A stretch of DNA of 64,000 nucleotides, from the NCBI GenBank assembly GCA_965218585.1, contig CBDCLE010000023.1:6460-70459 (forward strand). The letters are read 5' to 3'. The position numbers and the translations under genes are program-made. The notes beneath the pieces are model-generated. The model saw only the letters and a list, made by a program, of their open reading frames with translations, was not told where the DNA came from and did not search any database. Shown in pieces: positions 1-64,000 of the stretch. Positions within the stretch are counted from its first letter, which is position 1. The number at the start of each line of letters is the position of its first letter. This DNA is from Terriglobia bacterium (GTDB lineage: Bacteria > Acidobacteriota > Terriglobia > 20CM-2-55-15).

Positions 1-1
1 C

Positions 2-103
2 ACACCGGAAGACCTGGCTCGCCTGATGCCCAGGGCCCAGGGAACGCGCACTTATGCGGCCCTCGAAGAAATGGAATTGCTGACCAGAATAGAGGCGATA
101 TAG
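2..103 (+). CDS. 3' end of an upstream gene (last 33 codons, partial at window edge); product unknown
   Basis: Open frame from the window edge (..TPEDLARLMPRAQGTRTYAALEEMELLTRIEAI) ending at TAG 101-103, 9 bp before cofE. Too short to identify. Position next to cofE makes another F420 gene only a guess. Confidence 0.4.
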   Translation, partial: TPEDLARLMPRAQGTRTYAALEEMELLTRIEAI

Positions 104-112
104 ACGGGCACG

Positions 113-865
113 ATGTCATCGGAAATGCACATTATTGGATTGCAGGGACTACCGGACGTCGAACCGGGATTGGATCTGGGGGCGGCCATCACCGAAGCGG
201 CCCAGGCTCAAAACCTTGTCCTGGCCGCTGACGACATACTGGTCGTCACACATAAGATCGTGTCGAAGGCTGAGGGCCGGTTAGTGGACCTGGGAACGGT
301 CACGCCATCGCCTTTTGCCGAACAGATTGCCGAGTCATATGACAAAGACCCGCGGGTGGTCGAGGTTGTTCTTAGCGAAAGCAGACGCATCGTGAAAATG
401 GACCACGGGACGATTATCTCGGAGACACACCACGGTCTGGTGTGCGCCAACGCGGGTGTCGACGAGTCGAACCTCGCGGAGGAGACCGTGGCATTGCTGC
501 CTGAAGACGCCGATCGGTCGGCAGACCAGCTCCGGGATTCTATTGAAAGACATGCCCGGATTCGACCCGCCATCATCATCTCGGATACCTTCGGTCGCCC
601 CTGGCGCGACGGGCTGGTAGATGTCGCTATCGGCGTTGCAGGCCTGGAACCGATGAAAGACTATCGCGACCAGGCGGATACCGAGGGTCGGATCATGAAA
701 GTGACTGCTGTAGCCATTGCAGACGAATTAGCGGCGGCGGCGGAGTTGGTGATGGGAAAGCTGGACAGGGTTCCCGTGGCCGTTGTGCGGGGATATGCCT
801 ACGAACCGGGAGACGGAGGGGCTAGCAAGCTTATTCGACCACCCGAAAAGGACCTGTTTCGATAG
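113..865 (+). CDS. cofE: Coenzyme F420-0:L-glutamate ligase (CofE)
   Basis: 250-aa ORF. The N-terminal pattern IIGL.GLP.V.PG.DL....DDILVVTHKIVSKAEGR and the later SDTFGRPWR...D.AIGVAG fit the CofE family as I recall it. It is directly followed by npdG. Confidence 0.85.
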   Translation: MSSEMHIIGLQGLPDVEPGLDLGAAITEAAQAQNLVLAADDILVVTHKIVSKAEGRLVDLGTVTPSPFAEQIAESYDKDPRVVEVVLSESRRIVKMDHGTIISETHHGLVCANAGVDESNLAEETVALLPEDADRSADQLRDSIERHARIRPAIIISDTFGRPWRDGLVDVAIGVAGLEPMKDYRDQADTEGRIMKVTAVAIADELAAAAELVMGKLDRVPVAVVRGYAYEPGDGGASKLIRPPEKDLFR

Positions 866-903
866 ATAGATCTGTTTTGAAAAGTTAGAAGGAGGAACCA
901 GAA

Positions 904-1557
904 GTGAAGATCGCGATTTTGGGTGGAACCGGAGAACAGGGGCCTGGGCTGGCGCTGCGCTGGGCGAAGGCGGGAGAAGAAATCATCATCGGGTCACGCA
1001 CCAGTGAGAAAGCTGAGAAAGTCGCTGCAGAATTGAATGCGGAACAACCGGGCGCCGGAATCATCGGGATGGCGAACGCCGAGGCGGCCGAAGCCGCCGA
1101 GATCGTCGTCCTGACAGTCCCCTATTCGGCACACCTGAAGACCTTGGAAGGCGTCAAACAACAGGTCCAAGGCAAGATCTTCATCGACGTTTCCGTCCCC
1201 CTCGATCCTGACAACCCACGTCACATGAAGATGCCCGCGGCGGGTTCGGCTACCGAAGAAGCACAGGCGTTCCTGGGACCGGAAACGAAGGTCGTCGCAG
1301 CGTTCCAGAACGTCGCAGCTCACCTGTTACGCGACCCGAACCACCCGATCGACTGCGATGTACTGATCTGTGGCGACGACAAGGAAGCACGTAAAACGGT
1401 CCGGGAACTGGTCGCCAAGATGGGCTTTAAGGTCCACGATGTGGGTACGGCCGACAGCGCACGCGTGGTCGAAGGCATGACTTCGATTCTGGTTCGCCTT
1501 AATATTCGAAACAAAGTGAAGGCCGGAGGAATCCGACTGACAGGGCTCCCCGAATAG
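904..1557 (+). CDS. npdG: NADPH-dependent F420 reductase (NpdG/Fno type)
   Basis: 217-aa ORF with a GTG start preceded by AAGGAGGA (889-896). Rossmann N-terminus MKIAILGGTGEQGPGLALRWAKAGEEIIIGSR is typical of this family. Confidence 0.8.
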   Translation: MKIAILGGTGEQGPGLALRWAKAGEEIIIGSRTSEKAEKVAAELNAEQPGAGIIGMANAEAAEAAEIVVLTVPYSAHLKTLEGVKQQVQGKIFIDVSVPLDPDNPRHMKMPAAGSATEEAQAFLGPETKVVAAFQNVAAHLLRDPNHPIDCDVLICGDDKEARKTVRELVAKMGFKVHDVGTADSARVVEGMTSILVRLNIRNKVKAGGIRLTGLPE

Positions 1558-1643
1558 GTCACGCTGGAAACGTGGGCTCGAGCGTGTGGGTAAGCCGGAC
1601 GTGATGCCGAGGCGCTTTCCTTAGTTCTGCTTCCCCCAAGTTA

Positions 1644-1691
1644 ATTCGCATAATGCGATCATTCCCCTTGACGTATTCGCATAATGCGAAT
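1644..1691 (+). promoter_or_regulatory. Putative higBA promoter with two palindromic operator sites
   Basis: ATTCGCATAATGCGA(A)T occurs twice (1644-1659 and 1675-1691). The second copy is a perfect 17-bp palindrome (ATTCGCAT-A-ATGCGAAT). The two copies bracket a TTGACG -35-like hexamer (1668-1673), 27 bp upstream of the higB ATG. Confidence 0.6.
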
Positions 1692-1717
1692 ACCATAGGT
1701 GTGCATTCAGGAAACCG

Positions 1718-2005
1718 ATGCACATCGTTTCAATCAAAAGACTGAAAGCGTTCTGGCAGAAAAATCCGGATGCCGAGACACCTCTAAGGGCATGGTACCG
1801 CGTCGCCAGGAACGCTCAGTGGAAGAATCTGGTTGAAGTTCGTAAGACCTACCCGCATGCGGATTCGGTGGACGGGTTCACGGTCTTCAACATCGGTGGC
1901 AACAAGTATCGGCTGATCGTCACCCTCCGTTACGAAAACGGCCGCATCTTCGTTCGTTACGTCTTGACCCATCCTGAATACGACAGGGGCAATTGGAAGA
2001 AGTAG
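1718..2005 (+). CDS. higB: Type II toxin HigB (RelE-fold mRNA interferase)
   Basis: 95-aa ORF. The pattern ...LKAFW.K.P.A...L..W......A.W....E....YP.AD.V....VFNI.GNKYRLI....Y....I.....LTH.EYD matches the HigB toxin family. It lies toxin-first with an HTH antitoxin downstream. Confidence 0.85.
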   Translation: MHIVSIKRLKAFWQKNPDAETPLRAWYRVARNAQWKNLVEVRKTYPHADSVDGFTVFNIGGNKYRLIVTLRYENGRIFVRYVLTHPEYDRGNWKK

Positions 2006-2031
2006 TCGGTGAAAGTTTAGGGGGAGCCGAA

Positions 2032-2505
2032 ATGAAGGGAAAAGGAAAAGCTGTATCCGAAAAGTACCTGGGATTGATCAGACGGTTTCCGCTTCGACCG
2101 ATCCGGTCGGATCGAGATTTGAAGGCAGCGAGCAATCTGGTCGACGAGTTGCTCGACCGCAAGCTGACCAAATATGAAGACGCGTATGTTGAAGTGCTGA
2201 GCATTCTGATCGAACAGTACGAGTCGGTACGTCACGCGATCGCGCCGGTGTCGGACCGGGAAATGCTGGCACACCTGATTGAGGAACGAGGCCTAAGTCA
2301 GCGCCGGGTGGCCCTGGACGCAGGCATTGCCGTGTCAACAATGTCCGAGTTGGTCTCGGGCAAGCGAGCAATCAACCGCACTCACATCGAGAAGCTTGCG
2401 CCGTACTTCAATGTTCGGCCGAGTGTCTTCCTCGAAGGAACAAATGCTGCGCCTCGGAAGGCCTCGCGTGTTAAGGGCAAGGAAACCGTTGTAGCGACTG
2501 TGTGA
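2032..2505 (+). CDS. higA: Antitoxin HigA (XRE-family HTH)
   Basis: ATG at 2032 is preceded by GGGGGAG; the ORF track offers an alternative TTG start at 1993. C-terminal HTH: LIEERGLSQRRVALDAGIAVSTMSELVSGKRAINRTHIEKLAPYFNV. Confidence 0.8.
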   Translation: MKGKGKAVSEKYLGLIRRFPLRPIRSDRDLKAASNLVDELLDRKLTKYEDAYVEVLSILIEQYESVRHAIAPVSDREMLAHLIEERGLSQRRVALDAGIAVSTMSELVSGKRAINRTHIEKLAPYFNVRPSVFLEGTNAAPRKASRVKGKETVVATV

Positions 2506-2512
2506 AGGGAGA

Positions 2513-2563
2513 TCGTCCTGAACTGGTTTGAAGAACTGACCGAGCGGGTGCCGGTTCCCTGAT
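2513..2563 (+). repeat. 51-bp gene-remnant repeat, copy 1 (encodes IVLNWFEELTERVPVP-stop)
   Basis: About 90% identical to 5719-5769. It lies right after the higA stop codon. Confidence 0.7.
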
Positions 2564-2727
2564 TTACGAGTTCGAGTTCTTTAGTTCATTTTCGCGGAAG
2601 TTGGGCATACATTTTCACTGCCTCCCAAACTCCCGCTTTGCTAAACTGCCCCGAGCGACATAGGTCGGTCGGCCCGGACCGGGTCGTTGATGGGTATAAA
2701 ACCAAAAAACAAGGGAGACGCGTCGTG

Positions 2728-3408
2728 ATGCATAGACACATCATTCTTGCCGCAGTCGCGGCCATCGCTTTGGGTTCGGCCGCGGTATCGGCCCAGGGTC
2801 AGGAATCGCAGCTGGGTTTCTTTGTCACAAGCACCACACATAGCGGTGATCTCGGTGGCCTCGCCGGTGCCGACGCCGAGTGCCAACGTCTGGCGGGCGC
2901 CGCAGGCGCGGGAAATCGCACCTGGCGCGCCTATCTCAGCACCCAGGGCAGCCAGGCCACGCCGGCCGTCAACGCTCGTGATCGTATCGGTAACGGACCC
3001 TGGTTCAACGCCAACGGGATCATGGTAGGGGCCAGCCTCGCAGACCTGCATGGCGATGTTCAGCGTGACACCAACCTCATCAATGTGAACACTGCGGTGA
3101 CGGAAGCCGGCGATCTCGTGAACGGCTTTGGTCGTGCCGAGGGAAACCCGCAAGAACACGACATCCTTACGGGATCGGATTCGCATGGTCGAGCATTTCC
3201 GCCAGGCATGTCCAACCAGGCCGACGACCGCACGTGCAACAACTGGACATCCGATAGCCCCGATGCCCATGCCATGATCGGCCACCATGACCGCATGAGC
3301 GGCTGGAATACATCGTGGAATTCGTCGCACTCAACCGCAGGCTGTAGCCTGGCGTTGTTCAACCAGACCGGAGGCTCTGGACGCTTCTATTGCTTCGCCG
3401 CTGACTGA
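2728..3408 (+). CDS. Secreted endostatin-like / DUF1554-like (C-type-lectin-fold) protein
   Basis: ATG at 2728 follows GGGAGA. Signal peptide MHRHIILAAVAAIALGSAAVSAQG. The motif FFVTS..HSGDLGGLAGADAECQRLAGAAGAGNRTWRAYLST, with later paired Cys residues (TCNNW...GC...FYCF), parallels the endostatin/DUF1554 pattern. Confidence 0.55.
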   Translation: MHRHIILAAVAAIALGSAAVSAQGQESQLGFFVTSTTHSGDLGGLAGADAECQRLAGAAGAGNRTWRAYLSTQGSQATPAVNARDRIGNGPWFNANGIMVGASLADLHGDVQRDTNLINVNTAVTEAGDLVNGFGRAEGNPQEHDILTGSDSHGRAFPPGMSNQADDRTCNNWTSDSPDAHAMIGHHDRMSGWNTSWNSSHSTAGCSLALFNQTGGSGRFYCFAAD

Positions 3409-3498
3409 GACAGCGCGAACAGGATCTCGCCCGATCGATCATTTGGATATGAGCGACTCGGCGACCTCGAACCCTGAACGTCACTTGAAGGAGTCCCG

Positions 3499-5112
3499 AT
3501 GCAGAGTAAGTGTTTTTCACCTTTTATTCTGTTGGTGATTACCCTGCTAAGTGCGGCATGCAGTTCCTCTCCACCCCTCATCCAAGGAATTGAGCTGGAC
3601 CCGAAACCCAGTGAAGCAGTACCCCTTGCGGCAGTCGTGGCGTTCCAGACGGATCGACCCACGACAGTCGCGTTGGAGTTTGATGATGGCGAGAGGAACT
3701 GGGTTGCAGACACAAAGGTTCCTGCGGCCATGAATCATGTCGTTCCGATCCTCGGCATGAGACCGGGTCGGACTCACACGATCCGGGTTGTCGTCACGGA
3801 CGAAGATGGTGTCAGCGCCTCGTCAGAACCACTGGAGGTCACAACGGATGCACTGCCGGAGGATTTCCCTCCCATCGATGTTCGCATCAGCGTGCCGGAC
3901 CGTATGGAGCCGGGTGTCACGCTGTTGGAACCGAGTTACAGCCCGGAGGATGGCTCGCAAAACGACTACCAGTTCCTCGTTGCAATTGATGAGGCGGGAG
4001 AGGTGGTCTGGTACTACAAGGCGGTGCACGGCGTATCGGACGCACAGCGGCTTCAGAACGGTAACCTCCTCTATCGCTCTGGTAACGCGCACTTGTATGA
4101 AATCGATATGCTTGGGAATCTGGTGTCCAATTGGAGATCGGACCTCGCTGCCGCAGATCGGATTCGAGCCGACAGCGTCCATGTGGCTACAGACACGCTA
4201 CACCACGAAGCACTCGAAACTCCTTCCGGCAATATCATGGCGATCAGTACAGAGGTCCGTACTTATGACGACTATCCGACCAGTGAAACCGATCCCGACG
4301 CTCCCAGAATGACTTCTGATGTGGTCGGGGACGTTCTGGTCGAGTTTACACGGCAGGGGCAGGTGGATCGCGAGATCGGGTTGCTGGATCTGTTTGACCC
4401 CTACAGGATTGGCTACGGATCTCTGGGAAGGTTCTGGGCGAACACCTACCCGACCGGATCAAGTCCTCCCAGGGATTGGTCTCATGCCAACGGCATCGCA
4501 GTGGATGAGACCGGGCGCTATCTGCTCGTGTCGATGAGACGGCAGGCGGTGGCCAAGCTCGACCTCGAGACCAACGAAGTGGTCTGGATTCTCGGTGATC
4601 ACAAGGGTTGGGGACCCGAGTGGCAGCACCTGCTTCTGGAACCGCAGGGCGAATTGACGTGGCAGTCCGATCAGCACGCCGCAATGTTTACACCTCAAGG
4701 AACAATTTTGATGTTCGACAATGGGGCCAGTCGGGCACGCCCTTTCGATCCACCCATGGCGCCTGAGGAATCGTTCAGCCGGGCCGTCGAGTACAGCGTT
4801 GATGAAGAGCGTATGGAAGTACGCGAAATATGGTCATATGGCGGACCGGGAGAAGAGAGATTTTTCGCCCGTCGCGTCGGTGACGCCGACTGGATGCCGG
4901 AAACTGGGAACGTCCTCGTGACGTACGGCGGGCTGAGCACGGACGCTGACGGCAATTCCATATCTGGGGGGGGTGGCCATGACTGGGTCAGGATCGTAGA
5001 GGTGACACACGATTCACCTGCGGAGGAGGTCTTCGAGCTCTTCGTCGATGATGAAAGACCCCGGGGCTGGCTTAGCTTCCAGGCCGAACGACTGCCGAGC
5101 CTCTATCCCTGA
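3499..5112 (+). CDS. Arylsulfotransferase (ASST)-like beta-propeller lipoprotein
   Basis: 537-aa ORF with lipobox LLSAAC. Motifs LHHEALETPSGN, DWSHANGI, VVWILGDHKGWG, QHAAMFTPQGTILMFDNG and GDADWMPETGNVLVTYGG fit the ASST family as I recall it. A paralog lies at 53775-55323. Confidence 0.7.
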   Translation: MQSKCFSPFILLVITLLSAACSSSPPLIQGIELDPKPSEAVPLAAVVAFQTDRPTTVALEFDDGERNWVADTKVPAAMNHVVPILGMRPGRTHTIRVVVTDEDGVSASSEPLEVTTDALPEDFPPIDVRISVPDRMEPGVTLLEPSYSPEDGSQNDYQFLVAIDEAGEVVWYYKAVHGVSDAQRLQNGNLLYRSGNAHLYEIDMLGNLVSNWRSDLAAADRIRADSVHVATDTLHHEALETPSGNIMAISTEVRTYDDYPTSETDPDAPRMTSDVVGDVLVEFTRQGQVDREIGLLDLFDPYRIGYGSLGRFWANTYPTGSSPPRDWSHANGIAVDETGRYLLVSMRRQAVAKLDLETNEVVWILGDHKGWGPEWQHLLLEPQGELTWQSDQHAAMFTPQGTILMFDNGASRARPFDPPMAPEESFSRAVEYSVDEERMEVREIWSYGGPGEERFFARRVGDADWMPETGNVLVTYGGLSTDADGNSISGGGGHDWVRIVEVTHDSPAEEVFELFVDDERPRGWLSFQAERLPSLYP

Positions 5113-5132
5113 CGAATGGGATCTGTGGTCTC

Positions 5133-5160
5133 ACTGAAGGAACGGGTGCCGGTTCTATGA
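5133..5160 (+). repeat. Partial third copy of the gene-remnant repeat (..LKERVPVL-stop)
   Basis: actgaaggaacgggtgccggttctatga matches the 3' half of the 2513 and 5719 repeats. It lies 20 bp after the ASST stop codon. Confidence 0.5.
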
Positions 5161-5346
5161 CTGTAGGGGCGGCTACGACCGCCCGATCTGTTGACGACTC
5201 CAGGAACGACTGGACTGCCATCGGTCGTCGGAGCAACACTCGCTACCAAAAGGGTCAATTTCGCGATTGTCGCGTAAAAGCAGGCCGCATATTGCCCTCC
5301 CCCCAGTCAAGTCTCCCGAAGCAAAGTGTCTCGTTATTCAATGGCA

Positions 5347-5376
5347 CGCTCCATGCTCATAACAGAGCATGGAGCG
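5347..5376. other. Perfect 12-bp-stem hairpin (CGCTCCATGCTC-ataaca-GAGCATGGAGCG)
   Basis: Read directly from the sequence. No T-tract follows. It sits 37 bp upstream of the 5413 ORF, and a TATAAT hexamer lies at 5390-5395. Confidence 0.6.
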
Positions 5377-5412
5377 GAAGATTAAGCGATATAATTTGCA
5401 AGGACAGTCAAG

Positions 5413-5655
5413 ATGACAGCATCGGTAGAGGAACGCGTAGCCTACCTGGAGGGGAAAATGGAAGAGCACTCCAGAGGATTCGGGGAGATTCGCGAACTCC
5501 TGGTTCATCTCAACGGGCGCATCGACACCATGGACCAGAGGTTTGATTCCCGAATCGACTCACTGGACCAGAAGGTTTCCCGCCATTTTACGTGGCTTGT
5601 CGGTATTCAGGTGGCGATTCTCGTGTCGATCATCGGTGCTCTAATCGGCGGATAG
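5413..5655 (+). CDS. Small coiled-coil protein with a C-terminal transmembrane anchor (hypothetical)
   Basis: 80-aa ORF with AAGGA 10 nt upstream. It has a heptad-like N-terminus (VEERVAYLEGKMEEH..IDTMDQRFDSRIDSLDQKV) and a hydrophobic tail (WLVGIQVAILVSIIGALIGG). Confidence 0.55.
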   Translation: MTASVEERVAYLEGKMEEHSRGFGEIRELLVHLNGRIDTMDQRFDSRIDSLDQKVSRHFTWLVGIQVAILVSIIGALIGG

Positions 5656-5718
5656 AAGGTCTAAGCCCCGCTGGAGAATGTATTTTTCTCCGCCTCCGTT
5701 TCACTTTCCCTTAACGGC

Positions 5719-5769
5719 ATCGTCCTGAACGGGTTTGAAGAACTGACCGAACGGGTGCCGGTCCCCTGA
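5719..5769 (+). repeat. 51-bp gene-remnant repeat, copy 2 (encodes IVLNGFEELTERVPVP-stop)
   Basis: The same frame stays open back to a TAA at 5662-5664 (APLENVFFSASVSLSLNGIVLNGFEELTERVPVP) and has no start codon. The repeat is followed by an intrinsic terminator. Confidence 0.7.
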
Positions 5770-5791
5770 TTCCGAGCTCAAGTCAGAGGCC

Positions 5792-5821
5792 CCGGAAGTT
5801 GTCACACTTCCGGAGCTTTTT
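5792..5821 (+). terminator. Rho-independent terminator
   Basis: CCGGAAGT-tgtcac-ACTTCCGG followed by agcTTTTT. Confidence 0.7.
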
Positions 5822-5903
5822 CCTCAGGCACCGATCTTTTCAACAGAAGCGTCGATGGTGACGCCTTCGGCAATGGAGTTATGGACCGGGGAGAAGTCAA
5901 TGG

Positions 5904-6542
5904 CTAGGGCTGATTCTCCAGGAAATCGAGGTGGATCCGGGCGACGGTGTGCATGTAACCGCCTCCTCTGTAGCGATCGGCTGCTGCCGCCTGAATATTT
6001 CGAAGCGACCCGGGCCCGTCCCCGATCGCTTCGTAATACAGGCCGACATAGAGATAGGCGTAGAACTCGGACAGCGTCCCACCGTTCCCGGCCCTCAACA
6101 CGTCTTCGGGACCGAGGTCGCCGGCAAACATCTGGTAAACCTGACGCATCGGCACGCGCGCGTCGGGTCCCACGGGAAGCAGGGCCGAGAGAGCCTCGGC
6201 TGGAGATTCCGATCGGGCCACGCAGAGGAAATGCCAGGCGGCATTCTCGACGTCGTTGGGGTTCACGAGGCGGTGCGATTCGAACTGGGCACGGCAGTCC
6301 TGGTAGCGCTCAGCGTAGTAGAGGGCAATGCCGCGTTGCCAGAGTTGGGGAGCGAAGGCTGGGACAAGCCGGGCTACATCATCGAATCCCTCGACGGATT
6401 CTTCTATCCGACCCGCCTGGAAGTCGCTGATGGCCTCCTCGAGGATCGACTGCGGATCATCCTGAGACTCAGAGAAAGCACCGGCGGAAACTAATAATAT
6501 TGCGAAGAATGTCGCGACCAGTGGCCGAAGCGTTCTAGCCAT
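5904..6542 (-). CDS. Secreted helical-repeat (TPR-like) protein, hypothetical
   Basis: Start taken at MARTLRPLVATFFAILLVSAGAFS (signal peptide); the ORF track extends the frame to 6623. The protein is rich in helical repeats. The function call is weak. Confidence 0.45.
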   Translation of the reverse strand: MARTLRPLVATFFAILLVSAGAFSESQDDPQSILEEAISDFQAGRIEESVEGFDDVARLVPAFAPQLWQRGIALYYAERYQDCRAQFESHRLVNPNDVENAAWHFLCVARSESPAEALSALLPVGPDARVPMRQVYQMFAGDLGPEDVLRAGNGGTLSEFYAYLYVGLYYEAIGDGPGSLRNIQAAAADRYRGGGYMHTVARIHLDFLENQP

Positions 6543-6627
6543 CCCCCTCGACCTTCCCCGATAGAGATGCGCTCCGAATAAGTCGGTCTTCATCAGATGG
6601 TCTCTCATCGACTCTCTTTCCACTGAC

Positions 6628-7857
6628 TTATTGGAGGCCCAGGTTGAACGCGGCCAGGGTATCGCCGTTTCGAAGATAGAGAATGCCGTCTACAAGCGCC
6701 GGGTAGGCCCGCACAGTCTCGGGAAGAAGCTGGGCCCGTGCCAGGGGCTGGAACCCCTCGGGCGATGCCTGGGCCAATACCAGTTCGCCTCTCTCCCGCA
6801 GGATCAACACATGGTCGCCTGCAAGAATAACGCTTCCCGCACGAAACTGTTCTACGCTCCAGGCTACCTCACCGGTTTCAAAATGGATGGCCCGGAGGCT
6901 GGGACCAAACTCCTGACGGCCATGATATCCATACAGGTAGCCGTCGTGGTAGACGCTGGTCGCGTAGTGGTTCGTGAGCACATCATTGGAAACCCACAGC
7001 GGGCTGAGTTGCTCTCCGTCCCATCGCAGCACACCGGCGCCGGGCCCGTACTCGGCTGAAACGAAGATGAGATCCTCGACAACGATCGGCGATGCCGCGT
7101 TTATCGAAGACGCCGAACGCGAACGCCACCTTTGGTTGAACGCCACTTCTCCGTTTCGAGGATCGAGTCCAATCAAACCGTTGCGCGTCAGAAAGATCGC
7201 GTAACGGCGTCCCGAGATGTTGACGCTGACGGGAGACGAATAACTGGCCCCATCCTCAGTCGCCGTCCAGAGAACCTCCCCGGTAGCCGCGTCGAACGCC
7301 ACGATCCCAGCATCGGGGCCTCCGATGTTCGCGATGACCCTCCCATCCTCGACCAAAGGGGACCCGCCTGCGCCAAAAAACCCCTTTGAAACGTCAAAGC
7401 GGTCCATGGTGTCATGGCTCCAAATTCTTCGTCCGGTTTCAAGTTCGACAGCATGCAGCTGTCCCTGGGCTCCGAACGTGTAGACGACGCCGTCCACGAT
7501 AACCGGGACGGCCCGGGGTCCTTCGTCGAATCCAAAATCATCGCGATAGGATGTAGGATAACTGTAGTCCCACAGACTTGTCCCGGTCTCCGGATCGAAG
7601 GCTTCGACAACCTCACGATTCGAGACACGATGGAACAGGATGAGGCGGCCATCGGAAACAACGGGCCCACTGAAACCTTCACCGACGTCCTGCTCCCAGA
7701 CCAAAGGAGGGCCGTCCTCTCCCCACGCTTCGGCCAGTGGCGAGCCTCTATAGACACCGTTGCGCTCCGGACCGAAGAACTGCGGCCAGTCCTGGGCGGC
7801 GCATTCAATGCCCATGGCGAGGAAAACGACTGCCAGAGGGGCCATCACTCTTTGCAT
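6628..7857 (-). CDS. Secreted PQQ-like (BamB-like) beta-propeller repeat protein, paralog 1
   Basis: ATG at 7857 has GGAAGGA upstream. Signal peptide, then the family N-terminal motif QDWPQFFGPERNGVY. Blade motifs recur throughout (DG.VY.....G.L.A.D..TG...W). Confidence 0.75.
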   Translation of the reverse strand: MQRVMAPLAVVFLAMGIECAAQDWPQFFGPERNGVYRGSPLAEAWGEDGPPLVWEQDVGEGFSGPVVSDGRLILFHRVSNREVVEAFDPETGTSLWDYSYPTSYRDDFGFDEGPRAVPVIVDGVVYTFGAQGQLHAVELETGRRIWSHDTMDRFDVSKGFFGAGGSPLVEDGRVIANIGGPDAGIVAFDAATGEVLWTATEDGASYSSPVSVNISGRRYAIFLTRNGLIGLDPRNGEVAFNQRWRSRSASSINAASPIVVEDLIFVSAEYGPGAGVLRWDGEQLSPLWVSNDVLTNHYATSVYHDGYLYGYHGRQEFGPSLRAIHFETGEVAWSVEQFRAGSVILAGDHVLILRERGELVLAQASPEGFQPLARAQLLPETVRAYPALVDGILYLRNGDTLAAFNLGLQ

Positions 7858-7887
7858 TTCCGTTGTTCCTTCCAATGAGAACGCGAT

Positions 7888-7906
7888 GTGCGCTCATAGA
7901 GCGCAC
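7888..7906. repeat. Palindromic REP-like element GTGCGCTC-ATA-GAGCGCAC, copy 1
   Basis: The same palindrome with similar flanks (..CTACAG) recurs inverted at 53716-53734. Confidence 0.55.
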
Positions 7907-7918
7907 TACAGAAGAATC

Positions 7919-9193
7919 CTACTTAGAGACTGCCTTGGCCCGAGGCTCGTAGCGGAACTGCTTCGATCCGGCCAGCTTGGAATAGGAGCCAAAGCGCTCC
8001 TCTGCGTCTTCGATAAGATCGAGCGGCGTAGCCTCGTCGTCGCCGTCCTCATATACGTGCAACAATTTGTAGTTCGTCTTTCTCTGGGCGGGGATCCGTC
8101 CTGCGTCGCGAATCAGACGGCGAAGTTCCCGGGGTTGGACCAGCTGTCCGTATTGCGCTCCAGCCGAGGTGGAAATGCTCTCGTTCATCAGAGTCCCGCC
8201 GACATCGTTCGCACCCGCCGCAAGCAGGTACTGGGCGAACTTCGGTCCCTCCTTCACCCACGATGACTGAAGATTCGGTATAGAAGCTCCCAGCATCAGC
8301 CGGGCAAGGGCATGTAGTTTGACCACTTCCATCCCGCTCGGGCCGGGACGCAGGTTCGGAAGCAGACGATGTTGATACATCGGAGCTTCCTCAGAGATCA
8401 TTGACAGAGGCACAAACTCGGTGATTCCACCCGTCTGACGCTGGATGTCCCTCAACAGGTCCATGTGTTTTACCCAGTGAACAGGCGTCTCGATGTGGCC
8501 GTACATGATCGTCGAGGTCGTGGGAATGTCGAGGCTGTGGGCCGTAGTAATGACTTCAACCCACTCGTTCACTGTGATACGGCCCGGAGAAATGGCGTCA
8601 CGCACCTCCTGATCCAGAATCTCGGCCGATGTGCCCGGAAGCGATCCCAACCCCGCCTCTTTCAGCGCCTTGAGATAATCCTCGATCGACGTGCCCGAAC
8701 GCGTTGAGCCGTACAGCACTTCCTCGGGCGAAAACGCGTGTATATGGACGTCGGGAACCGCTTTCTTCACTTCGCGTGTGAGGTCGATGTAGAGGTTACC
8801 GTCCATATCGGGCGGCATACCCGCCTGCAGGCAAACCTCTGTCGCCCCCATATCCACTGCTTCGAGTGTCCGCCGGATGATTTCCTCGGAATTGAGAAGA
8901 TAGCCCTCTTCGTTACGGTATGTTCGGCTGAAGGCGCAGAAGCCGCAGTGCTTCACACACACGTTGGTGAAGTTGATATTGCGGTTGATGACATAGGTCA
9001 CCGTGTCGCCGACCTGAAGCTTCCTCAGCTGGTCGGCCGCAAAAACCATCGCGTGAAAGTCCGCTCCGTTGGTTTCCGACAACTGCAGTGCTTCGGATAC
9101 CGAAATCTCCTCACCTTCCAGCGCCCGGGACAGAATCCGGTGGATGTTGGGATCTATGTTGCCGGGAAGTGAAGGCAGTGTCTCTGGTGTCAT
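7919..9193 (-). CDS. cofH: FO synthase subunit CofH (radical SAM)
   Basis: 424-aa ORF. Radical-SAM cluster motif in NINFTNVCVKHCGFCAFSR. It lies immediately downstream of cofG on the same strand (12-bp gap). Confidence 0.85.
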   Translation of the reverse strand: MTPETLPSLPGNIDPNIHRILSRALEGEEISVSEALQLSETNGADFHAMVFAADQLRKLQVGDTVTYVINRNINFTNVCVKHCGFCAFSRTYRNEEGYLLNSEEIIRRTLEAVDMGATEVCLQAGMPPDMDGNLYIDLTREVKKAVPDVHIHAFSPEEVLYGSTRSGTSIEDYLKALKEAGLGSLPGTSAEILDQEVRDAISPGRITVNEWVEVITTAHSLDIPTTSTIMYGHIETPVHWVKHMDLLRDIQRQTGGITEFVPLSMISEEAPMYQHRLLPNLRPGPSGMEVVKLHALARLMLGASIPNLQSSWVKEGPKFAQYLLAAGANDVGGTLMNESISTSAGAQYGQLVQPRELRRLIRDAGRIPAQRKTNYKLLHVYEDGDDEATPLDLIEDAEERFGSYSKLAGSKQFRYEPRAKAVSK

Positions 9194-9205
9194 CGTGTTC
9201 CTCGT

Positions 9206-10357
9206 CTATGCAATTGCTGTTTGAAGATTCGAAACTATCGGTTCGAGCCGGGTCGGGAGAAAACCGGGGCGTTCGATGTACTCATCATAGATCGCCAGTC
9301 GTTCCGAGAGCGTATAGCCCTCTTCCCGGCAAGTTTCCCGAAGCGTGCGAATATGCGGCCAAGCGGCTTCGGGATTGACGTAGTCCTGGGTCACCGGAGA
9401 AATTCCGCCCCAGTCGTTGATGCCTGCACGGAGTAGAAGCCGATGGTCGTCAGGATTCAGGTTTGGCGGAACCTGGAGGTTCATCGCCCCGCCCAGAATC
9501 AGGCGCCCTACGGCAACGGCTTTCGCCACCTCGAGGCCATCGGGTTCAGGAAACTCTTCCATGCGCGTGTCGGGCTTGGCACGGAAATTCTGGATTATGA
9601 CTTCCTGGATGTGGCCGTACCTCTCGTGAAGATCACGAATGGCAATGAGGCTATCGACGATCTCTTCGACGGTTTCTCCAATCCCGATAAGAATTCCTGT
9701 CGTGAACGCTATCGACAGCTCCCCCGCCTCACGAATCATCTGCAAACGTACGTCCGGATGCTTGTCCGGTGCCGAAAAGTGAGGCATGCCTTTCATCGTG
9801 AGTCTGGGGCTGACATTCTCGAGCATCAAGCCGAGGCTGGCGTTCACCGGCTTGAGGAGTTCCATTTGCTGGTACGTGAGCACACCCGCGTTTGTGTGGG
9901 GCAGAAATCCATGCCCAACTGCTATTTCACAAGCCTCGAAGACATATTCGACTGTCGTCTCATGTCCGAAATCCGCAAGGGTCTCCCGATAATGTGGATA
10001 GGCCGCTTCCGGTCTGTCGCCCAGGCACATCAGGGCTTCTTTGCAACCCTGCGCGCTTCCCGATCGCAGCGTATGACGAATGTCGTCCGGGGTCATCGTC
10101 CATGCGTCCGGGTCGGTCGGATCCTTCCGGAAGGTGCAGTACGAACAACGATCCCGGCACAGGTTCGTCACCGGGAGAAATACCTTTCGGGAATAGGTCA
10201 CGGTCCTGCCCTTCGATCGGTCCCGCAGACGGCCGGCGGCTTCGATCACCGAGTAGACCTGGGAACCTTTCGAGTGGATCAGGTCATAACCCTCTCCGGC
10301 GGAGAGGGACTCACCGTCGAGAGCCTTTCGCAGAATCGCGTCTATCTTCAGGGGCAT
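9206..10357 (-). CDS. cofG: FO synthase subunit CofG (radical SAM)
   Basis: 383-aa ORF. Radical-SAM motif in PVTNLCRDRCSYCTF. Paired with cofH. Confidence 0.85.
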   Translation of the reverse strand: MPLKIDAILRKALDGESLSAGEGYDLIHSKGSQVYSVIEAAGRLRDRSKGRTVTYSRKVFLPVTNLCRDRCSYCTFRKDPTDPDAWTMTPDDIRHTLRSGSAQGCKEALMCLGDRPEAAYPHYRETLADFGHETTVEYVFEACEIAVGHGFLPHTNAGVLTYQQMELLKPVNASLGLMLENVSPRLTMKGMPHFSAPDKHPDVRLQMIREAGELSIAFTTGILIGIGETVEEIVDSLIAIRDLHERYGHIQEVIIQNFRAKPDTRMEEFPEPDGLEVAKAVAVGRLILGGAMNLQVPPNLNPDDHRLLLRAGINDWGGISPVTQDYVNPEAAWPHIRTLRETCREEGYTLSERLAIYDEYIERPGFLPTRLEPIVSNLQTAIA

Positions 10358-10457
10358 CTGGCTATTTTACACGGTAATGCCGGAGCGGCGACAGGTGGGT
10401 CGGACAGTCAGAGGGGAGGTCTACTCGTCTCGCGAAACGTTCTGGCTTGGTCCTGAA

Positions 10458-10548
10458 GGGCTTGCGATCAGGATGATCGCGAGCGTCGCCCTGCTTTCAC
10501 ATAGAAGACTCAGACAGGATGTCTGAAGAACGACCGAGCGAAATCTTC
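10458..10548 (-). repeat. Dual-hairpin intergenic repeat, copy A (carries an 18-nt insertion between the hairpins)
   Basis: Its reverse complement reads GAAGATTTCGCTCGGTCGTTC-TTCAGAC-ATCCT-GTCTGA...GGCGACGCTC-GCGATCA-TCC-TGATCGC-AAGCCC. It starts 14-16 nt after the meaB-like stop codon. Confidence 0.85.
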
Positions 10549-10561
10549 TCCCGACCCCCAC

Positions 10562-11515
10562 CTAAGCCTTTCCGAACTTCGAGTTACCGACGATCTTTTC
10601 CACAATCGAGTAGGGATCCTGCTTGCGTTCTGCAATCTCTTTAATGAGCTGATCCAGGTCTCCATCAGGGAACACTTCATCGACGGCAGCCGCCACAAGT
10701 CTCTCCTGTAACTGGGTCATCAGGCGTTGCCGGGCGGCATCCCGCTTCTTCTGTGTTCGGATCTTCGAATCTTCGAAAACCTGTCTGCACTCCTCGATTC
10801 GTTCGACCAGTTCGGTGGTTCCTTCTCCGGTGGTCGCCACGGTCTTGACGATCGGGGGATTCCAGTCATCCGGGCGGTGGGCCAGGGAGAGCATGGCGCC
10901 AATCGCGCTCTCGATCTTGTCGACACCGGGATGATCGGACTTGTTGATCACGAAGATATCGCCGATTTCCATAAGGCCGGCCTTGATCGCCTGAACGTCG
11001 TCTCCCATACCCGGAACCAGGACGACCACCGAAATATCCGCCAACTTTACGATCTCGATCTCATCCTGACCCACACCGACAGTTTCGACGATGATCGGGT
11101 CGCGACCCGCCGCATCCAGAACTGTGACTACATCAGCAGTCGTCGATGCCAGACCGCCCAGGTTACCGCGAGTCGCCATACTGCGAATGTAGATCCCCGG
11201 ATCGACACCCAGAGTCTGCATCCGAATCCGATCACCGAGAATTGCGCCGCCCGTGAAAGGGCTGCTCGGATCGACAGCCACAATCCCCACGCTTTTGTCG
11301 CTCTGCCTGTAATCGATCGCCAATCGATCCACCAGTGAACTCTTCCCCGCTCCCGGACTGCCGGTCACACCGATCACCTGAGACTGCCCGGTCTTGGGGA
11401 ACAGCGCTTTAAGAATCTCCAGGCTGTCCGGGGATCGGTTTTCGACCCGTGTGATCGCCCGGGCCAAGGCCCGTATGTCACCGCTAAGGACTTCTTTTAG
11501 AAGTGAGTTATCCAT
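10562..11515 (-). CDS. MeaB/ArgK-family G3E GTPase (B12-mutase chaperone), paralog 1
   Basis: 317-aa ORF. P-loop GVTGSPGAGKSS, plus DPSSPFTGGAILGDRIRM, ETVGVGQDE and NKSD. Confidence 0.8.
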   Translation of the reverse strand: MDNSLLKEVLSGDIRALARAITRVENRSPDSLEILKALFPKTGQSQVIGVTGSPGAGKSSLVDRLAIDYRQSDKSVGIVAVDPSSPFTGGAILGDRIRMQTLGVDPGIYIRSMATRGNLGGLASTTADVVTVLDAAGRDPIIVETVGVGQDEIEIVKLADISVVVLVPGMGDDVQAIKAGLMEIGDIFVINKSDHPGVDKIESAIGAMLSLAHRPDDWNPPIVKTVATTGEGTTELVERIEECRQVFEDSKIRTQKKRDAARQRLMTQLQERLVAAAVDEVFPDGDLDQLIKEIAERKQDPYSIVEKIVGNSKFGKA

Positions 11516-11691
11516 CAGTGGCTTAGTTCTCGTTGGTAATTTCCATCAATGGCATTGTATCGCAGCCACGACCAGCGGAACCGAAACCCGCTGGTGGGAA
11601 ATTCAGGACAGACCCCTGTTTCCAAAAAACGAAAGAGTTGCTTACGGAAAGAGGGATCTGTCCCTGGAATTTCCCGTAAAATACACCGCCT

Positions 11692-12093
11692 ATGACCGAA
11701 GTACGACTGCAAACCCACTGGCCCGATTGCGATCCCGCCGGGATCGTCTATTTCGCAAACTTTTTCCGCTTTGTGGGCATCGCCGAGGAAGAGATGTTCC
11801 TTCTCGCCAACAAGCGACGTCAGAAGATACTCGATGACCACGACATCTGGATGCCCCGGGTGGAAACCCACGCGAAGTTCATCAGACCGATTCAGAGTGG
11901 ATCGGCGATTCGAATACGCATGGACCCGCAGTTCAAAGGCTCAAAGACCGTGCGCTTCGAGTTTGAGGTTATCGACGACGAGACAGAGGCATTGTTTGCA
12001 ACCGGCTTTTTGACGGTGGTCTGCGTGGATCGGGAAACGTTCAAAGCCAAACCGATACCGGAAGAAATTAAAAACATCTTGAGTGGAAAGTAA
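11692..12093 (+). CDS. Hotdog-fold acyl-CoA thioesterase (YbgC/4HBT-like)
   Basis: 133-aa ORF. The N-terminus VRLQTHWPDCDPAGIVYFANFFRF is typical of 4HBT thioesterases. Confidence 0.7.
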   Translation: MTEVRLQTHWPDCDPAGIVYFANFFRFVGIAEEEMFLLANKRRQKILDDHDIWMPRVETHAKFIRPIQSGSAIRIRMDPQFKGSKTVRFEFEVIDDETEALFATGFLTVVCVDRETFKAKPIPEEIKNILSGK

Positions 12094-12207
12094 CTTCTTA
12101 GCGCGCCGACGCCTCGGCTCCGCGTCTTTATTTGAAAGCGGTCCACCCGCACCGGCGGACCGGCGCGGGTCCTCCTCTACCTGCTTCAAAATTCCCCTGA
12201 TCCAATT

Positions 12208-12286
12208 GGCCTCTCCATCATCCTGATGGAGAGGGTCGCCGGTCGTTCGGCCAGGATGGCCGATTGAACGACCGAGCGAAATCTTC
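12208..12286 (-). repeat. Dual-hairpin intergenic repeat, copy B
   Basis: Its reverse complement reads GAAGATTTCGCTCGGTCGTTCAA-TCGGCC-ATCCT-GGCCGA-ACGACCGGCGACC-CTCTCCATCA-GGA-TGATGGAGAG-GCC. The loop of hairpin 2 is inverted relative to the other copies. Confidence 0.85.
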
Positions 12287-12343
12287 TCCAGTGAGCATTT
12301 GACTAATCCCAACTTTCCCAACACTAATCATGAATAGACACGC

Positions 12344-12380
12344 AAAAAAGCCGGTACCCGCTTTATAGCAGGTACCGGCC
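12344..12380 (-). terminator. Rho-independent terminator of the LLM oxidoreductase gene
   Basis: On the minus strand: GCCGGTACC-tgctataaagcg-GGTACCGGC followed by TTTTTT. It lies about 20 nt after the stop at 12401. Confidence 0.8.
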
Positions 12381-12400
12381 CATAAGACTGTGCGATTAGT

Positions 12401-13327
12401 TTACTTAATGTGAGGCAACACGTCCTTGGCAAACCATTCGATCTTCTCTCGACGCTCCGGCCAACGGCCTTTCATGAACTGAAGCGCGATGTGCTTCACG
12501 CCGATGTCCTTGAACTTGTTGATCGACTCGATCAACTGTTCGGGCGTACCCTCGAAGACATCATCCTGCTGGTCTACCGGATCCTTGGTAATCTCAACCG
12601 GACGGCAGCAGCAAAGGTCAACCTGACCCTCCCTGCCGAGCTCGGCAGCGGCTTTCTGAACCCTGCTGTACTTGGCAGCCAGATCCTCGGCCGAGATCTT
12701 CACGTGGTAAGAGAACCATGCATCACCATACTTGGCCGCGCGGTTGACCGCAGCTTCACTCTCTCCACCCGTCCAGATCGGGAAACGGGGATCCTGAACC
12801 GGTCTGGGACTGACCGACAGCGGTTCGAAATCGTAATGTTTTCCGTGGTAACTCGGCTTGTCCGATTTCCAGAGGGTATTGAAGATCTCGAGCTGCTCGT
12901 TACCCATCGCGCCCCTCTTTTTGAAAGGCACACCCAGGGCGTTGAATTCCTCGATCATCCAGCCGATTCCGGCTCCAAGGATGAGCCGACCGTTTGAAAG
13001 CGTATCGATGGATGTCGCGACGCGGGCCGTATAGAGCGGATGGCGAAACGGCAAAACGGCTACGCTGATACCCAGTTTGACCTTCTTGGTCACTCCGGAC
13101 AGGAAAGCCAGGCAGGTCAGCGGCTCAAGAAACGGAACGTCAGGTGGAACGAACCACTGTGAGTTGTCCTTATAGGGGTAGGCCGTTTCCATTAGCCATG
13201 GATTCACAAGGCGTTCTGCTGCCCAGACCGAATCGTAGCCTGCGTTCTCGGCCTGCTGGGCAGCGTCGGTCAAAACTTCAGGAACCGCGGCGCGGCCAGA
13301 GACTGGGAGAAAGACTCCAACTTCCAT
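12401..13327 (-). CDS. LLM-class (luciferase-like) F420-dependent oxidoreductase
   Basis: 308-aa ORF. It has the luciferase-like monooxygenase pattern (GVFLP...., SVWAAERL, GRLILGAGIGW, FPIWTGG). F420 dependence is inferred from family resemblance and the F420 genes in this window. Confidence 0.65.
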   Translation of the reverse strand: MEVGVFLPVSGRAAVPEVLTDAAQQAENAGYDSVWAAERLVNPWLMETAYPYKDNSQWFVPPDVPFLEPLTCLAFLSGVTKKVKLGISVAVLPFRHPLYTARVATSIDTLSNGRLILGAGIGWMIEEFNALGVPFKKRGAMGNEQLEIFNTLWKSDKPSYHGKHYDFEPLSVSPRPVQDPRFPIWTGGESEAAVNRAAKYGDAWFSYHVKISAEDLAAKYSRVQKAAAELGREGQVDLCCCRPVEITKDPVDQQDDVFEGTPEQLIESINKFKDIGVKHIALQFMKGRWPERREKIEWFAKDVLPHIK

Positions 13328-13740
13328 AAGAAATGTGCCTCCTTACTTTGATTAGGCAGAATTGTATTCTTGTTAAAACTTCGGCGAATCTTCAAACCAG
13401 TCGCGGGTCATCGCAGGAAAGAGGAGCTCTGCCGATCGCACAGAGTAGCAGATGCACCGCATCTGGTGCAAGCTGCGGGTGGTACTGGAAAAAACGCCGC
13501 TAAAGGCGTCTCGGGTCCGGCTATTTCAAACGCGAGTCAGGGCCATAGCCAACTGCTTCCCCTGTCTCATTTTCAATCACTTCCGGCCCCATTCCGGCCC
13601 CCACTCTTGATATATACTGGGCCCTCGGATCAGCCAATGGCCCTCCTGTCCGGCCAACCTCAGAGGTTCAAGAGTCCGCTGGGTGCTCCCGGACCCGTTC
13701 CCGATAACAGCCATTGCGGATCTCCAATAGAATTAAGCAC

Positions 13741-15930
13741 ATGACCACGGGAAAACATCCAGAACCTGATCGGCCGGAGGACTGGCAGGAGCGGGCTCGG
13801 ACAGAATCCAGGGGCAGGCCTCTCGAAGAACTCAACTGGGAGACCCCCGAGGGCATCCGCGTCAAGCCTCTGTACACGGCCGACGATTTGGACGAGATCT
13901 CCCACCTCGGCAACCTGCCCGGGTTCGCACCGTACGTCCGCGGCCCAAAAGCCACGATGTATGCCGGTCGGCCATGGACGGTTCGCCAGTACGCGGGTTT
14001 TTCCACAGCCGAGGAATCCAACGCGTTTTACCGGAATAACTTGGCCGCTGGTCAGACCGGTCTTTCGGTCGCATTCGACCTGGCTACACACAGGGGCTAC
14101 GACTCGGATCATCCGCGTGTGGTGGGCGATGTGGGCAAGGCCGGCGTGGCTATCGATACGATCGAGGACATGAAGATCCTGTTCGACGGTATGCCCCTGG
14201 AGCAGATGTCGGTGTCGATGACGATGAACGGAGCGGTCCTGCCAATCATGGCGATGTACATCGTTGCCGCCGAGGAACAGGGCGTCAGTCCGGACCAGTT
14301 GGCGGGTACGCTCCAGAACGACATCCTGAAGGAATTCATGGTCCGAAATACCTATATCTATCCGCCCGAGCCTTCGATGCGAATAGTGGCCGACATCATT
14401 TCTTATACCGCCCGGCACATGCCCAAATTCAACTCGGTATCCATCTCCGGCTACCACATGCTGGAAGCCGGAGCCACCAGCGTGCAGGAACTGGGGTTCA
14501 CGCTGGCCGACGGGATCGAATACGTGCGTGCAGCCCTCGGCAACGGATTAAAGGTCGATCAATTCGCACCCCGACTTTCGTTCTTCTTTGGTATCGGAAT
14601 GAACTTCTTCATGGAAGTCGCAAAACTCCGGGCGGCAAGGTTGCTCTGGTCCTCGCTGATCGAGGAACTGTTCTCGCCCCAAGACCCCCGCTCGTTGATG
14701 CTGCGAACACATTGCCAGACATCAGGCGTCAGCCTGACGAGTCAGGACGCTTACAACAACATCGTCCGCACGACCGTGGAGGCCATGGCTGCTGCCCTGG
14801 GCGGCACCCAGTCACTCCACACAAATTCCTTCGACGAAGCCCTCGCCTTGCCCACGCCGTTCTCCGCTCACATCGCACGCAATACACAGCTTGTGCTACA
14901 AGAAGAAACTGGAATCACACGCGTGGTCGATCCGCTCGCCGGGTCCTACTACGTCGAGAGTCTGACCGCTTCGCTTGCAGCCGAAGCCCGGAAGCTCATC
15001 GATGAAGTCGAAGAACTCGGGGGTATGACCCGGGCCGTCGAATCCGGCATGCCGAAGATGCGAATCGAGCAGGCCGCGGCGCTCAGGCAGGCTCGCATCG
15101 ACCGTGGGGAAGAGGTCGTCGTCGGTGTGAACAAGTATCGGCGCGAGGACGAACCGGACATTGAAATTCTGGACATCGATAACCGAGCGGTGCGGAAGGG
15201 CCAGATTGAGCGTCTGGACAGGGTTCGGAAAGAGAGGGACGAGTCGCCATGCCAGGCTCGACTGGAGGCTTTGACAGCCGCAGCAGAAGCAGGCACCGAG
15301 AACCTGCTTGTCCTGGCCATCGATGCCGCCAGGGCACGAGCAAGCGTCGGGGAAATTTCCGATGCTGTTGAGAAGGTGTACGGACGCCACAAGGCAGTCA
15401 TTCACTCGGTTAGCGGCGTCTACGGATCTGCTTACGAGGGAGACATTGGCTTTATGGAGATCCAGCGGGACATCGACGCGTTCGCACGTGAAGAAGGCCG
15501 GCGGCCCCGCATACTGATTGCCAAGCTGGGTCAAGATGGGCATGATCGCGGCGCCAAGGTTATCGCGACGGCGTTCGCCGACATCGGGTTTGACGTCGAT
15601 ATCGGCCCGCTGTTCCAAACTCCGGAAGAAGCCGCAGGGCATGCCATCGAAAACGACGTTCACGTCGTCGGCGTGTCGTCTCAAGCGGCAGGCCACAAAA
15701 CGCTTGTTCCCCAGCTGTTGGATTCGCTCAAGAAGCAAGGCGCGAACGAAATCATCGTTGTGTGCGGGGGTGTCATCCCACCGCAGGACTACGACGAACT
15801 GAAGGCCGCCGGCGTAGCCGCGGTGTATGGACCGGGAACGAACATCCCTGTGGCGGCCGGTGAAGTACTGAACCTGATTCGTGAAAGGCGGAAAGCCACA
15901 CTAGCGACGCCACAACCAAAGAAGGTTTAA
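13741..15930 (+). CDS. Methylmalonyl-CoA mutase, single-chain (catalytic barrel fused to the B12-binding domain)
   Basis: Start taken at ATG 13741; the ORF track offers 13714. Motifs [22 protein letters not shown] and [10 protein letters not shown], plus the C-terminal B12 DxHxxG motif in [12 protein letters not shown]. Confidence 0.9.
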
Positions 15931-15942
15931 TCGGAGACGTTC

Positions 15943-17475
15943 ATGCAAGACATCATCGAACAATTGGAACAAATGCGATCAGCCGCGAAACTCGGCGGCG
16001 GCAAAGACCGTATCCAGAAACAACATGCGAAGGGCAAACTGACAGCGCGCGAGCGCATCGAACTGCTCCTCGACTCCGGTAGCTTCGAAGAATGGGATAT
16101 GTTCGTCGAACATCGGTCGACCGACTTCGGCATGGGCGACAACAAGATACCCGGTGACGGCGTCGTTACCGGCTACGGAACGATCAACGGCCGACTCGTC
16201 TTCGTCTTCAGCCAGGACTTCACCGTGTTCGGTGGGTCGTTGTCGGAAGCCCACGCGGAAAAAATCTGCAAGGTAATGAAGCAGGCCATGAAGGTCGGCG
16301 CTCCGCTGATCGGATTGAACGATTCCGGGGGTGCACGCATCCAGGAAGGAGTTGCCTCCCTGGGCGGCTATGCCGATGTCTTTCAGCAGAACGTCCTGGC
16401 CTCAGGTGTCGTCCCCCAGATCTCGCTGATCATGGGCCCCAGTGCCGGCGGTGCAGTCTACTCCCCAGCGATCACTGACTTTATCTTCATGGTACGAGAC
16501 AGTGCTTACATGTTTGTGACCGGGCCCGACGTCGTCAAGACTGTCACTCATGAAGAAGTCACGGCCGAGGAACTCGGCGGGGCGGTCACACACACCTCGA
16601 AATCCGGGGTGGCCGATCTGGCATTCGAAAACGACGTCGAAGCGCTGCTGATGACGCGGCGGCTCGTCAATTTCCTTCCTCCGAATAACAAAGACAAACC
16701 GCCTACCTGGCCCACATCTGATCCGATGAGCCGCGTGGAATGGTCCCTGGACAGCCTTGTACCTGACGATCCGGCCAAGCCATACGACATGAAGGAATTG
16801 ATCGTGAAGGTAGCCGACGAAGGCGATTTCTTCGAGATACAGACCGAATACGCCAAGAACATTGTTGTGGGGTTCATTCGCATGGAAGGATCGACCGTCG
16901 GCGTCATAGCCAATCAGCCCATGGTCCTGGCAGGCTGTCTGGACATCAATTCGTCGGTGAAAGGAGCGCGTTTTGTCCGTTTCTGCGACGCTTTCAACAT
17001 ACCCATGCTGACGCTGGTCGATGTGCCGGGATTCATGCCGGGCACCGCCCAGGAATACGGCGGCATCATCAAACAAGGGGCAAAACTACTGTATGCCTAT
17101 GCGGAAGCCACGGTGCCCAAAGTTACCGTCATTACGCGCAAAGCCTACGGTGGGGCCTATGACGTCATGTCCTCGAAGCACCTGCGCGGAGACGTCAATT
17201 TTGCATGGCCGAGCGCCGAGATTGCAGTGATGGGACCGAAAGGAGCCGTAGAAATCATTTTCCGCCAGGACCTGGGAGACGAAGAGAAGATCGCGGAGCG
17301 GACCGAAGAATATCGGAAAAAGTTCGCGAATCCATTCATCGCGGGAAGCCGCGGATACATCGACGATGTCATCATGCCGAGAAATACACGCGCACGGGTT
17401 GCACGGTCCTTCGCGATGCTCAGGAACAAGTCGCTGGAGAATCCCTGGCGTAAACATGGAAACATTCCTTTGTAG
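15943..17475 (+). CDS. pccB: Propionyl-CoA carboxylase beta subunit (carboxyltransferase)
   Basis: 510-aa ORF. Typical carboxyltransferase pattern ([43 protein letters not shown]). Confidence 0.88.
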
Positions 17476-17504
17476 ATGAAGCAGCACGCCAAGAAAGCGA
17501 TCAC

Positions 17505-19490
17505 ATGTTCGAAAAGATTCTGATAGCAAACCGGGGTGAAATCGCCTGCCGGGTCATGAAAACCGCGAAGAAGATGGGAATCCGCACGGTGGCCGTGTAT
17601 TCGGATGCCGACCGGGACGCCGTGCACCGGCGGATGGCAGATGAAGCCGTGCGTATAGGCCCGCCGCCCGCAGCCGAGAGCTATCTGGTGGTAAACAACA
17701 TTCTGGACGCGATCAGGGAAACAGGCGCCGAGGCCGTGCATCCCGGCTACGGCTTCCTTTCTGAAAACGCAGCCTTCCGAGAGGCACTCGAGGGCGCTGG
17801 CGTCACCTTTATCGGTCCCGGCGTTGAGGCGATCAACAGCATGGGCGACAAGATCACGTCCAAGAAGCTGGCCGCCGATGCCGGCGTCAATACGATTCCC
17901 GGATTCGGGGAGACAATCGAGAGTGGGGATCATGCCGTAAAAGTGGCGCGTGAAATTGGTTACCCCGTGATGCTGAAGGCCAGCGCGGGTGGTGGCGGAA
18001 AAGGCATGCGCGTTGTGATCAGCGACGAAGAGACACGCGAGGGTTTCGAGCGTGCGACAAACGAGGCTCAGACCAGCTTCGGCGACGGTCGTGTGTTCGC
18101 CGAGAAATTCATCGAACAGCCGCGGCACATCGAAATCCAGGTGCTCGCCGACACGCAGGGGAACACGATCTTTCTGGGCGAACGCGAGTGTTCCATTCAG
18201 CGGCGCCACCAGAAAGTGATCGAAGAGGCCCCGTCGCCTTTCCTGAACAGGTCCACACGAGAAGCAATGGGTAAACAGGCCGTGGCACTAGCCAGATCGG
18301 TGAACTACTGTTCGGCGGGAACGGTTGAATTCATCGTCGATGCCAAGCGTGACTTCTATTTCCTCGAGATGAATACGCGCTTGCAGGTCGAACACCCTGT
18401 GACCGAACTGGTAACCGGCCTGGATCTGGTGGAGTTGATGATTCGTATCGCTGCAGGTGAGGCACTCGACATCCGGCAAAAGGACGTGAAGCTGAAAGGC
18501 TCGGCGATCGAGAGCCGGATCTATGCGGAGGATCCGTTCCGCAATTTCATGCCGTCCACAGGCCGACTGGTGCGCTATCAGGCACCGATTGAGACAAAAG
18601 TCACCCGGATTGATACGGGAATCGAAGAAGGCAGTGAAGTTTCCATGTTTTACGACCCGATGATCGCCAAGCTCATCACCTATGGAGACGACCGGGCCCA
18701 GGCTCTCCGGCGAATGGGCGACGCGCTCGACGCCTACTATATCCGCGGCGTGTCGCATAACATCAGCTTCCTGAACGCTCTGATCGCCCATCCCAGGTTC
18801 ATTAAGGGGAAACTGAGCACGAGTTTCATCGCTGACGAATTCCCTGACGGCTTTCATGCAAACCACGTCCCTCACCACGATCCTGTCCTGCCGGTAGCTG
18901 TCGCCGGAGCCGTCCACCAGAAACATATGCTCCGTGGAGCAGAACTCTCAGGCCAGCTGCCCAGCCACGAACGCCGGGTCGGTGACAGATGGACGGTCAT
19001 TGTCGACAAGAAACACTGGGCCATAACCGCAAGGCCCATTGAGGGCGGTTTCGAGATCAAGCACGGTAAGAGCACTTACAGTGTCATGACGGAATGGGAG
19101 ATTGGTAATCCCTTGTTTCGGGCGGAGATCAACGGCCAACAAGTCTGCTTTCAGATTGACGACGAGGGCGCCCGATATCGGTTGTCACATCGCGGCTCAC
19201 AAGTGGATGCGCTTGTCATAACGCAGAAGGCGGCGGAACTGAACCGTCATATGCTCGAAAAGCAGCCGCCAGATCTTTCGAAGTTTCTGCTGTCGCCAAT
19301 GCCGGGGCTCTTGATCCAGCTCCGGGTGAAGGCGGGTGACCAGGTCAAGGCGGGCGAGGAACTGGCCGTGGTCGAAGCGATGAAAATGGAAAACAGCCTA
19401 CGGTCTTCCGAAGACGTCACTATTCGGAAAACACTCGCAGCCCAAGGGGATAGCCTCGTCGTCGATCAACCGATCTTGGAATTTGAATAA
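17505..19490 (+). CDS. pccA: Propionyl-CoA carboxylase alpha subunit (biotin carboxylase plus BCCP)
   Basis: 661-aa ORF. N-terminus MFEKILIANRGEIACRV, ATP-grasp motif GGGGKGMR, and a C-terminal biotinyl-lysine motif EAMKMEN. Confidence 0.88.
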   Translation: MFEKILIANRGEIACRVMKTAKKMGIRTVAVYSDADRDAVHRRMADEAVRIGPPPAAESYLVVNNILDAIRETGAEAVHPGYGFLSENAAFREALEGAGVTFIGPGVEAINSMGDKITSKKLAADAGVNTIPGFGETIESGDHAVKVAREIGYPVMLKASAGGGGKGMRVVISDEETREGFERATNEAQTSFGDGRVFAEKFIEQPRHIEIQVLADTQGNTIFLGERECSIQRRHQKVIEEAPSPFLNRSTREAMGKQAVALARSVNYCSAGTVEFIVDAKRDFYFLEMNTRLQVEHPVTELVTGLDLVELMIRIAAGEALDIRQKDVKLKGSAIESRIYAEDPFRNFMPSTGRLVRYQAPIETKVTRIDTGIEEGSEVSMFYDPMIAKLITYGDDRAQALRRMGDALDAYYIRGVSHNISFLNALIAHPRFIKGKLSTSFIADEFPDGFHANHVPHHDPVLPVAVAGAVHQKHMLRGAELSGQLPSHERRVGDRWTVIVDKKHWAITARPIEGGFEIKHGKSTYSVMTEWEIGNPLFRAEINGQQVCFQIDDEGARYRLSHRGSQVDALVITQKAAELNRHMLEKQPPDLSKFLLSPMPGLLIQLRVKAGDQVKAGEELAVVEAMKMENSLRSSEDVTIRKTLAAQGDSLVVDQPILEFE

Positions 19491-19496
19491 CGCGGC

Positions 19497-20486
19497 ATGT
19501 CGTCACCCGATGCCAACAAGCTCGCCCAAACCGTCCTCGGCGGGGATCGCCGAGCCCTCGCCCAAGCCATTACCCTGATCGAATCTACCCGCCCTGAAGA
19601 TCGTCAAGGGGCCCATGTCCTTCTGGAAATACTCGTTCCGAAAGCAGGTCAGTCGATTCGAATCGGTATTTCGGGTGCCCCGGGTGTCGGAAAATCTACC
19701 TTCATTGAAAGCCTTGGAAACTACCTGATCGGTGAAGGCCACAAGGTTGCTGTCCTCGCAGTCGATCCCTCTTCGGCCCTCAGCGGAGGATCGATACTCG
19801 GCGACAAGACGCGGATGGAACTGTTGTCACGAAAGCCGGAAGCTTTTATCCGGCCGTCTCCCTCCGGAACGACGTTGGGAGGAGTCACGCGGCGAACCCG
19901 GGAAACGATGCTCGTCGCCGAAGCTGCTGGTTTCGACGTGTTGCTCATCGAAACCGTCGGCGTCGGACAGTCCGAAACCGCCGTCGCCCAAATGACTGAT
20001 ATGTTCATCCTGATGCTGTTGCCGGGAGGCGGGGATGACCTGCAGGGAATCAAGAGGGGCATCGTTGAACTGGCGGACTTGATCCTGGTCAACAAGTCCG
20101 ATGGCGACATGCAGCCGGTTGCCGAACGCTCGGTCACCGACTATCGAAACGGATTGCACTTCTTGCGTCCGCGCAGTGAGCACTGGCAAGTGCCGGTGGA
20201 GGGCTATTCGGCGATCGAGGGTTCAGCTACTCCCCGGGTGTGGGAGATTGTAGAGCAATACCAGAAGGCGCTGGTCGACGCAGGTGAGATCGAACGAAAA
20301 CGTGAGGATCAGGCAAGGGCGTGGATGTGGAGCGAGGTCACCGATGAATTGCTCGATGAGCTCAAGGACGATCCCGACGTGAAGGGAAAGATCGCCGAGC
20401 TCGAGCGGAGGGTCACAGAAGGCAGTTTGTCACCGACTGTGGCCGCACAGGAATTGATCGCCGCTTTCCTGAAGCGAGATAGCTGA
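19497..20486 (+). CDS. meaB: Methylmalonyl-CoA mutase-associated GTPase MeaB, paralog 2
   Basis: 329-aa ORF. Motifs GISGAPGVGKST, DPSSALSGGSILGDKTRM, ETVGVGQSE and NKSDG. It lies in the pcc/mce operon. Confidence 0.85.
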   Translation: MSSPDANKLAQTVLGGDRRALAQAITLIESTRPEDRQGAHVLLEILVPKAGQSIRIGISGAPGVGKSTFIESLGNYLIGEGHKVAVLAVDPSSALSGGSILGDKTRMELLSRKPEAFIRPSPSGTTLGGVTRRTRETMLVAEAAGFDVLLIETVGVGQSETAVAQMTDMFILMLLPGGGDDLQGIKRGIVELADLILVNKSDGDMQPVAERSVTDYRNGLHFLRPRSEHWQVPVEGYSAIEGSATPRVWEIVEQYQKALVDAGEIERKREDQARAWMWSEVTDELLDELKDDPDVKGKIAELERRVTEGSLSPTVAAQELIAAFLKRDS

Positions 20487-20500
20487 CGTTTGTGAGGGTC

Positions 20501-20905
20501 ATGATTGGAAAGCTCAATCACGTGGCAATAGCCGTACCGGATCTCGAGCAGGCGGTCGCCGTCTACAAGGGACTTCTGGGCGCGAGCGTGTCGCCCCCAG
20601 TCGAGCTTCCCGAACACGGCGTGACGACAGTCTTTGTCGAATTGCCCAACACCAAGATCGAACTGCTGCATCCGCTGGGAGAGGACTCACCGATCGGACG
20701 GTTCCTCGAGCGCAATCCTTCGGGAGGAATGCATCACGTCTGCTATGAGGTGGAGGATATTCTCGCGGCCCGTGACAAGCTGACGGCAGCTGGTGCGAGA
20801 GTGCTCGGGGATGGAGAACCGAGTATCGGGGCTCACGGGAAACCCGTGCTGTTTCTGCACCCTAAGGATTTCTGCGGGACGCTGATTGAGCTCGAGCAGG
20901 TCTAG
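20501..20905 (+). CDS. mce: Methylmalonyl-CoA epimerase (VOC/glyoxalase fold)
   Basis: Start taken at MIGKLNHVAIAVPDLEQA; the ORF track offers a GTG at 20492. Other motifs: GMHHVCYEV and LHPKDFCGTLIELEQ. Confidence 0.85.
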   Translation: MIGKLNHVAIAVPDLEQAVAVYKGLLGASVSPPVELPEHGVTTVFVELPNTKIELLHPLGEDSPIGRFLERNPSGGMHHVCYEVEDILAARDKLTAAGARVLGDGEPSIGAHGKPVLFLHPKDFCGTLIELEQV

Positions 20906-20992
20906 AAGCCGCCGGCTATCGAAAATCGCCTTCTCTCCCGACGGCCTGTCCCCAAGCCGGCACACTCCAGCTGATCCCACTTTACTCACTTC

Positions 20993-21071
20993 GAAGATTT
21001 CGCTCGGTTGTTCATTCGGACATCCTGTCCGAACGACCGGCGACGCTCGCGATCATCCTGATCGCAAGCCC
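20993..21071 (+). repeat. Dual-hairpin intergenic repeat, copy C (followed by a T-tract, so terminator-like)
   Basis: GAAGATTTCGCT-CGGTTG-ttca-TTCGGAC-ATCCT-GTCCGAA-CGACCG-GCGACGCTC-GCGATCA-TCC-TGATCGC-AAGCCC, then TTTTTT. It lies 87 nt after the mce stop codon. Confidence 0.9.
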
Positions 21072-21116
21072 TTTTTTCGGACAAGATTGGACGTTGTGGG
21101 GAGAGGCTGTCAGGCA

Positions 21117-22246
21117 CTACCCAAAAACATAAACGACGCCGTCGGTCGAACCGATCACGACCCGGCCATCGGCGATCGCCGGGGACGCGGTCAAGTCGGC
21201 TCCCGTGTTGAACTCCCACAGGTTAGATCCCGTGGTGGCGTCGAGCACGTACAGTCGCCCATCACTCGACCCGACGTAGACACGGCCGCCCGCGATTGCC
21301 GGAGACGAGTCCACGCGAGCGCGTGTCTCGAAGGTCCAGGCTGCTTCGCCGGTCGCGGTGTCAATCGCATGTACGAACTTGTCCCGTCCGCCGAGAATGA
21401 TCCGACCGTCTTCCAGAGCTGCGGAAGAGTAATAGGGAAACTGTCTGTTCGGGTTGCTGTAGCGCCAGAGAACACTTCGGTCGGTGAGGTCCAGCCCCAG
21501 GACTTCGTACTCGAAGGTTCCGAAATAGGCCCGATCGCGATCTAGCAACGGAGAGGCGGCCGTGTAGGCGCCCGCGATAATCTGGTACGCCTCTGTCCCG
21601 TCAGCGACACGGACCGCGCGGAAGATTCCATCGCACCCTGCAATAAACGCCAAACCGTCCTGGACTGCAGGCGTTGCATGCACCATGCTATCGGTCTGAA
21701 GTTTCCAACGGAGACTCCATCACCCGTGTCGAGCGCGTACAGGTGGGTGTCATAGGAACCAATTAGCACGACATCGTCTACGACGACCGGTGACGCCTTG
21801 ATCTCCCCGTCCGTTTGATATGTCCACAGAGGCTGGCCGTCTTCGGTACGCACCGCGTGAACGAACCCGTCGAGATCACCGACGTAGACAGTGCCCTGGT
21901 CGATAGCGGGGGAAGATTCCACGATGAAACTCCCCGTGGAATAGCTCCACTTGAGTTCCCCGGATTCCAGATCAAGAGCAATCAGGTCGCCGTTGCCGAC
22001 GCCCACATACACAACACCGTCTGCGATCGCGGCTGATGAGTCGATGGCATCCCCTGTCTCATAACTCCAGAGCAACTCCAAACTGCTGGGTGGAACCGTA
22101 GCCGCAACACCCGTCAGAGCAGGATCGCCACGAAACTGACTCCAGTTTTTGCTTCGAGCCGGGTCGGGTGTCTGGGCGGACACAGACGCAACCACGCCCA
22201 TGAGGATCAGGAGAACGGATGACTTACGAATCAAACCAGACTTCAT
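21117..22246 (-). pseudogene. PQQ-like beta-propeller protein, paralog 2, with a single-nucleotide frameshift near 21717
   Basis: ORF 21542-22276 reads ..HLYALDTGDG and then goes out of frame. The +2 frame continues SLRWKLQTDSMVHATPAVQDG.. into ORF 21117-21686. One base is missing in GAT-GG(N)-AGT. The signal peptide and the motif KNWSQFRGDPALTGV are present. Confidence 0.75.
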
Positions 22247-22256
22247 TGGTCCATGG

Positions 22257-23720
22257 TTATTCGGCCGACAGCGCAAACAACTGGTTGCGGTTGTTCATGA
22301 ACAATGCCCCGTGCGCTGGAACGACAGTCGAATAGACTGCACTCCCCATGTTCATTTCAGCGAGCACATTTTCATCTCGCCCGTGTTCGAGGACGACGAC
22401 GTCGCCGTCTTCGTCTCCAAGATAGACTCTACCGTCAACTACGAAAGCCGAGCCCCAAATGGCTGCGAAGGTATCGTGAACCCAGTAGGGCTCACCTGTG
22501 GCAGCATCGAGGCAGTGCAGGTAGCCGCTGAAGTCGGCGATATAGACCAGGCCGTCAACAACGGCAGCCGTGGAAATGGAACGACGGATATCCTCGTAGT
22601 GCCAAATGGCGCCGCTTTCTGTAATATCCCCGCTTCGGGTCGCATCGATCGCATAGAAATGCCCGACGCCTTCTCCATGCTCCGGGTCCTGTCCGTTTCC
22701 GATGTAAACACGGTCTTCGTAGATGACAGGCGTTGAGATGACTTCGTTGCGTGTTCGCGGCCACACCGAGTCTTTCGGGTTCGTGTCAAACTCCCACAGC
22801 TTTTCGCCTGTCTCGGCCACGTAGCCACGCACCCACCCGTCACCCTGCGCAGAAACCACCTGGATGACGCCGTCGATCTCGCCCACCGAAGGCGTTGACC
22901 ACTGCCCGTGCAGGATCCGATCTTCGACAGAGTTGTCTTCCCAGACCCACTCGCCCGTGTCTTTGTTGATAGCGACAATCGACGGAGCCAGGGGAGAAGG
23001 CACATTGACATGACTTTCATCATGACCGTTGGACGTGCTTACAAATATCAAATCCTCCCACATGACGGGAGAGGAGTTGGACATGTTGTGCGGGTAAGCA
23101 CCCACTTCTTCCAACATGTCGAATTCCCAGAGGACATCGGCATCGAATTCCCCGGTGCGTTCCTCATCGGTGATCGCGCCATCGTTCTCTCCGTCACGGA
23201 AACCCTGAATGTCCAACGCCGTGACCACTCCGCGATTCGTCGTGTAATAGAGACGCTCGTCCACAACCAATGGTGAGGAGGCTACGCCCTGAAATGGCCA
23301 ATCGTTGGCCCGTCCCGCCTCCAGCTTCGTATGCGTCTGCTGCCACAGGAACTCGCCGTCGGACTCTCGAAACGCCATCAGAACGCCACGATCTCCAGGT
23401 TGATCGGGATCGCGCAACAACTCGTTGTTCGTTCCAACGAAGACCATTCCTCCTGCAACAACGGGATTGCCATAACTCTGTGAACCCAGATCAGCCACCC
23501 ACTTGACGTTACGTCCGGTTTCCACGTCCCACTCCGCCGGCAGACCGGTCATTTCCGACACCATGTTGCGGTCCGCGGTCCCGCCCCACATCGGCCAGTC
23601 TCCGGTTCCCGGCTCTCCGGGCTGCGTTCTCGCCGGAGCGCCCTCGGGGGCACACACCAATGCGATAACGAGAATGACAAAAGGCTTTGAGTTTTTCAAA
23701 AATCGCATATATCTATCCAT
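22257..23720 (-). CDS. PQQ-like beta-propeller protein, paralog 3
   Basis: Start taken at MDRYMRFLKNSKPFVILVIALV (23720), because the longer ORF to 23759 would overlap repeat copy D. N-terminal motif GDWPMWGGTADRNMV. Confidence 0.75.
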   Translation of the reverse strand: MDRYMRFLKNSKPFVILVIALVCAPEGAPARTQPGEPGTGDWPMWGGTADRNMVSEMTGLPAEWDVETGRNVKWVADLGSQSYGNPVVAGGMVFVGTNNELLRDPDQPGDRGVLMAFRESDGEFLWQQTHTKLEAGRANDWPFQGVASSPLVVDERLYYTTNRGVVTALDIQGFRDGENDGAITDEERTGEFDADVLWEFDMLEEVGAYPHNMSNSSPVMWEDLIFVSTSNGHDESHVNVPSPLAPSIVAINKDTGEWVWEDNSVEDRILHGQWSTPSVGEIDGVIQVVSAQGDGWVRGYVAETGEKLWEFDTNPKDSVWPRTRNEVISTPVIYEDRVYIGNGQDPEHGEGVGHFYAIDATRSGDITESGAIWHYEDIRRSISTAAVVDGLVYIADFSGYLHCLDAATGEPYWVHDTFAAIWGSAFVVDGRVYLGDEDGDVVVLEHGRDENVLAEMNMGSAVYSTVVPAHGALFMNNRNQLFALSAE

Positions 23721-23750
23721 TACCTCTGCCTTCCGACCCTTCCCCCCAAC

Positions 23751-23834
23751 GGCTTGCAATCAGGATGATTGGGAGCGTCGCCGGGCTTCTTGCATTCAGA
23801 CGTCCTGTCTGAATGCAAGATCAAGCGAAATCCT
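23751..23834 (-). repeat. Dual-hairpin intergenic repeat, copy D (most diverged; hairpin-1 loop inverted)
   Basis: Its reverse complement reads AGGATTTCGCTTGAT-CTTGCA-TTCAGAC-AGGAC-GTCTGAA-TGCAAG-AAGCCCGGCGACGCTC-CCAATCA-TCC-TGATTG-CAAGCC. It starts 25 nt after the stop of the 740-aa PQQ-like gene. Confidence 0.8.
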
Positions 23835-23859
23835 ATTCTTGCGAGCCTAACTCAAGCCC

Positions 23860-26082
23860 CTAATTCGCCGTTAACACGAAGTTATCCAGATACGCGCCAT
23901 ACTCCGCATCGAGAAACAGTCCCGGCGCACCCTCACGATTCCCAATCGGATCCACTTTGTCGATCAGCCATTCCGACGGCTCTGCCTCGTCGACCTGCCA
24001 CGCCTTGCCCTGGATTCGGACCTGTCCGTCCGGCAGGTTTTCGACACGCACCTTCATCCGATACCACGTATCCGGCTCCCAGCTGAACGGAATAGTCACG
24101 GAGCGCTCGATCTCGGGCTCCCAGGGTTCCAGCTTCAGCTTCTGTGTGGTTCCGTAAAGGACGAGGGAATAGGCCTGGGCCGTGATTCCTACGTCGGCCA
24201 TCTGACGACGACGCGTCGGCGCACGGACGTCCGCCTGGAAAGTGTAGTCCGACCAGTCTGGCGGTCCCAGGAACATCCGAGCCCTTCCGAAGATCGTATT
24301 GTCGGGAGGTTTTTCGAAGACCCGGTCTCCGCCGAGTGTTGAGATCGTAAATCGTCCGGCTTGCGCGTTGACCCAACCCGGAGGCAGATCCCCATCCATA
24401 TAGGAATCGAACCCTTCTTCATAGGGAAGCGGATGAGACACTCGCGCTCTGGATTCTCCTGTCAGTCCACCCGCCACAGCCCGGATCACACCCGCCTGCA
24501 ACTGAGGTTCATTCGAAACAGTAAAAGTTCCGTCCTCACCCACCGTCCCTTCCAAACCGTCCAGTGACCACTCGGCCTCGGTCTCGCTCAGGAACCGACC
24601 CTGACTGTCAAACAGCCGCGCACGAAGACGCACCGTATCCCCCGGATCGAGCACCATTTCAGTCGGCACGACCTGGAGGTGGGTGGGAGCACCTTCCCCC
24701 TGGCCGATGGGCTCATCGACGGCCCATCCCTCGAGCGAAGACGCCTGGGCCGAACCGATGGCGTAGACTGCGTCACTGGTAACAAAGAAAACACGGCCTC
24801 TCGAAACAGCCGCTCCCGCGACGATTTGTTCCGGTGTGCCCTCTGAACTGCAACAACTGTCCGTACTCACCGGCAACTCGACGCGACTCAGAACCTCGGC
24901 ATTCGATTCTCCGGGCCGCACGATGTAGAAGGCTCCTCCGTTTGTCCCGACATAAATTTTGCCGTCTGCCAACACGGGCGCCGCACGCTGGGCATTGCCC
25001 AGGGGCAGTTCCCAAAGCTCGTCGCCGGTTTCGGTATCAAACGCCAGCAGGGTTGATCCTGAATCAATTTGATAGATGCGATCTCCATCGATGACCGGGG
25101 ACGAGTAACCAAGCTCGCGCCCCTTCACATCCCAGATCGTCTCTGTGATCTCCCCCGTACGGCCACCGGCGATGGCCGCGATCATGCCCAGTTCGGTACC
25201 CTCTAGATTTTCATCGCCGTGAGACATGAACACGACGTCGTCCTTAACGACCACGCCTGTGTTGACAGCCCTGCGCGCCGCAGGAAAACTCCAGACAACT
25301 TCGCCGGTTTGGGGTTTGATCGCGTGGACACCACCGTTACCGAGCCCCTGGATCAGCAGCCTCTGACCGCCAATAGTCGCTATCGTGGGCGGCCCATAGG
25401 CCGTGTCGAACGGACGGCTGCCCGGAGCAGATGCGTAAACGATCTCACCCGTCCGCTTGTCGAGCCCCACGAGCCGATGAGCCCGATTCCAGTTCGATCC
25501 CCAGCTCGAAATCGCGGCAGACACGATCACCAGATCGCCGTCGATCAACGGGGAGGCGGTCCGTCCGCCGTGGGTTGTGAAGGCTGCCCATTCCTCGGCA
25601 AACGATCGCTTCCAGAGAAGTTGCCCATCGGAGCTCAAGGCCACGACCATTGCATTGCCGCTCATGGCGTAGATGTTTCCGGTTTCGGGATCTGCAGCAG
25701 GCGAGGCCCAGCCGACGCGGTGGGGCGGTACGTCGCTCTGAAAGATATTGAACCGGTACTCCCAAACTATCTCTCCGGTGTCGACGTCGAGCGCCATCAC
25801 ACGTTCCTGAAGTGCGCTGCCCTGCTCGGCAGGGTTCTGCACGTAGAGACGGTCGCTCATCACGATCGGAGTAGAACGGCCACCGTAAGGAGCGCGCCAG
25901 AGGAAGTTCGCTCCGTTGACCTCCCATGTTTCCGGAAGGCCGGTCTCCAGAGAAGAGCCATCCCGGTGGGGTCCACGGATCTCCGGCCAGTCACCCAGGG
26001 CCACCCGGCCCGGATCCTGTCCGGTTGCGGTCACGGCCACCCCGACCAGCAGTGCCAGGAAGAGGGTCGGTTGTCTCAACAT
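23860..26082 (-). CDS. PQQ-like beta-propeller protein, paralog 4, with an extra C-terminal (Ig-like plus lectin/DUF1080-like) region
   Basis: 740-aa ORF. Signal peptide, then GDWPEIRGPHRDGSS. The roughly 270-aa C-terminal extension (..FDSYMDGDLPPGWVN..WYRMKVRVENL..) is only tentatively assigned. Confidence 0.7.
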   Translation of the reverse strand: MLRQPTLFLALLVGVAVTATGQDPGRVALGDWPEIRGPHRDGSSLETGLPETWEVNGANFLWRAPYGGRSTPIVMSDRLYVQNPAEQGSALQERVMALDVDTGEIVWEYRFNIFQSDVPPHRVGWASPAADPETGNIYAMSGNAMVVALSSDGQLLWKRSFAEEWAAFTTHGGRTASPLIDGDLVIVSAAISSWGSNWNRAHRLVGLDKRTGEIVYASAPGSRPFDTAYGPPTIATIGGQRLLIQGLGNGGVHAIKPQTGEVVWSFPAARRAVNTGVVVKDDVVFMSHGDENLEGTELGMIAAIAGGRTGEITETIWDVKGRELGYSSPVIDGDRIYQIDSGSTLLAFDTETGDELWELPLGNAQRAAPVLADGKIYVGTNGGAFYIVRPGESNAEVLSRVELPVSTDSCCSSEGTPEQIVAGAAVSRGRVFFVTSDAVYAIGSAQASSLEGWAVDEPIGQGEGAPTHLQVVPTEMVLDPGDTVRLRARLFDSQGRFLSETEAEWSLDGLEGTVGEDGTFTVSNEPQLQAGVIRAVAGGLTGESRARVSHPLPYEEGFDSYMDGDLPPGWVNAQAGRFTISTLGGDRVFEKPPDNTIFGRARMFLGPPDWSDYTFQADVRAPTRRRQMADVGITAQAYSLVLYGTTQKLKLEPWEPEIERSVTIPFSWEPDTWYRMKVRVENLPDGQVRIQGKAWQVDEAEPSEWLIDKVDPIGNREGAPGLFLDAEYGAYLDNFVLTAN

Positions 26083-26181
26083 AAGAATTTTCCTTCCGCA
26101 AAAGTGAAGAAACTCTGGGAATCGGAATAGCTAGAAAATATATCGTAGGTAGTTGAGGATTGGGCGAAATTCTGTCAAAAA

Positions 26182-27426
26182 TCAGCGCCCGCGAATGTCG
26201 TACGCCGTGACTGTGCCCTGATCCCGAATATAGAGAGTCCCATCACTGACTACCGGATGGGCACGACTGGGGAAACCCTGGTCAGACATCTCGAATCGGC
26301 CCTTTTCCGAATAGCCGGTCGGCGTAGCTTCAACCAGGCCTACGACATTGTTCTCGCTCAAGATATAAAGATGACCGTCCGCGTAAGCGAGGGAACCCTT
26401 TCCCACGCTACGGTCCCTCCACATCCTTTCTCCGGTCTCGAAATCCAGACACGTCAGAATAGAGTTATTGAATCCGTAGAGATATCCATCGACAACGACG
26501 ACACCACCATGATGGTTCCGCATGTCCCTAGTAAAATAGAGCTCCTCGGCAGCCACCTCTCCGCCCTGGGCTCTGAGTTCCAACAATCCTCCACCCGTCC
26601 CGTAAGCCGAGGTATAGAAAACCTTGTTGTCATAAAAGACAGGCGTCGCGACATTGGCAGTCCTGTTGGCTGGCCGCGTGTATCTCCACATCAGTCGGCC
26701 GTCCGCGGCCCGGAGACCCACACCTGCTTCGCCGGTCAGCGTCATCACCGTTCGAACGCCACCGATGTCGGCAACTATGGGTGAAGCATAGCCCGCCGGG
26801 TCGCTGAACCCCTGGCTGGTCCACATCGTTTCGCCGGTCCGCTTGTCGAGGGCGACCACTCCGGCATCGGAACCTCCCGGCGTAACGATGACCATGTCTC
26901 CGTCGATCAGAGGGGATTCGCTGATCAGCCAACTGATATTGCGACCGCCAAACTCTCGAAGGATGTTGAGTTGCCAGACGATGGAGCCGTCGTCGGCCTC
27001 GAGACACACCAAATCGCCAGTTTCGGTCAGGACGTAAAGCCGATCACCGTCGACGGTCGGCGTTCCCCTCGGTCCGGGGCCTTCCCGGTTTCTGAGCGTT
27101 CCACCGAGAGCACGAGACCAGATCAATCGCCCGTCGGCCCGGTCCAGACTGGCCACAGCGCTCTGCTCCCCGACGAGCATTTGAAGGTAGATTCGGTCTC
27201 CGGCAACAGCCAACGACCCGTATCCGCTGCCGAGACCCTGGGTTCGCCAAAGCTGGGCCGGGCCCGAGGCCGGCCATTCACTCATCAAACCGGACTCTTG
27301 GGAAAGACCGTCGCGGTTTGGCCCGCGCCACTGCGGCCAGTCGGTCAGAGTCAGGGACTGCCCCCCAACGAGGGTCGCCATCCCCACGAAGACCGCGAAG
27401 CTCATCACCCACAGGCGCGCCCGCAT
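26182..27426 (-). CDS. PQQ-like beta-propeller protein, paralog 5
   Basis: Start taken at MRARLWVMSFAVFVGMATLVGG (27426). N-terminal motif TDWPQWRGPNRDGLS. Confidence 0.75.
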   Translation of the reverse strand: MRARLWVMSFAVFVGMATLVGGQSLTLTDWPQWRGPNRDGLSQESGLMSEWPASGPAQLWRTQGLGSGYGSLAVAGDRIYLQMLVGEQSAVASLDRADGRLIWSRALGGTLRNREGPGPRGTPTVDGDRLYVLTETGDLVCLEADDGSIVWQLNILREFGGRNISWLISESPLIDGDMVIVTPGGSDAGVVALDKRTGETMWTSQGFSDPAGYASPIVADIGGVRTVMTLTGEAGVGLRAADGRLMWRYTRPANRTANVATPVFYDNKVFYTSAYGTGGGLLELRAQGGEVAAEELYFTRDMRNHHGGVVVVDGYLYGFNNSILTCLDFETGERMWRDRSVGKGSLAYADGHLYILSENNVVGLVEATPTGYSEKGRFEMSDQGFPSRAHPVVSDGTLYIRDQGTVTAYDIRGR

Positions 27427-27510
27427 CGCTGCACTCCTCCAGTTACGTTTGTCCCGAGCCTGGCACTGGCTATCCGGGGACGAGACGGCTAACATATTTC
27501 TCCGAACACC

Positions 27511-30500
27511 ATGACACTTTCGGAAAAAGCCTTCAACATGATTTCAGGGTTTGCCCTGACACTGGCCCTGACGCTGTCTCTGGCGGGCCCTCTCGAGGCA
27601 CAATCCTACCGCGCGTCGATCCGCGGAGTCGTCGTCGACCCTTCAGGCGCCAGCGTTCCGGGGGCACAGCTTGAGGTCACCAATGAAGTCACCGGAGACA
27701 GGCGCATCACACTGGCCCGCACCGACGGAAGCTTTGCCATATCTACGCTTCCGCCCGGCACCTACGTAATCGAAGCGGAACTTGACGGGTACCAACGGTA
27801 CGTGTACCGCACCGAGTTACAGGTTGGCCAGCAGTTGCGGCTCGACGTGGGTCTCACACTGGGTAACGTCACTGAAGCAATCGAAGTGAGGGCACCCGCC
27901 GTGGTCATCGATTCTCAGTCGGCCGCACTCGGCACCGTAATAGGCGGTGAGCAGCTCGCGGGGCTTCCCCTGGACGGCCGCAATTTTCTGGAATTATCCC
28001 TGCTCGCACCCGGGGCCGCACCGGCGCCTGAAGGCTCCGCCAGTTCTCTGAGAGGTGACTTTTCCTTCACTGTCAATGGTGCCCGCGAAGATGCGCACAG
28101 CTTCATGCTCGACGGTGTGTATAACGTCGACCCCAAACTGAACACCCCCGGTGTGCGACCACCGGTGGACGCGATCCAGGAGTTTGAAGTTCTGACCGGA
28201 ACCTACGATGCGTCGTTTGGACGCAATGCAGCGGGTCAGGTGAACGTCGTCACCCGGTCAGGTGGAAACGATTTTCACGGAACCGCTTACGGTTTCTTCC
28301 GAACCCGCTCTCTGAATTCACGGAATTTCTTTGCCCCCCGCAACGAAGAGGAACCCGCTTACAGCCGGGGTCAATACGGTGGATCGATCGGCGGACCCAT
28401 CGTCACCAACCGTACGTTTTCTTCGCCGACTACGAACACACCCGGCTTCGGGAGGGCATCACACGGGTGACCAACGTACCGACACTGGCCGAACGAAGCG
28501 GCGACTTTTCCGAAAGCCTGCTCAACGCCCCCTTCAACCCGTTCAGTGGGCAGCCGTTTTCCGGCAGAAGAATCCCCGACTTTTTCATTCATCCGGTCGG
28601 ACAGGCAATAGCAAACCTGTATCCGGAACCCAACCGCGCCACACCGTTCGCAAACTACGTGTCTTCGCCGACGCTCACCGACGAGATCGACCATTTCGAC
28701 GTGAGGATCGATCACAACTTCGCCCAGGGGCTCGCGGTTGATGACTCGATACAGCCTTCAACGATCGGCGCTTTTTCGAGCCGTTTGCTTCTGCGGTCAG
28801 TGTGCCGGGATACGGCACCGATGTGCCCAGCACGCGGACAGAACCTGGTCATAGGGTTTACCCAGCCTCTCGGCGGAAAACACCATTCATGATTTTCGCG
28901 TCGGATACACGCCGGTCTCGATCGCGGTCCTTCACCAGAACCGGGGCCAAAGCGTCAACCAGGACGTGGGCCCTGCCCGACCTGTCGTCGAAACCGCCGC
29001 GACTTCGGACTGAGTCAGATCACCGTGACAGGCTTCTCTCCCCTGGGCGACGAGTTCACGTCTCCACAAGAGAGTGCGACTGATATGTGGCAGGTGATGG
29101 ACACGGTGACCTGGACACGTGGTTCGCACATGGTTGCGACCGGCTTCGATTTTCGGCATGTCGGGCAGGAGGCTTTTCGCGATGTCCCAGTCTCGCGGTT
29201 TCCTGAACTTCTCGGACCGGTACATAACCGGAAATGCGCTGGCCGACCTTCTGCTCGGTTTTCCTCTTGTGACGGGAGGGGCGATTTCCGACAATCCCCA
29301 ACGCCTGCGCTCTTCTGCGTGGAGCGCCTTCGTGCAGGACAGTTGGAGAGTGCGACCCGATCTGACGCTGACAGCCGGCCTCCGCTACGAATACGTCGCA
29401 CCAGGAGTCGATGCCGACGATCGGGCGAACCTATATGACCCGGCGACCGGTGGGTTCGTGCAGGTGGGCACGGGCAGCATGCCCCGAGGTGGTTACAGAC
29501 CGGACCGCAACAACTGGGGCCCGCGAATCGGATTGGCGTGGACCCCGGACGCGGACAGGCAGACCGTCATCCGCGGGGGGTACGGTGTCTATTACAACCA
29601 GGGTGCTCTGGCCACAGGCGAAGGCCTCTACTTCAACGCTCCCTATTTCGATTTGAAACTCTTCGTCCCTGCTCCAGGCATTCCACCGGTGACACTCCAG
29701 GATCCCTTTCCCGACTCCTACCCCATCGCGCTTCCGGTTTCGGCCACGGCGTATCAGGGCGACCTCCAGACCGGCCGAATCGAGCACTGGAGCTTCGGTG
29801 TACAGCGCCAACTGGGGGATACCCGAACCATCGAGGTGGCGTACGTAGGATCGCGAGGTCGCAATCTGATCGCCGCAAAAGACATCAACCAGCCCGCTCC
29901 AAGCACCGCCCCGCGGAATCTCAGACCGAACCCCCTGTTCGATGACATCACGCTGATCGAGTCCCGCGGAAAGTCCGACTACAACGCGCTTCAGATCAAG
30001 TTCCGGCAGCGCTTCGACCGGGGCTTGTCCGTCCTGACGGCATACACGTTGGGTGAATCCAACGATGATGCCTCCGGTTTTTTTGCCAGTTCGGGCGACC
30101 CCAATTTCCCGCAGGACAGCCGGAACCCTGGCCTTGAATACGGACGTTCGAGTTTTGACGTACGGCACCGGTTCTCAACGAGTTTTGCCTGGGAGATGCC
30201 GTTTGGAGAGGGTCAGAGATGGCTGGGGAATAACGGCACGCTTTCGACGATCCTGTCCGACTGGGAACTGCAGGGCATCGTAACCCTCCAGAGTGGCCGC
30301 CCGTTTACGGTAGCCCTGCTGCCCGAATTCGACAACAGCAACACCGGGCGTTCCACACTGGGATTCGGTGCGAATGACCGGCCCGATCTCGTCGGTAACG
30401 CGGTCCTCGCGAACCCATCGCCCGAGCGATGGTTCGACACGACGGCTTTCGCCGTACCCAACTTTGGGAGTTTTGGCGACGCGGGAAGGAACATCCTCAC

Positions 30501-30714
30501 CGGGCCCGATTTTCAGAACGTGAATCTGGCGCTTTCGAAAGAAGTGTCGCTAAACGAGGACGTCACTCTCGAGCTTCGCGCGGAAACGTTCAACCTCTTC
30601 AATCGAACAAACTTCAACCTGCCGGATGCCTTCGTCGGCTCACCGACATTTGGTCAGATCGTATCGGCCCAGAGCCCGCGAAGGTGCCAGTTCGGCGTCA
30701 AGTTGATCTTCTGA
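27511..30714 (+). pseudogene. TonB-dependent receptor-like outer-membrane protein with an N-terminal carboxypeptidase-regulatory-like domain; about 8 frame changes between 28417 and 29190
   Basis: N-terminus IRGVVVDPSGASVPGAQLEVTNEVTGDRR..DGSFAISTLPPGTYVIEAELDGY. The C-terminus ends in the OMP-type signature ..QFGVKLIF. The reading frame hops through 1>0>1>2>0>1>2>0>1. Examples: T4 where T5 is needed at 28417-28420, and an extra C in the run at 29186-29188. Confidence 0.8.
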
Positions 30715-30788
30715 GAAACAATTCGGTCAGATCGTATCGGCCCAGAGCCCGCGAAGGTGCCAGTTCGGCCGTCAAGTTCATCTTTTGA
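30646..30788 (+). repeat. Tandem duplication (period about 73 bp) of the last ~21 codons plus stop of the receptor gene
   Basis: 30652-30714 and 30725-30788 are near-identical (GGTCAGATCGTATCGGCCCAGAGCCCGCGAAGGTGCCAGTTCGGC(C)GTCAAGTT(G/C)ATCTT(C/T)TGA). Copy 2 carries one extra C. Confidence 0.9.
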
Positions 30789-30969
30789 AACGGAATTCGG
30801 AGATGCGGGGAGTCGGCTTTAAGTTTGATCCCCGTATCGGTCTCCTGTAACCTGTAGGCGATTTTTCCTAACACAGGTCAAGAGACGGTTGCTGGCATTA
30901 CGCCGAATTGAAAGACTGTGGTTCTTCTCGCCTGTGTACGTGCTCATAGGCGTCGAAAAGGGGGTAGAA

Positions 30970-33024
30970 ATGAAACGGACGAACGGTTTTGTGGCCCGAT
31001 GGGTTGGGCTCGTAGCTTTGACTGTCGCTGCCGGCGGGTTCCTGGTAGCTTCGGAGGCGAGTGCCCAGGATCAGAGGCTGTCGCTGGAAAACTACCTGGA
31101 CATGGAGTCCGTCTCTAACCCTCAGATCTCACCTGACGGTTCGCGGATCATCTACACGCGCCGGTGGGTGGACAACGTGAACGACCGCAACCAATCGTCG
31201 CTCTGGATCATGAACAGCGATGGTAGCCGGAACCGGCATCTCCTGGAGGGAAGCGGGGCGCGGTGGTCTCCAGACGGTACCCGAATCCTGTTCACGAAAC
31301 AAGGAGATCCGAGCGGTTCTCAGGTCTTCGTCCGTTGGATGGACGATGAAAGAGCTGTGAGCCAGATCACTCGCCTGGAGAACGGACCCTCGAACGCACG
31401 CTGGTCGCCGGATGGTGAATCGATCGCCTTTACGAGCCGCGTCGACGAACGCGGAGACTTTGTGAACGTTCAGCTACCATCCCGCCCCGATGGTGCCAGT
31501 TGGACGGGCCCGCCGAAGGTGGTCGAGCGCCTTCGCTACAAACGCGACCGCCAGGGTTACATCGATACGGGTTGGACGCACATCTTCGTGGTGCCGGCCG
31601 AGGGCGGGACTCCACGCCAGCTCACCGACGGCAATTGGAACCACAACGGCGTCGCCTGGAGCCAGGACAGTTCTCGAATCTACTTCACTTCATACCGCAC
31701 CGAAGACTGGGACCGCCCCGACAACGAAGGGGAATCGGATATCTACTCTGTGAACGTCGCGACGGAGGAAATTTCCCAACTGACCAATAAGCGCGGTCCC
31801 GACAGCGGGCCGGTACCCTCTCCCGACGGAGAGCTCGTCGCCTACAGAGCGGGAGACGAACACGAAGACTTCTACCGTAACCAGCGCATTTACGTAATGA
31901 ACCCGGACGGATCGGGCTCACGGCTGATTTCGGGCGACTACGACCGCCAGTCCGGTAATCTACAGTGGGCTTCCAACAGCAGCGGGCTCTACTTCAGTGT
32001 TTCGCGCGAGGGTTACCGCAGCCTCCACTTCGTGTCGGTAGACGGCGGCGTCACCGAACTCACCGAGGGCGAACAGCTTCTCTCGCTTTCGTCCTTCTCC
32101 GAAAACGGTATGGCGGTCGGAACGATCTCGAGCGCGTACGAGCCGGGCGACATCTACAGCTTCTCCCTTTCGAATCCCGACGATGTCACGCGCCTCACCG
32201 AGGTTAACGCTGATGTACTGCATGGGATCACACTCGGCGAAGTTGAGGAAATCTGGTACGATTCCGATCCTTTCGAGGTCCAGGGATGGCTTGTGAAGCC
32301 TCCCGACTTCGATCCGTCACGGGAGTATCCACTGATGCTCGCTATCCACGGTGGGCCCGCCGCCATGTATAACGGAGGGTTCAATTTCGCTTTTCAGGAA
32401 CACGCGGCAAACGACTACGTCGTGCTGTATACAAACCCGCGGGGAAGCACAGGGTATGGCACGGAGTTCGCTAACGCAATCGCCTACGATTACCCGGGCA
32501 TCGACATGCAGGATCTGATGAGAGGCGTCGACGAGGCAGTCGATACGGGCTACGTAGACGAGGACAACCTCTTCCTCTACGGTTGTTCGGGGGGCGGAAT
32601 CCTCACGACTTACATCGTCGGCAACACGGACCGTTTCACTGCGGCGTCGGCGCACTGTGCAATCGTGAACTGGATGTCCGCCATGGGAACCTCGGACATC
32701 GGCGGTTACATACGCCGGTTCGAACAGCCCTTCTGGGAAGATCCGACGGAGTGGATCGATCGCTCCTCGATCTTTTACGTAGGAAACGTCACGACCCCAA
32801 CGATGCTCATGACGGGTGAGAATGACCTTCGCACGCCCATCGGTCAGGCCGAGGAGTTCTATCAGGCACTCCAGCACCTTGACGTTCCTACGGTCATGGT
32901 TCGATTCAAGGACGAATGGCACGGCACCACGTCGCGTCCGTCCAACTTCATGAGAACACAGCTGTACGTGAGGAAATGGTTTGAGCAGTGGGGCACCCAC
33001 GAACCGCTGGGAACCACTCAGTAA
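30970..33024 (+). CDS. S9 family serine peptidase (prolyl oligopeptidase/acylaminoacyl-peptidase type) with an N-terminal TolB-like propeller
   Basis: Start taken at MKRTNGFVARWVGLVALTVAAGG. PD40-like repeats (SPDGSRIIY, SPDGTRILF, SPDGESIAF). Nucleophile motif LYGCSGGG, then GENDLRTP and EWHG. This is the only intact gene within the decayed patch. Confidence 0.8.
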   Translation: MKRTNGFVARWVGLVALTVAAGGFLVASEASAQDQRLSLENYLDMESVSNPQISPDGSRIIYTRRWVDNVNDRNQSSLWIMNSDGSRNRHLLEGSGARWSPDGTRILFTKQGDPSGSQVFVRWMDDERAVSQITRLENGPSNARWSPDGESIAFTSRVDERGDFVNVQLPSRPDGASWTGPPKVVERLRYKRDRQGYIDTGWTHIFVVPAEGGTPRQLTDGNWNHNGVAWSQDSSRIYFTSYRTEDWDRPDNEGESDIYSVNVATEEISQLTNKRGPDSGPVPSPDGELVAYRAGDEHEDFYRNQRIYVMNPDGSGSRLISGDYDRQSGNLQWASNSSGLYFSVSREGYRSLHFVSVDGGVTELTEGEQLLSLSSFSENGMAVGTISSAYEPGDIYSFSLSNPDDVTRLTEVNADVLHGITLGEVEEIWYDSDPFEVQGWLVKPPDFDPSREYPLMLAIHGGPAAMYNGGFNFAFQEHAANDYVVLYTNPRGSTGYGTEFANAIAYDYPGIDMQDLMRGVDEAVDTGYVDEDNLFLYGCSGGGILTTYIVGNTDRFTAASAHCAIVNWMSAMGTSDIGGYIRRFEQPFWEDPTEWIDRSSIFYVGNVTTPTMLMTGENDLRTPIGQAEEFYQALQHLDVPTVMVRFKDEWHGTTSRPSNFMRTQLYVRKWFEQWGTHEPLGTTQ

Positions 33025-33086
33025 CAACTCGAGATCTGTTTGGAGACCGACGGGAATCGTAGTATTCGTCCTCAAAGGAGCTCTAG

Positions 33087-34994
33087 ATGAGAGGTAAATT
33101 GCGTGTTTCCCTGTCGGTGCTGACACTTGTCGGTTTCGCCGTCTTGCTGGCGGGAATTTTCGTCGAGGCCCGGCAGGTGCCCATCCAGGACCAACAACCT
33201 GCGGGATCCGCGCTTCGGCCTGCTGTGATGGGTCCGTCGGGCGGAGTGTCCACTGGGCACCTGCTGACGACGGCGGCGGCTTTCGGCATCCTCCTCGATG
33301 GTGGAAACGCCTTTGATGCAGGTGTCACGGCCTTGCTTGCCGCGGGGTGCTCGAACAGGATCTTTACAGTCTCGGGGGCGAGGCGTTGGTCCTGGTTTAC
33401 CCCACCAGCGAAGACAAAGTCACTTCAGTCGTCGGCCAGGGTTGGGCGCCTGGCGCCGTGGACGTGGATTGGTACCAGTCGAGAAACAAGACTCTCCAGG
33501 GGGAAGGACTCGATCCGGCTGTCGTTCCGGGCGCTGTTCACGCCGCCCTCACGGTGCTGGAGCGTTGGGGAACGATGAGCTTCGAAGAGGTCGCTCGACC
33601 AGCGATCGAGTATGCCGAAGAGGGTTTTCCGCTACGGCCGAGCACCGCGCGGGCTATTGGGAACCAGCTCACGTTCTTCGAGAGCTGGCCGGACAACCGG
33701 GAGTACTGGTTCAAACCCGACGGGTCCCTGTACGAGGCCGGTGAAACGATCCAGCTGCCGACTCTGGCCAGGACACTCAATAGAATGGTTGAGGCCGAGC
33801 GCGGAGCGAAATCGGCAGGACGCGCCGCCGGAATCGCAGCCGCTCGCGATCTCTTCTACAAGGGTGACATCGCTCGCGAGATGGTAGCGTTCCTCGAGGA
33901 TAACGGTGCCCCGTTCACGTACGCGGATTTCGCCGAATTCTTGCAAGAATCGAGGAACCGGCAAAAACGACCTATCGTGAATACACCGTCTACAAACACG
34001 GTTTTGGCAGTCAGGGTCCCGCTCTTCTTCAGGCGCTGAACATCCTCGAAAATTTCGACCTGAAAGCGATGGGATATGCCAGCGCAGATTACCTTCATAC
34101 AGTGGTCGAGGCGATGAAGCTGGCCTACGCAGATCGGGACACCTACTACGGGGATCCTGAATTCGTGGCGGTACCGGGAGAGGGGTTGCTGTCGAAAGAC
34201 TACGCCCGGGAACGGGCACAGCTCATCGATCCACGGCTCGCTTCCCGTTCTTTTGTCGCCGGTGATCCGCTGCCCTACGACACGAACGTCGATGAGTGGA
34301 ACTACTGGAGGGCCGAAATCGAGAATGCCTCTGCAGATAGCGCCGCTCTCTCCGGGGACGCGATGGCATCGCTCGGGCAAGATTCCGCCGGGGTCATGAA
34401 AGACACGACGCACATGGCGATCATCGACAAGGACGGGAACATCTTCGACTCGACGCCGAGCGGCGGCTGGATCGGCGGCGCAGTGATCCTCGGGGACACA
34501 GGTATCGGCATGAGCGTACGCGGTGAGCAGTTCTGGCTGGACAGTACCCGGGCAAACCAGATTCGCCCCCGGGCGCGGCCGCGATACACGCTAACGCCAA
34601 CTCTGGTTTTCAGGAATGACGAACCATGATGGCTCTGGGGACTCCGGGAGGCGACAATCAGGAGCAGACAATACTGCAGGCTTTTCTCAGCATTGTAGAG
34701 TTCTGGGATCACTGGTATCCGAATCTGCATGCCGCACTCGAGCGGCCGCGAGCGCAGACCCAGCATCTCTACGGTTCGTTCTGGCCACACTCCCCCGGCT
34801 TCAACAGGCTGAGAGTCGAGATCCCGATTCCAGATGCGGTTTACAACGAATTGTAATCCCGGGGACACGAGGTGAGCCGATTGCGTTCTTTCGGAATGTC
34901 CGGATGCGCCACGGCAGTGATGATCGATCCGCTCACCGAGAATCGACTCGCGGGCGCCGACCCGCGCCGTGACTGTTACGCAATCGCGTACTAG
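33087..34994 (+). pseudogene. ggt: Gamma-glutamyltransferase with 3 frameshifts and one in-frame TAA
   Basis: The pieces are 33087-33578, 33347-34039, 34069-34629 and 34626-34856, and the gene continues in the same frame to 34994. Catalytic-Thr region GVMKDTTHMAIIDKDGN. Canonical C-terminus GADPRRDCYAIAY. Frameshifts lie at the G-run 33344-33347, about 33940 and about 34623. The TAA is at 34854-34856. Confidence 0.8.
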
Positions 34995-34995
34995 C

Positions 34996-36345
34996 CTAGA
35001 GCACGAACACCAGGACCATGCCTGCCGGCACGACGAATCGGACCAGGAACTTCCAGAGCCGGTACAAGGGGGTCCGCACACCGTATTCTTCGCTCCGCAT
35101 CTTTTCGCTGATCCGCCAACCCGCAAAGGCGAGACCAGGAACGCCCCGATGGGCAGGAACACACCTGTAACGGCGAAATCCAGCGAGTCGAAGATATTCA
35201 TGTCTTCGAACCGGGCGAGAATTGCCAGCGGCCTTACCTCAGACCAGACATTGAACGAGAACACGGTCGCCAGCCCGATGAACCACGCCACAAAGCCGGC
35301 AAGCACGGCGCCCCATTTTCTGGGAACGCCCCGGGTATCCTCTAGCCAGGCGACGACCGGTTCGAACATTGAAAGTGCCGATGTCAACGTCGCCATCAGC
35401 ATCAACAGGAAGAACATCAACCCGAAAACGATACCGCCCGGCATCTGACCAAACGCAATAGGCAGGGTGACGAATATCAGGCCCGGGCCTTCACCGGGCG
35501 TGAGTCCGTAGGCGAACACCAGTGGGAAAATCACCAGTCCCGCGACGATAGCGGCCGCGGTATCGGCCAGGGCGATCACGGCTCCCGAACGCGGAATAGA
35601 CGCCTCGTCGCTCAGGTAGGCGCCGTAGACGATCATGCCGGCGCCACCGACGCTCAGAGTCAGCAGGGCCTGCCCCAGTGCGATTAAAGTCGTCGAGCCA
35701 TCAATCCTGCCGAAGTCGGGAGTGAACAGGAACGAGAGGGCCTGGGCAGCGTCGCCCACGATCAGTGAGTAGACGGTCAGGACCAGTATCAGGACGAACA
35801 GGCCCGGCATCATGATCTTGATGGCCCGTTCGATGCCGCGCCGTATGCCGCGGCCGACTATGAAGAGCGTAAAGACCATGAAGAGTCCGTGCCAAAGGGC
35901 AAGTCTCAATGGATTGGCAGTGAGGCCACCGAACAAGGACACGGACGAATCGGCGTCCAGCCCGGAAAACGCTCCGGAAACGGATTTGAAGGAGGTAATC
36001 GAAGGTCCAACTGGCCACGACGCTGAAGTAAGACAGCAACAGGAACGCAGAGATCACCAGCATCCATCCCAGATATATCCATGCCTTGCTGAAGCCTTCC
36101 TGCTGGGCGACCTTTTCGAAACACCGGATAGGGCTGAGTTTGCCGCGCCGCCCGATCATGATCGTTGCGATCAGGGCGGGAAGTCCCACACCGAGGACGA
36201 AGCAGAGATAGAGAATGACGAACGCCCCTCCGCCGTTCGCACCCGCGACATAGGGGAATCGCCAGATGTTGCCGAGCCCAACCGCGCTTCCCAACGCGGC
36301 TAGGATGAAGGTCGCCTCCGAGGACCACTGTTCACGATCGCTCAT
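34996..36345 (-). pseudogene. Neurotransmitter:sodium symporter (NSS/SNF) family transporter with 2 frameshifts
   Basis: N-terminal signature GSAVGLGNIWRFPYVAGANGGGAF. The frame changes near 35990 and near 35135. The C-terminus is recovered as GLAFAGWRISEKMRSEEYGVRTPLYRLWKFLVRFVVPAGMVLVFVL-stop. Its ATG overlaps the upstream stop codon (ATGA). Confidence 0.75.
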
Positions 36346-37329
36346 AAGGCAAATATCCGTTCGGCGTTTGCACTGCGGACTACGTCCCGCGTTGCCGGAT
36401 CCAGTTTGTCCACACGTGACAGGCATCCGGGCATGTCGCCGATGTTGAAGGGATAGTCCGAGCCATACATCACGTGATCGGCGCCCCCGACTTCAACGCA
36501 TAACTCGAGCGACTCCTGTCGATACGTGACAGCGTCGTAGTAGATGTGCCGCAGATACTCACTCGGGGGTCGATCGATCTTGACGCGCGCTCGCTTTGTT
36601 CTGTCGAAGACGCGTTCGAGGCGTCCCGCCAGGTAAGGTAGTGTCGCGCCGGCGTGAGCTGCGATCAGTTTCAGATTGGGATAGCGGTCGAAGAAACCGT
36701 CAAAAATCATGCGGGTTACGGCGACAGTCGTATCGACCATGAAACCGACCGAAGCCACCATCGCGAAATGCGACAGGCTGAGTCCATCGAGACCCGGAGG
36801 CGCCGTGGGATGGAGCAGGACCGGCAGGGCTCTGTCGTCGATCGCCTGCCATACAGGCGCAAACAACTCATCGGTCAGGTGTCTGTTGTTGATGTTTCCC
36901 AACGTCAGGACGCCCACGGCTCCGTTGTCGCATGCTCTGGCCAACTCTCCCACAGCAGAGGCGGGATGTTCCCAGGGCAGACTGGCCATCCACCCGGATC
37001 CTTTCAGGATAGTTGCTCTGTTCTTGGGCGAACTCGTCATTCGCCGCGCGGGCAGCTTCGAGACTCTGCTCCCCGTTGCCCCAGAAGACACTCGGTGCGG
37101 GCAGCGTCAGGATCGCAATATCGACACCAGCCGCGTCCATATTTTTGATGCGCTCTTCGTAATCGAAATGCGGTGGTTCCAGGACACAGAAGCTCGCACC
37201 CCGGTTGAAGATTGTCTCGGGACTGTCGAGGCTCTCCCTGACTTCCAGGTCCGGCCCCCCATGTTGACGCAAAAGGGCCAACCACTTCTTCGTGAACATG
37301 TGAGTGTGGACATCTATAACCCGATGCAT
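36342..37329 (-). pseudogene. Amidohydrolase_2 (ACMSD-like metal-dependent hydrolase/decarboxylase) family gene with 1 frameshift
   Basis: N-terminus MHRVIDVHTHMF. C-terminal part ..LLHPTAPPG..AHAGATLPYL..MYGSDYPF. One extra G in the run at 36993-36995 separates ..NYPERIR from WMASLPWEHP. Confidence 0.7.
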
Positions 37330-37429
37330 AGCATTCCCTCTGAGTCGTGACCTAGGACCCACGCATAGTAAAACAGAATTCGTGGACGGAGACCGAATTC
37401 TCTCTTCAAACTCGTTAGAATCAAAGCGC

Positions 37430-37471
37430 GGCCCTTTAGCTCAGGTGGATAGAGCAGCGGTTTAACTGCTG
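37430..37471 (+). other. tRNA-derived 5' fragment (acceptor 5' strand plus D-arm), not a functional tRNA
   Basis: GGCCCTT-TA-GCTC-AGGTGGATA-GAGC is a textbook acceptor/D-arm, but no in-register anticodon stem or T-arm (GGTTCGAATCC-like) follows. A weaker echo, CTCTTTAGCTAGGACATAGCC, lies at 37533-37553. Confidence 0.5.
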
Positions 37472-37609
37472 CAACTCTCCTAAAGATTCTCCGAAACAGA
37501 GCCTCAACAGGGCCTATGAAGGAGCGCCCATCCTCTTTAGCTAGGACATAGCCCAGGCGATTCTTCTACTCTTCTTGACAAAATTCCGTCTATTTTGTAC
37601 AATTTGTTC

Positions 37610-37870
37610 ATGTCGTACACAGTACGCATCGACCGGGCAGCGGAAAAGGAAATCAGAAATCTGGACACTAAGATTCGGAAACGGATTCTGGCTGCGCTGC
37701 ACGACCTAGAAGCGGACCCGTTTAGAAGGGGCGTTAAAAAGTTGAAGGACGCAAGCGATCCCTACCGCTATCGGGTTGGTTCTTATCGCATTCTCTTCAC
37801 AATTAAAGGGAAACAACTGGTCGTTCGGGTTGTTGGGGTCCGGCACCGCAGCAAAGCCTACCACGGCTGA
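37610..37870 (+). CDS. RelE/ParE-family type II toxin
   Basis: Start taken at MSYTVRIDRAAEKEIRNLD. Other motifs: ..DPFRRGVKKLKD....YRYRVGSYRILFTI....LVVRVVGVRHRS. The local GC is lower than the surroundings by eye. Confidence 0.75.
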   Translation: MSYTVRIDRAAEKEIRNLDTKIRKRILAALHDLEADPFRRGVKKLKDASDPYRYRVGSYRILFTIKGKQLVVRVVGVRHRSKAYHG

Positions 37871-37924
37871 AGCTGTGCGGTGCATGACTCCCGGTGCTGG
37901 TGTGGCGGTTAAAGGAGAATCAAT

Positions 37925-38194
37925 ATGGCTGCATCCAACCAACCTACAAGGATTAGTACATCCACGGCTCGTGGAAAACTGGCACTGGTCTTGGACATGG
38001 TTCGAACTGAAGATGAACGAATTGTCCTGACTCATCACGGGCGCGACGTTGCCGCGCTTATACCCGTAGAAGATCTCGAACTACTGGAAGAATTGGAAGA
38101 TCGATCAGATGCGGCAGAGATCCGCCGACGCCTGAAGATTTCCAGCGAAACAATCACACTGAAACAGCTAGAGCGGAGCTTGACGCCGAAATAG
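37925..38194 (+). CDS. Phd/YefM-family antitoxin
   Basis: 89-aa ORF with AAAGGAG upstream. Pattern ISTSTARGKLALVLDMVRTEDERIVLTHHGRDVAALIPVEDLELLEELED. Confidence 0.7.
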   Translation: MAASNQPTRISTSTARGKLALVLDMVRTEDERIVLTHHGRDVAALIPVEDLELLEELEDRSDAAEIRRRLKISSETITLKQLERSLTPK

Positions 38195-38371
38195 AGAAAA
38201 GCCGAAAAAATAGCAGCAAAATGAAAAGGACGACGGGAGGGGACTTACATACTCCCCCAGCTTGCCGACACTCTAAATCACCACCAATATAGCGATTAGT
38301 GTATTAATATGTGCTGATAATCCGATTCCTTTCATGGCGACGAATCAGAAAACGAAATAATCAGCGCTGAG

Positions 38372-41005
38372 GTGAAAAGAACCATGACGACCAACTTCTA
38401 TCGCATCTCGATCTCTCTGAGCATTTTGCTATTGCTCGGTGCGTCCAGCTTCGAAGCATTCGGCCAACAGAGGGTTCCAAGCCCAGAGGAATATCTAGGC
38501 TTCGAGGTCGGTGCAGACCGGAAGCTTGCCCGATGGGATCAGATCCTGGGTTATATCGGGCAGGTGGATGAGGCGTTTGACCGGGTGGGGATGGAGGTTG
38601 TCGGCGAAACGACCTCGGGCAATCCGTTCGTCGTCGTCGTGGTCTCCTCACCAGAGAACATGCGCCAGTTGGAGCGGTATGAAGACATCGCCGCGCAACT
38701 TGCCAGCGGAAGACTCGAAGCTGACGATGCACGGGACCTGGCCGCCAGCGGCAAGGTCATCGTCTTTCTCAACCATAATGTTCATTCCACGGAGATCGCG
38801 TCGTCCCAGACGACTTTGCGGCTTCTTCATTTCCTTTCTACGGACACGTCAGAAGAAGTCCGGGAGATCCTGGATAAAGTGATTCTGGTCCACCTCCCGT
38901 CCGGAAACCCGGACGGTCAGATCATGGCTGTCGACTGGTACAGGCAGAACGTGGGTACAGAGTACGAACAATCCCCGATGCCATGGCTCTACCATCCGTA
39001 TATCGGCCACGACAACAATCGAGACTTCTTCATGGGCAACGTCGTGGAGTCGGCTCTGATGATGCAGCTCGTTTACAAGGACTGGCATCCGCAGATCTAC
39101 CTGGATCAGCACCAGATGGGGGCCTTTGGAGCTCGCATGTTCGTTCCGCCGTTTCCCGACCCGCCGAACGAGCACGTTGATCCCTTGATCTGGCAGCAGA
39201 TCAAGTTTCTCGGTGGGGGAATTGCAACCGACCTTCAGGTGGCTGGAAAGCAGGGCGTCCTGACCAACGCCATGTACCGGATCTACCACCAGGGAGGCCC
39301 GTTATCGGTCTGGTGGCACAACATCGTCGGCCTGCTCACTGAAACCGCAAGCGCGTCCATGGCGACACCGCTGACGCTTGATCGGGAAGACCTCAGACCC
39401 ACACGACCCGACCAGGGGCTTCCTGTCTACGAGACGGCCAAGAATTTTCCGGATCCGTGGTACGGGGGGGAATGGCATCTCAGTGACATTGTCGACCATC
39501 AGTTCATTGCTGCAATGTCCGTACTCAAACAGGCAGCGCGCTACAAGAGTGAGTTCCTGTTCAACAATTATCTGATGGCCCAGAGGGCAATAGAGGCGGC
39601 CGAGGTCGAAGGCCCGTTTGCCTACGTTGTTCCGGCCGGACAAAAGGACGGGCCCACGGCAGACGAAATGATCGAGAGATTGATGTTGCAGGGCATCGAA
39701 GTTCATCGGGCGGATAGCAACGTTCAGGTCGGGGGAGAAACGTATCTCGAAGGTTCTTTCTTCTTATTGGCGGCTCAACCGGCTCGGTCTGCCCTGGTCG
39801 ATCTTTTCGAAAGTCAGGACTATCCGGATGTCCGTCTGTATCCGGAAGGACCACCAATCTTGCCGTATGACGTCACCGGCTACACTCTTCCCATGCAGAT
39901 GGGAGTCACGTATGCGGCGATCGAGGCCGGATTCGATGTTTCTAATCTGAGATTGATCAGCAGCGTCGAAAACGACACCGTGGCTCCGGTTCCGGCAGCC
40001 ACAGAGACTTTCGTCCTGAATCATGAGATCAACAAGACGGCCGTTCTGGTCAACCGGCTTCTCGCCAGGGACGTTCCGGTCTACCGCGTGCCTCAGGCAA
40101 TAGATTTCAACGGTACGCCCATTTCCTCAGGTGCCTTCGCGGTTCCCGCATCAGCCCAGGTCCGAACTACACTCATGGATTTGAACGCCGATCTTTCGCT
40201 GCCGATCGGGGCCGATCCCAGCGACTTCGATGTCAACGATTCCGGATTGCCACTCAACGAGCCACGAGTAGGCCTTTACAGGTCGTGGGTCCCTTCGATC
40301 GACGAGGGTTGGACCCGGTGGATTCTTGAAGAGTTCGATTTTGCTTACGTTGGATTGCAGAACGAGGCGGTCCGCAACGGAAATCTCAGGGATGACTATG
40401 ACGTGATTATCCTGCCGGCTCAACTCTCACTCCGGCAACTGGTGGAGGGCCGTCGGCCTGGAGAGATACCCGAACCTTACGTCGGCGGGATAGGCGAGGA
40501 AGGAATAGAAAACCTCAAACGATTCGTAGTGGACGGTGGAACCTTGATCGCCCTTGACTCGGGAGGTGAGGTTGTCCTGGAACATTTTGACGTTCCTCTG
40601 ACCGATGCGCTCGACGACGTATCGACAGATCAGTTCTATTGTCCCGGTTGTATCGTCCGGCTGGGGATCGACACGGACCACCCGATCGGGTTCGGCCTCG
40701 AACCCGAAGTTGCCGCGAAGTTTGCCAACAGTCCTGGATACGTCGTTGATACCGAATCGAGCAATGACGTCCGCGTTCTGGCCAGCTACCCGTCAGACGG
40801 TCCGTTGTTGATGAGCGGCCTGATCATCGGGGAGGAAGTCCTGCAGGATAAAGCAGCGGTCGTTCAAATAGGATACGGCAGCGGATCAATCATCATGCTC
40901 GGCTTTCGGGTCCAGCACCGTGGCCAGACACACGGGACCTATAAGCTCCTTTTCAACTCCATATACGACGGCGGCAGCAGTAGCCTTGCTCTGGAGTCCG
41001 ATTGA
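38372..41005 (+). CDS. M14-family zinc carboxypeptidase-like protein, large, with a C-terminal GATase1/DJ-1-like region
   Basis: 877-aa ORF (alternative ATG at 38384). It has a signal peptide, zinc-site-like FLNHNVHSTE, and HPYIGHDNNRDF. C-terminal motifs YDVIILPAQ...GGTLIALDSG. Confidence 0.65.
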   Translation: MKRTMTTNFYRISISLSILLLLGASSFEAFGQQRVPSPEEYLGFEVGADRKLARWDQILGYIGQVDEAFDRVGMEVVGETTSGNPFVVVVVSSPENMRQLERYEDIAAQLASGRLEADDARDLAASGKVIVFLNHNVHSTEIASSQTTLRLLHFLSTDTSEEVREILDKVILVHLPSGNPDGQIMAVDWYRQNVGTEYEQSPMPWLYHPYIGHDNNRDFFMGNVVESALMMQLVYKDWHPQIYLDQHQMGAFGARMFVPPFPDPPNEHVDPLIWQQIKFLGGGIATDLQVAGKQGVLTNAMYRIYHQGGPLSVWWHNIVGLLTETASASMATPLTLDREDLRPTRPDQGLPVYETAKNFPDPWYGGEWHLSDIVDHQFIAAMSVLKQAARYKSEFLFNNYLMAQRAIEAAEVEGPFAYVVPAGQKDGPTADEMIERLMLQGIEVHRADSNVQVGGETYLEGSFFLLAAQPARSALVDLFESQDYPDVRLYPEGPPILPYDVTGYTLPMQMGVTYAAIEAGFDVSNLRLISSVENDTVAPVPAATETFVLNHEINKTAVLVNRLLARDVPVYRVPQAIDFNGTPISSGAFAVPASAQVRTTLMDLNADLSLPIGADPSDFDVNDSGLPLNEPRVGLYRSWVPSIDEGWTRWILEEFDFAYVGLQNEAVRNGNLRDDYDVIILPAQLSLRQLVEGRRPGEIPEPYVGGIGEEGIENLKRFVVDGGTLIALDSGGEVVLEHFDVPLTDALDDVSTDQFYCPGCIVRLGIDTDHPIGFGLEPEVAAKFANSPGYVVDTESSNDVRVLASYPSDGPLLMSGLIIGEEVLQDKAAVVQIGYGSGSIIMLGFRVQHRGQTHGTYKLLFNSIYDGGSSSLALESD

Positions 41006-41160
41006 CAGGTCGCCGTTAGAAGAGCACGATACGCGACCGGTGTCAGCATTAACGATCAGAAACCACTCCCAGTGCCGGTCACCTGACGACCACAACTGCG
41101 GGTTCGATAACATCCCCGACGCCATCTCGGTGGTGCGAAGTTCGTTATACTATTTCGGCT

Positions 41161-42276
41161 ATGGAAGTTGCTGGTCCCACAAACAGGGAGGCCTCCCCAG
41201 CCCAGGTAGAAGCAGCTCGCAATGCGCTCGATGACTGGGTCCGTGAAGTCGTTGACTGGCACTTTGATCCGGCAACCGGGTCTCCATTCTGGCTTGAGCG
41301 CGCGAAGGAACTCGGCTGGGACCCCCGCCGGGAAATCCTGAGCTTCAGCGATCTCGGCCGCTTCGGGCCGTTCGAAGACGAGTGGTTGCGCGGCGGTCCC
41401 GTCGAGCGATGGGTACCCAGTGGTCTCGCGGATAAGGCCGTATTCGTATTCGAAACAGGCGGTACCACAGGCATTCCGAAGACACGCATCAACTGCGAAG
41501 ACTTCAGGACGGACTACGAGGTGTTCAGCGACACGCTTCCCGAAGAGTATTTCCCGAAGGGAGCAAACTGGCTCATGGTCGGACCTTCCGGTCCCCGTCG
41601 GCTGCGCCTGGCTGTAGAACACCTTGCCCAGTACCGCGGCGGCATCTGCTTCCTGGTGGATCTGGATCCCCGCTGGGTCATCAAGCTCATCAAGAAAGGA
41701 TGGACCGAACACCTGGAGGCCTACAAGAACCACGTGATCGATCAGGCTGTAACGATCCTCCAGGCCAACCACGACATTCACTGCCTGTTTGCAACGCCGA
41801 AACTACTTGAAGCCCTGGCCTTGCGCCTGGAATCGATGGACACGACGATTCACAAGGAAGGCATCACAGGTGTGTTCTCCGGAGGCACCGAGTTCACACC
41901 CCAGTGGAATCGTTTTGCGCACGAAGAATTGCTCGACGGAGCATACATGACCCCGACATACGGCAACACCTTGATGGGCCTTGCCCCAAGTGCTCCCAGC
42001 GGTCCAGCGAACGCCTACAAGATCTCTTACTACGCACCACAACCGCGCGGAGTCATTGAAGTCATCGATCCCGATGATCCGGACCGTGTCGTCGGATACG
42101 GCGAAACCGGCCGAATCAAGGTCACCACCCTGACAAAGGAATTCTTCATGCCGGGCTTCCTCGAACGCGATGAAGGTGAACGGGAACCGCCGTCGGATCT
42201 CTACCCATGGGATGGAGTGAGCGGTGTGCGGCCTTTCGGTAAACTGCCTACGGCGACCACCGTAGGCGTGTACTAG
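41161..42276 (+). CDS. PaaK/LuxE-like adenylate-forming enzyme (acyl-protein/acyl-AMP synthetase-like)
   Basis: 371-aa ORF. Phosphate-loop-like FETGGTTGIPK, then YGNTLMG and GETGRIKVTTL. Its size matches LuxE (about 370 aa). An 8-bp gap separates it from the next gene. Confidence 0.55.
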   Translation: MEVAGPTNREASPAQVEAARNALDDWVREVVDWHFDPATGSPFWLERAKELGWDPRREILSFSDLGRFGPFEDEWLRGGPVERWVPSGLADKAVFVFETGGTTGIPKTRINCEDFRTDYEVFSDTLPEEYFPKGANWLMVGPSGPRRLRLAVEHLAQYRGGICFLVDLDPRWVIKLIKKGWTEHLEAYKNHVIDQAVTILQANHDIHCLFATPKLLEALALRLESMDTTIHKEGITGVFSGGTEFTPQWNRFAHEELLDGAYMTPTYGNTLMGLAPSAPSGPANAYKISYYAPQPRGVIEVIDPDDPDRVVGYGETGRIKVTTLTKEFFMPGFLERDEGEREPPSDLYPWDGVSGVRPFGKLPTATTVGVY

Positions 42277-42284
42277 TTTATAAA

Positions 42285-43715
42285 ATGATTACCCTTCCCG
42301 TCCTGCGCTGGGGTCAACCCTACGACAGCCTCGATATAGACGAAGTCGTCCATTTCTCGACGGGTGAGCCGGTCGCAAGGATCGGGCGCGCCAACAGCGG
42401 ACTGATCCAGCGGGACATGCGCCGCGCCCAACGGGCCCGGGACGCCCTCAGGACCATCCCGGTCGGCGAACTGCTCGAAAGGTTCCAGCGTGCGGGCGAG
42501 ATTTACATGACCGGCACGGTTCCAATGGGTGACGGAGGGCAGACCCCTGAACAGTTTGTGACAGCCCAGTCGGCCAGCACCGGTCTGCCCGAAAACATGT
42601 GCCGGGCAAACATGGACAAGAACCGTTTCGTCCTGAACGAAATGGGAAACATCCTCGCTTCGTTGACACGGGGATTAGACCTGGAGATCCTGAACCGGGG
42701 TTTCGGCGAGGAGCATGAGGTCCCGATAAGCTATCAGGCTCAGAGTCCGGTCCTCGGCGTCGTACTGCCGTCTAATTCTCCCGGTGTACACACCCTGTGG
42801 CTGCCGATGCTCGCGTTGCAGATCGGCCTCGTCCTCAAGCCCGGACCGCAGGAACCCTGGACGCCATACCGAATGGCCAACGCTTTCTTCGAAGCGGGCA
42901 TTCCAAGGGAAGCGATTTCAGTGTATCCGGGCGAAGCCGACGTCGGTGCGGCCGTACTCGCAGCCTGCCCCCGCAGCATGATCTTTGGTGATGAGACGAC
43001 CGTGGACCGTTATCGGGGTGATCCGCGGGTCCAACCGCACGGACCGGGCTTCTCGAAGATTATCTTCGGTGACGACCAGGTGGACGATTGGGAAAAACAC
43101 CTGGACCTGATGGTGGAAAGTGTTGCTGTCAACAGCGGACGTAGCTGTATCAATACCTCGGGGATATGGGTGAGTCGACACGCCGGAGAAATCGCCAATG
43201 CCCTGGCCAGAAGACTCGCCGAGATACAACCCCTTCCGCCCCAGGATCCGGAGGCCGGATTGGCGGCGTTCACGGTGCCCGGCGTAGCCGAAGCCATTTC
43301 GCAATCGATCGATGTCGATGTCCAGGCACCCGGGGTTCGGGACGTCTCTTCCGAGTATCGTGAAGGGAGTCGCGTCGTAGACGCCGGACTCGCCGACTAT
43401 CTGCTGCCAACCGTGATCCACTCCGAGTCACCGGACACCAGCATTGCGAGAAAGGAATACATGTTCCCTTTTGTCAGCGTCGTCGAGTGTTCCGAAGCTG
43501 ACATGATTCGGGCCATCGGACCCACGTTGGTTTGCAGCGCGATCACCTGTAACGAAGATTTCCGCAGACAACTCGTGGATGCGGTAAACATCGACCGGCT
43601 GAACCTCGGCCCGGTGCCGACGACCAAGCTCAACTGGCTGCAACCCCACGAAGGGAACATCGTCGATTTCCTATTTCGCGCACGGGCATTCCAGAACGCG
43701 CCGTTCACGGGTTGA
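42285..43715 (+). CDS. Aldehyde-dehydrogenase-fold acyl-CoA/acyl-protein reductase-like protein (LuxC-like)
   Basis: 476-aa ORF. ALDH-like pattern VLPSNSPGVHTLW...LKPG..EPWT, then GPGFSKIIFG, and a candidate nucleophile Cys288 in VNSGRSCINTSG. Its size matches LuxC (about 480 aa). Confidence 0.55.
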   Translation: MITLPVLRWGQPYDSLDIDEVVHFSTGEPVARIGRANSGLIQRDMRRAQRARDALRTIPVGELLERFQRAGEIYMTGTVPMGDGGQTPEQFVTAQSASTGLPENMCRANMDKNRFVLNEMGNILASLTRGLDLEILNRGFGEEHEVPISYQAQSPVLGVVLPSNSPGVHTLWLPMLALQIGLVLKPGPQEPWTPYRMANAFFEAGIPREAISVYPGEADVGAAVLAACPRSMIFGDETTVDRYRGDPRVQPHGPGFSKIIFGDDQVDDWEKHLDLMVESVAVNSGRSCINTSGIWVSRHAGEIANALARRLAEIQPLPPQDPEAGLAAFTVPGVAEAISQSIDVDVQAPGVRDVSSEYREGSRVVDAGLADYLLPTVIHSESPDTSIARKEYMFPFVSVVECSEADMIRAIGPTLVCSAITCNEDFRRQLVDAVNIDRLNLGPVPTTKLNWLQPHEGNIVDFLFRARAFQNAPFTG

Positions 43716-43738
43716 CGTGAGTCCTAATTTGCACGACG

Positions 43739-43817
43739 GAAGATTTCGCTCCCTCGTTCATTCAGACATCCTGTCTGAACGAGGGGCGACCCTCTCCATC
43801 ATCCTGATGGAGAGGCC
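43739..43817 (+). repeat. Dual-hairpin intergenic repeat, copy E
   Basis: GAAGATTTCGCT-CCCTCG-ttca-TTCAGAC-ATCCT-GTCTGAA-CGAGGG-GCGACC-CTCTCCATCA-TCC-TGATGGAGAG-GCC. It starts 23 nt after the LuxC-like stop codon. Confidence 0.9.
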
Positions 43818-43857
43818 TATCGGGATCGAGGGAACATTAACTTAAGGCCTAGAGCCC

Positions 43858-45189
43858 ATGAAGGTCTTGTCGATCACAGCCGGCGCGGCGGGAATGTACT
43901 GCGGGAGTTGTGCCCGCGATAACGCTCTGGCGCGAGAACTCTTGTCCCTCGGGCACGACTGCACTCTCATACCCGTCTACACGCCCACACGGACAGACGA
44001 ACCGAACGCAAGCCGCAACCGAGTCCTGTTCGGCGGCATCAGCGTCTATCTTCAGCAGTATGCCCCTCTCTTCCGTAAGACCCCACGACTTCTGGACCGG
44101 ATGTGGGATTCGCCATGGGTGATCAACCGCTTCAGAGGACGTGCGGTGTCGAACGACCCGCAGTTATTGGGAGACCTCACGATCTCCATGCTCGAAGGCG
44201 AACAGGGCGTCTTAAGTAAGGAATTCGACAAACTTGTGGATTGGATCAGCCACCAGCCCAGACCCGATATCATCAACCTGCCCAACTCGCTGTTGATCGC
44301 GCTCGCGGCACCGCTGAAAGAAACGTTCGATTTACCTGTGTGCTGCACCTTGCAGGGAGAAGAGCTCTTCATCGACGGATTGCTGGCGCCCTACCGCGAC
44401 GAGGCTCTGCGGCTGATCCGAGGGCAGGTCTCCACTGTGGATCGTTTTATCGCCGTCAGCGAATACTGTCAGCGCTTCATGACAGAGTATCTCCAGATAC
44501 CTCTCGAGCGTATTGGCGTTGTGCCTCTGGGTATCAACCTGACCGGTTATCCTGACAGCCCGGTCTCCACAGACGATGACGGCGAATTCCGTGTGGGATA
44601 TTTCGCCCGCATTGCGCCGGAAAAAGGTCTGGACGCGTTGGCCGACGCCTATGTCCGGTTCCGCAAACGGAGCGGGAGTGCTTTGGTGCGATTGTGTGTC
44701 GCGGGCTACACGGCTCCGGCTCACGCTGATTACTTGAACCAGGTCCGCAACATGCTGACCGAAGCCGGTTATGGTGATGAGTTCTCCTATCAAGGCGTTG
44801 TGGACCGGGAGGGAAAGCTGCGGTTTCTCCAGGAACTCGATATCCTTTCGGTGCCGGCAACCTACGATGAACCGAAGGGCATGTTCCTGCTCGAAGCCAT
44901 GGCGAATGGCGTTCCAGTCGTTCAACCCCGTCGCGGCGCCTTTACTGAGATCGTCGAAAAAACCGGCGGCGGCCTGTTGGTTGAACCCGACAGTGCGGAA
45001 AGTCTGGCTGAAGGCCTGTACCAGCTATGGAAGGATCGTCAACAGAGGTCCGAATTGGGAAAGTCCGGCCTGGAGGGCGTGCATGAACACTATTCGGTCC
45101 GACACTCCGCGGACCGGTTGCTGGAAATTTACGATGATGTTCTGAACGCACGGTCTGAGGGAACTATCCCGGTCGGTGCCAGCGTTTGA
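43858..45189 (+). CDS. GT4-family (GT-B) glycosyltransferase
   Basis: 443-aa ORF. C-terminal EX7E-type motif EPKGMFLLEAMANGVPVV. Its stop codon overlaps the start of the next gene. Confidence 0.75.
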   Translation: MKVLSITAGAAGMYCGSCARDNALARELLSLGHDCTLIPVYTPTRTDEPNASRNRVLFGGISVYLQQYAPLFRKTPRLLDRMWDSPWVINRFRGRAVSNDPQLLGDLTISMLEGEQGVLSKEFDKLVDWISHQPRPDIINLPNSLLIALAAPLKETFDLPVCCTLQGEELFIDGLLAPYRDEALRLIRGQVSTVDRFIAVSEYCQRFMTEYLQIPLERIGVVPLGINLTGYPDSPVSTDDDGEFRVGYFARIAPEKGLDALADAYVRFRKRSGSALVRLCVAGYTAPAHADYLNQVRNMLTEAGYGDEFSYQGVVDREGKLRFLQELDILSVPATYDEPKGMFLLEAMANGVPVVQPRRGAFTEIVEKTGGGLLVEPDSAESLAEGLYQLWKDRQQRSELGKSGLEGVHEHYSVRHSADRLLEIYDDVLNARSEGTIPVGASV

Positions 45190-45899
45190 GTGCAGAGGAC
45201 TCATTGCTCGAAGTCTCACATCTCAGCAAGGAATACCCGACGCCCCGAGGACCACTCGAAGTCCTGTCGGACGTCAACCTGTCGCTCGCTCCGGGGGAGG
45301 CTGCGGCGATCATGGGTCCGTCCGGCAGCGGGAAGAGCTCGCTGCTTTACGTCCTGGGAGGTCTGGAGCCACCATCGTCTGGAAGCGTAAAGCTCGAGGG
45401 AAACGACCTGTTTGGAATGAAGCCTTCCCAGCAGGCCAGGTTCCGGAACACGCAGATCGGCTTCATCTTCCAGGATCACTGTCTGCTCCCCCAATGTTCG
45501 GTCCTGGAAAACGTGCTCCTGCCAACGCTGGTAAGGCATGGGAACGACATAAACGAAGATAGGGAACGGAAGAATTTCGCCGAAGACGCGCGCTTGCTCG
45601 TCGAACAGGTGGGACTTGGCGATCGTATCGACCACCGGCCGGCGGAGTTATCGGGAGGGGAAAGACAGCGAGTGGCCATCGCCCGCGCATTGATTCGCAG
45701 CCCCCGTCTCATTCTGTGCGATGAACCCACCGGGAACCTGGACGAAACGACTGCGGACACCGTCGCATCGCTTTTGCTGGAACTCCATCGTGTTCAGAAA
45801 AACATCCTGATCGCCGTCACACACAGCGCACATCTCGCGGCACGGTTTCCGATTCGTTTTGAGCTTGCACAGCGGCGACTCGGTCGGGTTGAATCATAG
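45186..45899 (+). CDS. ABC transporter ATP-binding protein (LolD/MacB-type)
   Basis: Walker [10 protein letters not shown], signature LSGGERQRV, Walker [16 protein letters not shown] start overlaps the GT4 stop codon (TTGA). Confidence 0.85.
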
Positions 45900-45914
45900 A
45901 TGACGAGTTAAACA

Positions 45915-48900
45915 ATGGCTGATGGCATAAAACAACGTCGTCTCATCTTCGAGGGTTTGGCGTTTTATTGGCGCACAAACATCGCCGTGATCGCCGGCGT
46001 TGCAACCGCGGTCGCCGTTCTTGCGGGAGCCTTGCTGGTGGGCGACTCCGTACGCGGCAGTCTCCGCGACATGGTCCTCGAGCGAATCGGAAACACAGAC
46101 CATATCGTCGTGTCGACGACTTTCTTTCGAGAGGCCCTGGCCCGGGATCTGGGCAATCATCCCGACTTCCCTGCCAGTTTCAACGGTGTGGCTCCGATCA
46201 TTGTCACCGAGGGACTCGTGACCACTCCAACGGGCGAGGGGCGAATGGACCGGGTTCGTGTGTACGGTATCGACGACCGGTTCTGGCGGTTCCACGGTGT
46301 GGAGGAGTTCACCGGTCCCGGAGGCCGTCAGGCATTAGTCAGCCCTGCCCTGGCCGAGGGACTCGGTGTTGAGGCAGGAGCCACCATTCTTGTCCGCGTC
46401 GAACGACCCTCTGAGATCCCACTGGAGTCCCTCCACGGAAACAAGGCCGACCTGGGCCGTACGATTCGCGCCACACTCGGAAGTGTTGTCCCTGGCGAAA
46501 CGCTCGGCGAATTCTCTCTCGAAGCGGGCCAGGGGGAGGTTCACGCAGTCTTTCTTCCTCTGGAGCTTGTCACCGAGGACCTCGAAATAGAAGAACGCGT
46601 CAACGCGTTGCTCGTTTCGACCACTTTGGCAGATGCCGATGCCGCAACGGCGGAATTGGAAAGGATGGTTCGGAGCGAAGCCGAATTGGAAGATCTGGGT
46701 CTCGGTCTGAGACTCTTGGGACAACCCCAGGCGCTCGCAATTGAAGGCTCTGGCGGTTTGATCGACGATCAAAAGGTTGATATCGCACTGGAGGCCGGGG
46801 CAGCCATGGGCCTGGAAGCACGCCCAATTTTCACCTATCTGGTCAACAGGCTCGGCAACGCTTCAACTGAAATCCCTTATTCGCTTGTAACCGCAACCGA
46901 CCTCACCCGCTTAGTCGGAGAAGAACTGTCTTCTGTGTCAGGTCTGCCGCCAATCGTCCTCACTGACTGGGCCGCCGAGGATCTCAGCGTTTCAAGCGGA
47001 GATCGTCTCTCGATGGAATACTACGTCTGGGTGGAACCTGGTCAACTGGTCACTCGGGAAACCGACTTCGAAGTCGTGAACGTAGTTCCCATCGACGCCG
47101 GAGATCGCGACATGGCTCCGACCTACCCGGGCATTACGGATTCGGAAGCTCTGGCTGACTGGAATCCGCCGTTTCCGATCGATCTCGCACGTATCCGCCC
47201 TGTCGACGAAGAGTTCTGGAATCTTTATCGGACGACACCCAAGGCGTTTATCCCGCTCGAAGTCGGCCGCGAGCTCTGGCAGTCCCGTTACGGATCCATT
47301 TCGTCTATTCGTCTGGCTCCGGAAACGGAGACAGAAGAACTAGCGGGGGAGACTCTTGTCGCCAATTACGCCGAACGTCTTGGAACACTTCTCGACCCGC
47401 TCGGTTTTGGCCTGGCCGTTCGGTCGGTGCGTTCCGAAGGTCTCGAGGCCTCGCGCGGCGCGACGAACTTTGGCGAGTACTTTGTGTACTTCAGTTTCTT
47501 CCTGGTTGTCTCGGCCCTGATGTTGGCGGCGTTGTTCTTCAAGTTGAGTGTCGAGCAACGTGGCCGTGAGATTGGGTTGCTGCGGTCGGTTGGCTTTACT
47601 CCGCCAATGGTCCGACGCCTATTTCTCATTGAAGGATTGATCCTGTCTTCAATCGGTGCCCTCATCGGTGTGTGGGGCGGGATCGGGTACGCCTCGCTCC
47701 TGGTCACCGGCCTCGGCACATGGTGGGTCGATGCCGTTGGAACCACCGCTGTAACGCTTCATGTTTCGGGCTTATCTCTGGCAGCAGGCGTAGTGGGTGG
47801 AATCGCAGCGGCCATGGCATGCATCTGGGTAACTCTCCGAAGCCTGTCATCGGTGTCCGAACGCCGGTTGCTGGCGGGGCAGCTTTCCCAGGAGAACGCT
47901 GGACAGAGGGGTCGAACTCGGCCAGCCCGGCTGGGGGCGGTGTCGCTGGGCAGCCTCGGCATCGCACTCATCGTCGGAGCGGGAATGGGTTTCGTCGATC
48001 AGGCGGCTGGCTTTTTTGGAGCGGGAATGGCGTTTCTGGCAGCCAGTCTTTGTTTTCTCGCACTTCGATTCGGCCGTCGGCGCGAAGCGGTGCTCGGAGG
48101 CCAGGGCTGGTGGCCGGTCTCGCGGCTGGGTCTCCGGAACGCGACCTATCGTCCCGCTCGAAGCGTCACTGCAATCGGAATGATCGCGGCGGCAACTTTC
48201 ATTTTGATATCGGTCGATGCCTTCAGAAGGGACACGGTATCGAACGCGGGTCCCGAGTCCGGACTGGGGGGTTACCCCTTGCTCGTCGAGTCCCTTCTGC
48301 CTATGTTGGAAGATCCAACCAGCCCTGCAGGCCAGGAATTTCTGGGGTTGGGAAGCATCGACTCCGCAGCTGTATCTCCGTTCCGACTCAGACCGGGTGA
48401 CGACGCCAGTTGCCTGAACCTGTACGCCCCCACAAATCCGAGGATCGCGGCACCCAGCGACGCGTTCATCGAACAGGGACGTTTTGCGTTTCAGGATTCG
48501 CTTGCGTCGAATGATGCAGAACGTGCCAACCCGTGGCTCCTCCTCCAACGGGATGGACCCGACGGAACAATTCCCGTGATCGGCGATGCAAACTCGATGA
48601 CCTATGTCCTGCACCGGAAGCTGGGCGAGGAGATCCTCATAACCGAAGGAGACCGCACAATTCGGCTGCGGCTCGTTGCGACTCTGGACGACAGTATTTT
48701 CCAGGGCGAGCTCCTGATGTCTGAAACTCATTTCCTGGAACAGTTTCCTTCACAGGAAGGATATCGACTCCTGCTTGTGGAGACAGAAGCAGGAAGCGTG
48801 GCCCAGGCCGAAGAATCGATCGAAAACGCCCTGGCGGACTATGGAGCGACGGCGACGCCGACTGCCGAGCGTCTCGCCCAGTTCCACCAGGTCGAGAACA

Positions 48901-49280
48901 CCTACCTGTCGACGTTTCAGATGCTGGGTGGACTGGGCCTGCTGCTTGGAACCGTCGGCCTGGGCGCGGTCCTGTTGCGAAACGTTCTGGAACGACGGCG
49001 GGAACTGGCACTGATGCGTGCGCTCGGTTACCTCGAACGAGACTTTCTCGCGATGTCGATGGCAGAGAACGTGATGTTGCTGACCGTGGGACTGGTGACC
49101 GGCGCGGCATGCGCCTTCCTGGCTACGCTTCCGGTTATCCTGGATCGTGGCGGGCAACTTCCCGGTATGCTTGTCTTCGGACTATTGGGTGGCGTTCTGG
49201 CGGTTGGACTGGTCACCTCCCTGGGGGCGACGATTGCCGTCCTCCAGTCACCTCTGTTGCCGGCTCTAAGAGAGGAGTGA
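45915..49280 (+). CDS. Very large FtsX/MacB-type ABC permease with two permease modules and large extracytoplasmic domains
   Basis: 1121-aa intact ORF. It has two FtsX-like TM bundles (around ..REIGLLRSVGFTPPMVRRLFLIEG.. and ..RELALMRALGYLERDFLAMSMAEN..). Confidence 0.75.
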   Translation: MADGIKQRRLIFEGLAFYWRTNIAVIAGVATAVAVLAGALLVGDSVRGSLRDMVLERIGNTDHIVVSTTFFREALARDLGNHPDFPASFNGVAPIIVTEGLVTTPTGEGRMDRVRVYGIDDRFWRFHGVEEFTGPGGRQALVSPALAEGLGVEAGATILVRVERPSEIPLESLHGNKADLGRTIRATLGSVVPGETLGEFSLEAGQGEVHAVFLPLELVTEDLEIEERVNALLVSTTLADADAATAELERMVRSEAELEDLGLGLRLLGQPQALAIEGSGGLIDDQKVDIALEAGAAMGLEARPIFTYLVNRLGNASTEIPYSLVTATDLTRLVGEELSSVSGLPPIVLTDWAAEDLSVSSGDRLSMEYYVWVEPGQLVTRETDFEVVNVVPIDAGDRDMAPTYPGITDSEALADWNPPFPIDLARIRPVDEEFWNLYRTTPKAFIPLEVGRELWQSRYGSISSIRLAPETETEELAGETLVANYAERLGTLLDPLGFGLAVRSVRSEGLEASRGATNFGEYFVYFSFFLVVSALMLAALFFKLSVEQRGREIGLLRSVGFTPPMVRRLFLIEGLILSSIGALIGVWGGIGYASLLVTGLGTWWVDAVGTTAVTLHVSGLSLAAGVVGGIAAAMACIWVTLRSLSSVSERRLLAGQLSQENAGQRGRTRPARLGAVSLGSLGIALIVGAGMGFVDQAAGFFGAGMAFLAASLCFLALRFGRRREAVLGGQGWWPVSRLGLRNATYRPARSVTAIGMIAAATFILISVDAFRRDTVSNAGPESGLGGYPLLVESLLPMLEDPTSPAGQEFLGLGSIDSAAVSPFRLRPGDDASCLNLYAPTNPRIAAPSDAFIEQGRFAFQDSLASNDAERANPWLLLQRDGPDGTIPVIGDANSMTYVLHRKLGEEILITEGDRTIRLRLVATLDDSIFQGELLMSETHFLEQFPSQEGYRLLLVETEAGSVAQAEESIENALADYGATATPTAERLAQFHQVENTYLSTFQMLGGLGLLLGTVGLGAVLLRNVLERRRELALMRALGYLERDFLAMSMAENVMLLTVGLVTGAACAFLATLPVILDRGGQLPGMLVFGLLGGVLAVGLVTSLGATIAVLQSPLLPALREE

Positions 49281-50322
49281 CTCGAAGCTTGACATGACAA
49301 GAATCAAACGCACAACGAAGTGGATTTTCGTTCTCCTTTCAGGAATGACGCTGGTGGGTGGAGCCCTGTCGGTCACGACGACGTCCCAGGAGTTGGGAAT
49401 CCCCTCCAGCGGACTCGGCGAAAGTTTGGGCGTTCGAATGGTTCCCGTCGAGGGCGAGGGTGCACAGTATTGGTCCCGTTGGCGGGGACCGTCGGGTCAA
49501 GGACAGGTGGAAGGGAGCGGCTATCCCGATACCTGGTCCGCGACCGAAAACGTCCTCTGGAAGACGCCCGTTCCCGGAAGCAGAAATTCGTCTCCCATCG
49601 TGTGGGATGACCTCATTTTCCTGACGACGTCCTACGACCGGGGGGACCGACTGTCCCTTCTGGCGTACCGGCGCTCTGATGGCGAGTTGCTCTGGGAGAG
49701 CTTCGCCCCGGACGGGGTATCGGAACGGCCCCATCAGAAGAACGGCCATGCCTCCGCGACGCCGACGACCGATGGCGAACGCGTCTACGTCTCGTTTGGT
49801 GCCCGCGGGATGGCGGCATTTAGTTTGGACGGTGAACTGCTCTGGAATCAGGATGTGGGGCGGATCAACAACTATCACGGCACGGCCGGTTCACCTCTGG
49901 TTTATAAGGACCGCATCATCATCTTTCAGGATCACTCCGCAGGTTCGTTCGTGGCTGCTTTCGATACGCGAACAGGCCAGGAGTTGTGGCGAACACCCCG
50001 CCAGGCGAGTGTTGGCTGGGGCTCACCGATCGCGGTTCAGGTGGACGACCACGACGAGATCATCGTCCACAGCCAGAGACGGGTGAATGCATACGATCCC
50101 GACACTGGAAGAGAGTTGTGGTACTGCAACGGAAACACCTTCGAGGTGATTCCCACACCTGTCGTCGGCTACGGAATGCTGTTCTGCTCCTCGGGCCGCG
50201 CGGGTCCGACGATGGCTATAAAGCCCGGTGGTACGGGCAACGTCACCGACAGCCACCTGGTGTGGTCGAGTCCCAGAGGATCTCCATTCGTTCCGTCTCC
50301 GATTCTCTATGGCGACCAACTC

Positions 50323-52181
50323 TTGTCCAACGTCAATCAGAATTCCTTCTCGCATTGACTCATTGAAAATGTTACCGAACTGAGGGTTGTTGCCTCATTA
50401 GAAATGTTACCCAACTCTATGAGAACGGAGGTGGGAAGTGAGGACACACATGACTGTTGCGGCAAGGCGAGAATTAGCTCTACGAACGGCGGTTCGCTAC
50501 AAGAATGCGGCGCGACCGGAGAAGAAGCGAATCCTGGATGAGTTCCTTGAATCGACCGGGTTCCATCGGAAGCACGCGACACGGCTTCTGAACGACATTC
50601 TGAGGGGCGAACGGCCCCGACGGCAACCGCGCGGCCGGGTCCGTCGATACGGCCCCGCGGTGCAGGCCGCCCTGATCGCGGCCTGGCGCACAGTCAATGA
50701 TGTCTGTGGCAAACGGCTCGTTCCGTTTCTGCCGGAGCTGATCCCGACCATGGAGCGTCACGGGCATCTGTTATTGTCTGATAAAACGCGGGCGGATCTG
50801 CTTGAGCTGAGCGCCGCCACGGCTGATCGGATCTTCCGTCAATTCCGATTCGATCATCGACCGCACGGCAAGACCACCACCAAGTCCGGACAGTTACTCA
50901 AACACCGCGTTCCGATTCGCACATTCGCCGACTGGGCGGACACGCGGCCGGGATTCATGGAAGCGGACTTGGTTGCACACTGCGGCGGGAACTCGGAAGG
51001 CCCTTTCCTCCACACCCTGGTACTGACCGACGTGGCGACCGGCTGGACCGAATGTCTGGCGTTGCTACGGCGTACGGAGGCGGACATTCTGCAGGCGCTC
51101 ACGACGGCACGGCAGATCCTTCCGTTTCAGCTTGTCGGCCTGGACACGGATAACGGTTCCGAGTTCATGAACTACGGACTCCTCGCCTACTGCGAGCGTG
51201 AAACGATTCAATTCACCCGAGGCCGGGCGCGCCGGAAGAACGACCAGTGCTTCGTCGAACAGAAGAACGGCTCGATCGTCCGCCAATTGGTCGGCTACGA
51301 CCGCTACGAAGGCTCACTGGCATACAGGCAGCTTGCCGAGCTCTACCGAGTGGTCCGGCTCTACGTGAACTTCTTCCAGCCGTCCATGAAGCTCACGACG
51401 AAGACTCGCGATGGATCCCGGGTGACGAAACGCTACGATATCGCGCAAACACCCTATCAACGGCTCTCGAATTCGGATGCGCTCGACCCGGAGGTTCGCG
51501 TTCGCCTTGCTGCGATTTATGAACGTTCGGATCCGGTCGATCTCCTACGACAGCTTGAGAAACTCCAGGATGCATTCTGGAGACATGCGAAGGAACTGGC
51601 CTCTCCCACGCTAACGGACGACATCGTGCGCGCCGCCCTTGTGTCCCCGAACTGCGACGCAGATGCAGACCGAGCCCCGATTGAGGCGGAACTCCCCGAT
51701 CCCGGCTTCGAGCAACGAATCACGCGTCGGTATCGCAAAACACGGAAACAACCTGTGCCCCACATCTGGCGTACTCGCCCGGACCCGTTCGACGGCGTCT
51801 GGGAGGAGATGCGGTCATGGCTTGAATCCGATCCCGGGCGAACATCAAAGTCGCTGTTGCTTGAGCTTCAGCAGCGGCGCCCGGGACGTTACCCCAACGG
51901 TCAGTTACGGACCCTGCAGCGGCGCGTGCGCGAATGGCGGCGTCAGATTCTGGAGACTTTCGATGGCGAGTGGCTCGAACTGGATCGGGTCCGCCCGGCT
52001 TCAGCATCTGCGGGCGACGGGGGCTGTGGAAAAGGCGGTCGCCCCACAGCCTCGACGGCGGGAAGAACTCTCCCGTTTGACCGGTCGTTCGGTAACATTT
52101 TCGATGAGGCAACAACCCTCAGTTCGGTAACATTTTTAAATGAGGCAATACGGCCGGGAGTTTTGATTGTCGCTGATCAAG
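50323..52181 (+). mobile_element. IS element (about 1.86 kb) encoding a DDE (rve-type) transposase
   Basis: Outer imperfect inverted repeats match at 19/25 positions (CTTGTCCAACGTCAATCAGAATTCC against the reverse complement of the right end). The inner inverted repeats (50356-50415 and 52087-52147) share a 33-bp perfect core, AAAATGTTACCGAACTGAGGGTTGTTGCCTCAT. Each end carries two direct copies of TCATT.GAAAATGTTACC. A 2-3 bp CT(C) duplication flanks the element (50320-50322 and 52182-52184). Confidence 0.85.
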
Positions 52182-52279
52182 CTCTACATCGTCAACGACA
52201 TGGCGAGCATCGCGACGTCCTTCGATGCCAGAACCGGAGACAGTCTGTGGCAGGGACGGCTGGGAGTTGTAAGGCGTGA
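50438..52279 (+). CDS. DDE-type integrase/transposase (rve core domain)
   Basis: 613-aa ORF with a GTG start after GGAGGTG (alternative ATG at 50450). Core motifs ADLVAHCGG..., LDTDNGSEF and RKNDQCFVEQKNG. The ORF has no stop inside the IS and runs 98 nt into flanking DNA. Confidence 0.8.
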   Translation: MRTHMTVAARRELALRTAVRYKNAARPEKKRILDEFLESTGFHRKHATRLLNDILRGERPRRQPRGRVRRYGPAVQAALIAAWRTVNDVCGKRLVPFLPELIPTMERHGHLLLSDKTRADLLELSAATADRIFRQFRFDHRPHGKTTTKSGQLLKHRVPIRTFADWADTRPGFMEADLVAHCGGNSEGPFLHTLVLTDVATGWTECLALLRRTEADILQALTTARQILPFQLVGLDTDNGSEFMNYGLLAYCERETIQFTRGRARRKNDQCFVEQKNGSIVRQLVGYDRYEGSLAYRQLAELYRVVRLYVNFFQPSMKLTTKTRDGSRVTKRYDIAQTPYQRLSNSDALDPEVRVRLAAIYERSDPVDLLRQLEKLQDAFWRHAKELASPTLTDDIVRAALVSPNCDADADRAPIEAELPDPGFEQRITRRYRKTRKQPVPHIWRTRPDPFDGVWEEMRSWLESDPGRTSKSLLLELQQRRPGRYPNGQLRTLQRRVREWRRQILETFDGEWLELDRVRPASASAGDGGCGKGGRPTASTAGRTLPFDRSFGNIFDEATTLSSVTFLNEAIRPGVLIVADQALHRQRHGEHRDVLRCQNRRQSVAGTAGSCKA

Positions 52280-52567
52280 GGGTTTTTCCGCATCACCAGT
52301 TGCCGTGGATGGCAAAGTCTTCTTCACCAACGACAACGGTGAAACCTTTGTACTCCGGGCCGGCAGAGAATTCGAGCTGTTGCATGTGAACGATATCGGG
52401 GAACGCACGCTGGCTTCACTGGCGCTCGTCGATGGCCGATGGTATATCCGGACCGGACAGAATCTGATTTCGATCGGCGAGTGAGGTAATCGATCCGCTG
52501 GTTTAATGTTTGTCATAGCAGTTTGACAAGCGTAAACTTTGTGAGTTGAGTTGAGGGAGGACAGTCA

Positions 52568-53197
52568 GTGGTTCAGTCAGAGTCAGTTGTTCCAACCGCA
52601 CAAGGGGAGGCGACCCGGAGCCGGATACTCGATGCAGCAGCGCAGGCCTTTTCAGAACGCGGTTTCAGCGGTGCCACTTTGCGTGATATCGGAGCGGCTG
52701 CGGGTGTTCCATTTCAGTCGATCCGTCACCACTTTGGGTCCAAGGAAGATCTCTAGGAAGCGGTCGTTGAGGAATTGAGCCGACACAGCCAGGAAGGCGC
52801 ACTCCGTAATGAGGAGGTCATCGCATCACTTCCGCCCCGTGAACAACTCCGTGCGCAGATCTTCGCGCTTGTTGCCCGTGTAGCGGAACACCCCCAACTG
52901 TCCCGGATGCTCTTGCGCGAGGCGATGAAGGACAGTGACCGCTATCGAAAGGCCTACGAATTGCATGTCCGCGACCTTACAGTATTAGCGGGCAGGTTCT
53001 TCGGGCGCATGCAAGAGGCCGGTGTCGTCAAGGAAATTCCCATTGAGGATTTCCTGTTCGTCTGGGAGGGTGCCCTACTCCACCGTTTGGTGGCTCCCGC
53101 TGCCAACCAGCTTCGCACCGGAAAACCCATCACGGACCGCGGTGTCATCGAACGCCATGCAAATGCGGTGACACAGTTACTCCTGAAGGACGGGTAA
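52568..53197 (+). pseudogene. TetR-family transcriptional regulator with an in-frame TAG at 52754-52756
   Basis: ORFs 52568-52756 and 52775-53197 are in the same frame. The HTH region reads RSRILDAAAQAFSERGFSGATLRDIGAAAGVPFQSIRHHFGSKEDL-TAG-EAVVEE. The stop replaces one residue of the helix that follows the HTH. Confidence 0.75.
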
Positions 53198-53217
53198 CAG
53201 GACCATCCTGAGGCCAG

Positions 53218-53619
53218 GTGAAACATCTGACACACGGCGTCGCCGTCCTGGTCTCTCTGATGTTCGTGTTCATCGGCAGTGTGAAACTCTTCGGGGTACC
53301 CCAGTCGATGTTCGAATTCCAGCTCGAAAACTACTTCAATGCGTACGGCCTGACCCGAGGGCATATGTTTGCCGTAGGGCTGGCCGAACTGTTTGGAGCC
53401 GTCGCGATCTGGTGGCACCGCACACGGTGGATCGGGCTTGCGGGACCCGCCGTTCTTGTCGTCGTGACCCTCGGGGCCACTTATTACCATCTCCAGTTCG
53501 ACACGGTTCGAGAAGCACGCCCCGCGATAATGATGCTGACCTTGTCTTCGTTCGTTCTGTTGATGTCGTGGTATCTCCACTTTCGCCCTTCAAATGTGTT
53601 GGAGAGAAGCCCGGAGTAA
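53218..53619 (+). CDS. DoxX-family membrane protein
   Basis: 133-aa ORF with a GTG start. It has four hydrophobic segments. The pattern ..LMFVFIGSVKLFG... GLAELFGAVAIWW fits DoxX. Confidence 0.6.
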   Translation: MKHLTHGVAVLVSLMFVFIGSVKLFGVPQSMFEFQLENYFNAYGLTRGHMFAVGLAELFGAVAIWWHRTRWIGLAGPAVLVVVTLGATYYHLQFDTVREARPAIMMLTLSSFVLLMSWYLHFRPSNVLERSPE

Positions 53620-53715
53620 GGCCAGCCGGGCAATCCGCCACCTCGAACGGGCGTTTTTCCCCCCAATACCCCTCCCCTATTGTTAGACTCACCGGAATCT
53701 CAACCTCTACTGTAG

Positions 53716-53734
53716 GTGCGCTCTATGAGCGCAC
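53716..53734. repeat. Palindromic REP-like element, copy 2 (GTGCGCTC-TAT-GAGCGCAC)
   Basis: It is the inverted counterpart of 7888-7906 with matching flanks (CTGTAG). Confidence 0.55.
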
Positions 53735-53774
53735 AGTCAAAAGGACGAAGAGAAGTTCAACAGAAGGAGGCCGC

Positions 53775-55323
53775 ATGCATATCCGGCATCTCTATTTCGC
53801 GATTCTAGTCGTTGTCGTTGCGCTCGGTAGCGCATGCAGTTCTCCGCCTCTTATCATCGAAGGGTTGACGTTGGACCCAAGACCGAGTGAGTCGGTTCCC
53901 CTGGCCGCACAGGTGACCTTTGAAACAAACCGGCCGACAACGGTGGCACTGCTGTTCGACGATGGTGATCGAACCTGGACCTCCGACTTGGGGCTCTCAA
54001 GCCAGACACGCCATGTCGTTCCGGTCCTGGGCATGCGTCCGGGTCGGACACATCAAGTTCGTGTGGTCGTTACCGATCAGGACGGACTCACGGCAACGTC
54101 CGAACTGCTGGCGATCACGACCGATCCTCTCCCCGAACTCTTTCCTCCGATAGACGTTCGCATCAGCGAGCCGGAACGAATGGAGCCGGGTGTGACTGTT
54201 TTCAGCCTTTCCTACAGGCCCGAAGGGGGAGGCGGTGGAAACGTGGGCCTCGCCGTCGCGGTGGACGAGGCCGGAGAAGTAGTCTGGTACTACACCACCG
54301 ACCATGGCGTTCGGGATATCCGGCAGCTCGACAACGGCCATATCCAGTATCTCTCCCGAAATCCCGGTGAGCCCTTATACGAAATCGAGTTTTCACCACG
54401 AAGCCTTCCGGACAGCAACGGGAAACATCCTGACCTCCAGTGCGGATCTGAGAACCTATGACAACTACCCGACCAGCGATTCGGACCCCAATGCACCTCG
54501 AGGTGCCGCCGAATTGATCGGGGACACTCTGATCGAATTCACTCCCGAGGGAGAAATCGTTCGTGAAGTGAAACTACTGGACCTGGTCGATCCCTACCGT
54601 TTTGGATATGGATCGATCGGAGGGGGAGCAGCCCTGGGAAACGTCTTCGGTCCTCGGGGTGAGAATCCCCGTCACGACTGGGCCCATCTCAACGCCGTCA
54701 TTCCAGACGACACCGGACGCTACGCGATTGCATCCCTCAGGCACCAGGACGCTGTAGTGAAGGTCGACATGGAGACAGGTGAACTGGTTTGGATTCTGGG
54801 CAACCACGACGGATGGGGACCCCGATGGCAGGATCTTCTATTAGAGCCCCAGGGCGACCTCCTCTGGAACTACCATCAGCATGCGTCCACGATCACGCCA
54901 AGCGGAACACTCCTCATGTTCGACAACGGCAATTTCCGCGCGTCACCGTACGAGGAACCGATGACGCCGGCAGAGTCCTTCAGCCGAGCGGTTGAATACC
55001 GCATCGACGAAGAGAGCATGCAGGTGACGGAAGTGTGGTCCTCTGGAGATGATGGAGACGAACGCTTCTTCGCTAACTTCCAGGGTGACGCCGACTGGAT
55101 GCCACAGACGGGCAACGTTCTTATTACGTATGGAGGACTGGTCTCAGACGCTGACGGGATCTCTGTGGAAGGCCAAGCCGGTCACAGTTGGGCTCGAATC
55201 GCGGAGGTGACCCATGATACTCCTGCGGAAAAAGTGTTCGAGTTTTTCATAGACGATCAGCGCCCTGAAGGCTGGTCTGTTTATCGCGCTGAACGACTTC
55301 CCAGCCTCTATCCCTCAAGATAG
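53775..55323 (+). pseudogene. Arylsulfotransferase-like lipoprotein, paralog 2, with an internal deletion of about 30 codons plus a frameshift at about 54390
   Basis: ATG at 53775 after GAAGGAGG, with lipobox LGSAC. It is colinear with 3499-5112 up to ..PLYEIE, then resumes one base out of frame at FHHEAFRTATGN. The segment MLGNLVSNWRSDLAAADRIRADSVHVATDT of paralog 1 is absent. Confidence 0.8.
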
Positions 55324-55405
55324 ATTCCACGGTTGAAAATAGTTCGAGGAACTGAAGGAAGGGCGCTGCCGCGGGCCCAAACCAACGGCAGCGATGATTC
55401 GAATA

Positions 55406-56809
55406 TTACCGTTCCAGCAAATCCGCCGGAGTCTGACCCTCGTCGTTTTCGATCGTCATCGAGGCTCCGAAGGCGACGAGTGCATCATAGATGCTCTGAG
55501 CTCCATTCGACGCAGCAAGATGCAGGGGAGTATTCCCGGTTCCCCGATCCACGGTATCGACACGGGCACCCGCCGCAAGCAGCGCCTTTGCCATTTCAAA
55601 TCGGGCAGGCAGATCCCTGAGCGGGCGCCTCCGACCGCCGGGACCCGGGGCCCCACCGCCGAGGACGGCTAACAGCGGCGTGACACCGAGTTCAGTCTGG
55701 ATCGAGGGGTATGCTCCGGCTTCAACAAGCAAGCTTACAGCCTCCGGACTCGCGATGGTGGTCGCCAGATACAGCGGGGTTGCACCAGCGGCGATCCTGG
55801 CCCCGTAACCCCGATGACGCGCAATCCTCTTCGTGTATGTTTGATTCGGATCCGCACCGGCATCCAGAAGCCGCTCCAACGTGATCAGCGCATTTCCCTT
55901 ATCGGTTGTTGCGCCTAGCCTCTGGGCGTAGTTGATCGCATCCACGGCAAGATACAACGCACCGTCATCCAGATTCGCGCCGGATTCGATCATCGAAGCT
56001 ACGAAGTCGGCCTGTTGATTTGCGACCGCCGTCTGCAACGGCGTGTATCCGTATGCCTCCTCCTCAATGGTCATGTCGGCTCCGGCCGCGATCAGTTCAG
56101 CCCCGGCTTCGACATGCCCGGCCCGGGCCGCAAAATGAAGCGCCGTAAAGCTTCCCGCGGTCCTGTCGTTTCTTCCCATACCCGCCAGGGCCCGCCCGAC
56201 GTCCGGATGCTCAAAGTAGCTCGTGACCTGATCGGTATCCGCACCGTTCTCAATCAGCATCTTGACGACCGGTGCATGGCCCTGGGAAGCAGCAAACATC
56301 AGCGCGCTCTGTCCCCATGCGTTTTCGATCGGTCGGACTTCCGTTCCGGCGTCGAGCAACATCTGGACAACTTCGGTGTTCCCCACACGAGCCGCAGCCA
56401 TCAAAGGCGTTTCGCCTGATTCGAAAGCCGGTGCGTTCACATCCGCTCCAGCATCGACGAGCACCTCGACCATCTCCCGATTGCCCAGCGTAATCGCCTC
56501 GTGGAGCGGGCCCACGTTGAAGCGATTCACGAGATTCGGATCTGCACCTGCATCAAGCAACAGCATCGTGGCGTCGATGTCATCGCCGAATGCAGCCCAC
56601 GCCAATGCCGAAGTGGTGTCGCCACCCACCTCATTCGGATCCGCGCCCGTGTCAAGAAGTCGACGGACTTGGTCCAGATCCCCGGACCGGACCGCAGTGA
56701 CCAGTTCCGTGTTGCCGGGGCCGATCGAACTCTGGGCCGACAGCGGAGTCACAACGCCCACGGCTCCGATCATCAAGACCGTCATAAACAGAATCGTGTA
56801 GTTACGCAT
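55406..56809 (-). CDS. Secreted ankyrin-repeat protein (about 12 repeats)
   Basis: 467-aa ORF with a signal peptide. The ANK consensus recurs (G.TPL..AA..G....V..LL..GAD.N). It lies 29 bp downstream of the DUF1552 gene on the same strand. Confidence 0.8.
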   Translation of the reverse strand: MRNYTILFMTVLMIGAVGVVTPLSAQSSIGPGNTELVTAVRSGDLDQVRRLLDTGADPNEVGGDTTSALAWAAFGDDIDATMLLLDAGADPNLVNRFNVGPLHEAITLGNREMVEVLVDAGADVNAPAFESGETPLMAAARVGNTEVVQMLLDAGTEVRPIENAWGQSALMFAASQGHAPVVKMLIENGADTDQVTSYFEHPDVGRALAGMGRNDRTAGSFTALHFAARAGHVEAGAELIAAGADMTIEEEAYGYTPLQTAVANQQADFVASMIESGANLDDGALYLAVDAINYAQRLGATTDKGNALITLERLLDAGADPNQTYTKRIARHRGYGARIAAGATPLYLATTIASPEAVSLLVEAGAYPSIQTELGVTPLLAVLGGGAPGPGGRRRPLRDLPARFEMAKALLAAGARVDTVDRGTGNTPLHLAASNGAQSIYDALVAFGASMTIENDEGQTPADLLER

Positions 56810-56838
56810 GTTTTTCTCCCGACAGCAGTAATCGATTC

Positions 56839-58221
56839 CTAGAGAGGAACAACGACATCTGTACTCTGGTTTTCCGCAGCCCCGAACGAATCGACCTCGA
56901 CGCCGGCCAGATTCTGCATCGCCACGTGCAGATTCGAAATCGGCACCATTTCATCGAAGAACGGAATCCCGGGAATGTTCTCTTCCGCAGCCATTCGCCC
57001 CATCTGGATATGCCGATCTCCGCGGAGTTTTCCCGCTCCGCCGCCGACGAGCAGCACTGGCATGTTCATGTGATCGTGGACCTGGGAGTTGCTCATTCCC
57101 GCGCCGTACATGATCACAATCGAATCGAGCAGGTTGCCATCGCCCTCTGGTGTCGACTTCAACTTATTCACGAACCGCTCGAACAGGCTCATGTGGTAAG
57201 CGTCGATCCGCGCCTTCATCTCCATCCTCTCCGGCAAATAACCGTGGTGCGACACCGGATGGTGGGGATCCGGAACGCCGAACTCAGGATAGGTCTGGCC
57301 GCTCAGTTCCCGCGCCAGCATGTACGACGTGACACGCGTCAGATCGCCCTGGAACGCCAGCGCCTGCAACTCGAACATCATGTCGATCTGTTGTTCAAAC
57401 CCCAGGACATCAACCGGCACTTCGGGCGCCTCAAGATTTCTCGACTGTCGCTGCTCTTCGCCCCGAACCAACTGGCGCTCTACCGTACGGACATTCTCCA
57501 TGTACTGATCCACTCGCGCGCGGTCTGAAGAGCCCAGCTCACCACCGAGCTCCCGGATATCCGCAGTGATCGTATCCAGAATGCTCGTGTTGTCACGCAG
57601 TCTCCGGGCCCGGGCTTCGGGCGTGGCATCGGCGCCGCCAAACAGACGCTCGAAGAGGGTGCGCGGTTCGCTCTCCATCGTCAGGGATTGCGTCGGGGTG
57701 CGCCAAGAGATCGTGTTCATGTAGGCGCAGTTATCATCGATCGCGCATGTCCCGATCAATTGGGATGCGTCTTCGGTCGCCACCTGCAGAGACTCAAAAA
57801 TCGAATCTTTACCAACCTTCTGGGCGATGACCTGGTCCACGGTAGTGGCCAATCGCAGTCGGGTGTCTAGTTGATCGCCACCCGCTCCCGGAACGTTTCC
57901 ACTGAGCCACATCGGTGGGGATGGGGGGTGGTTCTGTACCCCGACGTTATAGAGCCCACTGACAACGTTGATGTATTCCCGATGAGGTTCCATCGACTTC
58001 AGCGCGAGCTTGAAATCAATCCCGGTACCGACCGTGTCTGGCATGAACTGTTTCATCAGAATACCGTTCGGCGTATACACCCACGCGAACCGTTGGATCG
58101 GCGCTTGCCCCGATTGCCCCATCACCGCCGGCACCATGGCATCGAGGAACGGCAGCGCAACAACCGCGCCAGCGCCCTTCAAAAAAGTTCTGCGAGACAG
58201 ATGTTTCTTGGTGATAAACAT
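56839..58221 (-). CDS. DUF1552-family protein with a Tat-type signal
   Basis: 460-aa ORF. The N-terminus MFITKKHLSRRTFLKGAGAVVALPFLDAM is characteristic of DUF1552 proteins. It is paired with DUF1592 upstream. Confidence 0.75.
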   Translation of the reverse strand: MFITKKHLSRRTFLKGAGAVVALPFLDAMVPAVMGQSGQAPIQRFAWVYTPNGILMKQFMPDTVGTGIDFKLALKSMEPHREYINVVSGLYNVGVQNHPPSPPMWLSGNVPGAGGDQLDTRLRLATTVDQVIAQKVGKDSIFESLQVATEDASQLIGTCAIDDNCAYMNTISWRTPTQSLTMESEPRTLFERLFGGADATPEARARRLRDNTSILDTITADIRELGGELGSSDRARVDQYMENVRTVERQLVRGEEQRQSRNLEAPEVPVDVLGFEQQIDMMFELQALAFQGDLTRVTSYMLARELSGQTYPEFGVPDPHHPVSHHGYLPERMEMKARIDAYHMSLFERFVNKLKSTPEGDGNLLDSIVIMYGAGMSNSQVHDHMNMPVLLVGGGAGKLRGDRHIQMGRMAAEENIPGIPFFDEMVPISNLHVAMQNLAGVEVDSFGAAENQSTDVVVPL

Positions 58222-58319
58222 TCTCTTTCTCCTCCTCTATCTATGTCCTGAATCCATGTCCTGTACCAGCCAGTTCACAGGGTGAATATTCGTATTGACC
58301 ATGACTCGTGTTAATTAAG

Positions 58320-60752
58320 CTACTGCACTCGGGCCGATCGAGTTGGACCAGTATCGCTGACCCTCATTTGAAATGGAACACTGTTGACGATTCCCAGAAT
58401 AAAAGACGAAAACCGATAGTCATTTTCCGACGCTGCCCGTGTCAAATCACGTACGACCGGCATGTCGGAGGGATCCAGGCCGCGGCCCAAGGCGTAGGTC
58501 AACAGCCTCTCCGCAGCTGTCTGCGCAAACCTGTCCGGGTTCTGGATCAGCGCTTCGCCGAGCGCAAGCGGCCCCGCGACAGATCCGTAGTCCTGCAGGA
58601 TATGAATGACGCCGGCGTTCGCATCAACCGGGGCACCTCCATCGTCCTCACGCCACCGGCCCAATCCATCGTAGTTCTCCAGTGCCAGTCCGATCGGGTC
58701 CATCAACTGATGGCAACCCGAACATGCCGGATTGGCCCGATGCTGCTCCATCCGTTCCCGCATCGTCGTTGGTGCACTCAGTTCCTCATCCAATGCCGGC
58801 ACGTTCGCGGGGGGATCGGGTGCCGGTGTGCCCAGAATATTGGTGAGTATGTAATTGCCGCGAAGCACCGGCGAAGTCCGGTTGGGATACGAATTGACCA
58901 TCAGGATGGCTCCGTGTCCCAGGATACCTTTGCGGGTGCTATCCGGGCCCAACTCCACCCTCCGAAACTGTTCGCCGTAAATGTCGGGGATGCCGTAGGC
59001 AAGGGCCACTCTCTCGTTGATGTATGTGTAATCGGCTGTCAGCAACTCGTGGATCGGAAGATCCTGGCTGATGACTTCCAGGAAGAGCAGTTCGGTCTCT
59101 CGCCGGAAGGATTGCCGCAGGGTGTCATCGAAATCCGGGAACACCTGGTTGTTTGGCGTGTGGCCCTGCAGATTCCGGAAACCCAGCCATTGTTCCGCGA
59201 AGTTGGTGACCAGGGCTTCGGCACGGCTATCGGTCAACATGCGTCGCACCTGCTGCTCCAAGACCGCCGGCTCGCTCAGCCGGCCGTCCACGGCCAGATC
59301 CAGCAGTTGGTCGTCCGGAATGCTCGACCAGAGAAAGAACGAAATCCGGGAAGCCAGTTCCAGGTCGCTGATCGTGTAAGCCGAACCCGGGCCAATGTCC
59401 TCCGGATCGGTCTCGTGTCGGAACAGGAACTGCGGTGTCACCAGCATGTACGTCAGTGCCTTCTGGATACCTCGGTCGAAAGTGCCACCCGCATCTCTTT
59501 CACTCTGATATTGGTCCATCAAACGTCCCAACTGGGATTCAGTCGGAGGACGCCGGTATCCACGACGTGCCATCGTCGTGAGAATTGATTCTGCACAACC
59601 ACTCGCTTGGGCCTCCGACGCCGGATAGCAGGTGAAGATCTGCCGGCGACTTGGAGACTCGCTGACGCCTGTAACCGTCAACGGACCTGAAATGCGCGTC
59701 AACTTCACCTGGGGGTCCCCATAAAACCAGCTGAAGTCCAGCTCATGGAAAAACGGTTCGATGAGGTCAGGACGCACACCCGAAGTCTTTTTCAGGAAAG
59801 CGATTCCGATATCATGCGGACCGGCCTGGAGTGTTACCGTAGTCTCGAGTCTTCCTTCGATCTCGAGTCCTTTTCGTGAGGGCGACGACACGGTCTCAAA
59901 GGATTCCTCCGTACCTCCGAAGGTCGCGAGGTGGACGCGGCCACCGTCCACGCTGACTTCGAGCGTGTGCTCAAACTCCAACCCCCGGACGACGTCGAGC
60001 GTGCTTCGCATCAGCCTGGGACTGATTGTGTACTCTCCATCAACGGGAGCGTAGAACTTAACCAAATGGCCGCCACGAGTGCCCCGCGGCAGTCCTTCGA
60101 CCCAGGTGTCCTGCTTGTGATCGGGTGTGACGAGGAAAGACTGGATTGCGGGCTGCATTTCTACGTCGCCGACCGCCCGACCCGTGGCCATCCACGCCGC
60201 GCTCAGGTATTGCCCCATCAACGTGGAATCGGTCCCCAGCACCTCGGCGATGTTGTCAAACCCGTTCAGTGCAGTGTCGGGCGGCAATAGATTCCGGGAG
60301 TTGAACTCGATGTCAAATAGGTCCCGGATCACGTTGCCGTACTCGGTACGATTGAGACGATGGATGTCTTTTCTGCCCGGATTAGGTCCGTCAGCGACGG
60401 CACGGTCCAGCGCGTCTTCCAGGTAGGCGACAAAGCTGTCCGCAGCGGTCGCATCGATAGACCATCCCGCCGGCGGCATCATCCGCCCGCGCACCTTTCG
60501 GATCACGCCTTCCCAAATGTCTGCCTCGGCGGCGACATTCGATAGCGTCATATCGACCTCATCCACCCATTGGCGAACCGGGACGAGGCTGGTGACTCCA
60601 CCGCCCTGGTGACAGAACTGGCAGTTTTGCTCGATGAAGTTGATCTGAGCGGTGGCGGCCGGTTCCTGCGCCAGAACCGCATCTGGGGTCATGACAGCCA
60701 GGACTACCGCCAGAATGCACGCGAACTGTATCGCGGAGGCGATTCGATTCAT
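58320..60752 (-). CDS. DUF1592/DUF1595/DUF1588/DUF1587/DUF1585 multi-domain protein with an N-terminal cytochrome-c-type CxxCH motif
   Basis: 810-aa ORF with a signal peptide. Heme motif CQFCHQ near the N-terminus and a second CSGCH near the C-terminus. The architecture is as recalled for the Planctomycetes-type PSD1-like proteins. Confidence 0.7.
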   Translation of the reverse strand: MNRIASAIQFACILAVVLAVMTPDAVLAQEPAATAQINFIEQNCQFCHQGGGVTSLVPVRQWVDEVDMTLSNVAAEADIWEGVIRKVRGRMMPPAGWSIDATAADSFVAYLEDALDRAVADGPNPGRKDIHRLNRTEYGNVIRDLFDIEFNSRNLLPPDTALNGFDNIAEVLGTDSTLMGQYLSAAWMATGRAVGDVEMQPAIQSFLVTPDHKQDTWVEGLPRGTRGGHLVKFYAPVDGEYTISPRLMRSTLDVVRGLEFEHTLEVSVDGGRVHLATFGGTEESFETVSSPSRKGLEIEGRLETTVTLQAGPHDIGIAFLKKTSGVRPDLIEPFFHELDFSWFYGDPQVKLTRISGPLTVTGVSESPSRRQIFTCYPASEAQASGCAESILTTMARRGYRRPPTESQLGRLMDQYQSERDAGGTFDRGIQKALTYMLVTPQFLFRHETDPEDIGPGSAYTISDLELASRISFFLWSSIPDDQLLDLAVDGRLSEPAVLEQQVRRMLTDSRAEALVTNFAEQWLGFRNLQGHTPNNQVFPDFDDTLRQSFRRETELLFLEVISQDLPIHELLTADYTYINERVALAYGIPDIYGEQFRRVELGPDSTRKGILGHGAILMVNSYPNRTSPVLRGNYILTNILGTPAPDPPANVPALDEELSAPTTMRERMEQHRANPACSGCHQLMDPIGLALENYDGLGRWREDDGGAPVDANAGVIHILQDYGSVAGPLALGEALIQNPDRFAQTAAERLLTYALGRGLDPSDMPVVRDLTRAASENDYRFSSFILGIVNSVPFQMRVSDTGPTRSARVQ

Positions 60753-60809
60753 TTCTTTAAGAACCTCTTAAAAAGCTAACTATTTTATAGATGCACTGAA
60801 CGGACCCTC

Positions 60810-61355
60810 TCACAATGACAGGCTCTGTTCCATCTCTGTTCTCTCAGACTCTATTATCTCGGACTCTAGTATCCCGGATGGAACTCCATCGCGCAGACCC
60901 TTTTTCAAATTTTCGAGCATGGTGGACAACACCTGCACAAGAACTTCATAGTCCGCCTGCGAAATACCTCTCATCGCTCCTTTGCGCACGGCTAAGCTCA
61001 GCGGCATCGTATGCTCGACCAAGTCTTTCCCCTTCATGGTAACCGAAACTACGACGCCTCGGCCGTCCTCCGAGCTACGCGTGCGAGCAACTAAACCGGC
61101 TTTCACCAAGCCGTCCAGCTGCCTCTTGAGCGTTGTCACGTCTCGTCCGAGCAAATCCGCGAGCGGCTCCATGCGCTGGGGAGACTCCAGACCGGCCATG
61201 ACCGTCAGAACGATATGCTCCTCGACCGACAGCGGAATGTTGGCTGCTGCGAGATGCTGGCCAGTGCTAAGCCTCAGCAGGTGGGATACCCGTCCTGCTA
61301 GAAAAGCAGCCGAACTCCGGGCGTCGAGCCCTTCCGATACTTTTACTTTGCTCAT
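60810..61355 (-). CDS. MarR-family transcriptional regulator
   Basis: Winged-helix pattern ..LSVEEHIVLTVMAGLESPQRMEPLADLLGRDVTTLKRQLDGLVKAGLVARTRSSEDGR. Confidence 0.75.
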   Translation of the reverse strand: MSKVKVSEGLDARSSAAFLAGRVSHLLRLSTGQHLAAANIPLSVEEHIVLTVMAGLESPQRMEPLADLLGRDVTTLKRQLDGLVKAGLVARTRSSEDGRGVVVSVTMKGKDLVEHTMPLSLAVRKGAMRGISQADYEVLVQVLSTMLENLKKGLRDGVPSGILESEIIESERTEMEQSLSL

Positions 61356-61531
61356 AATTCTCACCTGTCTGTATAGTACAGCTATATCGGCCTGTCAACG
61401 CTTTTCGCCCGAATTTCGTCTCGAGATCTACTGGTCGTACTCATTTCGCTCCTGGACGTGGCAGAGGTGACACCGGTTTGGCCTTTTCGCTATTATTTTG
61501 AGGGACTGCTTAACAAATCGGGGTCGCTTGC

Positions 61532-62293
61532 TTGCAAAGGAAGATAACGCTCACTTTCCTGTTTCTGACACTCTCAGGATGCCTGTCGACACTCTCAGGA
61601 TGCCAGTCGGCTCAAAGGTTCGAGCGATTGCGCAGCGTGGTGGTTCAGGTTGGCGATGACTCGACGGGATTCATTGGTACAGGTTTCTTCATTCAAGACA
61701 GCGAACGTTGCACTCTCCTGACTGCCAAGCACGTGCTCAATCCTCCCAACCGTCCCCCGTTGGACAGGGACAACCTCAAAGTCCGGATGATCTATCCTCC
61801 TGGCGGGGACGTTCTTGCCTCGTTTCCTGTTAGCGTTTTCTACGAAGACCCTCAGCTCGATTTAGCTTTTCTGAGGGTGAATGAGTCTTGCGGAATAGGT
61901 AGGGACCTCCAGATTCAGCCATTACGGATCAGGCAGGAGTCGATCGCTGATGTCGGTGCGCCAGTGACTATCGTCGGCTACCCCGATGCAGGCAGTGGTA
62001 TCGACCAGGTAACTGGCGAGCCGTTTCCACAGTCTATTCTTGCCATACCTGTCCTTCAGAGCGGTCACGTAGCGTTCACGGAAATCACATCGACACTTTC
62101 TTTTGGACAGAGAATGCTTCTGGACCTGATAGGAGCTAGTGGATTTAGCGGCGGTCCCGTGATTCTTAATGCGACCGGTGAAGTCATCGGCGTCGTATTC
62201 GGTCGTGCCACAACAGATGGGGACTTCAGTTCCAATTGGGCTACGCCCGTCACGCGTGAGATCTACGAGACGGCGATCGGCGAAAGTCGATGA
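61532..62293 (+). CDS. Trypsin-like (S1) serine protease lipoprotein
   Basis: TTG start. Catalytic-triad contexts LLTAKHV, DLAFLRV and GFSGGPV. The lipobox is duplicated (LTLSGC-LSTLSGC). Confidence 0.65.
   Translation: MQRKITLTFLFLTLSGCLSTLSGCQSAQRFERLRSVVVQVGDDSTGFIGTGFFIQDSERCTLLTAKHVLNPPNRPPLDRDNLKVRMIYPPGGDVLASFPVSVFYEDPQLDLAFLRVNESCGIGRDLQIQPLRIRQESIADVGAPVTIVGYPDAGSGIDQVTGEPFPQSILAIPVLQSGHVAFTEITSTLSFGQRMLLDLIGASGFSGGPVILNATGEVIGVVFGRATTDGDFSSNWATPVTREIYETAIGESR
61567..61608 (+). repeat. 2 x 21-bp in-frame tandem duplication covering the lipobox
   Basis: GACACTCTCAGGATGCCTGTC / GACACTCTCAGGATGCCAGTC, with 1 mismatch. Confidence 0.9.
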
Positions 62294-62417
62294 TTCCCGA
62301 CCGTTTCTTGTTTTAACTTTGAGGCAGTATGGAGAGCCGTGATGATCATCACGGCACCGAACCCGAGCGTGGGACAATCGGGAGCTGAAACGTATGGTCT
62401 CAGCTCCCTGGTATCGA

Positions 62418-62924
62418 TTAATCCGACGACACAGGACCTTCTGCCGGGAGGGTATCGTCCCCGAAGGCGATGTTACCCGTAACCGAGTCGCAGTGCATAC
62501 CCGCTCGAGGCGCCTCGCCCATAGGACACTTGAACAGACCTGAACCGCCCCGGTCTCCACCGCGCCTGCCGGTCCGTAACGGATGGATACCCATGCTGAA
62601 AACGGTTCCCTGCGGGAAGGTTTCCTCAGAGATGTTTTGCCGGCGCGCCTGCGCGGCACTTTCCATCTGAACGACCCAGACGACAGGCTCGCCTTCCTCA
62701 TCCCGAAGCAACCCGTCCCGCCCTTCGTTCAGCTCGACAAAGTGCATCTCGAAGTGGGCGGCGTTGGGGACAATCCGGACCATGACGCCGGTAAACACCC
62801 GGTATATTGTTGCGTCATACATGGCGTAGGAGTGATGCGCATCCGCTGACGGCGTCGAAAATCCCAGCAGGGCTGCGACAGCGATCGCAATGATCATTGA
62901 AGTACTGACTTTCTTGATATCCAT
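62418..62924 (-). CDS. DUF6152-like secreted protein
   Basis: 168-aa ORF. Signal peptide followed by AHHSYAMYD...V.TGV, as I recall for DUF6152. Confidence 0.5.
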   Translation of the reverse strand: MDIKKVSTSMIIAIAVAALLGFSTPSADAHHSYAMYDATIYRVFTGVMVRIVPNAAHFEMHFVELNEGRDGLLRDEEGEPVVWVVQMESAAQARRQNISEETFPQGTVFSMGIHPLRTGRRGGDRGGSGLFKCPMGEAPRAGMHCDSVTGNIAFGDDTLPAEGPVSSD

Positions 62925-62954
62925 AAGTATTCCTCCGCTGAACTTACCTTAATA

Positions 62955-64000
62955 TTAATTGAACCCGAGGTCCAGTTCCTCCTGGGGCCGCTGCATGCCT
63001 TGCTCGAAATACGTTTCCCAGGATTCAGCCCATGGGCGGCTGCCCATGTCCCATACCCGGAACGGGATGATCTCTCCCGGAACGATCGGCGTGGCGCGAC
63101 CTTCGATCGGGTACATCGGGCGGATACATTCGTTGTTCGAGAACCGACCGGACTCGGCGAGGGAGCGCTGGTAACTTCGGTACGTGATAAGCCTCACCGG
63201 TTGGGCCAGGGCCTGGGCGTCGTAGATCACTGCTTCCCAGTCGAGCCCGATCATGTTGCCTGCCGCGTCGTTCACCGGCGTGAAGATCTCGACCGTCTCC
63301 AGGGCATCGCTCCACTCCCAGCTCGAGTGCTGGTTCCAGCCCTGCACGTTCGAGGTCATGGTGATCAGGGCGTCGCCGTCCCAGAAGCCGATGGTATCGC
63401 CGTACCACTGGGGCGGACCTCCACCCAGTGGAAACTCACCATTGAGAAACACCGTACGCTTCATCGTGTTTCCGATCATCAACACGACTTCGGGAGTGAC
63501 TACGAATCGGCTGGGCATTGTTCCTCCGGTCGCCCACTGCCGCATGAACCCTTCTGGAAAGCAGTAGGAGGCGGACCACTGATGGGCCCCATTGATACCC
63601 TCATGATAGATCTGTTGCACCATGCGCTGTTGATGCTCTGGAGTCAGCAGCGAGAGAATCGTCGGCATCTGGTTGGCCCGCATATAGTTCCAAACAACTC
63701 GGCGCGTACCGTCTCCACCATAAGCCCCATCCCACTTGGGCATGGTCTCGTAGGTATGCCGGGTCGGCCCGCCACGGGATTCCACATCCGCCAGCAGTGC
63801 AGCGTAGTGTTCCCCGGCGCTATCGAAGCCATAGGGACTGAGGATGTTCTCAACGGGCCAGTCCTCGTCGCAGTTGCCCCACCGCGCTGAGACCGGCTCA
63901 TTGGCGCCGATGCGCGGGTCGGAAGTGGCCCGGCCTGCGCCGCCGCTGCGCAGATCCGCCATCATCCTCGGGGCGTTGCAGCGCCAGTATCGCTGATCCA
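62955..64000 (-). CDS. Hypothetical protein, probably 5'-truncated by the window edge
   Basis: The frame stays open to position 64000, upstream of the first Met at 63965. No family was recognised. It lies 30 bp upstream of the DUF6152-like gene on the same strand. Confidence 0.5.
   Translation of the reverse strand, partial: DQRYWRCNAPRMMADLRSGGAGRATSDPRIGANEPVSARWGNCDEDWPVENILSPYGFDSAGEHYAALLADVESRGGPTRHTYETMPKWDGAYGGDGTRRVVWNYMRANQMPTILSLLTPEHQQRMVQQIYHEGINGAHQWSASYCFPEGFMRQWATGGTMPSRFVVTPEVVLMIGNTMKRTVFLNGEFPLGGGPPQWYGDTIGFWDGDALITMTSNVQGWNQHSSWEWSDALETVEIFTPVNDAAGNMIGLDWEAVIYDAQALAQPVRLITYRSYQRSLAESGRFSNNECIRPMYPIEGRATPIVPGEIIPFRVWDMGSRPWAESWETYFEQGMQRPQEELDLGFN

Follow-up and report, generated by a model that had tools for sequence, protein, structure and literature searches.

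The 80-bp dual hairpin repeated along this stretch of DNA is, with little doubt, the conserved internal cargo of a larger unit, a non-autonomous MITE of about 280 bp and of the IS630/Tc1-mariner type. This identity, read from sequence comparisons, rests on TIRs, on TA flanks, on orthologous sites that are empty, and on an autonomous IS630-family partner with the same ends. The stretch analysed, hereafter the window, is 64 kb long and holds five copies of the element (A to E), of which copy C is the focal one.

The original prediction described the five copies as double hairpins of about 80 bp, and these are real. All five align where they had been placed, with a mean column identity of 71% over about 80 nt (flanks included), and every stem variant that had been listed for them is present. 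A covariance model of the core, run over the whole window with filters off, found exactly five copies (E 1e-27 to 1e-10). Its other matches are weaker, antisense or partial, and fall inside the same five loci; outside these loci nothing in the 64-kb window scored better than E 0.17. An nhmmer profile recovered the same five loci. The limit of about 80 bp did not survive, as the profile matches extend further (B 12312-12047; E 43712-43852; C 20993-21099; D 23868-23743) and the full unit measures about 280 bp. Copies in the window are old and have eroded, A, C, D and E to the left half only and B to most of the element, the profile nodes kept being 21 to about 245 in B, 21-160 in E, 47-150 in C, up to 146 in A and 13-132 in D. 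Vestiges of the TIRs are seen in the window in copies D and E only. Rfam (Rfam 15) gave no match to the element, either in the window at gathering thresholds or, at E up to 1, on the element in three loci holding four full-length copies.

Copy C contains left-half cargo only (20993..21099 on the + strand; nhmmer E = 1.4e-31, covariance model 98 bits) and lies between convergent genes at 20492-20905(+) and 21117-21686(-). Its hairpin 1 (21000..21043, +), delimited by folding and pair counts, has a basal TCGC/GCGA stem, an outer stem CGGTTGT/ACGACCG with one U.G pair, a 4-nt bulge, and an inner stem TCGGACA/TGTCCGA with the loop TCC. Hairpin 2 (21045..21069, +) is formed by GCTCGCGATCA and TGATCGCAAGC around a TCC loop, and contains one C.A mismatch that is common to the whole subfamily. 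Directly after it comes a tract of six T residues (21072-21077, +), which had been ascribed to copy C only and is indeed confined to it among the five. The orthologues of copy C, in loci L031 and L066, both retain hairpin 3 and the right half.

The remaining window copies differ in how they have decayed. Copy A (10436..10564, -) is without the right half and has a 13-nt insertion in hairpin 1 that breaks the outer stem; folding gives it a z-score of -1.3, and the other window copies score about -5. Its neighbours are a MeaB-like gene (10562-11515) and, on the other side, a radical-SAM gene (9206-10357), copy and genes being on the - strand alike, and its left end adjoins the TAG stop at 10564-10562. 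An extension of the profile match beyond 10564 (to 10594) overlaps conserved coding sequence and was taken as spurious. Copy B (12094..12312, -; nhmmer E = 9e-60) is the most complete in the window, with hairpins 1-3 and the GCGGAGCCGAGGCGTC segment, and its hairpin 2 loop is flipped (GGA). It stands between convergent genes, downstream of a canonical terminator (12381-12348, -), and, judged from its position behind this strong terminator, is probably not co-transcribed with the upstream gene. Copies A and B are both missing at the orthologous sites in L044. Copy D (23743..23862, -) has lost its right half, a decayed TIR (GGGGCTTGAGTTAGG) being still visible, and its left terminus is the TAG stop (23862-23860) of the upstream gene. 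Remodelling has turned its hairpin 1 into a perfect stem of 14 bp, in which the loop is flipped, and its orthologues in L031, L041 and L005 are full-length copies. Finally, copy E (43713..43852, +; nhmmer E = 2.5e-39) has an aldehyde dehydrogenase gene on one side and a glycosyltransferase gene on the other, the two of them encoded on the + strand. The copy begins at the TGA stop codon (43713-43715), keeps the TIR remnant TGAGTC, and ends at the internal CTAG of the element (43849-43852), 6 nt before the next start codon.

A scan of one-genome-per-species bacterial contigs with an invariant-core pattern, in which 22 core positions are fixed, gave 74 loci. Four uncultured Terriglobia MAGs, with about 6% of each MAG examined, account for 67 of these (CBDCKF01 47, CAXWPJ01 15, CBDHGK01 3, CBDCFM01 2). 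The other seven were assigned to Planctomycetia, Sphingosinicella, Clostridia, Microvirga, Pseudomonadota, Acidobacteriaceae and Gammaproteobacteria. Six are chance pattern matches in coding-like sequence; the seventh, L003, is a true full-length copy on a 3.8-kb contig of a 'Gammaproteobacteria' MAG, and this contig is probably mis-binned. In the pattern scan, the family was seen only in 4-5 uncultured soil Terriglobia species and the genome of the window. The census is biased to copies with an intact core, about ten copies missed by the pattern having turned up by chance in the same 8-kb tiles, and the 22 fixed positions inflate the apparent conservation of the core across the family. The further copies that the original prediction would seek in a genome scan exist, about 80 of them in related genomes, and their co-orientation with the upstream gene holds.

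The TIR-bounded unit of about 280 bp was seen on extending the alignments of 68-75 copies. Its length ranges from 260 to 300 bp, 99 profile hits were obtained in the 74 loci plus the window, and most MAG copies are full length. In the consensus the left part runs C-TA-GTGTCCTGAGTCAGAAGTTCGCGATATAAGATTTCGCT, hairpin 1, GGCGAC, hairpin 2 and a linker, and the right part hairpin 3 (CCCGCACCG/CGGTGCGGG), GAGGCGG.AGCCGAGGCGTC and CGAACTTCTGACTCAGGACAC-TA-G. In the core of the cargo, two dissimilar hairpins always follow each other in one order, joined by conserved linkers. Short ORFs within the cargo were rejected, their candidate ATGs being unconserved and the frame broken by indels, and so was an internal promoter at TATAAG, which has no usable -35, is unconserved in old orthologous copies and was unflagged by a promoter scan. 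A BLAST search of a full-length copy against plasmid and phage records gave no match, and the core pattern was absent from viral contigs.

The consensus TIRs are 22-24 bp long (TA-GTGTCCTGAGTCAGAAGTTCG ... CGAACTTCTGACTCAGGACAC-TA). TA is found at the left flank in 23/50 copies and at the right flank in 23/50, against a dinucleotide background of 2.5%, and CTAG is the commonest flank context at both ends (C-TA in 11/50, TA-G in 14/50). The IS630/Tc1-mariner family inserts at TA and duplicates it, and a preference of IS630 for TA within CTAG is cited in a passage of the same paper (PMC2170065). The arms of the TIRs in individual copies carry many mismatches, with 59% Watson-Crick pairs within a copy against 55% between copies. 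The arms are on these values decaying TIRs, and a selected long-range RNA stem formed by the two of them was rejected.

Synteny between the window and loci of three MAGs, at 75-85% nucleotide identity, made a site-by-site comparison possible. A full-length co-oriented copy in CBDCKF (L044 6141-6426) is absent at the orthologous sites in the window and in L066. The empty site in the window is an operon-like gene pair (13714-15930 / 15943-17475) with a 12-bp spacer; an unoccupied CTAG target (15902..15905, strand unspecified) lies near or just upstream of the spacer, at about the position of the L044 copy. Likewise, L051 lacks the copy found at L049 5674-5984; this copy is flanked by TA and TG, and the empty site has one TG. 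In empty sites generally, the TA or TG is present only once.

When metagenomes were scanned with the exact left TIR, more than 120 taxonomically unassigned contigs matched. The TIR pairs on them fall into size classes of 100-190 bp, 250-300 bp and 1150-1210 bp. The long class, with thirteen pairs, is an insertion sequence. In locus L105 (191-1348), from a soil metagenome, it measures 1158 bp, has 24-bp ends identical to those of the MITE and is flanked by C-TA...TA-G. Its 366-aa ORF matches the NCBIfam model NF033545 (transpos_IS630) with 275 bits (cut-off 100) and the Pfam domains DDE_3, HTH_32, HTH_28, HTH_29 and HTH_23, and the transposase is present in 25 metagenome loci. Only the 24-bp ends are common to the MITE and the insertion sequence, their cargo being otherwise unrelated. 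The shorter classes represent further MITE families, which have these ends in common and enclose unrelated, hairpin-rich sequence, and the dual-hairpin cargo was found in none of the 120 exact-TIR metagenome loci. No transposase was found in the 64-kb window, and the 74 genome loci (about 6% of the MAGs) gave chance TIR-like strings and no autonomous copy bounded by the exact TIR. The host MAGs do contain transposases of the IS630 family, with 48% identity to the protein of L105; the TIRs of these match the MITE TIR at 14/19 positions, and some of them are located exactly at MITE termini. A transposase of the L105 type, or a resident relative, would mobilize the MITE in trans by cut-and-paste into TA. 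The original prediction recognized no MITE and had itself named a MITE with target-site duplications and no transcription as the finding that would overturn it; the structural half of that description, namely TIRs, TA duplications, empty sites and an IS630-family partner, is what was found.

The compensatory changes in the stems, put forward as evidence for selection on structure, are real and extend over many copies. Across 80 cores 96% of cells are paired and 10/29 pairs change on both sides, in 97 cells. None of 500 shuffles reached the observed values for pairing and covariation, and structures slid by 1-3 columns pair at only 22-45%. Compensatory swaps are found even between orthologues (CGGTTG/CGACCG against CCCTCG/CGAGGG, TCGGAC/GTCCGA against TCAGAC/GTCTGA, and C-G against A-T in hairpin 2). 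However, palindromes can self-correct at the DNA level, and covariation alone therefore cannot assign the structure to RNA. The sense and antisense strands of the window copies fold equally well, and about 13 G.U cells were counted over the 80 cores against about 26 A.C cells; since G.U does not outnumber A.C, the wobble test does not mark the sense RNA as the folded molecule. The loop flips, and the filled bulge of hairpin 1 in copy D, look like the outcome of DNA-level template switching in palindromes.

The two loops behave differently. About 75 of 80 copies retain the unpaired loop of hairpin 1, and the loop of hairpin 2 occurs as TCC, TCG, TCA or GGA. AUCCU had been assigned to all loops, wrongly, as hairpin 2 of copy B reads AGGAU and hairpin 1 of copy D reads AGGAC, both flipped (reverse-complemented). 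With a hairpin 2 loop that varies freely and is flipped in several copies, the reading of AUCCU as an anti-Shine-Dalgarno sequence is weak.

Five orthologous insertions, those of copies C and D and three further sites, are shared by two to four species, and they show which parts of the element persist. At these sites identity between MAGs is 91-99% over the 76-nt core; for the 54 core positions left unfixed by the search pattern it is 87-98% between MAGs and 72-82% for the window copies. In the remainder of these shared elements the identity is 58-71% for the linker, 58-79% for the left TIR and 23-54% for the right TIR, and coding flanks of 400 bp reach 76-90%. Once inserted, the element thus loses its TIRs and linker to decay, and hairpins 1, 2 and 3 are retained with compensatory changes. 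Orthologues share site-specific variants that differ from the family consensus of each genome, and homogenization by gene conversion is therefore not the explanation. As hairpins persist in old copies, and these nearly always share the direction of the upstream gene, the copies seem to be constrained by the host as a component of its transcripts.

All five window cores are intergenic, begin 14-115 nt after a stop codon and have the same orientation as the upstream gene, as the original prediction had it, and the ten ORFs that flank them all have Pfam domains. The bias extends beyond the window: between same-strand genes 37 copies are oriented with the genes and 6 against (p = 1.6e-6), or 32 and 6 without orthologous duplicates, on gene calls from a dicodon gene finder trained on the loci, whose agreement with Pfam was checked in the window only. 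A further 30 core-bearing copies lie between convergent genes and 7-8 between divergent genes. A replication-strand (replichore) cause was rejected; orientation alternates along a 4.6-Mb contig and within 8-kb tiles, and therefore follows the local gene strand. Nor can the target site create the bias, because the TIRs are symmetrical. Among the co-oriented copies, 21/36 have a spacer of at most 100 nt outside the element, which places them inside operon-like pairs, and the six opposed copies are mostly found in longer spacers. Many copies also adjoin the end of a gene directly. The upstream stop codon is formed by the duplicated TA and the first base of the TIR (TAG) in 20/61 intact left ends, right ends supply the stop of the convergent gene in 6/57, and copies A, D and E in the window start at a stop codon.

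The two strands of the right half differ in composition. Of the 8 residues in the tail after hairpin 3, a mean of 4.1 are T on the antisense strand and 0.6 on the sense strand, and the C/G ratio of the sense right half is 0.5-0.65, the antisense RNA being C-rich and G-poor. With antisense hairpin 3, its U-rich tail and this composition, an opposed copy in an operon would tend to terminate transcription, and polarity is a plausible cause of the orientation bias. With 4 of 8 U, this antisense terminator would count as weak in E. coli. A general terminator role of hairpin 2 was discarded, as its tail averages 2.8 T in 8 over 80 copies. A terminator scan flagged no window hairpin with a genuine T-run, and only copy C has a hairpin followed by a T-tract.

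Taken at the sequence level, these features make it fairly likely that the element is a hairpin module which a transposon delivers, which is co-transcribed with the gene upstream of it, and whose toleration or use is limited to the sense orientation. With TA at 2.5% of dinucleotides in the genome, the usable TA or CTAG sites outside genes would often be stop codons, and this would explain the copies that begin exactly at stops, where TA and the G of the TIR recreate TAG. Read-through from the upstream gene would then transcribe the element. In the sense direction transcription would pass, and the stable stem-loops could serve as a module of the REP/ERIC type at mRNA 3' ends or between cistrons, perhaps as protection from 3' exonucleases or as a platform for protein binding. 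In the antisense direction hairpin 3 with its U-rich tail and the C-rich, G-poor RNA would terminate transcription, and such insertions would be selected against in operons. A role of the element at the RNA level is possible, if somewhat doubtful. The stronger proposal, that an IS630 transposase spreads a ready-made RNA module whose hairpins 1-3 are used by the host as a sense-only 3'UTR or intercistronic cassette, under purifying selection that predates the separation of the species, is a tentative one and on balance unlikely. If true, operon expression throughout a Terriglobia clade would be rewired by a 'mobile 3'UTR'.

A purely selfish or neutral MITE without host function, which we regard as rather improbable, would share the TIRs, the TA duplication and the IS630 partner with the module favoured here, and would ascribe the apparent conservation of the core to the search pattern, to palindrome self-correction by intrastrand templated repair and to the youth of the copies. 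The orientation bias would then reflect the purging of antisense insertions that terminate operon transcription. It is consistent with the 22 core positions fixed by the pattern, with loop flips and stem perfecting, which point to DNA-level processes, with the neutral outcome of the wobble test, and with the unrelated hairpin-rich cargo of MITE families having the same TIRs, from which hairpins may be a general property of MITEs. However, within single orthologous elements the unfixed core is 87-98% identical against 23-79% for linker and TIRs and 76-90% for genes, palindrome self-correction cannot explain a hairpin 1 loop kept in about 75 of 80 copies, and the shared copies predate the species splits, so that youth does not account for them. 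A stand-alone structured RNA family with anti-Shine-Dalgarno AUCCU loops, in a 3'UTR or intercistronic position and with no transposable element, is what the original prediction favoured. The covariation, the co-orientation with upstream genes and the conservation at orthologous sites would fit such a family, yet it is contradicted in its denial of a MITE by the TIRs, TA duplications, empty sites and IS630 partner; together with a hairpin 2 loop that is free to vary and sometimes flipped to GGA, an element with no conserved promoter in old copies and the lack of an Rfam match, this makes it highly improbable.

Hairpins or cruciforms acting in DNA, either bound by a host protein (a nucleoid protein, gyrase or a REP/BIME-like factor) or as a single-stranded substrate of an HUH/RAYT-type enzyme, would account for stems that are conserved in structure and not in sequence, and for two strands that fold equally well; the location downstream of genes and the provision of a TAG stop have also been described for GTAG REPs (PMC3733652). 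A double-stranded or cruciform site should ignore the direction of transcription, yet the bias is 37 to 6. Furthermore, a GTAG or CGTC head is lacking, the ends consist of TIRs and a TA duplication and are not REP-like, and orientation is not linked to the replichore, unlike that of IS200/IS605-type elements, and a DNA-level element is accordingly very unlikely. The antisense strand could instead be the functional one, with its CAGGAUG loops, which we take to match the CsrB repeat and CsrA-binding motif, acting as a sponge for a CsrA-type protein or as a Shine-Dalgarno mimic. CAGGAUG does occur in the loops of both hairpins on that strand, and the two commonest hairpin 2 mismatches (C.A and A.C in the sense) become G.U there. 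In 83% of copies, however, read-through from upstream makes the sense strand, no promoter was found and the hairpin 2 loop is variable, and we consider this reading extremely improbable.

Bacterial MITEs derived from IS630/Tc1-mariner elements include Nezha in cyanobacteria and the Correia elements of Neisseria. Like these, the element described here is short and non-coding, has TIRs of about 24 bp and a TA duplication with a preference for CTAG, occurs as dispersed intergenic copies, and has an autonomous insertion sequence with identical ends and an HTH and DDE_3 transposase. It differs from IS630 MITEs in that the cargo, and not the TIRs, is the conserved part at orthologous sites, and in its strong orientation bias relative to the upstream gene.

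The REP/BIME elements associated with RAYTs are palindromes of 20-40 bp with a GTAG or CGTC head and an association with a Y1 transposase, and both REP/BIME and ERIC have been proposed as co-transcribed stabilizers of mRNA 3' ends. The present element is similar to REP/BIME and ERIC (IRU) of Proteobacteria in being a stable extragenic palindrome downstream of coding regions, mostly between same-strand or convergent genes. Unlike REP/BIME, its hairpins are without a GTAG or CGTC head and are embedded in a transposon bounded by TIRs and TA, and unlike both REP/BIME and ERIC it combines two unlike hairpins, their order fixed and their linkers conserved, and no sequence similarity was found in Rfam, plasmid or phage searches. 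The termini of REP elements can supply a TAG stop codon (PMC3733652), and the terminus of this element can do so in the manner of the GTAG REPs. By this comparison the element resembles the REP/ERIC palindromes in its location and stop supply, and the Correia and Nezha MITEs in its movement. It shares with intrinsic (Rho-independent) terminators a GC-rich hairpin downstream of a gene, followed in copy C, after hairpin 2, by T6, but the more terminator-like feature, hairpin 3 with its U-rich tail, points antisense.

Two other kinds of element were considered and judged not to fit. IS200/IS605-type elements are without TIRs or duplication and have an orientation tied to the replication strand; here there are TIRs and TA, and orientation alternates within 8-kb tiles. 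Integron attC sites occur in arrays of promoterless cassettes beside intI and have R''/R' core sites, and the copies found here are dispersed over megabases among ordinary metabolic genes.

The repeat families of uncultured Acidobacteriota are essentially uncharted, and this one provides a clean example of a MITE in which the cargo, and not the ends, survives once the element has inserted. Should the sense-only bias and the slow core evolution prove true of whole genomes, the family would be a tractable case of an RNA structure delivered by a transposon and co-opted into bacterial transcripts. The element could also be used as a marker of a specific Terriglobia clade. For annotators there is a warning, in that stop codons in these genomes are often supplied by the end of a transposon and that spurious ORFs run across the element; in the window an example of such an ORF is found at 11941-12324(-).

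Metagenomes contain autonomous insertion sequences of the IS630 family, 1150-1210 bp long, that share their TIRs with the dual-hairpin MITE (L105, positions 191-1348; also L084, L093, L106, L125, L149, L151, L175 and others). The transposase ORF of these L105-type elements extends into the right TIR, where the stop codon is a TAG formed with the flanking TA. Protein divergence between copies reaches ~40% and the TIR is unchanged. At least three further MITE families from soil metagenomes have identical 24-bp TIRs and CTAG flanks, enclosing unrelated cargo that is palindromic and very GC-rich. They include elements of 269 bp (L095 3113-3382; L130, L148 and L193), 163 bp (L104 and L145) and 171 bp (L089).

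The Terriglobia MAGs themselves contain resident IS630-family insertion sequences (L006 ~2990-4150; L027 7020-7952; L038 3851-4900; L028 647-1696), which have the TIR GTGTAGTCCGTCAGAA and share 48% identity with the L105 transposase. Those in L027 and L038 have inserted exactly at a terminal TA of the dual-hairpin MITE; the ends of the MITE therefore recreate target sites. The internal CTAG of the dual-hairpin MITE (nodes ~158-161 of its profile model) is occupied at two loci, L007 (from ~7676 on) and L072 (~5980-6250), by another, nested IS630-type MITE with the TIR CAGCCCGTGGCAGAAGT... Copy E in the window is truncated exactly at this internal CTAG (43849-43852).

The syntenic block at window 9375-28958, compared with L044, L031, L066, L041 and L005, is a local hot spot for the dual-hairpin MITE. 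The window holds four copies in 14 kb. The orthologous stretch of the Terriglobia MAG CBDCKF, 16 kb long, holds three, and no more than two of these are at sites shared with the window. At the counterpart of window 26083-26186, L041 and L005 both have two right-half fragments arranged as an inverted pair, whereas no right-half fragments are present in the window itself at that position. Copies A and B of the window occupy sites whose orthologues in the sister genome are L044 1009-1039 and 2499-2529. There, in place of the two copies, stands a different palindrome, GG(G)ACACTT...AAGTGTCC(C), immediately 3' of the same stop codons. This palindrome, which also occurs in L057 (~5100-5175), seems to represent another family of small hairpin repeats, a second one that takes the same 3' positions as the dual-hairpin MITE.

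Copy B is separated from the luciferase-like monooxygenase gene by a strong canonical intrinsic terminator, 12348-12381(-), made up of a 15-bp stem and, after it, a T-run (GCTTTTTTGCG). A 127-aa ORF, 11941-12324(-), runs across copy B and is almost certainly spurious, a trap for annotation made by the repeat; the real gene at this spot is a plus-strand thioesterase (11692-12093).

A true full-length copy of the Terriglobia element lies on a 3.8-kb contig labelled as a Gammaproteobacteria MAG (L003, JAPUJX010000610.1), and because of its presence that contig is probably mis-binned. Structural variants of the hairpin core were observed at L049 5844-5952(-), L072 5842-5949(+) and L048 5617-5752(-). 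Two of the three carry 23-nt insertions in the loop of hairpin 1, and in the remaining one TATAGGATTTCGCTCGG is tandemly duplicated.
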